Positions 1-64,000 of a stretch of 64,000 bases of DNA are shown one piece after another (the stretch's first letter is position 1; each line of letters opens with the position of its first letter). Source of the DNA: Paraspadella gotoi (lineage: Eukaryota > Animalia > Chaetognatha); contig CM119263.1 of the NCBI GenBank assembly GCA_051294375.1, positions 6,296,932 through 6,360,931 on the forward strand, in the 5' to 3' direction. Made by a program: the position numbers and the translations under genes. The notes below the pieces were generated by a model. The model made no database searches and was not told where the DNA came from. It worked only from the letters and a program-made list of their open reading frames with translations.

Positions 1-2153
1 AATTTTCGACGATTTAAAAGGAAAAACAAAACAACGCGAACGATTTTGATAATTAACGAAGTATGCCAGAGAAAATTGAGGGATCAAAGTTTAGGCAAAA
101 AAGATTTAAAAAAAAAAACAAAACAAAACCTACTGACTCGGTCTCATTATGCTTACTTTATCGTACCTTATTTAACCAAGCGTCGCTGTATTTATAATTA
201 ACGTACTAACTAAAATTATTTTCCCCGCAAAATCGATTTTGAGACCTCCCGAAAGAAGTTGAGAACAAAAAAAAATAAACTTTTAAATACGGATGACTGA
301 GGATGGAATCGGAAACTAAACAACAACAAAAAATCCTTAACCTTCCGACCACAATCGCGACGAATATAATTAGAGTTTCATATTTTTCCTCTTCATTCTT
401 TCCTCATCTTAGCAAAAGTTATTTCCCAGAGGCTTCTCCTCCGATCCCTCCCCCCTCCCCCTCCCCCCAAACAACCCCCGTTTCGATCGCTGCCTCCGTC
501 ACTCGATGTAATTTTGTTCGACTAAAACCATAGCGAGTTTCCGCTTCGTTCTCTCGCTAAATCCCTCGCAGCTGCTACGCCCTCTTTTTTTCCTCAGTTT
601 CCTTTATACATTTTTGCCCTTTTTTTTTTGGTGCCCGCAGACGAGGAGAAAGTTGGAAAATTTCAGCCGCCTCCACATCCGGTTGGAATCGAAAACCCGG
701 AACCGACGACGGGGAAAATTGCGATCGTCGTTAAAATTAAATTGGCGAGTAAACGAATGAAATAAAATAAACCAAAAAAGACAAAAAAATGTGAGTAAAG
801 CGACTGGGATTGCTTCAAGTAAAACGCAGATCAATCAAATCCGTTATTTAAAAACCTCCTATATTTATATTTTAGTCAATCAATCACTCCCACCGCAACG
901 CAGATTTTCTTCCCGGACGAGGGCGTAGCATTCAACGTGTCGCGTCGCCTCCGCGTTCCGGAAGTAAGGAGCGAGGGCGGTGAGCAGTGCGGCGGCTGCG
1001 GCGGCGGCCGCGCGGAGCGACGCCCACGCTCTCTTAAGGCGGCGTCCCAAGGATACGCCTATCCAAAAGAGCGCAGCGCGCCTAACCAAAACAACGAAGC
1101 CTAGAATCATCGCGGATTCGCGCTAAATTATCGATTTAATTCGGTGTCGTAAAAGCGCGGATAATGAAGCGCGGTAATTGGGGGGGAAGTTACTTTGAGA
1201 AATTAAGTGCTCGGAGTAAATTCTGACGCGTGTGGATTGATAATTTTTGACTAGGGCATTTTTACGGGCTGTGATATTCTTTAAATATTAAAAAATGACA
1301 TTTGATGATTAATATCTTCAGTACATTTTTTAGGTTTTCTTCGAATTAACGTTAGTAAATTTATTAAATTCTAAAAAATATTTCGACAAAAATTATTGTA
1401 GAGACTCTTAGCACAGATTGTTACTAGTAAGTTTTTAATATTGATAAAGGCTACTTTACTTTGCTACGCTTTCTCTGTATTTTTTTATGATGAATAGATA
1501 AATCGTTTTATTCCATATAACCGTTATCATTTCTTCATAAGCAAATATATTGCAACAATACGAACATAAATAAAACGTTTTAAAATTTTATCACAAGGCA
1601 ATTTATGCAATTTTATGCAATTTTCCTGTTACAAACAGTTTCATAGTATTGTATTCTAAATTGTAAATGGCAAGCGTGAGCACTGCGAGAGAGAGAGAAA
1701 GAGACGAGAGAGAGGCGAGAGAAGAGAAGAGAGAGAGAGAGAGAGAGAGAGATGCGAAAGAGAGAGGCCGTCATCGCTCTGGTTACGGTCAAGTTTAAAA
1801 CGACAATATTGAAAACCTGAAATACTCAAATAGAAAAAATAAAGGTTTCGCTCGTGGTTTTGTTTTGTTTTTTAAACGACGATCGCTTTCGCAAATAATG
1901 AACATTTAAAAAAACATTTAAACAGAAAAAAAAAGGTTCAAAAAGTGAAGTACGAATTGTTCTCTTTTTCTTTTCAAAGAAAAGACGAATGAAAGCGTTT
2001 CGGCAGTTCGAAGCTAAGTTAATTTTAGAATTTAGATAGAAGTATTGATAGTTGATTAAAATGACAAAGTTGGAAAGATTGATGATGATGATGACGACGA
2101 TTCTGTAGCCGTTGACAAATAATCAGAGAAAAGCCTGTCTGCTAAATCATCAA

Positions 2154-2158
<5 letters not shown>

Positions 2159-2230
<72 letters not shown>
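2159..2230. repeat. (GA)n microsatellite
   Basis: Perfect GA run; others at ~2831-2900, 11787-11853, 13518-13551, 15556-15610, 50381-50416, 54718-54839, 58786-58875, 59036-59141, 59292-59410 and 61486-61558. Confidence 0.98.
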
Positions 2231-2234
<4 letters not shown>

Positions 2235-2828
2235 AATTGGATGACGAATGAAACGCGGTCTTGTTTGTGAATATTGTGAATCCATCACCACGAAAAATCA
2301 AATAAAAAAGGTCCGAAAAATGGACGTAAGCCTCGGCCGCTCACGGACGACCATAAGTGGGGGGGGGCGTGGTTTGAAGAGGATAAGGAAAGAAGAGAGG
2401 AAGAAGCAGGGAATAGAGAAGGGACAGGGAATGGGAAGGAAGAGGAGGAAGGGACGAGGAAAAGGAGGGAAAAAAATAAGAGAAAGAAGGAGAGAGAAAA
2501 AATTAAATGTGTGAGAAAAACGCAGGAATGCGAAAAAAAAACTTTTAAAAGTAAAACTAATTCAATTTAAAAAAAAAAGTCGAAAAATCCCTGGAACGAT
2601 TTGAAAAAAAAGAAGCTTGGAATGTATAAAGGGGAAAAAAGAGAAGGGGAAAATGGGAAATCTTGACTATCTGACGGTGAGATGTTTCTGTTATTGGTTT
2701 TTGCAGATGGTCTTTCATTGTCGTCGTTGCTGTCGTCGTGGAGCTGTCGGAATGTTTAGAGAGCTGGGGAAAGGAGGGGGGAGGAGGGAGGGGGAAGGAG
2801 GAAGAGAGCAGAAGGGGAAAGGGGAAGG

Positions 2829-2902
<74 letters not shown>

Positions 2903-3507
2903 GAACGATGGCGAAACGTGTCTCTCACTTCGCAAAAAAAAAGTGACTCGGTTAAATTTTTTTCTGGGTCACGTGACATCCTTGTCGAGGCAACGTTTCC
3001 TGAAACGCGACGCCAATTCAGTGAGCGGGAGTCAAAGCGAGACGGAGAGCGAGACGGTGAGAGCGACGGCCGGGATTTCTTTTCTTTTTAGAAAAAAATG
3101 AAAGATTCTTTTTTGAGGTTTTGATTGGTCGTCGCGTTATCGTTTTCTTCGCCAAATCGCGTCGTGATTGGCCGCGATTGGCTCGAGGGAAAAGGCGGAG
3201 GTTTCGATCTCTGGCGATCGAGAAGAAAAAGCGGGTGACGCCTTTTTGAGATACGAGAAGGGATGTAAGGAAATCAAGAGAGGATCAGATTGGATTCGAT
3301 TGGGGATCAGAAGAGGGGATTCCATTTGGGATCAAAAGAGATGATTGACGGAGAGAGACGAGCATGATCCTAGATCGGATGCGAGGAAGGGCGGGGGGGG
3401 GGGCAATCGTAAAATGGAGAATCCCTTTATCTCCCTGAAGCAGTTTGCCAGTTTCTCATCCTCATCTTCCCTCTCCATCTCCATCTCTCTCGTTCCCTCT
3501 CCATCTC

Positions 3508-6500
3508 TCAATCCATTTCGTGGCTCCAATGAGTCCACTTCCTCGGAAAGGGCAGAGGCCAACGGAACTCCTTGGGCACGACCCCGTCGACGTTGGCCTC
3601 GAGCCAGGCGACGGGCCAGAACCATATGACCCGGTTGTTGGGGTTGTCCGGGTCGGAGCGACGCAGGGTCGGAATGCGCGCCGAGGATCGAGGGACGAAG
3701 TCGGAGTAGCAGAGCGTCGTGACCAGGTTGGCGTTCTCGTCGCTCTTCTTCCCCGCCGCCGCTATGGCGTGGTAAGTCCAGAAGATTCTGGAAAGGAATG
3801 GGTGGGTTGGGAAAAGGGTTGGGGCGATAGGGGAGGGGATTTGGGGGAGATAGAGTTACAAACCGTTGGTCGAGTTAGTCGAGTTCCCTTGCGACCGAAT
3901 TTGTAAGAAGATCGAGTCACCACGTCCGTCGTAAAAACAAAATACATTTTTGTTGAAACGGAACCCCTAACGGCATTAGGTAAGATTTCACTTACCCCGG
4001 GGCATTACAGACGGTCCTTTCGTTTCCATACGTTCTTAATTAGAGTTGTCAATTAGACAAGACGAGTGACTTCAAATAGTAGAGAAAATTTTTTAATAAA
4101 GTATATCTTTTAAAATTTTCATATTATTTCATTTTTATATTACCGAGTAATTTTCTTACAATTAATTATTCAATCGGTTTTCCTACATTCTTTTCTTCCT
4201 CGTTCACTCTCCTTCACGTTTTTCTATATTTAACTAATTCCCACTGAGGCACTGACCCTTATCCAATGTATCCATTTTCTCGCCTCTATTCCCGCCGATC
4301 CTTTTTCCACCTCATCCTCTCTCTCCCCCCCAAACCCCCCCCCCTGGGTTCTCTCCGCCAACGAGCCGCACGTTTCACTTATTTCCGTTTTCCATTTCTT
4401 CCTCTCGATTTATCTTCTCTGTCGTTGCTCTCGACGGATTTAGATTTGCGCGCGAGTACCGTCAGTGCAACGACGACAACTAAATAGAACAACAACAACG
4501 ACGACGACCGAATAGAAAAACCGGGAAATGAGTGACGTTGCCAACGCGCGGCTTCGCTACGACCACGACGACAATAAATTAACTCGCGACGAAAAAAGAA
4601 AAATGGCCTTTAAATTTTAATGAGGATAAAACAACAGATCATCCCACGACGACGACGAAGACGGCGACGATGATGAAGACGACAACGAAGAAGGGCAATT
4701 AAGCCTCTCCCGCCCCCTCCACTTTTCTTAGGAAAAAAAAAAAAATATTCTGTCAAGGGCGCGAAAAACAAAAGGCAAAGCCAAGGACGTAATGTTCTTT
4801 CGGAAAAATGAGATACAATCAATGAATTCTAAAAATAAACTATTATTAAACGCAAATAAAAGGATAGTTAACAAATACTTTGCAATACTAAGAAAAGCTT
4901 TAAAGTTTTAGCTTTTTCCCCTCTTCAAGTTATTCGTCGACGAGACTCTCGATCGCGAATTTAGGAAACTTGAAATTAAGATGTGGAATTCTCAGCCTTC
5001 TCCACCTACGGCTACGCTCGTGTTGGCCACAGGAAACGCCAAGACAAAACTAGTAAGATAAGACTTCTATCAAAATATAAGGGAAATAATCTAAACTGTT
5101 ACAATATGTAAATGAGATGGAATAACTCATACGAAACGAACCACAAGTTACTCTGCTACAAAAATACCAGACAAAAAAAAAAGGGTTTTTTTTTGTTAAA
5201 TTACTGGTTGGAAAGTAAAGGACAGTAAACGACAGAGGATGACTCACCTTGTGGTGATGTAGTAAGCGACGACGCAGTCCAACGTATAGTGATCCTTCGC
5301 CAAAAGGATAAAAAGCGATTCCATTAAGGAAATGAAGAGCGCGAACATTTGAACGGCCAAAACCGCTTCGGGAAATACCTGCCGAGAATAATATATAATA
5401 ATCAAAAATTAAACTACTGAATCGTCAGAAAAGAATTTTTTACGCGGCTCACCGGCTTTCCCTCTTTTTTTTGGCACTTTCTTTTACTTCCTTTCACCGA
5501 TGACGTCAGAACTTCTGATATATCTAGACATCGATACATATTGCGCAATTTTTTTAAAAACAAGAACGGTAATTCCAATGCGTTGCGCCGCAGTAACTTT
5601 TTTCACGTGTATTTTCCTTTTGATCACATAAGTAAGCGGGATAGACGGACAGACATAACGACGGACCGACTGATCGAAAAGCGAGTACTCGGGGGCAACT
5701 AAAAATCATTTTCTATTCAGCTCTGGTTTACTCAAATGGATTTTGCTGATTACTTTTATTTAAAACAATTGGCTTTGAACGGTGTCTTGTTTTCAAATCT
5801 GACCTCAAGATCATTACTTTGACATTTTAACTTTCGAGGCAAAAATGTGAACAATGTCTGAGCGAGTTAATTTAACTATCACGAGGATTTTGTGAACATT
5901 AATCGGGATGCGTTTCTTCGTCCTCTTATTCATAATCAAGAGAAAAAATGTTGTTCAGAGTTATGAGGCAATTCTGCCTCAAAACCGCCTCAGTTATTAT
6001 TTTATTGGATATTATTAAAATTAATTTTTCGCGAAAGTCAAACGACTGTTTTCTTCTCGGAAGCCTTATCCATATTATTTTAATCTTTTAGAAAAAAAAT
6101 CGGGTTTTCCATTTAAATTCTTTTCAAGGGACACCCCCCCCCTTTCTCCTCTTATCAATTTTGCAGCAGTCGGTGTTTTGTGAGTCGAAGCGAAAACAAA
6201 ATGGAGACGCACACACACACACACTCTCTCTCTGTCGTTTTTTCTATCTCTTTCTCTCTTTATCTCAATGTGTTTTTTTTTCTCGCCTTTCTCTTTCTTA
6301 CTTTACCTCCCTTTCCTTTTTTTATAGTTGTTCTTCTTCTCTCTCTCTCGCTCTCCTCTTTGTGCATGCTTTAACTCTCCTCTCGTTTTTCCTCTTTCTA
6401 TCTTTCTCACTCTCTCTCTCTCTCTCGCTATCTCGCTATCTAAAAAAAAACAAAAAAACTCGACCAGCGTCACTAGAGCAACTTGACGCGAGGAGAAGAG

Positions 6501-9500
6501 ATGGAGTGATTTCAAGATTAGCGCTTCCATCGGAAAAACGTGACTTGGCTCTGATTCCACTGCGCTTGCGTCATAGGATAGAAAATGGAAAAGAAAAGTT
6601 GAAGTATCGATGAAACGTGATTCGATATTAATAACCAAATCCGTTAGTGAGATGAAAGAGGAAAACCTTTGGGCTCTCTTTTACAAAAGCGACCAATTCT
6701 CGTTCCTTAATCCCTGAATTTTATTTTAATCTTAATATTTAATCATAATGTACTACCAAACCTTTAACCCAATCACTAATCTTAATCCCTCACCCTTCTT
6801 AAAAACTAACCGAATTCCGAATTAAGAAAAATGGAATTTACTCACTCGTTGATGAGCAAGTAGGCCATGAGCAGCATTGAGGTGTGACCCGAGTAGACCC
6901 AATCGCCGCAAGTATGCAGTACGCCGGCGGTGGAGAGGCCCATGCCGAGAATGTACTTGATTGAGCGAAGCATCACCGCCACGAACGTTCCTACGGTGTA
7001 AAAGTGTCAAGCGTTTGTGTACTAAATTATGTAAATATTAGTAATTGTTTCTTGGATCAATGGTATTAAATAAAAAAAATTAAAAAGAAATGTTTATGGT
7101 TTTGGGGTTTTTAGTTTTTTTCTTAAAAAAAATTCAATTGAAAAAAGTCAAGAAAAAATGAGAGAGAGAGAGNNNNNNNNNNAGAGAGAGAGAAAGAGAG
7201 GGTTTAAAAATCGATTTTCGTTTTGAAAAACCAATTCAATGGTTTCTCAAAAATCAAAATAAAAAATCGAGACGCCAACAACTGTCGAAATTTAAATTTG
7301 AAAAATAAAAAAAAAATGTTTAAATAAGTCCGCCGCCTCTTATGCAAACAAAAAATACACACAATAAAAACCTCAGATAAATTAAAAAAATATATTTAAA
7401 TCATAATACTTTCGACAACGTGGCACCGCTGCAAAGAGGAACGGATTTTTGCACTGCGAGGGCAACCCGCGATATGCTGAATAATGCGGGCAAAAATTGA
7501 TCACTTTCTTTCATTAGGAGTTCTGTAATATAAAATTTATTTGTCCATCATATACTTAATCAATATTTACTATCACCTTTTTAACTAATGAAGCACAGTA
7601 TAACATTGAAGCATTTAAATATTTATAAATGCTTTAGCTAATTTTTAAGATAAAAAGATAGATAATTTGATAATTTTAAAAAGTTGCAAGCACTTATTGA
7701 TTGATTCTTCAAAAAAACAAAGATAGAAAAAAATTAGTAGCACATAGGGGACTAATTTGTACTATAGTGCTAAATTCTGTAAAAAAGTTAAAAAAATTTG
7801 CTAAGTCCTAATATAATAAGCAGTGAAAAAAATAATTTAAAAATAATTCTTTTTTAAGGAGGGATTCAGATAGCTCATAAAAAGTTGTCAACACAAAGTA
7901 TAATTCGTTTTTCAATATTTCGATGATAAGTGGGCTCAATGAGGGAAAAACTCTTCAAAATCATCATCATCATCATGTCATAATTTTTATAATTTTTGCT
8001 TATTTTAACCGATAAAACATAAAAATTTAATAATACTCTAACGTTATTTATATTCCAGAACTCTTAGTTTTTACCTTGTTCCGCCTTAATGCTTAAAGGG
8101 TTATAAGTGTGCGGGCTTTGACCTTTATAACCGGATAATTTTTTTTTAAGTTTTTGTCGGTGATTTAACAATATAGTTTTTCGTTTCCAACGTCACGTTT
8201 TGTGTCAGTTTTAAATGACACTTGCCTCCCACTTCGAAAAAAAAAGAAATTCGATTTTCTCATCGAATGATTTAAAAGTCAGTTTTTCAGTTTGTTGTTG
8301 TTTTTGTTTGTTTTTTTTTTACTTCAATTATCTCTTACCGTCCGTTTTGGGAGCGCAGGTAAAGGATGGATTAGCAACGGGGAGACTGGTAACGATCATA
8401 GTGATCGAACGAAAGAGATACAAGAGTCCTGTGATGAAGAATTGGCGACGGAGCAGCACCCATTTGTGATGATGCAAGAAGACCATCACGAACCAGAACA
8501 CGAATAAACCTGGAAAAAAGATATAAGATCATTTGAAGACCCGCTCGTGAAACATAAAAGATTGGCGCATAGTCTGACGCATTAACAGCAATCATGAGCC
8601 TTCAAAGCTTGTTCAGGCCTTTCTTATAAAACTTTCGCCTCAAACTCCTAATAGGAGTCCTTCAGGTCTTAAATATTAGCCCCTAAAGTTTAGAGCTCAT
8701 TGACATTGTGAAACATTAAATATGTTTAGGCCTCTGAAAATCCACCCATTAAGCAATACTTGAAGAATGAAGATCCAGCAGGACTGTATCACTCATTCAA
8801 CTGTAAATGGAGGCCTCAAAGACCTTCACACTCACCCATGAAGCAGTACTCGGAGGCCTTGAAGGCCCAATGCTGCTCCTCCACGTTGTCGAGGACGACG
8901 TCGGGCAAGGCGGTCTCGTTGACGGGGTAGCGATCGTGGGCGAGCGTGGTCATGAACCCCGTGATCGTCAGACAGCAGCACGACCAAAAGAAGGTCAACA
9001 ACGCCTTCAGAGGCTCCGCCGGGAATCGCTCGAAGCTGCGTTCTGGAAATTAGGAATAAGGTTTGTCGTTTGATACTGCCAGGATGCTTCTTAGAGGCGA
9101 GACTTAATTTTTGAAAATAGATCGTTTCGAAGTTAATTACGTAACGAATCCTTTGGTAATTTCGAATAAAACGTTCCTCCTTACCTTTCGGTTATATAAT
9201 ATATAATCATAAAATACCTTCTATTTCTTATTTATCAAACTCTTTACCTTTGTCACCGCAATTGCTTTTGCTTACGATCGCTCAAAACCTATTTTCAACA
9301 CAAAATTGGGTGCGACCTTTTTTAGTAGTCAATTTACGACCAAAAAAACCTGGAGCGAAAAGCCGAGACTCGATCTATCAATAATGAAATTCGCCAAATT
9401 AGAATTGCATACCCTCGAGATAATTCTGTGATAATACTTTTGCCGACTAGAATTTTGGCTCATTTTGAACAATATTAAAAATATTTATAACCTAACTCTA

Positions 9501-9792
9501 AATTACTCTTAAATCACCCCTAAATTACTCCTAACCCAAGTTGGCGAAAGTAAAATTATGCCCCAATATTTTTAGATTTTCAATAAAATCGTTCAAATTC
9601 GTACGCCTTTCACTCCCACATCAAATTCATTCTGATTCAACATCCCCAACCCAATCTTAACTTACCCTGGGAATGGTGCAGCTGCGAGTATTCGTCGACG
9701 TCGTCCCGGTCGTCCATATTGATCTCCGTGTCTTGATTCCCTGAATGATCGGGAATCGATTCGTAGTCTTTCATTTTGGTCAAAGGGATCAT
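3508..9792 (-). CDS. SGMS: Sphingomyelin synthase family protein (phosphatidylcholine:ceramide cholinephosphotransferase), ~353 aa, no SAM domain; 6 coding exons
   Basis: GT-AG exons 9792-9666, 9042-8836, 8509-8339, 6990-6846, 5378-5248, 3787-3508. They read HDRYP..LPD, RRQFFITGLLYLFRSITMIVTSLP..CAPK, CGDWVYSGHT (D3 motif), HYTLDCVVAYYITTRIFWTYH (D4 motif) and WLEANVDGVVPKEFRWP. Exon 5 is 131 nt, 1 nt short of frame, so there is an apparent frameshift near 5350-5362. Confidence 0.93.
7173..7182. other. Assembly gap (10 N) within a (GA)n repeat
   Basis: N run. Confidence 0.99.
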
Positions 9793-10107
9793 AGTTTCGG
9801 CGGACTCGTGGTAACTGACACCCTCCGCCCGGCAGATTTTTAAACGATTTACTTTTTTTTACATTTTTATAAATTTTAGTCAAAAAAAATATTTGAAAGG
9901 AATTTTTCCCCCGACGAAAATCTGTTTTGACGAGTTGAACTCTCGTCGTATAAATCCGGCACTCGAAAGCCAAAAAAAAAATCGTGAGCCGCTGTAATCG
10001 AATTACGAGACTAATCGAAGGGCGGTACGCACCGTCGGCAGCGGACGCCGCGCCGGCCGTTCCGAGCAGCGCCGGTGCAGCGCCAGCCCCCGGTTTCGCT
10101 CACTTAC

Positions 10108-10196
10108 CTCTGACGGGGTTGAGTTCGACGGGCTCCGTCGCTCCGTGGGACGAGTAAGTTAAGGGTTCCGCCTCCGTCGGTCGCGGCGGCCGACCT
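10108..10196 (-). other. Probable 5'UTR exon of the sphingomyelin synthase gene
   Basis: GC-rich block bounded on the minus strand by ttttgtacacag| and |gtaagtgag, just upstream of the first coding exon; boundaries approximate. Confidence 0.45.
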
Positions 10197-11784
10197 GTGT
10201 ACAAAACGATTAACAATTGAAGAATTAAATGTCAAATTGACGTCGGTAAATAACCTGGGGCCATATTTTATTGGATAAAGTTTCTCATAAATTTTTATGC
10301 ACTATTATATACTATTTGAGCATGCTCATACGAATACGAGTACGAGTTTTTTTAATTATAACTATAAGTTATTTAAAAAAAATATATAACACTAAATATA
10401 ACACTAACGTCCCCATCCCAAACAGAGAAATAATATTTTATTTAAATATTTAACACAAAAAATATTCTAACAAAAAAAAATCATGTTATTTTTAAATCTA
10501 ATAAAAAAAAATAAATAAAGATAATGAAACAAGTAATTTTCTAACTTTTATAATCAAACTTCTCGTTTTGGTGAAGTAAAAATTTTTAAATACTTTTATA
10601 AATCCGATTCAGTGTTAATAGCAGATAATATAAGCAAGAAAGAAATACAAAATGGACTTTTGTCTTGCTCACAGTAAAAATATCTGTGTTAAATTTGGTA
10701 GAACTTTAAAGTGAACTGGGGGTGTATGTAAATTTCCTTTGTTACTGAAAATTAGGACACAATAAATTATGGTTTTCCCTGCCTGCGAAATTAGGAAAAA
10801 ACGTCCGCTCCAGACGCTTCTTCGCAGGCATCAACCGCCTTTGAATTTGCATATAGACAATTAGACTTTAAATAACAAAATTTCCCTTTTTTTTAGTTTT
10901 CCAAAATATTCGTCGAATAATTTGGGAGAAAGATTGAATCGCGAGGTTCAAAGTTCGGTTCCGATCGTCAGTCATCAATTCATTCACTTTTAATTTCGAA
11001 CATTCAATTTAATCCGAATATTTAAAATTCTTTCAAAATGGCGACCGTTAAACCGGAGCTGCGACTCTCGGGTAAGTTAAGGTAAGGGCGAAGTGAGCAA
11101 CCAAAAAAAAACAGGATCGACTAAAAACGAGAATTCGTCGTCAGCCACTTTTCGGACCGGTTTCGCCGCTCTGTTACGCCAAAATCGCTCATTCGTGACC
11201 TTTCTTTACTTTTCTTTCATTTGACTTATCATTCTCTTTCGTTTTGAAAGAACTTTTTTGATTTTAGAGGGAGTGTTGTTAAAAAAAATTAATAAGAGGC
11301 TTCCTGGCGAATAAATTAGAACGTTTGAGTTCTGAAAAAAAAAGATTTTTCGACAGACAATCTTGTTTTAAAAATGGTTTAAGTCAAAGTGACACTAGAT
11401 TTGTTTAAAGACTATTTCGTTTTTTTACTAAAATGTAATATAATATAATATAATATTTTAAAAAAAGGTTAGTCAAACTCAAAGTGTTCCTAATTCAGTT
11501 ACTTTGTTCTAAAAAGGTGAGGCCTCATTGGTAAGTTAAAGTTTTATGCTTTGCCGTACCTTGATTCGATCCATGATTGTTTTGGACGGAGTTATTGGGC
11601 GTGGCCTCCGAATCTTTCACCCTCGGCGAGGACGTCATGCTGTCACAATGTCACACGGGGTTGATTGGTCAAGTTTGGTCAAGTTTGGTCCTAGGAGGAT
11701 TAGTCACAAGGAAAGGACGTCGTTGTTCCAGGAGAAACGACTAACCCGAGGATTGGTTCACTGGGGGAGCAAAAGATAATTTTT

Positions 11785-11856
<72 letters not shown>

Positions 11857-12164
11857 TTGATATTTCAAGGTTGCGTCCTTGAAAAGTCAACCATGAAAAT
11901 CTTTCGAGGCGCAACTTTTTCTTCTTCGTTTAATTATTAGGAAGTTCGATTCTTCTTTGAAGGAGAAGAAATCCTTTCGTTAAATCGTTAAAAGACGAAC
12001 TCACCCGAACTTTCTTTTCTTTTTTTTTTAAATCGAAAGGTGAGGCGAATTCCGAGATAAATTGAAAGAAAGCGGTGTGGTTATGTCAAGAACAAAAATA
12101 TTTGAGTGGGAAGATTCGAAAAAGAGAAAAAGCGAAAACTGCGAAACTGCGTTCATTACTTCTA

Positions 12165-12244
<80 letters not shown>
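12165..12244. repeat. (TAT)n microsatellite
   Basis: Perfect trinucleotide run; source of the poly-Leu and poly-Tyr pseudo-ORFs. Confidence 0.97.
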
Positions 12245-12247
<3 letters not shown>

Positions 12248-13512
12248 GATTTTTATTTATTATTATTATTGATTATTATTTATACGTACGTATTTAGAAT
12301 ATATAATCTCTCTCTCTCTCTCACACAAAGAATTTAGTCACAAATGTCCTTCATCATTCTTCATCTTACCGAAGCTTCTTTATTAGTTTCAAAAAAGTTA
12401 AACCTTTTTAATTAAAAAATTAATTTTAATTTGACGAAAAAAATTGTATTGTTGGGAACAAAGTTTCGTGATTCTCGATATAACTCTAATGCAGGTGTAA
12501 AAAAGTTGTAAACTAACAACCGACAGTTAGTATATACTATATTTATATATATAACTCACCCCAGCCTTTTTTTCCCTCGTCAGTTTTGGTCCCAAAAGTT
12601 GGCGCCGAGAAATCGTTGACCGGAAACTCGCCACGCCCTCGCAACGCCTTTCGCTAGAGGGCGCCGACCCTTTGTCGCGTCGAGTGGAAAGAAACGACGA
12701 TGACGAAGATGACAAACGACGATGACGAAGATGACAAACGATGATGATGACGAGTTCGTCGTCGCTGGTTGGCGTCGTTTATTCCCGACCCGAGAGTCGT
12801 TATCGTAAATCGAGTTTCATCGTTTCAACGTAATAGATTTTTCCCTCCCCCCCCCCAGCCGATCGGTTTCATCGCCGTTCATCGCGAGAAAAGAAATGGA
12901 ACATGAATTTTTTATTTTAATGTTTACGTTTGGCAAAGCGGCAGAGTGGATTCCCCAGAGAAATCGAAGAGCTGGAATCGAAAAACCCGGCGAACCACGT
13001 GGCACGATGTTGTTGTTGTCGTTGTCGTCGTTGTGATTAATACGAATCGATTGGATGACAATCGATCTTTGTACTGAATGAACTCGATCTCTCGATGCTA
13101 TTCCTCCTCTTCCTCGCTTTGAGTTGGTAGATTTTAGATTTTATTTCCTTGAGATTTAAAAAAAAAAAAAAAAAAAAGAGTATATTTCAAATTTTCAAAT
13201 CGTAATAAAGTTTTATGTCGTGAGAATCGAAGCTTTTTAATTTTATTTCTTCAATTTTCTTTTTAAAGTTTCGTTTGTGAAGTCAAGGAGAGTTTTATTC
13301 GCAATCAAATTTCGACATTCTTAAGATCTAAGGCTTGGAATGTGTTTTGAGAAATTACACCGCGATCCACATTTTTCTAGAATTTCAAGTCTCCGCCCGT
13401 TTTATTTTTTTTAAATCTGTTGTGGGTTAAAAAAACATCGGATTTTGTGGGCGAAATGATTTTTCAAAGGATGAATCATATCTGAAAGTCAATATGATTC
13501 ATTCCACACACG

Positions 13513-13556
<44 letters not shown>

Positions 13557-13814
13557 GAAACAGATCGGATTAAACTTCCCCTTTAATTGAGAAGATTCGT
13601 GATTTTCACTTTTATGATCACTTTGCCTCAGTGCCTTTCACTTTAGCCAGAAATAGGAAGGCAGAAAACAAATTGGTAAAAAGTTCCACAGAATCAACAG
13701 TTGACCAGTGAAGTCAGAGAATGGAACTGAGCGGGAACCAATGGGGTCGACTGTCGAGATCGGAATGAAATTATTTGAATGTCGGCAGTTTGGTTGAATC
13801 TTGTTAAGAGGGAG

Positions 13815-13857
<43 letters not shown>

Positions 13858-15550
13858 AGAAAGGAAAGAAAAAGAAGAAAAAAAAAAAAAAAAAAAAGGG
13901 AGTTTCTCGTTTCGGGGATCAAAACTTTAAATATTTTATATTACCAATTTTCACAACCGGAAATAAATAAAAGTAAATAAATTACAACCGAAGCACTTCA
14001 GCATAGAATAAAAAAAGTTTAAAAAACCTAGGTTACTTAAAAAAGTAATTATAAAATTATAAATCTTAATTATATAAAATTGACTCTTTTTTAGTTACTT
14101 CCCTATTTTTCAGTTTTATCTTATTTTATTTCATTTGCCACAGTCGACGTCTTTTGTTTACTCAGTTTCACTCCGTTTTAAATCTTTGTATCAGAGTAAA
14201 GAGAAGGGGAAGCGACGAGGGCGGACGAACTCAATTCCAGAAAGAAAAAAAAAGAAGACCCACACACAATTCGAAATGCAGAACCACACATAACTCAGAA
14301 GACTCGAATTACGACAGGAAGTTCGAGCGAGATGGAGGGAAAAACCCGAGTAGAATTCGGACCCACTCAGAATGAAACCAAATCTATAAAAGTGATATCA
14401 AAAGCAGACGTTCGGAGAGAGAATTTGATAATCCAAATCGACCAAGTATAGAATTTTTTTAAAAAATTGTTGTCGTGTCGGTGTTTAATCGTTTTTACCA
14501 CAGAAAAATGATTAGAACCCGCCTGGTTTATCTGGATAGAAGATAGAATATAGAAGATACAAGAACCGATTATTGTAAAACAAGAAGGAAAGAAACTGGG
14601 GGGAGCTTCAGAAAAGTTTCATTGTTGATGCAAATACAAATAACCTTCCAAAGTAATTCGAAACCAAAGCCAATGGCATCTGAAAACCACCGAGGAACCA
14701 ATCATAATTTTTGTTTTGTTTTGTTTGAATTTATTTGTTTGTTTGTCTGTTGTTTTTTTTTGACGAGTTAAATCCGTTTTAAAAAAAGTTTTTTTTATGC
14801 AGTTGTTTCAACGAGTTATAACTTCCTCAAACTGTTTTTTATTGACGCTAGTTGTCATGGGTTTTTTATTACGAGGTTCCTGTTTCGTTTCTAGGAAATA
14901 AAAAAAGCATGGTAGTAAAAATTGCAGGGGGAAATAAAAAGAGCATGGACGGATGGTTAAATTGCCGGGTTTTGCGGTGGTATGCGTTACATTATCAATC
15001 ATTAAAGTCGAACGGTGTTATAAAATAAAGTATTATAATACCATACAAATATTTTTGGACGGTCTTTTGTCATTTTGATTACAATTCAATGCTTTTTTTC
15101 GGTACAAACATTTAAGTACAAAGGAAAAAACCAAAATAAATTTATGAGCAATGGGAGAATCGATCGAGAATTTTGGCATCAATACGCGTAAATTGGACGG
15201 ATATTTAAAAAAAAAAAGTGGACGTTGTCGATGGGTTTAAAAATATACATAAATCATTAAAAAATAAACGCAAAAAATAAAAACTAATCGGACAAAAAAA
15301 AAAGTTAAAAATAAAAGGAGCAAGAGAGAAAACTTTCTCAGTTGCGCGATTGGTTTGTTAACCGTCACCTGGCATTACGTTCGTGAATAATAGGACCGAC
15401 GAAGGTCCTCAAATTTTACGGCGATATTTACTAAATGATTTATTTCCCAATAATAATTACGACGTGACGCTATAAAACTAATGTGGCAACAATGGTAATG
15501 GTGACATGATTCGTGCGGTTTTATCTAAACCACGTGATTTTATAAATACT

Positions 15551-15613
<63 letters not shown>

Positions 15614-15634
15614 GTTTGATTGCACCAATGACGG

Positions 15635-18600
15635 TCATTTTCTTTTTTTGGTATCCAGTGAAGCATCGTTTATCTTTCGTTTCACCGACCGGAGTTTTTC
15701 TTTCAGCTTTTGCTGCACTCGGCGAGGTTGCGGCGCTTTCCGAAGTTGCTGCAGCTTTGCCCGTCGGTCCTGCCGCTTCTCCCCCGGTAGTATCTTTTGT
15801 TTTCTCCGACCCCGTGTCTCCACGAGTTTCCTGGCATCGGCGGCGGAGGCGCTGATGGTCGTTCTAACTTTGGCGGCATTGATGTCCGCGCCCCTCGCGG
15901 CGGCCACGAAAGGACACGTGTGAGGCGAAGGCATCGTCACTTTGATTCTTGGCTGCTCAGTCGGCGAAGCGTCGGCGGCGGCTGGTGCTACAGCGGCAGA
16001 AACGTCCCGGGAACGCGAAGATTGGCCGGCGTCGTCCCTGGACTCAATGCGGTCGGCCGGCGCTGACTCGGCGGGAGCGGCGTCGGTCGCGCCGGCGTCA
16101 GAATCGGCGACGCCGGCCTGCTGATCCTGCTGATCGAGCGATTCTCTCTCGGCCGCCGTTCGCTTTCTGGTCAAATAACGTCGGCGGGATTCGACGCGAG
16201 CAGCGGGAACGGCAGGAACGGCGGAAGTGGCGGCAGCCGCGGCAGCGGCGGTGGCAGTTAGGGTGGCGGGTTCGGAGGTAGAAGGGGAGGTGTCGATGAT
16301 TAGAGAAGGTTGGTCGACGGAAGTCATGATCATTTTTCAACTTCCCTCGCCTCTTCCTCCTCTCTCTTGTCCACCATCAACTTTTCCTCAACCACCTCCG
16401 CCACAACCTTTTCCTCCACCACCCTCTCTTCCACCACGGCCTCCACAGGCCCCGCCTCTTCTCTCTCCAACCCCTCGAACACCACCGGCCTCAGCCCTTC
16501 CAGCCCAAGATCGATTTGAATCCTGTTTCCGGTCATGACCTCCAGGATGTTGAGCGCCTTCTCGACCGTCTTGGCGAGACGCCGACGTCGAGGCTTTTTG
16601 GCTCGAAGCGGAGGCGTCGGGTCGTCGTCGTCGTCGTCGTCGTCGCCCAAAACCACCTCCGCCGCCTCCTCCACCGTCACCATCGCCTCCTCTTCCTCCT
16701 CCTTTTCTTCGCCTCTTGCCGCCTGCAATTCTTCCATCTGGACTTCGCTCCATCCCTCCAACTTTTCCACCAAAACCCTGGGGACGAAAAAAGTTGAATG
16801 AATTGAAAGAAAGAATCAATGAATTTATTAATGAATGATTAAAAAGCTAAATGAATTTTTGAATTAATCAATGAATCAGTTTATGAATTAATGAATAATG
16901 TAAGCGAATAAATTAATGAATAAGAGAATCAATCCATTAATTCTTTAATATATCAAACAATCATTCAATCAGAAAATCAATCAATCATCCAAGGCTAACT
17001 CAGTTCAGAAATCGTTGAATCAACAGAAAATTAATTTTTCTTCATTCGATCTTGGTGAATCCTTACGAGAAAATCGATCAATCATTAAATTTTTAAAAAA
17101 TCAATCAATCAATCCTCAGATATCCTCGACGAATTTCCCTCACCTCGACGCGTCTCCCGCTTCCGAATCCAACTCTTCCTTGATCTCCACTTCCGAAGGC
17201 GACGTCGACGCCCACACGGCCACGCCTCCGTCCTCGATGGACGTCATCGGCTGCCACGCCCACTCCGCCGCCCCCTGCCGCAGCCCCAGCGACGCCAGGT
17301 GTCGGACGCAGTGGAGCGGCGCCTTCTTGAGCGACTCCACCAGATGGTCGCGGAATGGGGCGTTGATGATCCAGTAGGAGCTCTTGCCCACCTCCGTCTC
17401 CACTTTGCCGAAACTCTTGTTGAGGCTGAGGTTGTGACGGATGGAGTTCTTCCAGCCTTTCTTGAAGGGAGAGCGGAAGTAAGGGAAGTGGTTGGCCAAC
17501 CAAGAGTAGATCTCGCGAACCTTTGAAGTTGGGGGAAAGGGCCAAGGGGAAGGAGGGAGGGCGTTATAAATAAAACTGTAGGTATTATTAAATATAGATG
17601 CTCTATTGATTCTTTGCTTACTTTTTTTGACTTGAAAGCATTTTAGGAAAATCAGAGGGTCACGGCTATTAGTGGGTTTGTTTAAAATGCTTTGAATTAT
17701 GATTACAAAACTTGATTCCTCTCTTTTTAAATAAATCGGGATATATATACTTTATGTATTATTTAGGTTTAAAGAAATATAGAAATAACCGGGCCATATA
17801 AAAGCGATGTTGGTGCGAACCTGCATGCGCTTCTCCGGGCAAGTCTCGATGGCCATAAAGATGAGGGAAGTGAAAGAGTAGGGCGGTTTAAAGATGGCGT
17901 GGATGTGGGGGTCATAGGGTACGTGGGGCGGATGGGGAAATGCCCACGGTGGGTGTTGGTGCAAGGGAGACAAGGCTCGGCCGTTCGAAGCGCCGAGCTG
18001 GGGAATGGAAGCTCCACGAGCGGCGCTGCCGCTGCCGCTGCTGCCGACGCCGCTGCCACCCCCCATTATGGGAACGCGGTTCAAAAGGTCGCCGCCCGCT
18101 AACCAACTCAGCGGCCGCAAATCGTCGTCGTCGTCGTCGTCGTTGCAGGAAGAAGAAGACGACAAACCTCTGGACAAAGATGAAGAGGAACCTCTGGACA
18201 AAGAGGAGAAAGAGGTTCTTGTGGACAAAGCAGCAGCGCCTGTGGACAAGGAAGGAAAACAGGCGATGGGAAATTCCAGCTTGGATTTGAGAACTCCGCC
18301 ACTGACGTCGTCGTCGTCGGTGGAAAGAGTCACGTCGATGACGTCGTCGGGTCGATCGAGAATGCGATTCGTCGACGACGGCGTCAATGGCGAAGAGAGG
18401 AACGCCGGTGGAGAACGCTCGACGCCGGAAGCGAAGATCGGCGTCGTGGACGGATTCATCGTCAGCGTCATTGTTGGATCACGCGGAAAGGAAGACATCG
18501 ACGACGACGATGAAGACGACGACGACGGTTCTGAGGTTTCGATGGAACCGGAAGTGGCGAGGCGGAGGTTGAAGAGGACGTCAGAAGTGGAGAGAGGGAG

Positions 18601-18804
18601 AAGGGAAGGAGACGAGGAAGAGGAAGAGGGAGAGGAGGAAGCGGCGCCAATCTCGACAGGCGACGCCGATTCCTCTGGAGGCGGCGTCAATTCCGTCGGC
18701 GCCTCGAGGTCATCGGAGACAAAGATGGGACGAAGTTGGGAATGAGGCGACGCCGGAAATGGGGAAGACGCCGAAAAGGGGCGTCGGTCGAACGACGACG
18801 CCAT
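15635..18804 (-). CDS. FoxN2/3: Forkhead box transcription factor, FoxN2/3 type
   Basis: Exons 18804-17821, 17520-17144, 16777-15635. The spliced forkhead domain reads KPPYSFTSLIFMAIETCPEKRMQ|VREIYSWLANHFPYFRSPFKKGWKNSIRHNLSLNKSFGKV..GKSSYWII; the upstream LRPLSWL motif and KPPYSF.LIFMAIE are typical of FoxN2/3. In exon 3 the frame stops at 16330-16332 (GAAAAATGA), and one extra A would join it to ORF 16333-15635, which ends KKRK. Confidence 0.9.
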
Positions 18805-21442
18805 TTTGAGAAGAATGCGGATCGAGCGAGGGGTCTTGGGAGATGTGGAAACCAGAAACCTGGAATAAAGAGAGAATATACGCATATGAGTCGAAAAATA
18901 GTTCAATTTCTTTATAAACCTGTAGGGCGCTTAAATTCTCGAATGTTTTCATTAAAAAAACAAATAAACGCTTTGAAAACTCAAAATTGATACTGCCCAA
19001 ATTTGAAATTAAAAAAAAAAATTTTCGGAACTGGAATGTCGACTGTTGCTTTCTTGTCGTCGTCGTCGTCGTGATAAGGAAAGAGTCGGTAGCGATAAGA
19101 GATCCCTGTGTCGCGACTCGCTCGACGAAGATCGATTCTCGAGTGGCGAAGGTAAACAAATATAACAACATTAGCTTCAAAACAAAAAAGATGTAGTATT
19201 CACCGATTGTGAGAGGTATTATTTGTTTTGAGAAATGTGATCAGTGATCAATCCACCATTCTGTTCCATTACCATTCAATTCCATTCTTTATAAGATCGA
19301 ATCGTCTTAAAACTTCGGCTCAACTCGTATTTGTTTCTGTTTAACAAAGTTCAATCTGGAACTAGAAATTCAAATATGTCAAATAAATTGGGCTGAGCAA
19401 AATTTCCTTCTCTCTTGATCGAGCGTGCCATCAATCGCAAATTCATACGCGAGAGATTATGATCTAATTGTTGCTGACGTTGCAAGTTGCGGCCAAATAA
19501 TATTTGGTAAAAAGGTTAAAGGCTTGAAAATGACATTAAAATGTCGAATATGAAATGTGGTTTCGTCGCTGCGGGTTTTTTTTTTTTTTTTTTTTTTTTA
19601 GTTTTATTTCCTTCAAGTTCGGTTCTCTCTATTTCAACTTTATAATTTACGAATACATAAGCCACCTGCTAATATATTATATATATGCATATAAAACGTT
19701 TTTACTTCGGGAGAGAATATTTGAAATTCGTCGAGACTAAAAAAAAAAAAAAATCCCGCTTTACGTAAAGAGCTGAATAAAAAAAGAATTGGCTCAAGCT
19801 CACGTTCTCCTCAAACCTTTACGATAATAAGTAAGGAAGCCGCTGGAAATAGAAAAAAGTTTTATGTCCTTTTTTCAGTTTTTTTTCCCAAAGGAGTTTA
19901 GTTTTGTCTTAAAAGTCTACAGTTAAAGAGTGAGGAGACTAAAATTTTGATGACTTATGCGTTAGTAGCCTTGTCAAGCGATGTCTTTTATTTTTACAGA
20001 ATAGAAAAAAAAATACAAATCAAAAGAAATACTTTAAAGCAGTTATTGTAAAAGACTAAAAATCAAAAGTTGATAGTTCTATAGCATTTTAGAAAATATT
20101 AATATTTAATGTATTTCTGTGTGGATAATTTAGCCCTAAAAATGTGGCAAATACGTATTTTACCCCGAAAGATGTCGCTTTGGATTTAAAGAACAAAAGC
20201 GACGATGAAAAAAAAATGAGCAACGAATTTCGTGCACTGAGTTGAACTTGAATTCGTCCTGCAGTAAATCGGTTTCGGTCGTAGTAATAAAAGACTTTAG
20301 CCATTACCATTTGAGACGGTTAAACAATAAGACCTTTAAAGTTAACTTTTGGTAAACGCGTTTAGGTTAAGTCTAAAAAGAATAAAACAACACAAGCGAC
20401 ATTTATTCATCGAAGTACGAATCTGGCTCAGTCGATAAAATTAATTTGTTATTTTGTACAAATGTACATTAACATTTTCTCGCTAATAGTAATGTATCCC
20501 AGCTTTCAATGAATATTATTAGTATTACACTAAAAAAATAAACGGTGGTGACTGAGAATCCTCAGAGACTCAACATTCGTGCCGAAGGTGATTTTGTCGC
20601 GCGTACCAATCCGTACGTAATTTCTAGGTCGCGTTTCCCTGCGCCGTGAAAGAGGTTTTACCCAAAAAGGGTTATGATCCCTGTAATCCATCCCTACTCT
20701 TCATTGTCTCTCCTGATCTGAACTCGAGAGAGAGAGTGTGAAAATGTTGCGCTGTCATAACTTGTGTGAAAAAGTCATTTTCGCCTTTTTTTTTTTTTTT
20801 TTTTGGCGCCTTTTATCAGTATTTGTTCTTTTCTGAGTACAAATAGTACAAACATATTAAATTTACCGGATTTATTTTGCCCTTTTGATAAGTCCACGGC
20901 TGACAAGTGTCACTAGAAATGACAACGACAAAATCTCGCGGGTAGAAACGCGTCCCAAAAAATCTGAACTTTTCATCCAAAAAAAAAAAAACATGTTGGG
21001 AATCACGAGAGACGTCACGTCTCAATGCAATAAAGTTTAATTCGATAATTGAATTTGTCAAAGAAAGAAAAAAAAAAGAAGAGATGATATGAGGTCGTTA
21101 ATCCTTTCGGTTCAAGGTCATCGATTTGCTGGACTGATTCTAGCGCCTCCTTCTCGCGCCCGCAGGGGGTTTTCGTTCAAATTAGTAAAATAATAATAAA
21201 TCGATAAGTGTAGGTAAACTTTAAAAAAACGTTTTCACTATTTTTCCTCTTTTAATTGCTCATCCGAACTATCCTTTTTCAAAAAAAAAAAAAAAAAAAA
21301 AGAGAGAGAGAGAAAGAGAGAGCATTTGGCCTAATTTATTCTTCAGTTCAATCCAATTTTTCATTTCTTAGTCGTCCGTCTATATATCGGCGATTTAAAA
21401 AAAAAAAAAAGACAAAAAATCAACAATAATCAAAAAAAAAGG

Positions 21443-24400
21443 ATGAGGCCCGCGTCGCGCATTCTCCTTCTCGGTCTGTCGATCTCCGTCGCCACCACCG
21501 CGCGGACAGGCGTCGAGCTGATCGACAACGGCTACACCGGTGTCCTCGTCGCCATCCACGACGACGTCGACGAAGACGCCGCCGTCATCGAAGGCATCCA
21601 GCGCGTCATCACTTCCGGTTCCAAGCAGCTCTTCGCCTCCACCAAGCAGAGAGCTTACTTCGCCGAGGTCTCCATATTAATCCCGCCCGCGTGGAGTCGC
21701 AAGACCGAATACTTTCCAAAGAGGAAAGAAACTTACTCCAACGCGGACTTCGTGGTGGCGCCGGTAATCAAAAAGTACGGCCACGCCCCTTACGCGAAGA
21801 GCTTCGGCGGATGCGGCGATCCCGGCAAGTCGCGGCGAGTTTGTACGGGATTAAATTGATTGGATTAAATGAAATAGTTTAGTTTACTAACCAATCGGTA
21901 TCAAATAAACTAATGATATAATCAAATCACAGAAATAAAAAAGCTTCTTATTGGATTATTCACTTGCAGGCGAATACGTTCACTTCACACCGACCTACTT
22001 GACCGACGAGAGCGTGAGGCGAGATTTCGGCGACGAGGGTAAGGTCGTCGTACACGAGTGGGGTCACTACAGGTGGGGACTTCAAGAAGAGTATCCGTCC
22101 CAAGATGGAGGACCCGAGTTCTACTACTCGACGGAAACGAATCAGTACGAGGCCGTACGCTGTTCGCTCAGCACCAAAGGCCGTATTTTGGAGGCAAGTG
22201 CTATGCAATAGGGCATTTAAAAAAAAAAGTTGTAGAGTATAAGAAACTCAAATTCTTAAAATTTTATAAAGCTATATTTAGTTTTACATAATATAGAAAT
22301 AAAGACCCATATAAATATTTCGGTAAGTTTATCTAAAAACTTCATATTTTATTAACTGTTTGTTAGCTATATTTATTAATAAATAATAATTAAAGAATAA
22401 GCTTAAATGAAAAAATTAAAATTTTAAAATTTTAAAACCGGATTTGAATTTCTTACAAAAAGTTGATAAAAGAAAGTATAATCCATTTTAACAAATTATT
22501 TCATTAAGTTGGTTAAAAATGTTAAAAACATTTTTTTACTTAATTTTTTGGCTTTGGCTTGAATTTTGACCAACTTAATGACATAATTTTGGAATAAAAA
22601 ATTATATTTTCTTATATCAACTTTTTGCAAGGAATGCAAATCCAGGAATAAAATTTTGAAATTACTATTTTTAAATTTAACCAATTTTTTTTCATAATTA
22701 TTCATTAACTTTTAATAAAATATAAAATTTAGAAATGAATTTACCAAAATATTTTTATAAGTCTTTTTTTTTAAATTTCAAAAGCTCATGTAAATTTTAT
22801 AAAATTTTAATAATTTGATTTATCATAACTCATAATTGTTTTTATTTTTTCTGATAATTTTATATACATTAAAAATCGTCATTTTCGACATGAAAGATAA
22901 AATTATACCAAAAAAATGGTCATCACCATCGAATTCTACAGACTTAAAATAGCTATGTACCTTATTCGATTTGTTATATTTTGTTATTTTTAAACGCCCT
23001 ACTATGCAACATACCATAGAGAGAACATATTTTAAGCTCATTTAATTCCTCTTTTCGTTCATAGGTAATAGGAGAGAAAAAGTACCGACCTTGTCGGGTG
23101 AACAACGGAATTCCCGACAGCGAAAAGTGCCGCTTTTTTCCCGGATTCATGATCGATAACCCGTCGAAAGTCTCGATCATGGACAGACAAGGGACAAATA
23201 ACGTGGACCAATTCTGCGAAAACAGCGACGATCCGAATCACAAACACAACACCGAAGCCCCGAATCGGATGAACCGTCTTTGCGGCGGGAAGAGCTCGTG
23301 GGAGGTGATGCTGGAACACGCGGACTTTAAAGACGTCAACCCGTCGAAATCGGAAAAAACAAACGTGGCGCCGAAATTCAAGTTGGTTCAGGCGGTGGAA
23401 GCCGTGACCCGATGTCGACTCTCGCTCGTCCTCGACGTCAGCGGGAGCATGAACGACAACAAGAAGATGATGAAAATGATTCGAGGTCTGAGGAAGATGA
23501 TTCGATTCACGCTGAGTAGAAACACGGAGGTCGGATCCGCATTTTTCAGCAACAAGGGCGACATCAAGTGCGGAATGCACAAGCTCACCGACGAGAGAAG
23601 TCGAAGTTTTTTCGTCGATCAATGCTTGCCGTCCTACGGCGAAGGCGGGACCAGCATCGGTTTGGGTTTGATGAGAGGCGTGGAGAATCTTAGACAACAC
23701 AAAACCGGCGACCGAATCCTCTTGCTGACCGACGGCGGTTCCAACGCTTATCCGGGACCCGAGGAACCGGTCGTCGTAGCCGCCCTACAAGGAGCCAAAG
23801 TCTCCATCGACACCATCACCTTCTCCAGCGCCGTCGATCCGACGATGATGAAGATCGCCAAAGTCTTTGGCGGCAATTACTTTTACGACTCCGACAAAAT
23901 CAGGACTCGATCCCTCAATTACGCCTTCTCCAAGAATCCTTGCGGAGATGAGGATGACGACAACGAAAACGAAATCGAATTGGCGAGCAGTTCTGGAAAT
24001 CTAGGAGCAAAGGACTTTGAGGACTTTGTCGTTGTGGATGATTCCGTGGGAGACGACTTGAGGTTTCTATTTAAATACAGCAAGACAGGATCGGGTAAAT
24101 CTGGAGCGGGGATTCTGGTGACGCTGACGAGTCCATCGGGGAGACAAATCGGCGAGAAAGACGACGAATACTTTGTCGACGCAAAGCACAAAAGGATCAG
24201 CATCTCGATTCCCGAAAATGCTGAGATCGGCCGGTGGGATTACGTCATACAAAAAGCGAGCGATTCGTCGCAAACTTACAAAGTCAACGTCTTGACGAAA
24301 CCACGTGACTTTGGCGACGATCGAAAACCCGCGCCGTTGATAGTTTATTCCGACGTCAAATCCAACGTCGATTATCCATCGCCGATGATCGTTTACGTGG

Positions 24401-25380
24401 AAGTCACCAAAGGATCGAATCCTGTATTGGGTTTGCGGGTCGTCGCTTTGGTCGATCGACCGGGAAGAGATGATTCGTTTGAACTGGAAGTGCGAGACAA
24501 TGGACAGGGCGCCGACACGACTCGGGATGACGGAGTCTACTCTCGCTACTTCACCGCCTTCACGGAAATAGGTCCCTACTCGATGAACATCCGGGTTTCG
24601 AATCCCAACGGCACGGGAGTCGTGCGCGTCTACCAAACAGGCGGGACAATCACTGGGGGCGCCATTGCATTTACCGAGGACAATCTGCGTCCCAGCGATC
24701 CGGTCGCTTATGTGGACGAAGCGATCCGGGGAGACGTTTCCAGATCGACCAACGCAGGCGCATCGGAATTAAAGACGGAAGCTTCGAAAGAGAGCCTCGT
24801 CAACGTGCTCCTCAAAAACGGCGTGGATGAGATTCCACCCGACAGAATCACGGATCTACGTCTCGTGAATACGTCACTCTCGAGTGGAAATGTCACTCTG
24901 ACCTTCACGGCGACTGGCGACGATTACGACGACGGAAAAGTGTCGAGTTATCGCGTTCGTGTCTCTTCTAGCGACTCTACCGCGTTCAACGGATCGACGA
25001 GAATATTTGAGGTCGAGTCCGCCGTCGATCCTGGCGAAACCGAGACGCTGACCTTCAACGCGCAGCCTCCTGAAGCCGGGAATGCGTCCTTCAGCGTGGT
25101 CGTCGTCGGCGTCGACGACAGCGGAAACGTCGGCATAGATTCGAACATCGTCACCTTTGGCCTCGGCTACGTACCGGACATCGTGGACGGAAAGCTGCCC
25201 TACGGCGGAGTGTTCGACTCTACGATCGTCATCGTCGTGGCCGTTCTCGTTATGGCCGCCATCCTGAATTTGATCCTTGCCTTTTTCATTTATCTTCTCA
25301 CTCGAAGACAGAGGAAAAAGCAGAAATTTTCCGACAGAAATCTTTCTGTCAGCAGAAACGTCGGCCCGAGATACATCTGA
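21443..25380 (+). CDS. CLCA: Calcium-activated chloride channel regulator (CLCA) family zinc metalloprotease/VWA protein, ~973 aa, with signal peptide and C-terminal TM helix
   Basis: Exons 21443-21824, 21970-22193, 23065-25380 join in frame (2922 nt). Signal peptide; NGYTGVLVAI; GCGDPGEYVHFTP; HEWGHYRWGLQEEY (HExxH); CENSDDPNHKHNTEAPNRMNRLC; VWA MIDAS DVSGS...LLTDG; DNGQGADTTRDDGVYSRYFT; PPDRITDL..TATGDDYDDG (FN3-like); TM IVIVVAVLVMAAILNLILAFFIYLL. Confidence 0.96.
22425..22660. mobile_element. AT-rich foldback/MITE family member in CLCA intron 2
   Basis: Inverted arms GGATTTGAATTTCTTACAAAAAGTTGATAAAAGAAAGTATAAT..TTAAGTTGGTTAAAA / TTTTGACCAACTTAA..ATTATATTTTCTTATATCAACTTTTTGCAAGGAATGCAAATCC; related copies at ~37905-38130 and ~41505-41735. 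Confidence 0.6.
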
Positions 25381-26429
25381 GACCTTTTACTAATAATTAC
25401 TTAATATTTTTATCGCACTTCCAACACAGCCATTCTTTTCATTTCCCGAACATAATATTAACATTTTCACTATAGTACTCCTATGTTTGTATGAACTACA
25501 GTAAAAATATTACGACTCAGTCAATATTAGCAATATATCACGCTTTGAGCTGTATATTTTTTTATTTTACTGTGGGCTTCGAAACATTTGCTTGTGGGCT
25601 ACAGCTTTCAAGTGTTAAATGCGAGTAGAAAGGGTACTATGAACTAAATTTGACCTTGACCTTACTGTTATAATAAAGGTTATACTTCAATTTTTTTTTA
25701 CTAACTATTGAATATAAAGAGAGAGAGCGAGCAAAGAAGATTAAATTTCGACCAAAATGACCAACTTTTATTTTATCCAGTTCCCCTTTGGTGTGTCCAG
25801 TGGACTGTCCACTGTCCACTGTCCAGTAATATTTAAATAGACATGTACCTTCTCCGAAAGGTATTCCTTATAGTATGCAAAGGAGAAAATAAAATAAAAA
25901 TACATAAGTATTAAAAAAAGGTCAAACTAAAATTGAAAGATCACGATGAGTAATTGAGAATTATTTCGAGATAAGAAATTATGACGGCAATGCGGGACTA
26001 AACAAGTTTGAGCAAAGAATGTCGGATCCGCCCACGATCATAAGCGGTAATTAATTAATTAATATAAACTATATAAACTAAAATAAATTAATTAATTTGA
26101 TCCGAAATGTTTGTTTATAGGTCTTTTCGTCACTGACCACGACAAAAGTAACGACGACGATAATGGCGACGACGACAATAATGCCGATAACGATTGACTT
26201 ACTTGATTTATTGATTGATTAAATAATTAATTAATTTATAAATAATTGATTTATTGAATAATTAATTATTAGATAACTAAATAAATTGAGTGATTGAATA
26301 ATTGATTAATTATTTGATTAAATAATACATCTTGCATTTACATCTTGCATTTACATAATATAAAAAGAAAAAGAAGCATAATCAATTAGTGAAAAAGGTT
26401 TTTTGTTTTTTCATTTAAACTCATTTCCA

Positions 26430-26690
26430 CTCGACGATTCCATTTCCATTCCTACCCACATACAAAATTTAATTCCAATCTATCCATTCAATCACCGAGC
26501 AATTGGAGTTTTTGTGGCTAAGGTGGGACGGACGGACAGACAGACGGATGGACGGACATCGTTTTGTTTTGTTTTTTTTGCATAATTTATCATAAGTCAA
26601 TGCCCGACAAGATTGAGGGGGCGGGCCGACGGACCGACAAATTAAATTATAGAGTCGGGATCTGCTGATAAGCAGATCCGACTAAAAATT
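26430..26690. mobile_element. Helitron/Helentron-like non-autonomous element remnants
   Basis: (GACG/GACA)n microsatellite at 26525-26558 and hairpin AGTCGGGATCTGCT-gata-AGCAGATCCGACT (26653-26683) followed by AAAAA. This microsatellite-plus-terminal-hairpin layout is typical of DINE-1/HINE-like elements; a similar motif set lies at ~5640-5706. Confidence 0.4.
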
Positions 26691-26803
26691 TGACTGGTAA
26701 CATAGCGACGCGGATTAAAAATCGTGAATAACCGTTCACGAAACAGATTAGTTTGGGCAACTGAAAAACCATATTAGTCATATTAGACATTTTATGTATA
26801 CTT

Positions 26804-27357
26804 TAGGGTGGAGCGATGAAAAGATTGAGACATGTTACAGTATTTATTTGCTGCCTCTGTATAAATGATAAAATTTTAGCCAATCTATGATCGTAACTAT
26901 AACAGAAATTATATGTTTTCTTTGCAGTATTATCCTTATAAATTAAAAAAATTTTAAAATTGTTTTTTAATTTTTAACAACAGATTTGGATTTGCAAGAA
27001 AAAATTAAGAAACTTTTGTAAAATATGTTATATAATATTTTAATGTTAAAACCTCAAAAAATAATTAAAAAGTTATATCATGAAATAGTTTCAACTACAG
27101 AAAGTCAAAAAGTTAAAAATTTAATCTTTTTTACCCATTTTTAACGCTGAAGACATCGGAATTTTTCTTAACGTGTTTTATATTTTTTGTCTAACCTTTT
27201 ATGGGGAATCTGAATCTTTAATAAACATTTTTAAAAAGTCATTTTAAAATTTTACTATTTAAAGAATTTCTTGTACTTTATAATTATACCACTTCACATA
27301 TAAAAATCATTGTAACATATTTATAATAAAAATTTTATTCTCGAGAGCTCCACTCTA
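26804..27357. mobile_element. Putative non-autonomous DNA transposon with short TIRs
   Basis: TAGGGTGGAGC at 26804-26814 and GCTCCACTCTA at 27347-27357 are a 10/11 inverted match with TA at both ends; internal cagatttggattt / ggaatctgaatct sub-repeats resemble the MITE family above. Confidence 0.35.
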
Positions 27358-27519
27358 TATACATGTTTACATTTGCGCTATCGTCGATCTTACGTTCGAA
27401 GCAAAATCAAAGCATTTTCGACTTAAATAGACTCACTTGAAGTTAAAATAATTGGTTGTTTACGATCATTGTTTAAATTATTTAGACCTTCGGATTAAAG
27501 TACCACACCGACATTTAAA

Positions 27520-30500
27520 ATGCATGTTAGAAAATTTTATGTAAGTAGTTGCAGTATTAAAAAGATGCAATATATGATTTAAAATTAATTTATTTTTAAA
27601 TTTAGGGCAATTTTCTTTCACTCCTTGGATTAATGATGCTTTTTTGCCGCGTTAAAAATAATAAAGATAAAACAGGTAAGAAATGATAATTTCATGTTCT
27701 CGTTTTATGGCAAGATCCTTCTGATTTATATATTTTTCAAGTACTTTGAATTTAACCTTATGTTATGGTTTCCAATTATTTTATTAAACGATGATCTAGA
27801 CCTGGACCGAGACGATTTGGAAAAGGCATGTGAAAATGGCGACGTCTCTGGCGTCACAAAATTATTATCGTATTACGGTGCCGACGCCGTCTTTGACACT
27901 AAGATCTACATCCCTGTCTTCGAAAAAGTAAGCAGAGTCGCTGTCGTTGGGTACTCGGAGACCTAAGGTACTGTCTCCATGAGTGTCAACCGCCCACAAG
28001 AAGGGCAATAGGGTTAAGAAAAAGGAGAAAACTGTCAGAAAGTCACGAAAAATGCTTACTTTACGAATGTACATAATGAGCTTTAACAATAGATTTTCAT
28101 TATCTACAGAAATAGAGCAACATTTCAGACCCACTAGTAAATAATTTTTATATCGGAATAATACAAAATATGTAAATAAACTAGAATTGCTAAAATTACA
28201 TTTTTTTTTCTTTTTAGCTATATTTGAATTTGTTCATTGTAATAGACCATCATCATGCTATTGAGCAAAGATTTTCAAAAAGATTTTCAAAAAGATTTTC
28301 AAAAAGAGCAATCTTTTGCCAATATGCATGATAAATTTGGTTACTTATTATGCAAAATGAATATGCTTAATTAATTTTTAATAATTGATGAAAATATCAG
28401 ATTAAAGGCATTCAATTTTGGAACAATCTGATATTTTTCGTTTTTAGATATCATCAACGGAATGGACCTATAAACGGACTTGGTTGGCCTAGTGATGTGA
28501 TTGCTCGTCTTCTTCACGAATCATCAGAATGCCGACGAATCACAGACCTTACTTCAACCTTAGAATGACCAATGACCGACAGAGGAACCGACGGAGGGAT
28601 TGATGGTCAAAATTGCTAAGAGAACTCTAGGCATTCACCTCTACACAGGAACTCAAGAAAGAACTCTTCTTCAAATAATTATTGAACCATTTAATATTGT
28701 CATCACCTTTGTCTTAACCTTTGTTATCGTGTCATCGTTACCTATGTCATCACCCTAATCATTGTCCGTCATTAATAAACTATTGTCAACCAAATACTTT
28801 GCCACTTATTATTTACCCTCGTTATTTGACTAAACGTCAACGATATCTTTATTTTTGTTGCAAAACTAAAATTCTGAATGACGATTGATCAAGACGATAT
28901 TTTTTCCAAAATCTTTAAAGAAATAAAGCCTTGCTCAAATAAATTACTTTTTTAATAACATTGATTAACATATTTTAGCTGTCAGTGGTATTTTTATATT
29001 TAAATTAACTTAAATTTTATTTCATTTTAGAGAGGATAAAAAATCCTATCTGACATTGTAGAGTTTGAAAATACTTTTTTATGAAAATATCTTTTGGAAA
29101 TAAATATCTAAAATAAAAATAAACATACTTTTGACTATTAAACAAGTTTTCAAAATATCAAATTTTGGCTATTTTTACATTTTCGCACACCCGATAACGA
29201 AACTTTCAAGCAAAAATGGGGTAAAATTCTCAAAGACCTAGGGGTCCATAATTGTTTTTATAGTAACTCGGACATAATGAACACCCAGAATCCCCAGTAC
29301 AGTAACGATTCTCTATATACTCCATAGTATGACCCCCCCATTACCTCATATTTGTTTTCGCTTTAATTTTAAAAAAAATTGGAAAATTGCAATGATTAAG
29401 TTTCAAATTTGACCTCTTCTAAAAAAAACAGTCACTAAATAAAGAAGACTCATTACAAATATCATACAAAATGCCATATTTTACCGTTTCATAGAAACAC
29501 TGTCACGAAATGTTACAAACGAGAAAACTGATACTCTACTTAGGTAAACGCGTGGACGACCTGTCTTCCTCTCGCGTTGCTCAACTCGAGGCTTGAGCTC
29601 GCAGAAGATCTTGTCCGTGCGGGAGCTGACGTTGAAGCGAAGGACTATTTCGGTGAAACGCCTCTTTATGACGCCGTAAGGTCGAAAAACGTCAGCGTCA
29701 TACAATTTTTGCTCTGCCACGGGGTCGAGACGTCTCCCAAAAACCGCTATGGGGAAACTCCATTGCATATCGCGGCCTCTGAGAATTCGGCAGTTGCCAT
29801 CGACTTGCTGCTGGAAGCGGGCGCCGACATTGACGCGGTCGACGAAGATGGCAATACGCCTGTTGCGGAGGCGATCCGCTTGCTCGAATCGTCGGTTGTG
29901 AGGGAACTCGTCAAGCAGGGCGCCGACGTCTCGGGACTCAAATTGGAAGACCGAGCGACGAGGATAGCGGTAGAAGAAGGAAAGGCACTCAGAAAAAAAA
30001 TAATAGGTTGTTTATTTTTAGAATTTATTGAAGAGATTTTCAAGTTGACCCTTTAAATTTGTTTAACCTTTGGCGCCATTCAGAAACGTGCGAACGGAAT
30101 CGTTATGAAGGTTTATCGGATAAATGGAAAAGCGTCGGATTTCAATGCGAAATGGCAAATGTGTCAATTTGCGATCGAGGTAAAAAGTATATAAAAGTAA
30201 TTGTTTTTAAAGTTTAAAAATGGTGAAACATTTACTCGCCCCAGCACAGCCACTAAGATTTTTTTTTTAGTTAATCGAGAAATTATATCTTTTTTTCACT
30301 ATCAGCCGCGAGTTTAACCGTGAAATTCAACGCAACTGAGTTAGAACAAGCTTGTCGACATGGCAACAAAACTGCTCTTTTTTCGATTATGGCATTAGAA
30401 AATGACGCACAAAACTACAGCTTTGAGAACGGTTGGCGTTGCCTCCACATAGCCGCCGCCAACAATGATACGGTGACCGTTGAAACTCTGCTGTTGCTCG

Positions 30501-33500
30501 GCGTCGACCCGAATCAGCGCCGCATCGAGAAAGCGACGGCGTTGCACGACGCATCTCGACATGGTCACTCGGGCGTCATCGTCGCGTTGCTTGTTGCGGG
30601 TGCAGATGTTGACCCGATCGACTATTACGGACGGACCCCGCTGAGGATCGCCATAGTTAAACGGCAGACAGCGGCCGTGGAAATACTCGCCAAATTTGGG
30701 GCGTCCTTAAAAAAAGCGAACCAATCGGATTTTGAAAATGATCTTTTCTTAGAAGCTTTAGATGATCCCATGGTTTGGAAATCGATAAAAGCTGGTGAAG
30801 TTGAAAATTTAGTACTGATATCGTTCTCGTATATTAATAGTAGGATAGATTATTTTTACAGAAGTGGATCCTTGTTTTTGTTCTCCTTGCAAAAATGGTG
30901 CTATCTGTACTAATTACAAAAACGAGGTCGTTTGCTCTTGCAAATTAGGTTGGAAGGGAAACTTTTGTTCTGAAAAAGGTAAACGAAATTAAAAAAAAAT
31001 TAAGTACAAAATTATTAAAAACTTTTTAAAATTACTTAATACTTAATGAATTTTACTTTATTGGTCAAGAACTTAATGATTGCGATGCAAATCCCTGCCA
31101 AAATGGGGGCACGTGCATAGATGGAATTGGTACCTTCACTTGCCAATGTTATAACAACTATTTAGGAGAAACATGTAATGAAAAAGGTACAGTTCAGAAA
31201 TAAACTATTATTTTGTGGTGGTTTAAAGCTAAACTAATTATTTGTATTTTAAGTGGTAAGTGAGCCGAAGTCAAGAAAATCTCTAGAAGAACAGAAGGAA
31301 CGCTTTGAAGATGAGAAAGTCATATTATATTGCACTAAAGTGTTTCAGCATGAATTAGAGACATGCGAAACCCTTTGGAAATTTAACGATGACACAATTC
31401 TCCAAACAAGTCGTATTACCGTGATCTGCGAAAGGGACAAAACTTTTCTATTGATTGAATCAATTCAAATGAGCGATCGTGGGAAATACACCTGCGATGT
31501 CACAGATTCACATTCAAGAGTCTTCCGTCTTGTGGTAAAAAAGAAACTGCGCTTCGATTCACGCCCTTCAGATATCGTTCTCTTGCCGTCAGTGGACCAT
31601 AAGTTACATTGTGGTGTTTCTGGCGACGAACAAAACTTTACCATCGAATGGTTTTTGGGAAATATGTTGATGGACAAGAAAACCATTCAATCAGTCTCCA
31701 ACGCTGCACTGAATTTGCGTATTACAAACTCAAGTGCTAAGTCTAACGCCGGACGCTACATGTGTCAAGTTAGCTCCCTCTCAAGCGGCCAGACGATAAG
31801 CGCGGTTGCTTGGGTTCGAGTAACTGCCGATATCTGCGCTTCTTCACCCTGCAAGTATCTCGGCACTTGCACCAACCTCAAGCGGGGAAAGGTCGCGGCG
31901 TTTCAATGCTCTTGCCTGAGTGGGTTCACTGGCAGCGACTGCTCAGGACTGGACAGATGGAACAATCCTAAAATGGGAATCCAAGATCTTATCGCTCACA
32001 CGCCCTTTTACCAAGCCTTGCGGTTTGACAACCGTCGCAAAGACATGCATCGTGTAATTCTGGGATGTTTCTTCAGCGACAAGGCATCAAATTACCAATG
32101 GTGGAGCATCTCCCAACAAGGTCGACAAAACTTGACGCAAAACAAGACACTGGAGATGGATCTGCAGGCGCCTAATCGTTTTGCATCCACAAAAACGCCC
32201 TCGCATCATGACACAGTCTTTAACTGCACGGCGAAAATCGCCGGAGAGTTGGTCTGGGATGCAAGAAGAATCAAGTTTTATGACTTTATTCGTTGGGGAG
32301 ACATCAGCAAACATAGATTAAACAATGAAAAAAATTCAACTAACGTTTCAGTTGTCAATTGGAGACTGAATGGAGATACAATTGAGACAACCAAGTCTTT
32401 AGAATTCAACAGCTTTATTCGCGGTTACCCCGGCTCTTTGCAAACCATTTCTGCAGAGTTGGATACAATGAAGCAAAATTCGATGTGGCCAGTCGTCACT
32501 TGCGCCTACGACCAAGCACAGTTTGTACTTTTGTGTTTGTTCACTTTATTATCAAATGTATTATACATAGGTATGGTGTTTTGTGAACTTGAGAACATTT
32601 CGGTGCCAAAGTTGACATGCATGTCAAATTCTAGCCAAAAAAACAAACCTCCCTCAACTGAAATTAGTAAAAATTGGTTTAAAATTATTCAAACCAAATC
32701 AAAATCTGTTTTGAATAAATTGCAGATTGCCTTTCATGAGTTGTTCAAAAAGTCACAGAGATTTTTAACTCTAATGCAATCATTAACCCTGTTGGATCTA
32801 ATGGCAGCATTCGTATTTCTTTTGCGTAAAGATTACTGCTGGTGCTTGCTCACCTTACTGATTTTAATATTATCATGGCTAAGCAAAATTGCCCTGGCCC
32901 TTTCCGAATTTTACAATAATCCAACGGATTACAATTCATTGCTAACAAAAAAATATTTGTTAGGTCTCAATCTACTATTTAATCAAGCAGAAAGAATTAT
33001 TAAGCATAATTATCAAAAGTCATTAGAGCTGGAAAAAGACATTTCCGTACTTGCTCGTAAGAAAAAGTTAGTCAAGAATTTGTCTTGGATAAGTCTGCTG
33101 AAAAACGTGGCCACGCTTTATCTCAACGCGTACATTATCTCCAAGCTATTCGGTCTTGAGCACATGTGCCTCCCATCATACCCTCTCCTTCGCCGGTGGA
33201 CGACTCACGGCAATTGGAGTCGATCGAGCAGGTCCGAGTTTTCCCGGTTCTCGCTATCTTCCTCAACCCAAACGATTTTTGAGTCATTGACCAATGTCAA
33301 TGACCAGGGAGCCACGGCCCTGTCGAATGATCGAGAGCCATGTTCCTGCGTCACTTTCGAGGCTGACCTCGGATCTTGTTTTCCTCCGAACGATCTGGAC
33401 GCGTCTGTACTCGATTCGCGAAAAAAGTGTTTCGTGGCCGACTGCTACGATCGACCGAGCGTCGCCAGTGTCTTTTTCCCCATCTTGTCTTTCGTCAAAA

Positions 33501-34372
33501 GCGTCATCTTCATTTCTTACGGGTTCGCCACTAGATTAAGCGACGCCTATCCAACAAAATTCGTCTTAGTCTTTCGCGTATTATTCTTTTCTTGGACAAT
33601 ATGTGTCAGTTTGTTGTGCCTCCTTTACAGCTCCGACACGGTGAGAGCGAGAGTTCATTCCGAGAAGACCAACTGGATTTGGTTATTGTCCGGTTTTATT
33701 CTGGCCAAGTTGGCAACCTGCCGGTTCTCGGATCGAAACTCCCGTCTGCGGTATTGCGTAGCTTCTATGCTTTGCTCGATATTGTACATCGTTCCCATCT
33801 ATCTGCTCCACGCCTATAAGGGATGCGACGAAAATGCGAGAAACCGAATGACCATCCTCACCGCCAAGCGTGGCACCGAAGAAATGCTCACCTTTCGATC
33901 CGACCTGCATTACTGGAGTGGCGCTGTCTTGGAAATGTACGGGGATGAGTTCAGAATCGAAGAGAAGCCGGACTTGCTGCCGCGCGACAGCCTCAGCGAC
34001 CTGGAATCGTTCTTTAACATTCGCTACGACTTCAATTTCGTTATATATATGTTTCGAGCAATCGGCGTTCTCGCTTTCTGCGATTTTTGTCTCAACTCGA
34101 TAAACTTTGCAGTTTCCGTTCTTGAGCAAGTTCCTGACGACGACTTGAGGAAAACAACGAAAAATACCAACGAAAATGGAAATAATGACGAAGACCACGA
34201 AGAAAAAATAGCTGCCCCTGAGGAGTGTAATGAAGCGCGAACAATTTCGTTCGCTATCGCACCGCCTGCATTTACGTTTTTAGCAGAAGAAAACAAGCCA
34301 ATCAACTCTTCATCATGTTTAGGATACGACGAAGTCGTAGAAGTGCTGGAATCGGAAGTTTCGAAACTGTAA
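27520..34372 (+). CDS. Multidomain membrane protein, ~1539 aa: signal peptide, ankyrin repeats (2 blocks), 2 EGF, 2 Ig, EGF, Ig-like, TM, then a multi-pass domain resembling XK-related proteins
   Basis: Nine GT-AG exons with consistent phases: 27520-27540, 27606-27675, 27800-27927, 29544-30006, 30084-30179, 30306-30794, 30862-30978, 31070-31186, 31254-34372 (4620 nt, no internal stop). ANK: GETPLYDAV, GETPLHIAA, GNTPVAEAI, TALHDAS, GRTPLRIAI. EGF exons: EVDPCFCSPCKNGAIC..CSCKLGWKGNFC and NDCDANPCQNGGTCIDGIGTFTCQCYNNYLGETC. Ig: DRGKYTC, NAGRYMC. About 9 hydrophobic helices lie at 32517-34115. The domains are secure; their fusion into one transcript is inferred from splice phases. Confidence 0.8.
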
Positions 34373-35166
34373 TCTTGAATTTTAATTAATGTATATTAAA
34401 TTGTATTTTTATAGCTTATAGATATTTGTTTGGGCAAAGATTTTTGCATATTTTTTCACTACTCAGCATCCGTTATTAGTAAACGCTCAACAGTTTTGAT
34501 AAATGTTTTTTTTTAAAGTTACCAAATTACGATATCCACAATAAAATTCTCTAAAAGCGAGTCGGACCTTCTTTTCTAGCAAAAAATTGATAGCAAAACC
34601 GGAAGTTAGTTTTAACTCACCCTAAGCGTGGCGGGTGAGGTTTGTTCGTTAGCTGCCGCGTCGACGTCGAAACGCGCGGCGTCGCTTGTGATTTACTCGC
34701 GAGGTAAGTATAAATGGGTAAGGAAGCGCCGCTTTTGGTGGCGTCATTGAATCAGGTAACGACAAAAAAATTTGTCTGTGGAACGAAAGGCTCCTGCTGT
34801 CGCTGCCGCCGCTGCCGCCGCTGCCGATCATCGAAGGCCGATGCTTCGCATGCGAACTTACTCAACACAAAACTGCTTCAGTAGCTTACTCGTCCTCTTC
34901 CTGCTCTTTCTCCTCTTCCTCTTTCTTTTCTTTTGAGAACCTTCTTTTTTCCAGTTTAAATAAAAAGAAGGGAAGTAACCAATTTAATTCATAAGCTGGA
35001 TAATCATGATTGAGCAGAATTAGATAACGTTTGTGCATCGTACATATTTGTATTTATATTCATTGTTCAAACTTCAAAGACGAAAAAAAAAATACATTTC
35101 TGCATTCGCAAAAAAACAAGCGACATGCGATCCCATAAAGTTTCGTGTTTGTCTGTTTCCATCTAG

Positions 35167-35199
<33 letters not shown>

Positions 35200-35808
35200 T
35201 TTTCTCTCCTTCTGTCATTATTCATTCAGTATTATTTAGCAACTTAATGAGCTCCCTGAATATTCTTTCTGGAGACGCGAGTAAGGTAAAAAACATATAT
35301 TAGATTTTGAATAAAAGTAGTAAAGTAAAAGTAGTAAAAATGAAATATTAAAATTTCTAAAACTTGATCAAGGACTCTCGATTGAAAAAATCATAAACTG
35401 GAAAATTGGAGTGGTTAAGTTTGGCGGGAATTCTGGAAACTCGACCAGCTACCAAAGATTCTTGCAACGTCGAAAACCGGTTCTCGGTTTCCTCCTTCAA
35501 CCTATGATCACGTGATCTTTCTTTGTCCTTTGTTTTTATTGAGCTGCAAACTCGACTCTAGGGCGATGCGATTGCGAGTGTGACTATCGCTCTGTTATCG
35601 ACCAATAAGTTAGCGATTTTTTTTAAATCAGAAAAACGAACAATAATTAGTTGGAAATAAGTCAGTCAATAAAAAATTGTGACATTCGCCGATTTTGCGG
35701 TCGGTTTTTATATTCGTTTCTTTTGACATTGGTAAGGGTAGAAAAACTTTTTATTACAAATCTCTAATCACCCCTAATCCCTAACCAACCTTAACCCAAT
35801 TGCTAACC

Positions 35809-35833
35809 NNNNNNNNNNNNNNNNNNNNNNNNN
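35809..35833. other. Assembly gap (25 N)
   Basis: N run just before the 3.6-kb duplication. Confidence 0.99.
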
Positions 35834-35944
35834 CCGTTAAAAAATGATTGAGTTGTAAAGTTGTTGTTTTTGTGGTTATTGTTGTTGTTGTTAAAGCCGC
35901 TAAAGTTTTTTCTTTTCTTTCCTTTCCCGTACGAGTTTTATTAA

Positions 35945-36137
35945 GAAACATAAATTTCGGACATGTTTCGGCTTCAATGTAAACCTTCAGCGAATTGATT
36001 TGTGAAACAAATATTTTCACAGACTTTGAAGTTTGAAGAGAGAGAGAGTCTGTTAAAATATTTGTTTCACAAATCAATTCGTTTTTGCGCTGATGAAGGC
36101 TTACATTGAAGCTGAAACATGTCCGAATTTATGTTTC
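35945..36137. mobile_element. MITE-like foldback element flanked by TTAA
   Basis: ~80-bp imperfect inverted arms (GAAACATAAATTTCGGACATGTTTCGGCTTCAATGTAA ... TTACATTGAAGCTGAAACATGTCCGAATTTATGTTTC); TTAA at 35941-35944 and 36138-36141. Confidence 0.65.
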
Positions 36138-37264
36138 TTAACTAACAATTCATTTTCTACCTCAAACATAAAATAAATTTTAAAAAATTATTATTTATTA
36201 TAAAATTCTAAAATTTGGATTACTGAACAAAAAAAATGTATATTATTGCGCAAACTAAGACTCGACGCTAGAGGGAAAACAAAATTAAATGCATTAACAA
36301 ACCACCGACCGGTGGTACCTAAGATTGTCGGACGTCGAATAGTAATTTTTATTAAGCACAAAGAGAAGAATACAAATATCGATTATTGGCAGTAAGGCGA
36401 CGGTCATTCAGCCTTTTATATTTCTCATGGAAAAGATCGAAAGAAATGTTTTAAAAAATGGATCAATAATTATTTCCGAGTTGAATATATACCAACGTTA
36501 CAATAATTTTAATATGCCCTTATTATTAAAGCTCTAGCTAAAACATGAATTTGACATTCCGATAAAGAAAGTAAAAATAACTTTGAAAAACTTTTTAACT
36601 TCTCGTAAGAATTTCATTTTAAAAGTTGGTGAAATTTCAAAAGTCGTCACGCTTTGCCAAAATCCCTCACAGCTGCTTTCCTCTGAAATTCTTCACACAC
36701 AAACGATTATCCGCTTAATCCCTCCTTGTTTTTCTCTTTCCCTCTCTCTTCAATTTTTTTTCCTGTGTATCTCTAAAAGCTTCAGCCAGTGGGAGAGCAG
36801 GCACCCCTTCTCTTTTTTTTTTGGTTCAATATTCAATCCGATGTTGAAGTTTCCAAGAACCAACTTCTCTTCCTCCTTTGTTCCTGCGATGCTCGATTGT
36901 TTAGTTGCCAACTTCTGTTCTTGTATAATCTTGTTTATAAACAGTAGGTAGCGCGACGAGTCTTCCGAAGTATTTCTTTTCAGTCTTTCTTAAAGTTAAA
37001 CAAATGATAAAGTTTAGGGTCTATGATATCCTACCAATAGTACGTACCAGTACGTACGAATGAGCCATCGCAAGCTATGACTACACCGTTAACACTTTTT
37101 TTTTTAAAATAATTTTAAAAAAACAAATTACTCAGTAAATCAAGTCTTTTTTTTTCTCAATTTTTTATTTCACATTATTTCAATTTTTAGTTCATCGGGT
37201 CCCGTTACTCGCCAGTAACTCCACTCCACTCCACTCCTTCCAACTCACTCCACATCCTCCTCCT

Positions 37265-39343
37265 TCACAACCTCCTATTATCCTCCGTCGCATCGTCGAA
37301 AGAGTCCCTGTCCTCCTCATCGCCTCCTCCTCCTCCGCCGTTCGGCGGTGGCCGAGTCGAAATCCTTGAAGCGCAAATATCCGTTGATGACGATGGCGTG
37401 GTGATGAAGAAGCAAGTCGCCCACCTCGAACTGGCATCCGTCGTTGATGGCGAGGGGCACGCCCACGTCGCCGATGAGAGAGAGTTGGGGATCAGCTCCA
37501 CTGGAAGGGCGGGATTCGAGACGGAGTTGACGTCGGCACTCGTTAACGGAGCGTCACAAACCTCTTTCTTACCTATGAGCATATTCTCCACGATTTCCAA
37601 AATTGTGGTCCACGTCGTCCCGTTTGATTCTTCGATTTCGTCAAAAAACTCTCCGTTCGGTTCTCCATCGCCTGACGGTCAAAACGAATTTATTATTATT
37701 GATTTAATTACTAAAAATAAAAAAATAAAAAAAGCTGACTTTCGTTAAAATTTAGCATATAAAATGAAATAAAAACCCATAAAATACTTTGATAAATTAA
37801 TTTCTTAATTTTATACAATAGTAGGCCCAGTGAGCTATATTTATTATATAGTAATAAGTATTTAATAGGCTAAAATTTCAAAAATACAAATTTTTAAATT
37901 TTAAGATTGTATTTGGATTCCTGCAAAAAGTTGATAAAAGAAAGTATAATTCTTTTAAAAAAAAATATTTTATTAAGTTGGTCAAAAATGTTAGAAAACT
38001 ATATTTAAGACGCCGATTTTCAATTTCTATCTTAAAAATATAGTTTTTTGTAATTTTAACCTACTTAATAACATAATTTTTGAAAAAGATTTCTATTTTC
38101 TTATCAACTTTTAATGAGGAATCTGAATCTGTTCTCAGAATTAAAAAAAAACATTTTTATAAAATTTTGACATTATATAAAGGGTATTACTATTACTAAG
38201 CTGACATGGCTACTATATTTATAAAAAAAAAATAACTATAGATTAGTATTCACTAATATGAAGTTTCTCTTCACCCTAGTGACCAGTGACCACCTTCCGA
38301 CTAAAACGAGCAGAAAGCGTCGCAAATTCTTAAGAGCGAATTCGAACTTCACTTCCATCCCACCTTCCGCCAACCATTTCCACCCAATCACATCAAATCC
38401 TCGCCACATTCTCCTTTATTTTCCCCCAAATTCCACCGACCACCTCAATTGGCCCCCCCACCACCCCATTACCCCCTCCCCCCGCCTCCCCCCGCTTTAC
38501 TTCGAACTCGGACGCGATGGATTTTTTCTCGAAAGAAAATCTGACGACGAAATCTTGTGCGAACTTCGGTTCCATGTGAAAAAGGATGTCGTGTCGCGAC
38601 TTGTGAAAGAGGCTCCAGCGTCGCAGAGACTCTTCGCGGATCTGTTTGAAAGGCGGATTGACGGGCTGCTTGACGTTGGAGGCGCTGTGGCTAAGGATTT
38701 AACCGAGGCATGTCGATCTTCCACGTCCGCCGCCACCGTCACGAATCCTGAAGAAGGTATTGGGGTAGTTGGGGAGTTTGGAATGTCGGAAGGGGTCGAA
38801 TGAAAACTTTCTAAAGCAAACAAAAAACGTCCTCAGTTCACTTCTTTTTTTAATCTCGTTTCATTTCTGCTGTTGGGGAAAATTTTTTTTGTGGATTCGT
38901 CAAAAGACTCAATTCGAATAAACTCGAAACTGAAATGTTCAATCTTTCTTCTTCATATTCTTCGTCCCCTTATACTCGATATTCATGCCTCATTGCAATT
39001 TCGTCAAACGCCATCTCATCCAACTCCATTCGTCTAACTTTTTCAAATCCTACATCCATCTTTTCCGACTCCAGCCCAGCCAAGCCCCCCCATCCCTTTC
39101 CTCCTTCCCCTTTCAACTTCCACCCTCCAACCGCTGAGCTTCATGACGATTCCATCCGGCGAGATGAAGATATGCGGTCGCTCCTTCAGCGCCGCCTCCA
39201 CAAAGATGTTATGCGGCGCCACTCGAGTGAAGGTCAGGATGTAGCGCTGCAGATTGGGCAGCGCCGCCCAGTCGGACTCGCAAAGTCGGCCAGGCGCAGT
39301 TTGTGAATCCAGAAGGGGATCGTGTTCAGGGTAAACTCGCTGA
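37265..39343 (-). pseudogene. Duplicated 3' exons of the BPI-like gene within the tandem duplication (frameshifted; possibly an assembly artefact)
   Basis: Near-identical to 40876-42943 but with different 1-3 bp indels; it has no 5' exons of its own. Confidence 0.55.
37905..38130. mobile_element. Foldback/MITE family member related to 22425-22660 (duplicated at ~41505-41735)
   Basis: Shares AAAAAGTTGATAAAAGAAAGTATAAT and ATTAAGTTGGTCAAAAATGTTA, plus the inverted arm TTTTCTTATCAACTTTT..GGAATCTGAATCT. Confidence 0.55.
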
Positions 39344-39539
39344 AAAATGAATTCGAATTGAGTGATAATTCTTAATTAATGTAGTTTTGTGGTTTTGTTT
39401 GAGAGTTTAACGTTTACAGTCACGAAGTATATTAATAACAATATGTAACACTTGTTCAAAAAATTGTGGTTATTGTTGTTGTTGTTAAAGCCGCTAAAGT
39501 TTTTTTCTTTTCTTTCCTTTCCCGTACGAGTTTTATTAA

Positions 39540-39733
39540 GAAACATAAATTTCGGACATGTTTCGCTTCAATGTAAACCTTCAGCGAATTGATTTGTGAA
39601 ACAAATATTTTCACAGACTTTGAAGTTTGAAGAGAGAGAGAGTCTGTTAAAATATTTGTTTCACAAATCAATTCGTTTTTGCGCTGATGAAGGCTTACAT
39701 TTGAAGCTGAAACATGTCCGAAATTTATGTTTC
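39540..39733. mobile_element. Second copy of the TTAA-flanked foldback element (inside the tandem duplication)
   Basis: Same arms and TTAA flanks as 35945-36137. Confidence 0.6.
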
Positions 39734-40875
39734 TTAACTAACAATTCATTTTCTACCTCAAACATAAAATAAATTTTTAAAAAATTATTATTTATTATAA
39801 AATTCTAAAATTTGGATTACTGAACAAAAAAAATGTATATTATTGCGCAAACTAAGACTCGACGCTAGAGGGAAAACAAAATTAAATGCATTAACAAACC
39901 ACCGACCGGTGGTACCTAAGATTGTCGGACGTCGAATAGTAAATTTTTTATTAAGCACAAAGAGAAGAATACAAATATCGATTATTGGCAGTAAGGCGAC
40001 GGGTCATTCAGCCTTTTTATATTTCTCATGGAAAAGATCGAAAGAAATGTTTTAAAAAATGGATCAATAATTATTTCCGAGTTGAATATATACCAACGTT
40101 ACAATAATTTTAATATGCCCTTATTATTAAAGCTCTAGCTAAAACATGAAATTTGACATTCGATAAAGAAAGTAAAAATAACTTTGAAAAACTTTTAACT
40201 TCTCGTAAGAATTTCATTTTAAAAGTTGGTGAAATTTCAAAAGTCGTCACGCTTTGCCAAAATCCCTCACAGCTGCTTTCCTCTGAAATCTTCACACACA
40301 AACGATTATCCGCTTAATCCCTCCTTGTTTTTCTCTTTCCCTCTCTCTTCAATTTTTTTTCCTGTGTATCTCTAAAAGCTTCAGCCAGTGGGAGAGCAGG
40401 CACCCCTTCTCTTTTTTTTTGGTTCAATATTCAATCCGATGTTGAAGTTTCCAAGAACCAACTTCTCTTCCTCCTTTGTTCCTGCGATGCTCGATTGTTT
40501 AGTTGCCAACTTCTGTTCTTGTATAATCTTGTTTATAAACAGTAGGTAGCGCGACGAGTCTTCCGAAGTATTTCTTTTCAGTCTTTCTTAAAGTTAAACA
40601 AATGATAAAGTTTAGGGTCTATGATATCCTACCAATAGTACGTACCAGTACGTACGAATGAGCCATCGCAAGCTATGACTACACCGTTAACACTTTTTTT
40701 TTTAAATAATTTTCAAAAAACAAATTACTCAGTAAATCAAGTCTTTTTTTTTCTCAATTTTTTATTTCACATTATTTCAATTTTTAGTTCATCGGGGCTC
40801 CGTTACTCGCCAGTAACTCCACTCCACTCCACTCCTTCCACTCCACTCCACATCCTCCTCCTTCACAACCTCCTA

Positions 40876-43800
40876 TTATTCCTCCGTCGCATCGTCGAAA
40901 GAGTCCCTGTCCTCCTCATCGACCTCCTCCTCCTCCGCCGTTCGGCGGTGGCCGAGTCGGAAATCCTTGAAGCGCAAATATCCGTTGATGACGATGGCGT
41001 GGTGATGAAGAAGCAAGTCGCCCACCTCGAACTGGCATCCGTCGTTGATGGCGAGGGGCACGCCCACGTCGCCGATCAGAGAGAGTTGGGGGATCAGCTC
41101 CACTGGAAGGGCGGGATTCGAGACGGAGTTGACGTCGGCACTCGTTAACGAGGCGTCACAAACCTCTTTCTTACCTATGAGCATATTCTCCACGATTTCC
41201 AAAATTGTGGTCCACGTCGTCCGTTTGATTTCTTCCGATTTCGTCAAAAAACTCTCCGTTCGGTTCTCCATCGCCTGACGGTCAAACGAATTTATTATTA
41301 TTGATTAATTACTAAAAATAAAAAAATAAAAAAAGCTGACTTCGTTAAAATTTAGCATATAAAAATGAAAATAAAAACCCATAAAATACTTTGATAAATT
41401 AATTTCTTAATTTTATACAATAGTAGGCCCCAGTGAGCTATATTTATATATAGTAATAAGTATTTAATAGGCTAAAATTTCAAAATACAAATTTTTAAAT
41501 TTTAAGATTGTATTTGGATTCCTTGAAAAAGTTGATAAAAGAAAGTATAATTCTTTTAAAAAAAAATATTTTATTAAGTTGGTCAAAAATGTAGAAAACT
41601 ATATTTAAGACGCCGATTTTCAATTTCTATCTTAAAAAATATAGTTTTTTGTAATTTTAACCTACTTAATAACATAATTTTTGAAAAAAGATTTCTATTT
41701 TCTTTTATCAACTTTTAATGAGGAATCTGAATCTGTTCTCAGAATTAAAAAAAAAAAACATTTTAAAATTTTGACATTATATAAGGGTATTACTATTACT
41801 AAGCTGACATGGCTACTATATTTATAAAAAAAAAATAACTATAGATTAGTATTCACTAATATGATAGTTTTCTCTTCACCCTAGTGACCAGTGACCACCT
41901 TCCGACTAAAACGAGCAGAAGCGTCGCAATTCTTAAGAGCGAATTCGAACTTCACTTCCATCCCACTTCCGCCACCATTTCACCCAATCACATCAAATCC
42001 TCGCCACATTCTCCTCTTATTTTCCCCCCCAATTCCACCGACCACCTCAATTGCCCCCCCCCACCACCCATTACCCCCTCCCCGCCTCCCCCCCGCTTTA
42101 CTTCGAACTCGGACCCGATGGATTTTTTCTCGAAAGAAAATCTGACGACGAAATCTTTGTCGAACTTCGGTTCCATGTGAAAAAGGATGTCGTGTCGCGA
42201 CTTGTGAAAGAGGCTCCAGCGTCGCAGAGACTCTTCGCGGATCTGTTTGAAGGCGGATTGACGGGCTGCTTGACGTTGGAGGCGCTGGTGGCTAAGGATT
42301 TAACCGAGCATGTCGATCTTCCACGTCCGCCGCACCCGTCACGAATCCTGAAGAAGGTATTGGGGTAGTTGGGGAGTTTGGAGATGTCGAAGGGGTCGAA
42401 TGAAACTTTCTAAAGCAAACAAAAAAACGTCCTCAGTTCACTTCTTTTTTTTAATCTCGTTTCATTTCTGCTGTTGGGGAAAATTTTTTTTGTGGATTCG
42501 TCAAAAGACTCAATTCGATAAACTCGAAACTGAAATGTCAATCTTTCTTCTCCCATATTCTTCGTCCCTTATACTCGATATTCATGCCTCATTGCAATTT
42601 CGTCAAACGCCATCTCATCCAACTCCATTCGTCTAACTTTTTCAAATCCTACATCCATCTTTTCCGACTCCAGCCCAGCCAAGCCCCCCCATCCCTTTCC
42701 TCCTTCCCCTTTCAACTTCCAACCCTCCAACCGCTGAGCTTCATGACGATTCCATCCGGCGAGATGAAGATATGCGGTCGCTCCTTCAGCGCCGCCTCCA
42801 CAAAGATGTTATGCGGCGCCACTCGAGTGAAGGTCAGGATGTAGCGCTGCAGATAATGGGGCAGCGCCGCCCAGTCGGACTCGGCAAAGTCGGCCAGGCG
42901 CAGTTTGTGAATCCAGAAGGGGATCGTGTTCAGGGTAAACTCGCTGAAAATGAATTCGAATTGAGTGATAATTCTTAATTAATGTAGTTTTGTGGTTTTG
43001 TTTGAGAGTTTAACGTTTACAGTCACGAAGTATATTAATAACAATATGTAACACTTGTTCAAAACATTCATATCGTGCCATCCATGTCGAAAAAAAAAAC
43101 ACATTGTACAAATTGAATATTTGTGCATAAACATGTAAACATAAACATATTAAACGTAAAATATATCATTCCCGACCGACCTAATGCAATAGCAGAGGTG
43201 CTTTTCGATTCCCCTCGTCTTCGGCAGGTTGGCCATGTTGGGAACCTGACCCATTGAAATGTCGTAGATGGTCGTCGAAAAGGGATGACGCAACGCTGGA
43301 TCGTCTTCCTCCTCGGGAGATCGCGGTCGCCCCTTCTTGGCTGAAAAATTTGGAGGGGCGGAGGGGGTACTTGCAAATTGATAACCGAGTCGTCAGAACT
43401 TTGTAGACTATCCTGAGATAAAGAGGTAGAATTGGTCCATGTATTGTTGCTTGATTGATTGATTAAATAATTGTTTGGTTTATCAACTCGTTTGATAGAT
43501 CGCCTTTTAAAATTTTGTATACTACCCAGTACCCACTCATCAACCAACAAAATCATAACCCTTCAGTCTCTAAACCCATCTCTCTATCAAACCCCCTCCC
43601 ATCCTCGCTAATCTCACCCGCCCTGATGTCCAGCCATCGCAACACGTCTTCAGTGGGCACGATGACGCTGCTGAGCTGCCAGGCGCACCAATTCGCGTCC
43701 ACGTAGATATCGTTCTCGAAAAGATTCCCGACGTAGAAGGCGGTGCCGAGGATGAGGCCCGGCAGCGGGAAGGAGACCGGGAGCAGCTGGACGATCTCCT

Positions 43801-45217
43801 TGAGATTCGCGTTGGCCATGTCCTCGATCTGGCGGCTCAACTCTTGCGGTTTTTTCCACAGATTTCGAAAGGACGGGAGGGCCAAGTTGATGATGCCTTA
43901 AATAGGGAAAGGGGGGGGGATATAAGCTATTGGTCGGAGCCGGGAAAAGCGGGAGATGATCAGGAAGGTCTACGGTTTTCCACTAGTAATTTTTGATCTT
44001 CGATTTTCGTCCGTTATTTTGTCGTCATCGTCGTGATCATTTTCGTCGTCGTCGTCGTCGTCGTCCTTCTCTTCGTCCTCTTCCTTTACCTTGGGTCATC
44101 ATTCCTTTGCTCTTCATTTTAATGTCGACGTCTTCAGCCTCGACCTCCACGCCACCCGACGGAATGTATAACCTTTAAGGATTCGATTACATTCCCAAGT
44201 TAACAATAAGACACGATTCTTTGATAAACATCGCATGCAATTTCAAATTTAGGAAGATAACGGTGATCTTGGAGTTAATGTTAATGTTATGTTAATGTTA
44301 GAGTGAAAATGATGTTAATGATGATGATTTTGATTACGATGATGATAACGGCGATGTTAAAATTGAAGATTTTCATTATGAATTGAGGCTACCCTGGACG
44401 TCGATGTCGTCGTCGAAGATGACGCTGATGACGACTGACCTGAGTTCCTTCTCCGGAGTCAATTCAATGTTCATTGTGATGGCGATCTTCAGCTTCTTAA
44501 ACATCAAAAAGAAAGTTCCCGAATCGTGCCAATGCAGAAGACCTTTCTTTTTTTTTTCGCGCGGAGAGAAAAGGGTTTTTTTTCCCCGTTACTTTTATTA
44601 ACAGAGTAATACGATCACCCGGTAATTTCAAATCATCGTGGATCACCTTGTAGTCGTAAAACCATTTTCCGTTGATGGAAAAGTCGATGACGATGGATCC
44701 TTTGAAACCTTGATCTTCCACAATTTCTGCGGGATGATATTGGGATTTAATTATAACTATTTTAAATTTCATATGAATATTTTGCCAAACAATTGTTTTT
44801 AATTTTGAAACGGTAGATTCAAAAGCCTCGCTCATTCCACAAGTAATCACCCCATCTAATCCTTCCCTCCTCACCCAGCACGGGGTCCTGCTCCTGCATC
44901 AAGGGACACTTGAGGTCGTTCCAGGCGAACTTGAGGTGCTGGCCGTTGCTGCTCTCTCCGTCGGGGATGCCCTTGTCCAGGATGTCGTGGAGTTTGACGA
45001 GGAACGACTCCTTGAGGAAGACGAGTCCCGATCGGTTAAACTTGGAGTGGAGTCCGGGATTCAGCTTCTCCCGCGCCACGAAGTCACGGCGCTGCGCCTC
45101 CACCGTCAACTTCCGCGCCGCTGCTTCGGCCGCAGCGGCGTGTGGCGTGGACGGCGACGTCGCCGAGAGAGATATGGACGATGGTCCCGCCTCCATCTCT
45201 GAGATATGTCGCCTCAT
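40876..45217 (-). CDS. BPI/LBP/CETP/PLTP (TULIP) superfamily lipid-binding protein, two-barrel type, no signal peptide seen
   Basis: Exons 45217-44875, 44726-44647, 44546-44440, 44172-44090, 43896-43618, 43340-43181, 42943-42732, 42347-42102 (contains indels) and 41274-40876 (possible 72-nt in-frame intron). NPGLHSKFNRSGLVFLKESFLVKLHDILDKGIPD resembles the BPI N-terminus NPG..RI..KGLDY...L..I.IPD. Also INGKWFYDYK, HDSGTFFL, LKEIVQLLPV, CISEFTLNT, RPHIFISPDGI, and LIPQLSLIGDVGVPL..LLLHHHAIVINGYL resembling the BPI C-terminal VLP.VN..L..GFPLP segment. Confidence 0.72.
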
Positions 45218-45769
45218 GGCGTCGGTGCTCGGCTTGTCATTTCGATTTTTGTCGATTTAAAAAAAAAAATTAGAAAAAAAAAATAAACAAAATTCGTGTA
45301 AAAAAAAATTTAAAAGAAGATGTCTTAAAAAATGTCGTCGGTAAAGGAGGATTTTAAAGTTTTCTTTTTAACACTTTAAATCGTTCAAGTCAACTTTTGG
45401 GTTCAATCTGAACCTGTGGCGTTTCTTACCTAAACGAAACGATCGTCGCTTTTGACTTTACTCGCCGCCGCCTCATCCTTCGTCTCAGAAATCCGGCGTC
45501 GTTTCTCTGCTTCCATTTTTTGGTACACAGTTTTGTAGGATTTGACTTCAAATTTCCCGCTGAAATTAAATGCTTTTTAAATCCCAAATCACTACACTTA
45601 ATCACTACAAAATCACTACACTTAACGAACAGTCGGTTTATAAGACCAAACAAGGACATGAATTCATATCCATATCCACCTATATCCAATTACCATATCA
45701 AATATCACAGGCTTGTTGCAATGTTACACGAAGAATACCTCTCAACTTGACGCCGAACTGAACTAATAT

Positions 45770-45957
45770 GGCAACCTGGGGACATGTGAGATGCCTGGGG
45801 TGTGAGCCATCTCCCGACCACCCCATGTCGCTGGCGTGCTAGGCCGACACCATCACACTTTAACCAGCATGACCATGAAGGGATGGAACCCTGAACTCAC
45901 GGTTGGTGAACGAGTATAGCTGTCCAAGCTATACGGGAGGCGAATCTAGGATTCGCC
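45770..45957 (-). mobile_element. Possible tRNA-derived SINE or structured repeat
   Basis: GC-rich island; the minus strand has an A-box-like TAGCTTGGACAG and a B-box-like GGTTCCATCCC at tRNA-like spacing, followed by self-complementary segments. Confidence 0.3.
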
Positions 45958-46277
45958 ATATAAACTTTCTTTTACATGTGGTTAAATATAGTGAGAATTG
46001 TTTGTAAATATTTATGTATAATTTAAGCTTAATATATTATAATTTATAAATGATCAAGTGCTCTGTATTTATGTCTTTTGTCCGGTGTGTCATAATCATA
46101 ATACGTTCGTATATAAGTACAATTGTACATAAAACAAATCATCATTATTATTATAAATTCAAGTTGTCTCATAAGATTTATGAGACATCTTGAATTTATA
46201 ATAATGATTTATGATAAATATTCTTCAAAAATGAGAAAAATACAAGTATAAAAAAGTAACCACTTCTGTGATTGATA

Positions 46278-46779
46278 TTATTTTATTTTCGGCGGTGAAG
46301 TAAAGGCAAAGATGGGGACAGAGTCAGACTTGTAGGTCATATTGTCCAAAGATCCGATCTTTGCTCTCGCTTTTTTCTGAAACTGGAGTTTTTCTTTCAA
46401 AACGCTCGTTTGATCCGCGTCCTCCGATGCGGCGCGGCCCTGCGGGTGACGCCCCCACGGCGCCGGCGCTCCCTTGAACGCCAACGCCGCGTGACCCGCG
46501 GCGCCGTCGCCGCGTTTTCCGCCGTGATCACCGCCGGGCAAGGGGCGGTCGCGGTAGCCCGTGGCCGGAGCGCCCCCCTGCGATTTCCAGTGAAGGTTCT
46601 CCAGCGAGCCGACTTTAGCGAGGGCACGCCGAACCGCTTCCGGTCGGGCAGCCTCCCGCGCTGCCGAGGATCCGGAAGCGGCGTCCGCATCGGAGGAGGA
46701 GGAAGAGGAGGCACCGTGGCGTTGGTAAAAGTGATGCTTCAATTTCCTCATCTTGTCGTGAGCGCGTTTGTCGAATTGC
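46278..46779 (-). CDS. Tau/MAP2/MAP4-family microtubule-binding-repeat protein, terminal exon
   Basis: ALAKVGSLENLHWKSQGG and EKLQFQKKARAKIGSLDNMTY match the tau/MAP repeat (compare [26 protein letters not shown]). Acceptor cccgctcaccag| at 46780; the frame is open from there through the ATG at 46751 to the stop at 46278. Confidence 0.78.
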
Positions 46780-48418
46780 CTGGTGAGCGGGATATTGGAG
46801 GCAGTTTATAAGTGGGACGTTTAATTTATAGTTCCTCCGCGTGTAACGCGAGTTAATAGAAATACCGTATCGTTAAACCATGCTATTAAACTATTTCATA
46901 CTTGTGTTGTAACGAGATCACCCAGAAATGCACCCACATTAGAAAGTTTCTGCTGTTTGGTCGATTAAACAAGCGTTTTACAGTCTACTTTTTGGCGTCA
47001 ATCCGATTTACCTTTAGTTTTACATTTTATTGGACGTTTTAATTTAATTCTCTACTCTTTCAGGCAGATATTTAGTTGCCTGTACTCTGCCGTAGTGACA
47101 AGTGGATAACATCGTCCGTTCCCGTTTTCTTACGACACAATGAAAAATAACGTGGCGAAACGGTCTAGTGCTGATTATATCCCTTTAAAGTTGTTTCTGA
47201 GCCAAATTAATTAATTGTTACTTTTGGTAATATATGCGATGTAAACTACTGAACATTACTATGTCTGACCATAACCCTTGACCATCAATAAAAAAACTAA
47301 CTAGATCAAAAATAGGGAAAAAATAAAGCAATATAGCACAAAATGCTTATAAAATTTTAGACCATTGCTTTTAATACAAAAAGAATATTAATATTATTAA
47401 AACAAAACTTTAACAATAACTTAATAGTTATCCGAGACCAAGATAGAAATAATGGATAATGAATAATAAATAATGGATTTCGAGTTAAAAAAAATTTTTC
47501 AATTTTTAAAAAATTAGCCTCTAGCCTTTTTATTTTTAGAGGCTTATTTTTTTTATTTTTTTGATATTTTGATTTTTTATGCAAAATCATAATTCTCAAT
47601 GAGCATAGGTTGAATAAACTTTTTTCAACAATTTGAAAAAAATTTAATTTTTTTAAATAGGCATTTTTGGGGAAATAATAAATAAATTGTTATACAATAA
47701 GTACATTTAAAAGAGTAAAACATTCTAACAAATTTAAAAATCTATAAAGAAATCTCTTAAATGCATATAATAAATAGAATTAAAATAATCAAATAAAGGT
47801 ACAATAAAGAAAGATCTGGGTCAAATTTTTTATTCTATTACAATTTTATGAATAAACATGAATAAGTAACTTTTTTTTTAAAAATATCATTTTTTACCTT
47901 ATATTCAGTCATATCTAAAAAACAAAAAAAGATTTTGCATTTATATTTTGTATATCAACATATAAAACTATAACGTTTCAAAAAATAAAAAGAAATATAA
48001 TAATATTGAGCAGTGAATTTTTTTTATGCACGGAACAGTAACGTTACGCCATTTTTCGAAGATGGTTAAAGAGTTCGGTCCCTATCTAATTACTTATTTA
48101 GTAAATTACAATTTAGATACGGTAAAGAATACGTTGGTCTTGTCTAATCGGATTCTACTCATCTAACTTGTTACATTTAAACATTAAATAAGCGTTAGAC
48201 ATAGACAGTATCCTAAGAAAAACAAAAACATTATTTCTAATGCTAAATAAATTATGTTTACAATTCACAAGTGGAAACAAGGCTGTTAAAAAAATCGAGC
48301 AATATGTAAAATATCGATGGAACAGGAAATGTCAACAAGGCACGCTGGATAAAAACGGCTAACTCTAAAATATCTTCTCATAAAATAACTAAACATAAAA
48401 AATTAAAACAGTATAAAA

Positions 48419-49865
48419 TTATAAAGGGTCTGAAAGAGTCAGACATCTCTGCCAACCCAAGCTTTCCACGAATCTGTTGATCTTCCGCCAAATTCCCTCC
48501 TCTTCCTCGCTTCGCTCTTCCCCCTTGGAGAACCAACTCTCAAAAGTCTTCCACACTGGACTCCGCAGCAGCGACGCTGGGTTCGCAGCGCCGCGCAGGA
48601 TGTCGCGGAAGAGGACGACCACGACGTCGGTGCACATGGCGCTAATCTCAAAGTGGGCGACGTTGTAGTCGCGGGCGAGGGCGCGGCGGTCGGCCGGCGT
48701 CACCGCCACCCGTGACGGCGCCTTGTCCAGCTTATTGGCGACGATGATGATGGGAACGTGCTGGAGTTTACGACGGCGAACTTGGGAGAAGAATTGGTGG
48801 AGCCACTCGAAGGAGACGCGGTCGACGATGGAGTAGACGAGGATGAAGCTGGAGCGAAATGAATGATGGAGCTCGATGAAAATGCAAAATGAGTGAAGAA
48901 TTTAAGTGAAACGTTGAAAAATGGAGCAGAATAATATTTAATTTACAAATAAAAGGATGAATATGATATAATTGATATAAATCAAGGATTAGGATGTTAA
49001 AATAAAAAAGAAAACGAAACAGAAGAAAGCGCCGACGATGACGAAATAAAGAAATAAGTAAAGGTAAGTAAGCTCCTCACCCGTCCGTCTTCCTCAGCTT
49101 CCGCTCATCGACAAAAAACAAAGGATTGCCGCTGTAGCCAACCTCGTCTAAAATGATGGTGTAGCTCCGCCCCTCCACCCGGAATCCCTCCACGCAGACC
49201 GTCTGTCGGAGCGACCTCGTGCGGCTGGTGACGAACCCTCCCAGCGCCATCTGCATGAGAATGGCCGATTTGCCGACGCAACTGTCTCCCAAGACGAAAA
49301 ACTGCCGCCGAATTTCCCTGAGGCCGGGCGGGGGTTCGGAGGGCGGAGCCTCGACCGAGTCAGACACGCAGAGTTCCGTGAGGTCGATCTTTTCGAAGGA
49401 ATCGTCGTCGACGAAGAGTTTGGTCAGATCCTCGTCCTCCTTCGCTTCTCTCGCTTTCTCAGGTTTCCCGCTTCTAATCTCCCTCCTCTCCACCTTTCCT
49501 TCCTCCCTCCCCTCCTCCTCCTCCACCACCACCGACTCGGACACATTGCGGCTCTGCGGCGGCGACGCGTTCGGCGACGACGACGTCGACGTCGATCCCG
49601 ATCGGATGCGCTGCTGCAGATCCGGGCGGAACGCGTTGATGTTTGACATGCAGAAATCGCAGATGCTCCCGGGGAGGATCACCCGGAAACAGATCTGGCA
49701 CGGGCTGCAGACGCAGCGGGCGTCGGCCGACGCGGAGGGCGGCAGTGCCGGCGGCTGCGGGATGCAGGCGCAGGTGCGGCAGTCGCAGCGTTCCAAGCGC
49801 GACGCGCAGTCTCTGTGGTGAGCCACTTTCCGACAGGAGGGGGAACGGCGGGGCGGCGGAAACAT
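48419..49865 (-). CDS. Atypical Ras-superfamily small GTPase with a long Cys-rich N-terminal extension, ~404 aa, 2 exons
   Basis: Exons 49865-49081 and 48848-48419 (phase 2, GT-AG). G1 VLGDSCVGKS; G3 ILDEVG; DGFILVYSIVDRVSF; G4 VPIIIVANKLD; G5 HFEISA; no CaaX box. Confidence 0.88.
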
Positions 49866-50376
49866 TGTTTGTGGAAGATTACGTAAGTTTACTTATTACC
49901 CTTTTTTTGGGTGCACGAAGAGTGCAAGAGGTGCAAAAGAGATTTTTTTTCGTATTATTCTAAAGTAAAACGTTTGCGGAATGTGGATTTCAAAAACTTT
50001 TGAGCCCCGAGAGATATCCTCGAAAATATTATTTCATTGAAATAATTTTTTTCAAGTTTTGTAAAATTGGATTTTGCGTTTTTGTTTCGAAACAAAAAAA
50101 TAAAGTTTCACAAACTTTTCGAAACTTGTAATCGAAAAAAATGTTGATGTTATGATTGCGAAGCGGTTTTTTGTTTTCTCCTTGTGAGATTCGCTTTATT
50201 CCTCCTGGATTTTTTGATAGTCGAAAATGTTGTCGCCAGTCAACATGTCACAACTTGGGGCTTGTGATTCAATTAAGTGCTTTTCGCGGGGAAATCGGGT
50301 AAAATGCTGAGTAACGTCTGGACGCCGCGATGAGATTTAAGAGAATCACAAAGGTGAGAGGACAAAGGTGAAGAGT

Positions 50377-50418
<42 letters not shown>

Positions 50419-51374
50419 TCACCATTAATAGTGAATAAGTTATTTTATACATAGCAACAAAAAACAAAATCATAAAATAACATATCATAAAATAGAAATA
50501 CCAAGTATTCAAAATAATCGTTAAGTGAGTTATAAAAATAAAAATAAAAATTGACACAGTCACATGAGGTTTTCCCCAGGCATCGTAAGAAACGAATGCA
50601 TCGACTGAAATGGCGTGGTCGTAGTAATTGTCGTCGTCGTGGACCATGGTCACTGGTCAGTCGCAGTTTCGGCTCACGATTGGTCAGTTTGTATCGGGTA
50701 AGTGATCGTCGCTTTCTTATTGGTGAAACTACCATGAGTTTTTTTTTTGTTTACCAATGGGTGTGGCCAATGGCCATTCAGTGTTTTTTATAGCGGGAAA
50801 ACACATCGTTTTGACTCGAACTATTTCAATGAACGATGAAGAAGAATACAAAGGAATCCTATTTCTTTGATGAGTAAACCGTATGTTGATGACCCGTACG
50901 TTGCTAAAAGACCCGTATGTTAAAGAGATGCCCGCATGAGATGCTTAGTCAAAGATCGTCTCTGTTCATTGGGGTTTGTTTGAGATTTTAATATTCAGTT
51001 AATACGTTTATAGTAGCTAACATTTTGTAAAATAAGTAACTCGAGTCTTGTAGCTAAGTTTGTTGTAAATTGATTGACTAGGCCTTTCGCTAATATTTTC
51101 AAAATAATAGACAGAAAATTTTATCGATAAGGGAACTTTTATTTTATTAATTTTTTTTATACGTAGAAACTAGAAATATTATTAGAAACCTATTTTCAAA
51201 TCTAGTTCGAACAATGAATAGACGCAAAAAAAAAAAAGACTGATATTGAATTTCCAATTTAGAATTTGTTTGAGAAACAATATCTCTTGTAGCACTTAAC
51301 ATATTTATTATAAGCCTTACCCAATTAAAATCACGAGAAAAAAAAACTACAACGCCGCATAAAAAAAAAAAACT

Positions 51375-53026
51375 TCATTTAGAGGAACAAGTATGATAGT
51401 TAACTGTGTCACAAACTCCTGCCTGTTCGTTGTAGGAGGTTCCATTGGGACACGGCCTGGATATAAATGATCCGTTAATGCACTGACGATATTGTTTGCA
51501 ATTGCCTTCATCCTTGAAAATGGCTCCGTTTGGAGAGCATGGGTTGCTACTGCTGCTGCTGGAACTACCAGTTGAACTGCCCGTTGAACACAGTTGGATC
51601 CGCCAGTGGATCCGCCAGTGGATCCGCCAGTGGAACCGCCTGTGGAACCGCCAGTGGATCCGCCAGTGGAACCGGCCAGTGAGCCGCCAGTTGACCCGCC
51701 TGTAGAACCGCCCGTTGAACTTCCCACGGAACTGGCGCCCGTAGCTGCTCCGCTCGAACTTACGGCGAGTTCCTCTTTGACGAACTTGATGAGAGGATAC
51801 TTGCCCTCTCCGCAGGATCCACCGGTGAAGTCGTCGAGATCGAGAGCCCAGATCATTCCGCCGGCCAGTCCCTCGTCACGAAGTAGCTTGACTTTTGACC
51901 GTAGAGTCTGCTTGTTGTCGTAGCTGACCCACTGATCGCCCTTGTGCGCGAACATGCAATCCTGCACCGGGTCGTGTTCCGGCGTCCATCCTTCCTTCTT
52001 AACGAGGTCGCAGATCTCGTAGTAGGAGAGAAACCCGGCTTCCCTCGTGAATTCCCCGGCTTTTCCGGCGGAGCTGATGCCCTCCATCTTGGCCGGCGCG
52101 AAGACTCCGGTCTGCGATGGATCGGACAGCGTGAACGTCCGGCCATAGGTTGGCAGCCCCAAGACGAGCCTGGACGGATGGCAGCCTTGGGACTTGAAGT
52201 TTTCGACGGCCCACTGGACGTTGAGAGTGCCGCGTTCCTCGTCTTCGTCGGGGTGCTTCTTCAAGGGGGCGTTGTGGCCGGTGATCTTCTCCCAGGCGCC
52301 GTGGAGATCGTAGGTCATCAGCAGCACGAAGTCTAATTTCTCGCAGAGCTCCGGCAGGACGTAGCCGTCGTCGACGCGCCGCTTTCCGACGCCCACCGCC
52401 GCCGTTAACATGTGCCTGAATGGGTCGAGCGCCCTGCGAATCTCGTCGATGAGAAGTATGAAGTTTTTCTTGTCCTCGGGAGCGCTGTTGCGATCAACGG
52501 CGCCGGGATATTCCCAGTCGAGATCAAATCCGTCGAATCCGTATCTCTCCATCACGTCGCGCGTCGATTCAGCGAACCGACTCCGCGACGCATCCGTCTT
52601 GGCGATACGATGGAAGAGTTCGTTGGGGTGGTTCCATCCCCCGACGGAGAGCAATATCTTGAGTTTCGGGTTCGTCTTCTTCAGATCCATAATTCGCCCG
52701 TACATCTCTTTGTCGTTGTACTCGTAAGTGCCGAGACTGAGATCCTCTTGCACGTACGCGAAGGCAAAGTTTATGTGCGTGCACAGGTTTGCGTCCACGT
52801 TTTCGGGGACGAACTTTTGCGGGTTAGGACGGTACTGAGCCCAGCTGGTGTAGTAGCACCATAGCACCCGCTCTTGTGGCTGGGTCGGCTGCTTGGGGTA
52901 GCGGGTGAGAAAGGCGACTTTGGAAGAGAAGTAGGCGGAGAGGAATCCGACGCCGCCAGTGGGGCCGGCGATGGCGGGCGAGAGGGCGCCGGTCGCGAAG
53001 AAGGCGACGAAGAGGAGAAAATACAT
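51375..53026 (-). CDS. GH18 chitinase with a (GSTG)n linker and C-terminal CBM14 (peritrophin-A) chitin-binding domain
   Basis: Signal peptide; CYYTSWAQYR; LCTHINFAFA; KILLSVGGW; catalytic FDGFDLDWEYP; MTYDLHGAWE; MIWALDLDDF. After an apparent indel at ~51585-51600 the alternate frame reads CSPNGAIFKDEGNCKQYRQCINGSFISRPCPNGTSYNEQAGVCDTVNYHTCSSK* (6 Cys), with TGA at 51377-51375. Confidence 0.96.
51596..51720 (-). repeat. 12-bp coding tandem repeat (GGST)n forming the chitinase linker
   Basis: ggatccgccagt / ggaaccgccagt units. Confidence 0.9.
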
Positions 53027-53833
53027 CTTAGAAACGAGAGCGACTGTTGAATTAAGAATAGAGAGTGTTGGAGCGATCGTGAGAGCGATCGCGATGTTCC
53101 GATAGAGAATGAGAGGCTCGAGCGAGAGAGAGACCTTTTTTGTATTCGGGATCGGGAGCTGAATTTCGGGGGGGCGGGGAGGTCGAGGCGACCAAACTGG
53201 ATAAACGACGTCGTCATCGCTGTCGTCGTTCTCGATTAAAGGAATCTGTCTTCAAGGATGGGAAGAATGTAAAGGCAGCAATTTCGAGAGCAACGAAGAC
53301 CGCGTAAAAAACAAGCTTTTGATGTGGCTTTTTTTTTGCCAAAAATAATTAATTTAATTAAAACAATTGTCCATAAAAATATTTTTTTGAAAATTTTCTC
53401 TTCAAAGAAAAAAAAACGCACTGGCCGGATTACAGAAAATATACATTGGTAAGTATAAAAGGGTCTTATCGGGATGCACTCTGGCTGAGACGCATCTCGC
53501 ATCGATCGCCGAATTGGATGCGTGACTGTGACCGATTACGTAGTAGCATCGTTCTAAATTGCCCAAAACCTGTCGTGCAAAACGACCCTTAAAGCGGACG
53601 ACAACAACGACGAGGATCACAACGAAGGGGTGAACAATTGGGGTCACTTTTCGTGGTCAAGTTCCGAATCAAAGTCGAGTTTTCTATGCAGAGAAAACGG
53701 ACAGAATTTTTTTGACTTTTCAGGCTAATTTTTATCAAGCTTTAATGCAATAATGAATGAATAGCTTAACGAATAAATAAATATTTTGATCGAATCAATC
53801 AAATTGTCAATTCATATCGTTGACTCGTCTCAC

Positions 53834-54516
53834 CTGTAATCCGTTTGCCTCGTAAAGTCTTTTCCGGCGATAACGCCATTGGTTTCCATGACGACGTCTT
53901 TTCCGACGCCGGATTCGTCGGAGTCGCCGTTCGGGCGCCGGGCGACGTTGCGGGCGAGCCTCTCGTGCGCTCTGTCCGTCACTAAGAATCGGACGTCATC
54001 GCCCGCCCCCTGTGCCGCCGGCTTCCAAGGCCACTGGGGTGGCATCTGCGACCCTGAAGGAGGTGGGTATGTAAATATATATTTTGTATATTAGTGTGAC
54101 AAAATTACAAAAACGTATTTAACTTCTTTTCTACAAAAAAATTTCTGGGGGAAATAAGAATGGTTATATTTTGATTACGATAATTAAGAGGTAATGAAAA
54201 TTCACTTATAAATCCCTCTACGATTACGAATTGCTTAAAATTTTATACTCTTTAAGATAATTACTTATTACTAAAAAAAAAATAAACAGCTAATTATTAA
54301 TTAGTTTTTAATAATTAAATTGTTTTGAAGAACCGACCGACTAAAAAACCCACCGGCGTTCAACTTGACGCAACCGTCTCCCTTTTTCACGTTTAGCGTC
54401 CCGGCGGCGCCGCTGTTTCCGCCGCCGCCGGCGTTGGCGGGCATAGTCCAGGGACGCCACGTGCGCCAGGGACGGTAAACGGTGTTCATGGCGTGGGACG
54501 TGGAGTGACGCGGCAT
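53834..54516 (-). CDS. Two spliced coding exons of uncertain gene, possibly the N-terminal exons of the tau-like gene
   Basis: Exon ~54516-54354 (MPRHSTSHAMNTVYRPWRTWRPW...KLNA G|gtgggt) joins in phase 1 to exon 54053-53834 (ccttcag|..SQMPPQWPWKPAAQGAGDDVRF..TDYR|gtgag). GC-rich, coding-like composition; start codon uncertain. Confidence 0.45.
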
Positions 54517-54718
54517 CTGACCCAAAGTCGGTTGACCCGGCGACGCTGGATCCGGCGAAGACGATCGTCGGCACCGCGGCGGCGCCACGCGGCGCGGAGG
54601 AGGAAGAAACGGGTACCAACAAGAACAGGTAGTGGCATTGAACCTGACGGACTTGTCGAGGAAAAGGAGGGGAGTAATTGTGAAGAGTAGATGAGGGGTG
54701 AAGAGAAGGAGAAGGAAT

Positions 54719-54757
<39 letters not shown>

Positions 54758-55555
54758 ATCTCTTCTCTCTCTCTCTTCTCTCTCTCTCTCTCTCTTCCTC
54801 TCTCTCTCTCTCATCTCTCTCTCTCTCTCTCTCTCTCTCGTAAGGAACAAAGAAAATACGTTCTCTCTGACGTGGGAATCAGGCAGTCACAAACAGGCGA
54901 AGATCTCAGGCGGAGTATTAGATTAAAATTTGTGAGTGAAAATCCGAGGACGACGCTGCCTCGGCCGCTGCCGCTACCGCTGACATCGTAATTTTTCATT
55001 CCAGCCCAATTTTCTTCCTTTTTTTCCTTTTTTTTTTAGTTTAAGTCTTTTGTTTTGGTTCTTCGTCTTCCTCAATTTGTTTTCTTCATTTTCTATATTC
55101 TCTCTTTAATCTTCTTCTCTTGTCCTCATCCGAACTTATTTATTTTCCGATTCGTCTTTCCGTCTTTATTGTCGTCGTCGTTGTACTAACTTTTCTTGTT
55201 CCAAGTATCATTGTTTATCGTTTTTCTCATTGTTTTCTTAATGTTCTAATGTTTCTTCTTCTTTTTTTGCCTTTGCCAACTCTCTTTCGGTCTCCTTCTT
55301 TTTCTTCTTTTCTCTCCTTCTTCTCCTTTTCCTTCTTCTTCTTCTTTACTCAGGTCTTGGTTCTCTTCCTCCTAATTGGTTTCTCGCCAATAGTAGTGTT
55401 TTTCCATCAATCTTTCCCGCCAAACGCCGACCACTTCTTGTCTGTCACTCGCAGATCAGCCACTTCCCAGACAAACTTCACCCAACTTTCGCACTTTCAC
55501 TCAACTCGAGCTTTTCTACGAAAGATAATTTCAGATTCACAAGCCTGCCTGCCTG

Positions 55556-55658
<103 letters not shown>

Positions 55659-56133
55659 CTATTTCTCTATTTTTTTTCCCTTCGTTTCCTACTTTCTGAT
55701 TATTCCCCCCCCCCTCCCCCCTCGCGTCTTCATTTCCCACTCCCCCCCAACTCCCCCCCACGCCATCCGGATTCCATTCCTGCTCAGAGATTCGATCTCT
55801 TAATTACTTTCTCCTCCCGCCGCCTCGTTCACTCGCTCGCGGTAATTAACCGCTCGTATCAACTTTCCCCACCCGATCCTCACCCACCCCATCTGTCCAT
55901 CCACTTACCCTCCCCTCCCGTCCAAATAGGAACTAACCTTGGTTTGGGCGTGTCTCCTCTGCCGCTATCGGTTCAAGTTTTCTTCCACGGTGACGCCTTT
56001 AAATTCCATCGCCATCGTCACAATAGTTTTCTTTATCGCTCACTGTGTGTGTCTCTCTCTCTCTTTCTCAGTCCCAGGTTTACGGTTAAGTTTCTCTTTT
56101 CTATCTGTCTCGATCTCGCGCGCTCTTCGTTCG

Positions 56134-56164
<31 letters not shown>

Positions 56165-57734
56165 GCTCTGGCGTATTCCCCCGAGCAAAAACTATTCTCT
56201 GCGGAAAGATAAAAAAAATGAAAAAAATCCCGTCGTTTTGAATTTCGTCGACAAAAGTTGTTGCGCCGAAAATTTCATAAATTATGATCGACGAACGTAA
56301 AAAACGTCGGATCTAAACGCAAGCCCCATAGAAGGCCCCAACGCCGCGGCGGAGTCCCCCGACAGTTTTAAGTTTCAAGTCGCGACCCCAGGAAAAAAAA
56401 CAAACCGTAAAAAAAAATCGTAATTCCGCCAGAAAAGAAGAAAAAATTAATTCAAACTCTTTTCAAAATAATCGCGTAAAAATCGTCAAAACATTTCTAA
56501 GAAAGAAAAACTTATGTTAGTTTGAGCGGCGAATTTACAAAATTTCGTAAGCAAAACTAATCGCCTCTCTCTCTCTCTCTCTCTCTCTTCCTCTCCATCA
56601 TCACCTCCTCCTCGTCTCTCTCATCCTCCGTCTCTCTCGTCTCTGAGTCATATACTCCAGCTCTCTCCGAAACGCAGCCGAGACCGGAGCGGCGCGCGCG
56701 GGCTGCCGGATCGACTCACTTCTCGCTTCCGGATGCTATTCTTCCAGCACGGGGCGGAGATTTCCTCTTCCTCGCGGAGCGGCTACTCCGGGTGCGAGAA
56801 GTCACGAAAGAAGCGATGCGGGAGCCGGGATAGTCTCTCGTGCTTCTTCTCGTCTCTATTTCTCGTCACTCTCTCTTGCTCTTGCGCCTCTCTCTTCTAT
56901 CTTTGTTTTTCTTTTAATGTATTATTTTGTCCATTCCCTCTCTCTTTGAAATTTCTCATCAAATTTATTATATTTAAACTTGATAATTTTTTTTTAAATA
57001 ACTAATTTTGAAGAAAGCCAATAACTAACTTTAATAACGACACTCCTTTTAGGGATTAGCAGTATTGCAAGTATTTTAAAAAACGAATTTTTTTTCTCAT
57101 ATATGGCCGAAAAATAATAATGAATTTGGAGTAAAAAATAAGGCTCTTGAAATAATCACCAGCCCTGAAAACAAACAAAAAAAACAAATAAATCCAAGCG
57201 AATCCAATACAACAATATATTCTAAATTAGAAAAAATGTTTTCAAAAAAAAACAAAATTTTTTGACATTGTGTTAAAAAGAATATTTTTATTAATTTCAG
57301 AAGTTAAAAAAGTAACTAGGAATTAAAAAAATATGAAGTCTAAATCCAACTTTGTAGAGCTGACAATAGGCTAAATTTGCATACTATGTTTTATTTTTTA
57401 AAGTTACCTAAGTTTTAATTGATTGTGAATTTTGTGACATAAGTATTAAAAAGGGGGTAAAGATAATCAATAAGTTGATGCTCAATATTCAAAGACCTCA
57501 TTGGGGCCGAGAAAGATAAGTACTTAAAGACATTTTCGAATTGAGTAAAAATTGATGTCAGAATATGCCACATGTCGGGTTACCAAAAATGAGCCACAAT
57601 TAAAGTCTCTATGGTAAAGGTACTTCAGAGATATCTCCCACCTTAATTACAGGAAATACAAAAATAAAAAAATTTAGACTGTTATTTATTAAACTGTAGT
57701 ATAAATGGTTTGATTAATTAATTAAAGTAGTAGT

Positions 57735-57770
<36 letters not shown>

Positions 57771-58785
57771 CTTAGGATTCCAGAGCAAATGTTTTTGCCA
57801 CGGGCTTGTTTCAACTTATGCTACACTCCTGGTATATAGCCTTAGGCGACCTCTCAAAACAGTACGGCACTAAGGGAGCTTTCTGAGACAGAAGAAGACA
57901 ACCTTAAAAACTGGTGCTTGACTTTTTTTTGGAAAAACTTGATATTTAGTCAATTGAATTAAAATTTAAATAATAGGAGAAATTTAATCTGGGCTTTTAA
58001 AAGTAAGAAAAAATATTTTAAAATTGACATTTCAAATGTTTAAATATGGGCTAATGCGAAAATTGAAAATAAAGAAAAAAATATTAAAAAATATTCCAGC
58101 ATGCATGCTCGAATTTTTATTCTACTTGATTCTATAAATTTTTCTACTCTTTACTCCTCATACGTCCCTCCTATCGCGTAACCAAAAATGCAAATAAATG
58201 ATATTATCATCCTCATTTCGAATTATTTTTATCTTATCATATTTTCAATTTGTTTTCAGGCATATTTAATAATTATTGTTAGATGTTATATCTTTTTATT
58301 AATATTATTATTTTAAAGCTCAAAATCTGTAATATTAAAAAAATTGTTGACTAATTTTTAAATTTTTTTTCCCTTCTTTCTTTTCTTTCTCTTCTCCGTT
58401 CTGTTCTGTCTTTCTTTTTTTTTCTTTCTTTTTTTTGACATAGTGAAATGACACCTAGCCAATAGATGTAATACTTCAAAAAGGCCTTATCTCTTTAAAA
58501 GCAGACTCGCGATACACGCGACCTATGATCGTCCGCTCCGGACGCGCAACGAGAAGAGCCTCGCGTGACGAGGGTAGAGCAGAGAGAAGAGAGTAAAGTC
58601 ACGCTGCAGCTACGATCGGATCGACTTTGCAGCCGCGCAGGATCCGGGAGATAAGGAGAAGGAAAGAGGAAGAGGAGTAAAGAAATAGCCGAGCGCAAAA
58701 AGTTCGAAGGCAGGGAGAAGCCGATCGCGGCCCGCGCCGGCTGCTTCCGGAGCTGCGCTGTTTCGAGGCTTCTGAGTAAGCCATG

Positions 58786-58875
<90 letters not shown>

Positions 58876-59034
58876 CTCACTCCGTCTGAATTCGATAAAG
58901 TTTCGTGTTTTTTAGATTTCATGCTTCCCTGTTCTTCCCTCTCTTTCCAAGGCGAAGGTTTTCCTCCTTCCCCACATTTCTTTTAAAAACATTAAATCTA
59001 AGACGAAGAAGCGAAAGTAAGAACCGTTCCCATG

Positions 59035-59143
<109 letters not shown>

Positions 59144-59304
59144 CAATCGTGTCGAATCTTTCTCTGAATTTTATTTCCTTTCATGAAAGGGCAAAGGAGG
59201 GAAAGGAGAGAAAAGGGCGATTCCCTCCCCTCACCCATTCCATATAATTTGGGCCCTGAATATGAATGAACGAATCGAAGGGCGGTCGGTTCTCTCTCTC
59301 TCCA

Positions 59305-59346
<42 letters not shown>

Positions 59347-59378
59347 TCTTCGCCTCTCTCTCTCTCTCTCTCTCTTCT

Positions 59379-59415
<37 letters not shown>

Positions 59416-61483
59416 CTCTGCTCTCGCTCTTTTCGCTCTCTCTCATCTCTCTCCTTCCTCGTCCCTCTCTCCTCGATTCTCCTCTCTCCATCCATCTCAC
59501 CTTCGTCTCTCTCTCTCTCTCCCTCCATTTTCCATGGTGCCGAAACTCGTTCCGATCTCTTCTTTGCCTCATGAGGCAAAAGAGGGAAATCGGAGTTGAA
59601 TGAGTGAGAAGACGTTTTACAGCGAGCGCCTCGTATAACGACTTTCCGCGCAAACATCTAACCCGTTAAAGAGGCCGATAAATTATCCGACTGTAGTCGA
59701 TTTCTCCTTCCTATCATCGCGAGTGATGAGCCGAAACGAATAACATGGCGGGAAATGTCGGGGCATGGAGGTCAGAAGACCGGAATGAAGTTTAAAAGAT
59801 GCGACAGGGCCCTGGGCAGTCATCCCCAGGATCGCGGCTGACATTTTCAAACCCCATAAGAATATGCCGCCTTGAAAGCAGAAGAGACAAGAGCAAGGGA
59901 TCACTCGGCAAAGGACGAATTTGGGATCGAGAGAGGGTGAGGACGAGGGCAAAATTAGGGTGAGGTAAGGCTAAGGATGAAGGGTAAGTTCAGAGAAGGA
60001 CGAGGAACAAATTTCCATCTCGTTTCGCGTCCAGAGCCAAAAGAGGAGTTCGTCAGCGGCGCCACCCAAGCGGAACAGTTTCGTCAAACGGGCGAAAGAG
60101 GGCGTTTCTTGGCGCGGACGAGAGGGACGTAGCGGTGACGGGGTGATTGGTGGGGTGAGCAGAGGCGAAAGGGTGTCGTGATCTAAAAACGCCAATATTA
60201 TTTCTTATTTCACCTCAAACAACTCGGGGCGTGGCATTTGGCAATGAAATAATCTTTGCAGAATAGTTTAAAAATAGTTTTTTTTAGCTGAAAGACAAAG
60301 ATATCGCGTTATAAAAATTGTCAAAGCAAAGGGCGTTGTTTCGTGAAAAAGGGGGAGGGCCGGGGGCGAAGGGGCCTCGATTGAGGGTTGAAAGAGTGAA
60401 GCGGAAGCATCGCCGAGATCGGTCATTGTTTTCACGTGGAAAGTTAAGATGTGTGGGAAAGTAAAGATTTTGTTTTTTTGTTTTTTTTTGCCTCGGAAAA
60501 AAAAACGGAGAGGGTAATATTTCGAATTAAAAAATAAAAAAATAAAAATTAAAAAGAAAAAAAACCGCAAATAGGAAAAATTAAAACTGAAAATATTCGA
60601 AGCGGAAAAAAAAAAGGCAACGAAGTCGAAGAAGAAAAAAAAAATTGTAGAAGCGCGAGGACGATAAAGGCCGATAAAAAAAGGGGGAGTGAGGGAGGGA
60701 GGGGGGGAGGGAGGGGGGGAAAGGAGGAGACGAGGGGGTCGTTGAGGAGCAGAAGGGCAAAAAGGGGGAAAGCAGAAGGAGAAGGGCAAAAAGATCGAAA
60801 GGTTTTGACGTTAATCAAGACGTCATTGAAACCTTTCCAATTTGCAAGATCACCTTTCGAGTTCTGCTGCCTTTTTTTCGCCTTTGACTCTCAGCTGTGT
60901 AAAAATTTGAAGAAGAGGAAACGTCACGTCACGGACTGATTGAAAAAACTTCGAGTTTAGAGAAAACGGACATTTTTCGACTAACAATTAGTCGAAAAAT
61001 GTATGTTTTCATGTAAAAACCGTATGTCCTTGTTGTGAAACAAAAGTTAAATTGTTCTAATAGTTTCAAATACACGCAGTTGTTTACATTTTTTTATTTC
61101 AATCGAAACGCTTGAACGTCAAATCACTGGTTCGCTTTTTTCCTTCATTCCTCCGCGTACCGATTGATTCTTAACTTAACCTTTCCTCACTTTTTCCTTT
61201 TTCTTTTCTCTTTCCTTTCCTCCTTTCCTCGTTCCTCATTTTTCTCTTCGATCTCTCACCTTTCGTCCCTCTTCAATTTCCTCCCTTTTCCTCCCTTTGC
61301 TCTCTCGCTCGTTTTCAATTTCCTCCTTCGGGTTCGGTCACCAAACAACCGATCACAAGGTTCGATTCGTCGTCGTCGTCGTCGTCGTCGTCGATCGAAA
61401 AAAAAACCTTTTCGATTCGTGATTCGTCAAAGTCTTCACTTATTCTCTGAGTGAAAGAAAAGAGAACAGAACAAAAGATGTTT

Positions 61484-61560
<77 letters not shown>

Positions 61561-61708
61561 AAAAATAAAAGAATATAAAAAAAGGGGTAATTATTTCCAA
61601 CTCAATTCTGGTCGGAATCGCGATTATCGAATTTTCTTCTTCTTTTTTTTTCGCAGAAGAAAAGAAATCGTGAAGGGGAAGCGAGGAGGGCTTTATCCGA
61701 TAATGGAA

Positions 61709-61786
<78 letters not shown>
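61709..61786. repeat. (GAC)n microsatellite
   Basis: Perfect trinucleotide run, followed by (GACGAA)n at ~61832-61869. Confidence 0.96.
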
Positions 61787-61789
<3 letters not shown>

Positions 61790-62462
61790 GAAGGTGACAT
61801 CCCGAGAGAAATTGATGGAAGGTTTTTCGCCGACGAAGACGAAGACGAAGACGAAGACGAAGACGAAGATGGAAGGAAAAAGAAAGTTGTTGTCTTTTCT
61901 TCGTCGTTGTCATCGTTGTTGTTGTCCTCGTCTGTAGAATCATGTCAATTTTTTTAACATGTAAGTTATCACAAGCCTCCTTCCTCATTATAATAATATA
62001 AGTTGCTAAATATTATCTTACGAAATAAATTCTTTCCTCTGGAATGTTCGCCTCGTTCGATGTTAATCCGGCGGCCTGGCAATCGAAAAACAACAACGAC
62101 GACAACGACAACGACAACGATCAAAACTAGAAGACGTCGTAGAAATTGATGGAAAATTCTTCGACGAAGAAGAAGAATAATGTAGCCTGCAGGGGTTAGA
62201 GAAGACGACGACGATGGCGACGACGAACACCGCGACGACGATGACGACGATAGCGACGTTGAATCGGATTTACATTTTCGCGACGACAAATTTTTCGTTC
62301 CACCCAAAAAAGTTGGAAAAAAAGTTTATATAATATGAATGAATTATGGTTGTACTAATAATAAGCGGAGGACTGCAAAGGCGAGAGCAAATAAAAAAGC
62401 AAATCAAATGGTTAAAAGAAGAAAAGAAAAGAAAAAAAAAGAAAAGAAAAGAGAATAGAAAA

Positions 62463-62540
62463 GAATAGAATAGAATAGAATAGAATAGAATAGAATAGAA
62501 TAGAATAGAATAGAATAGAATAGAATAGAATAGAATAGAA
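62463..62540. repeat. (GAATA)n pentanucleotide microsatellite
   Basis: Perfect pentamer run. Confidence 0.96.
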
Positions 62541-64000
62541 AAGAAAAGAGAGGAAAAATAAATTGACTCTGCGAAAACATCATAGATTCGCCAAACGCTG
62601 TTTTCTTTTTTGCCGGGCGACGATTTCCGTGTGCGAAGGGTCGGGCGGCCCCGCGCGGGGGGGGGTGAGGGCTGAGCGTCTTGAGGGAGAGATGATGGAG
62701 ATGATGGAGAGATCGTGATGGGGCGATTCACGGAGTTAATGAGGCGGATTAGAGGCGGGATAAAAAGGAGGAAGCGGAATCGAGCGGACCGAGTTTGGGA
62801 GACGAACAGGATGGAATCATTGGTGAGTCTATGTGAGACTAGGTGAGTCTAGGTGAGTCTAGGTCTAGTCAAAAGGGCGCGGGGTCGAAAACATTGTTTA
62901 CATTCGCCCAGAACCTCATCTCCAACCGCGAAACAATCTTCTTCGTCCCACGACGCGAGACTCCGACTTGTTTATTTCCTCCTTTTGTTTGTTCACGTCT
63001 AAAAAAAAAACAAAAAACAAAAAAACCAAACACAATTTTATGCCGCGTTATTTCTCGTAGAGCGAGAGAATGGGGGGTGGGGGCCAAATTAAAAAGAAAA
63101 AGAGGCGGAGGAACAAAGAAGAAAAAAGAAAATAGCAAAAGAAAAGCGAAAAATTAATGTTTTTCGCGAGAGGGAGAATTAGAAAAACCATTTTTGATTT
63201 TTAACAACAAAAACAACAAAGCAAACAACAAAATTTAAACAAAAAAGGATAATGGAGAAGAAAAGAAAGGAAGATTAAGGGAAAAAAGGAAAGAACACAA
63301 TTTGCCCTCTTTTTTTTCCTTTCTTTTTTTTTTCGTCCTCAATTTCCACGGGTTTTCCTTCGGGTCTAATTTCCCCGCGTTTTTTCGGATCTGAGACGAT
63401 CAAGGGACGGAGGACCGCGTCGGGGGATGGTGGAGAGGACGGGGGAGGGGGGGTGTTAATGATGGGGTGGTAATGGCGATGGCGGTCAAAAGGACGAGAG
63501 GTGCTGGACCGACGGACCGACAGATGGAACGGAATGACATCGATCGAAAACTGAGGCGAGATGTTTAAAGGTAAGGTCGAGAGAGAGATGATATCGGTCA
63601 GGGTAAGTGAAAGGTAAGTACGAGGGTTTTTGTTCGGATGAGACAAACGGAAAAGTTGTTGTCTTTTTTGACGCATATATGAGGCGTTTCTTGGAGACGG
63701 GACTACCGGACGTGAGGTGGAAAAGAAGATGGTGGCGTTGGCGAGGCCGACTGGGAAGGGGGTGGGTCCTTCGGGAGGGGAGAGATCTGGACCGAGATCC
63801 TTACGCCTTTGGGTTTTTTTCGGCTAAGAAAAAAAAAATCTAAGCCGAGACCCAAAATGGTCTCTCTCTCTCGAAAAAAAAAGGCCAATCGGGTCCTTGT
63901 TATTTTTTTTTTTTCTCTGTTTCAGTTTCACCTTTTCGTTCTTTTTTTTTCGTTCTTTTGTTTCCGTTTTTGTTTTCTAATCGTTTTTAGTAGCGGCTCT

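Follow-up and report, generated by a model that had tools for sequence, protein, structure and literature searches.

A predicted receptor-like protein of Paraspadella gotoi with ankyrin, EGF and Ig modules and a putative XK-derived membrane domain

Gene structure

The window, that is, the whole stretch of 64,000 nucleotides analysed here, carries on its forward strand a gene of nine exons and eight GT-AG introns. Re-derivation from the window DNA returned the 4620-nt frame of the original prediction, with a single stop, 1539 aa, a C-terminus of ..EVSKL and identical intron phases (in order, 0,1,0,1,1,1,1,1). No stop or frameshift interrupts any of the nine exons, the seven introns other than intron 3 measure 65-126 nt each, and tblastn found no paralogues within the window.

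Exon 1 (27520..27540) starts a signal-peptide-like N-terminus, supported by the frame and by an RNA joint at 27540/27606; the 5' UTR extends to at least 27189 (contig 27189-27540). Exon 2 (27606..27675), with RNA joints on both sides, encodes the hydrophobic core of the predicted signal peptide (residues 8-21) and then a charged linker. Judged by eye, the N-terminus is basic and then hydrophobic over residues 8-21, and its hydropathy stays below KD 1.5 over 19 residues.

Two ankyrin blocks follow. The first, capping-type repeat of block 1 lies in exon 3 (27800..27927), which has no Pfam match alone and is collinear with the start of exon 6. Repeats 2-5 plus a cap lie in exon 4 (29544..30006; RNA contig 29633-29978), beyond the repeat-expanded intron 3 (27928..29543, 1616 nt). 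Exon 5 (30084..30179, phase 1-1), predicted from the frame, encodes a 32-aa linker with three Cys and one sequon; it has no Pfam match and could be skipped in frame. Block 2, of about four repeats and rich in sequons, fills exon 6 (30306..30794). Pfam recognised ankyrin repeats in exon 4 (best E 9e-23) and in exon 6 (best E 3e-20). Taken together, exons 3 and 4 match exon 6 at 29% over 139 aa, and this alignment runs through the 27927/29544 join.

Exon 7 (30862..30978, phase 1-1) encodes EGF 1, with a Pfam match and RNA joints on both sides. Exon 8 (31070..31186, phase 1-1) encodes EGF 2, with a weak EGF_CA match below the cut-off and its acceptor joint in RNA. All the rest lies in exon 9 (31254..34372, by frame), whose start (31254..31948) contains Ig1 (about 520-597), Ig2 (600-692) and EGF 3 (693-732), matched by Pfam I-set, Ig_3 and EGF. 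A modelled Ig-like domain (residues 756-842) and a small beta domain (843-916) come next (32018..32500). In the fold search the former matches Ig chains at Z about 6.5 and the latter has no clear match. Thus, Pfam agrees with the predicted order of ankyrin, EGF and Ig domains, and the model backs the third Ig-like domain. The exon phases likewise bear out that phase-1 introns bound the N-terminal modules.

The stretch at 32501..32734 encodes Cys917, an extra membrane helix that we call TM0 (about 922-944) and a basic cytoplasmic linker. It is followed by a domain with eight membrane helices (residues 995-1459; 32735..34129), assigned by model and fold search to the XK/Xkr fold, and by an acidic tail (residues 1460-1539; 34130..34372), predicted to be cytoplasmic, which ends in SKL and the stop.

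Splicing in RNA

RNA evidence came from Logan contigs of one run (X1) at a depth of about 3-6, compared over a span that opens upstream of exon 1 and closes where exon 8 starts (seven introns). None of the runs is registered as RNA; we took X1 as such because GT..AG joints are present. Such joints were found for four of the seven introns (27540/27606, 27675/27800, 30794/30862 and 30978/31070), which include both junctions proposed for checking in this span. The ankyrin-to-EGF joint 30794/30862 has a depth of 3.0. Introns 4 and 5 fall in RNA bins without cover, and the gap over exon 5 and the beginning of exon 6 is no sign of silence. The full-length mRNA remains predicted: introns 3, 4 and 5 have no matching RNA joint, and intron 8 is predicted from the DNA.

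At intron 3 the RNA departs from the gene model. The exon-3 donor at 27927 joins 28448, a cryptic acceptor within the intron 3 repeat, and a stop follows after 14 codons (28490-28492); the joint 27927/29544 is absent from the RNA contigs of this run. A phase-2 donor at 28483 could restore the frame of this splice, and no such joint is among the RNA joints. An insert of 395 nt (28447-28841) in this intron has a 6-nt direct repeat on either side, and a search for terminal inverted repeats in it found none. As for the single spliced gene originally proposed, the DNA upholds the frame and the RNA upholds four introns; the exon 3 to exon 4 join, which ties the signal peptide to the rest, is not the splice observed in this run.

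This raises the possibility that the full chain is not, or no longer, produced. In that case, the intron 3 repeat would divert splicing to a short product from this allele, or the ankyrin exons would form a separate secreted protein and the XK-anchored part would be expressed otherwise. The diverted joint with its early stop points this way, as do the weak donor at 30007 after exon 4, the relatives without ankyrin repeats described below and a contig (30765-30920) that retains intron 6 at a depth of 6.4, against 3.0 for the spliced form, and reads through to a stop at 30913. However, every exon is open, and the sole exonic difference in the RNA run is synonymous (30890 C>T), whereas intron 3 differs at many sites. 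The splice from ankyrin block 2 to EGF 1 exists, and exons 4-9, whose first Met is residue 251, lack a separate signal peptide. That intronic sequence is covered to a similar depth suggests pre-mRNA or DNA in the run, and assembled contigs drop rare forms. We regard loss of the full chain as unlikely, although it is the foremost of the rival readings.

Location of the ankyrin repeats

The ankyrin repeats are likely extracellular, because sequons are enriched, block 2 is spliced to EGF 1 and EGF 1 to EGF 2, and no membrane segment lies between the N-terminus and residue 921. Seven of 21 Asn fall in sequons against 2.15 expected (p 0.003, the per-block split having been chosen after inspection of the data). 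If these blocks are confirmed in a full mRNA, an animal membrane protein would carry ankyrin repeats that are extracellular and glycosylated, a case of which we found no description in a literature where most subscription papers were outside our reach. A protein word search with residues 1-440 gave one generic Ig match among 3372 candidates.

The membrane domain and its relatives

The fold model, computed without templates from 17 family rows that include no canonical XK sequence (pLDDT 65, pTM 0.65), shows one helix plus eight more, as had been predicted; a single-sequence fold at pLDDT 35 was set aside. The top three of 48161 chains in the fold search were XKR4, XKR9 and XKR8 (Z 16.7, 15.2 and 14.9; 259-284 aligned residues; model range 261-729). 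The XKR4 match aligned 276 residues at rmsd 4.5, and structural identity to the XKR matches was 9-13%. According to VIA, chance alone can bring helical models to Z about 14; here the top three are all XKR, and rank 4 has Z 7.8, which sets the XKR chains apart by 7 Z units. We therefore predict, from the model, that the multi-pass part consists of one extra helix and then a scramblase fold of divergent XK/Xkr type. Cys-bearing outer inserts lie at TM3-TM4 (about 1136-1233) and TM7-TM8 (about 1356-1428).

Direct sequence comparison with XK is faint. Pfam XK (PF09815) gave no match to this protein at E<=0.1 or E<=10, a purpose-built XK HMM gave 6.5 bits (12 of 500 block shuffles reach the best-domain score), and the hhalign probability to XK was 2%. 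Foldseek against PDB returned nothing at E<=0.001, its top rows being mostly Ig domains, and PDB sequence searches yielded no true matches and two chance GPCR matches (E 2.5 and 7.4).

The link runs through relatives. We found 14 of them, with Ig-like domains, the extra helix and two Cys-bearing outer loops as common features. The order Ig-Ig-EGF-Ig-like-TM0-XK also occurs in P0002 and P0005; P0003, P0004, P0012 and P0018 resemble it at the end of the ectodomain. This protein finds P0012 at E 5e-8, and a family HMM built without P0012 and P0018 scores P0012 at 100 bits. In turn, P0012 alone among the 14 exceeds the Pfam threshold for XK-related (48.4 bits, cut-off 24.8), over profile columns 4-149 of 337 only. 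Comparing the family with XK profiles gave E 0.0011 over 112 columns. By way of the intermediate P0012, sequence homology joins the protein to the XK family. Together with the fold search, P0012 places with XK/Xkr a multi-pass part that had been taken for an unknown domain.

With 14 relatives, the Ig-EGF-Ig-TM-XK core is not confined to this protein. Pfam found no ankyrin repeats in the relatives, most of which look truncated, so the ankyrin fusion is known from one locus. Searches elsewhere gave no further relatives: none among 7994 candidates in a protein word search with residues 350-960 of exon 9, none among 2502 in an alignment search of 1944-5000-aa proteins, and none confirmed among 67 pattern matches in a metagenome scan. 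The architecture as a whole still looks new: we found no paper on an XK-Ig/EGF/ANK fusion, most subscription papers being outside reach.

Another multi-pass type (an adhesion GPCR, a TRP/ANK channel or a TMEM117-like protein), or a Notch-like protein with cytosolic ankyrin repeats, is very improbable. EGF/Ig ectodomains and ankyrin repeats do occur in such families, an Atlas feature search of P0005 gave TMEM117 at 0.81 (lead mark 0.9), and the two GPCR matches mentioned above could be read in this sense. However, Pfam returned no GAIN/GPS, 7TM, kinase or ion-channel match (E<=0.1; E<=10), and no membrane helix separates the ankyrin repeats from the EGF domains. With the XKR lead of the modelled domain, the fold search appears to have largely refuted such readings.

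The extra helix and the lipid path

Basigin packs on TM7 of Xkr8 and cross-links to the outer end of TM7, its A207 with Xkr8 T305. In our family, the positions of this cross-link are occupied by conserved cysteines, Cys917 (in all seven rows that reach its position) and Cys1358 (in 13 of 14). Our guess from the alignment is that a Cys917-Cys1358 disulfide may form at the basigin/TM7 contact. By analogy, the Ig domain and extra helix recall basigin, the separate partner of Xkr8, fused in cis. Predicting a complex between the XK domain and a piece made of TM0 and the small beta domain returned a score of 0.00, in a run that used no alignments and in which the partner's fold was uncertain; this speaks neither for nor against the contact.

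Xkr8 residues were mapped by motif spacing from the published numbering. Among the acidic path residues (Xkr8 D26, D30, E137 and E141), this protein keeps only the D30 equivalent, D1015, a position that is D or E in all eight family rows with letters. No core family row has a D26 equivalent. The gate Trp corresponding to W45 (D30+15) is W1030; it is W in eight of nine rows and sits one residue earlier in P0012. The TM3 kink motif E-x-x-P-Q-L, important in XK proteins (PMC8298096), is replaced by a 4-residue gap in seven of nine family rows, this protein included; the XK comparison sample was chosen by that very motif, which is thus bound to be conserved in it. Scrambling depends on these path residues in PMC8500837. 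Across the family, the E137 column varies (K,Q,E,K,K,Q,Y,R,Q). Charges specific to the family lie within the membrane, at K1249 (7/8 rows), R/K1275 (8/9) and D/E1444 (11/11); from the sequences, they would be as compatible with transport as with a passive anchor. In P0012, both TM1 Asp are retained, along with an E-S-x-G-Q kink. The caspase site DxxD is absent from the tail and from loop 945-1003.

These residues bear on whether the protein could be a ligand-gated scramblase or transporter, in which ectodomain binding would move TM0 and the outer cap and open a rewired XK path, exposing phosphatidylserine (as an eat-me or fusion signal) or passing a solute, independently of caspase. Retention of the whole two-repeat fold, conservation of the D30 and W45 equivalents and of K1249, R1275 and D1444, and the path residues kept by P0012 speak for it. 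However, changing D26, K134, E137 or E141 singly to Ala strongly lowers scrambling by Xkr8 (PMC8500837), the E137 column is variable here, and of the acidic residues that line the Xkr4 vestibule (D125, D129 and E313), two out of three lack a counterpart in this protein. We consider such gating improbable. Equally doubtful is its fullest form, a ligand-activated scramblase receptor with a sensor ectodomain, a built-in basigin disulfide-stapled to TM7 and a rewired charged path; its trigger would be a ligand, a microbe or a neighbouring cell rather than a caspase, and its output phosphatidylserine exposure or another signal.

Interpretation

Our preferred reading, to which we give a probability of about 0.55, is that the gene makes one surface receptor or adhesion protein with an XK-fold anchor and its ankyrin-bearing ectodomain outside the cell. 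This agrees with the receptor or adhesion role first proposed. As we read it, the protein belongs to a new XK-derived, receptor-like family that is not Notch-like, with a putative receptor role.

The signal peptide would bring the ANK-EGF-EGF-Ig-Ig-EGF-Ig chain into the ER lumen, where glycosylation and disulfide bonding would take place. TM0 would act as a stop-transfer and, with the membrane-proximal Ig-like domains, replace basigin or neuroplastin, the required separate partner of Xkr8. The XK domain would insert N-in/C-in as usual, and its two enlarged outer loops could form a disulfide-bonded cap under an ectodomain that binds a ligand or a neighbouring cell. Because most of the acidic lipid path is lost and the caspase site is lacking, the XK domain would serve mainly as anchor and conformational transducer, not as an apoptotic scramblase. 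Historically, an intronless Ig-EGF-Ig-TM-XK core may have gained N-terminal phase 1-1 EGF and ANK modules, with duplication of the ankyrin block.

The family offers a natural series, from the path-retaining P0012 to this path-deleted protein, for testing scrambling residues. The same series would be useful for finding out what non-scrambling XK proteins do.

Comparison with known systems

Notch had been the original comparison. Notch/LIN-12 proteins have a single TM, EGF repeats outside, ankyrin repeats inside and LNR/NOD domains. This protein shares the EGF and ankyrin repeats but differs in its N-terminal ankyrin repeats, the lack of a helix between ANK and EGF, the presence of Ig domains and nine membrane helices; Pfam found no LNR/NOD match. 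Adhesion GPCRs and the Ig-Ig-EGF-Ig ectodomains of the Tie type also place a long modular ectodomain on a membrane signalling unit, whereas here the membrane unit is a predicted XK fold. Given that fold, Xkr8-basigin replaces Notch as the closest comparison.

XK-family proteins are known as small scramblases with hardly any loops, dependent on an Ig partner in a separate chain (basigin or neuroplastin). Among XKR4, XKR9, CED-8 and XK (PF09815), XKR4 and XKR9 are the best fold matches, and the family is linked to them by the Pfam score of P0012. In XKR9 the outer loops are short and little of the protein projects from the membrane (PMC8298096); here the ectodomain has about 900 residues.

Like the XKR8-basigin complex (PDB 8XEJ; 7DCE in PMC8500837), this protein has, as predicted, the eight-helix, two-repeat fold (284 residues aligned at Z 14.9). 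It also combines a single-pass helix that bears Ig with an XK domain, and it has the D30 and W45 equivalents. No conserved counterpart of basigin E230 is apparent in our family. The D26, E137 and E141-PQ equivalents are gone, the tail is without DxxD, and two Cys-bearing outer inserts are present. The Ig domain and extra helix belong here to the same chain, under a large ANK/EGF/Ig ectodomain. As a natural fusion, an XK fold with an Ig-helix in cis would speak for a long-standing Ig-XK partnership and suggest regulation from the extracellular side.

Gene structure and genomic context

We read the gene on the forward strand (27520-34372) as encoding, with a probability of roughly 55%, a single surface receptor or adhesion protein with probably little scramblase activity. 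Its ANK-EGF-Ig ectodomain would act as an extracellular sensor, and an XK fold with a built-in basigin-like helix would anchor it in the membrane.

At the gene level, conceptual splicing of the window joined nine exons (27520-27540, 27606-27675, 27800-27927, 29544-30006, 30084-30179, 30306-30794, 30862-30978, 31070-31186, and 31254-34372) into 4620 nt with one stop, encoding 1539 aa. The single frame of the original prediction was thus borne out by the window DNA. All eight introns are GT-AG (phases 0,1,0,1,1,1,1,1); seven are AT-rich and span 65-126 nt, and intron 3 has 1616 nt. Among eight pieces scanned, Pfam agreed with the predicted domain content, placing ANK in exons 4 and 6, EGF in exons 7 and 8, and two Ig and one EGF in exon 9, with no match in exons 2, 3, and 5. 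Exons 3+4 aligned with exon 6 (29% over 139 residues) without a break across the 27927/29544 junction, which favours this coding join at the sequence level. The first Met encoded in exons 4-9 is residue 251, and these exons lack a separate signal peptide. Extracellular modules are shuffled as class 1-1 exons, a pattern that fits the phase-1 borders of the first ANK block (exons 3+4), of exons 5-8, and of the intronless core. No paralogue was found within the window by tblastn.

Pfam matched 6 of the 14 neighbouring ORFs scanned, with Forkhead, CLCA, tau-repeat, GH18, and Ras domains, a gene set that we take as a sign of an animal with a compact genome. The upstream neighbour is a CLCA-family gene (21335-25380, +) with CLCA N-terminal, VWA, and C-terminal membrane helix. 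On the reverse strand lie a Forkhead gene (17140-18930), a tau/MAP tubulin-binding repeat gene (46278-46805), a Ras-family gene with a long N-terminal extension (48419-49892), and a GH18 chitinase gene (51347-53251). A Cys-rich tail at 51375-51875, presumably a chitin-binding domain from its pattern, is in another frame than GH18 and behind a Gly/Ser/Thr repeat, implying an intron or frameshift within the repeat. Near-identical translations at 37191-37748 and 40639-41148 suggest a tandem duplication; their + strand frames had no Pfam match.

RNA support

One RNA run, holding 0.74 of the sampled words, was compared over a stretch that begins upstream of exon 1 and ends where exon 8 starts (7 introns); it may be the window's own source and hence non-independent. 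Contigs contained GT..AG joints for four of these introns: 1, 2, 6 (second ANK block to first EGF, depth 3), and 7. The bins of introns 4 and 5 had no RNA cover. The predicted single spliced chain was thus backed at introns 1, 2, 6, and 7, but not at exon 3, which was spliced away from exon 4: the contig with exons 1-3 runs from 27927 to 28448, into a high-depth repeat inside intron 3, and its product stops 14 codons on (87 aa in total).

In this one run, that early stop counts against the full chain, as if the chain were not made or the ANK part were separate. We consider this rather unlikely, given the alignment of exons 3+4 with exon 6, the missing signal peptide in exons 4-9, and the sole exonic difference listed in the run, which is synonymous. 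A second contig retained intron 6 (read-through), and intronic cover (depth 3-6) resembled that of exons, suggesting pre-mRNA or DNA in the run. Given this cover, and since contigs drop rare forms, the run neither demonstrates nor rules out the full mRNA.

The acceptor used by exon 3 lies at the left edge of a 395-nt high-copy insert (28447-28841; contig depth about 400-1000) with a 6-nt direct repeat on both sides. An empty-site contig in the same run, with about 5 nearby differences, is either the other allele or another repeat copy. A further repeat (26500-26807; contig depth 14000-17000) lies some 700 nt before the start codon, and the transcribed 5' UTR holds two short upstream ORFs at 27201 and 27363 (6 and 25 aa).

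Location of the ankyrin repeats

From the N-terminal hydrophobic stretch, judged by eye to be a signal peptide, to residue 921, the product is free of membrane segments. Sequons hold 7 of 21 Asn in residues 23-422, vs. 2.15 expected in 20000 shuffles (p 0.003). In a post hoc split by block, chosen after the data were seen, the enrichment came from the linker and second block (6/12 Asn, p 0.0004) and not from the first (1/7, p 0.53). The EGF-Ig part was not enriched (7/34, p 0.28).

The membrane domain

Searching Pfam and the PDB by sequence with the membrane domain returned nothing useful. We started from a presumed resemblance to XK motifs, which was then tested. A metagenome motif scan gave 92 loci, 31 with frames of 230 aa or more, of which 24 were aligned into a profile; the Pfam XK cut-off was passed by 7 of 8 checked. 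The product matched this profile weakly (6.5 bits at residues 1013-1047; hhalign probability 2%), and its best-domain score was reached by 0 of 478 full shuffles scored and 12 of 500 block shuffles.

An AlphaFold2 model of residues 735-1466 (16 family rows, no templates, the rows of relatives P0012 and P0018 misaligned over TM1-2; pLDDT 65, pTM 0.65) was compared with 48161 chains. XKR4 (Z 16.7, 276 aligned, rmsd 4.5), XKR9 (15.2), and XKR8 (14.9) were the only chains at Z >= 8, the fourth reaching 7.8, and their matches covered residues 995-1459, both repeats. A Foldseek search of the same model did not return XKR. The multi-pass part of the original prediction very probably has an XK fold, and another membrane family is highly improbable.

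Relatives

Phmmer against 1.84 billion representatives found 14 relatives (E<=0.001, 22-35% identical), all unnamed or 'hypothetical' and on contigs of 0.7-4.3 kb. Only P0012 passed the Pfam XK cut-off (48.4 bits, N-terminal half). An HMM of the family, made with P0012, P0018, and all XK rows left out, gave P0012 100 bits, canonical XK rows at most 5.5 (29 of 30 scored), and reversed controls at most -0.8. In an unrooted TM1-TM4 tree of 20 of 26 rows (six, too short, were dropped), a 97/93 branch split 9 family rows from 11 XK rows, and P0012 sat closest to that division; because of long branches, we claim no order of events.

The order Ig-Ig-EGF-Ig-like-TM0-XK, where TM0 is an extra helix before the XK fold, recurs in P0002 and P0005, and its membrane-proximal part in P0003, P0004, P0012, and P0018. 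Pfam found no ANK in any of the 14. P0002-P0005 start within Ig or beta domains, lack a signal peptide, and appear to be truncated at the 5' end; P0018 may be a complete protein without ANK. Two family-specific outer inserts occupy matching repeat positions (TM3-4 and TM7-8), and the predicted model has beta strands in each of them. Six Cys of the TM3-4 insert are conserved in 9/9 or 8/8 rows, Cys1358 in 13/14, and Cys917, before TM0, in all seven rows reaching that far (two being one cluster).

For P0005, residues 490-985 ranked TMEM117 first in an Atlas feature search (0.81, a lead only). The P0013 cluster is probably a clustering artefact: 7 of 10 members are 49-aa peptides, and the two examined (P0019 and P0022) were unrelated to P0013.

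Comparison with Xkr proteins

According to PMC8500837, Xkr8 scrambling requires D26, D30, K134, E137, E141, and R183, with W45 as the gate; Xkr4 depends on three buried acidic residues and scrambles without being cleaved (PMC12334663). Mapped by motif spacing, the equivalents of D30 (D1015; D/E in 8/8 rows) and W45 (W1030; 8/9 rows) are kept. The product has no D26 equivalent, a Lys at the E137 position, a one-turn deletion in the E-x-x-P-Q kink (7/9 rows), and no DxxD in its tail. A ligand-gated scramblase or transporter seems unlikely. Other membrane charges (K1249, R1275, D1444) are conserved in the family, so the XK domain is constrained but rewired. Since several defining features are absent, we do not assign the product to the Xkr scramblases; it is a new XK-derived family. 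P0012 and P0018 combine an Ig-like ectodomain, TM0, and XK fold with the two Asp of TM1 and an E-S-x-G-Q kink, and are the best family candidates for retained scramblase activity.

The literature searched gave no description of an XK-Ig/EGF/ANK fusion or of an extracellular ankyrin receptor. Xkr8 depends on a partner with Ig domains, either basigin or neuroplastin, that packs its one helix against the seventh helix of Xkr8, and engineered cysteines at basigin A207 and Xkr8 T305 cross-link (PMC8500837). In the receptor proposed here, Ig-like domains and the extra helix belong to one chain, and the family has natural conserved cysteines at about the cross-linked positions. TM0 may occupy the basigin site. 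Finally, the outer loops of XKR9 are short (PMC8298096), whereas this family carries enlarged inserts.
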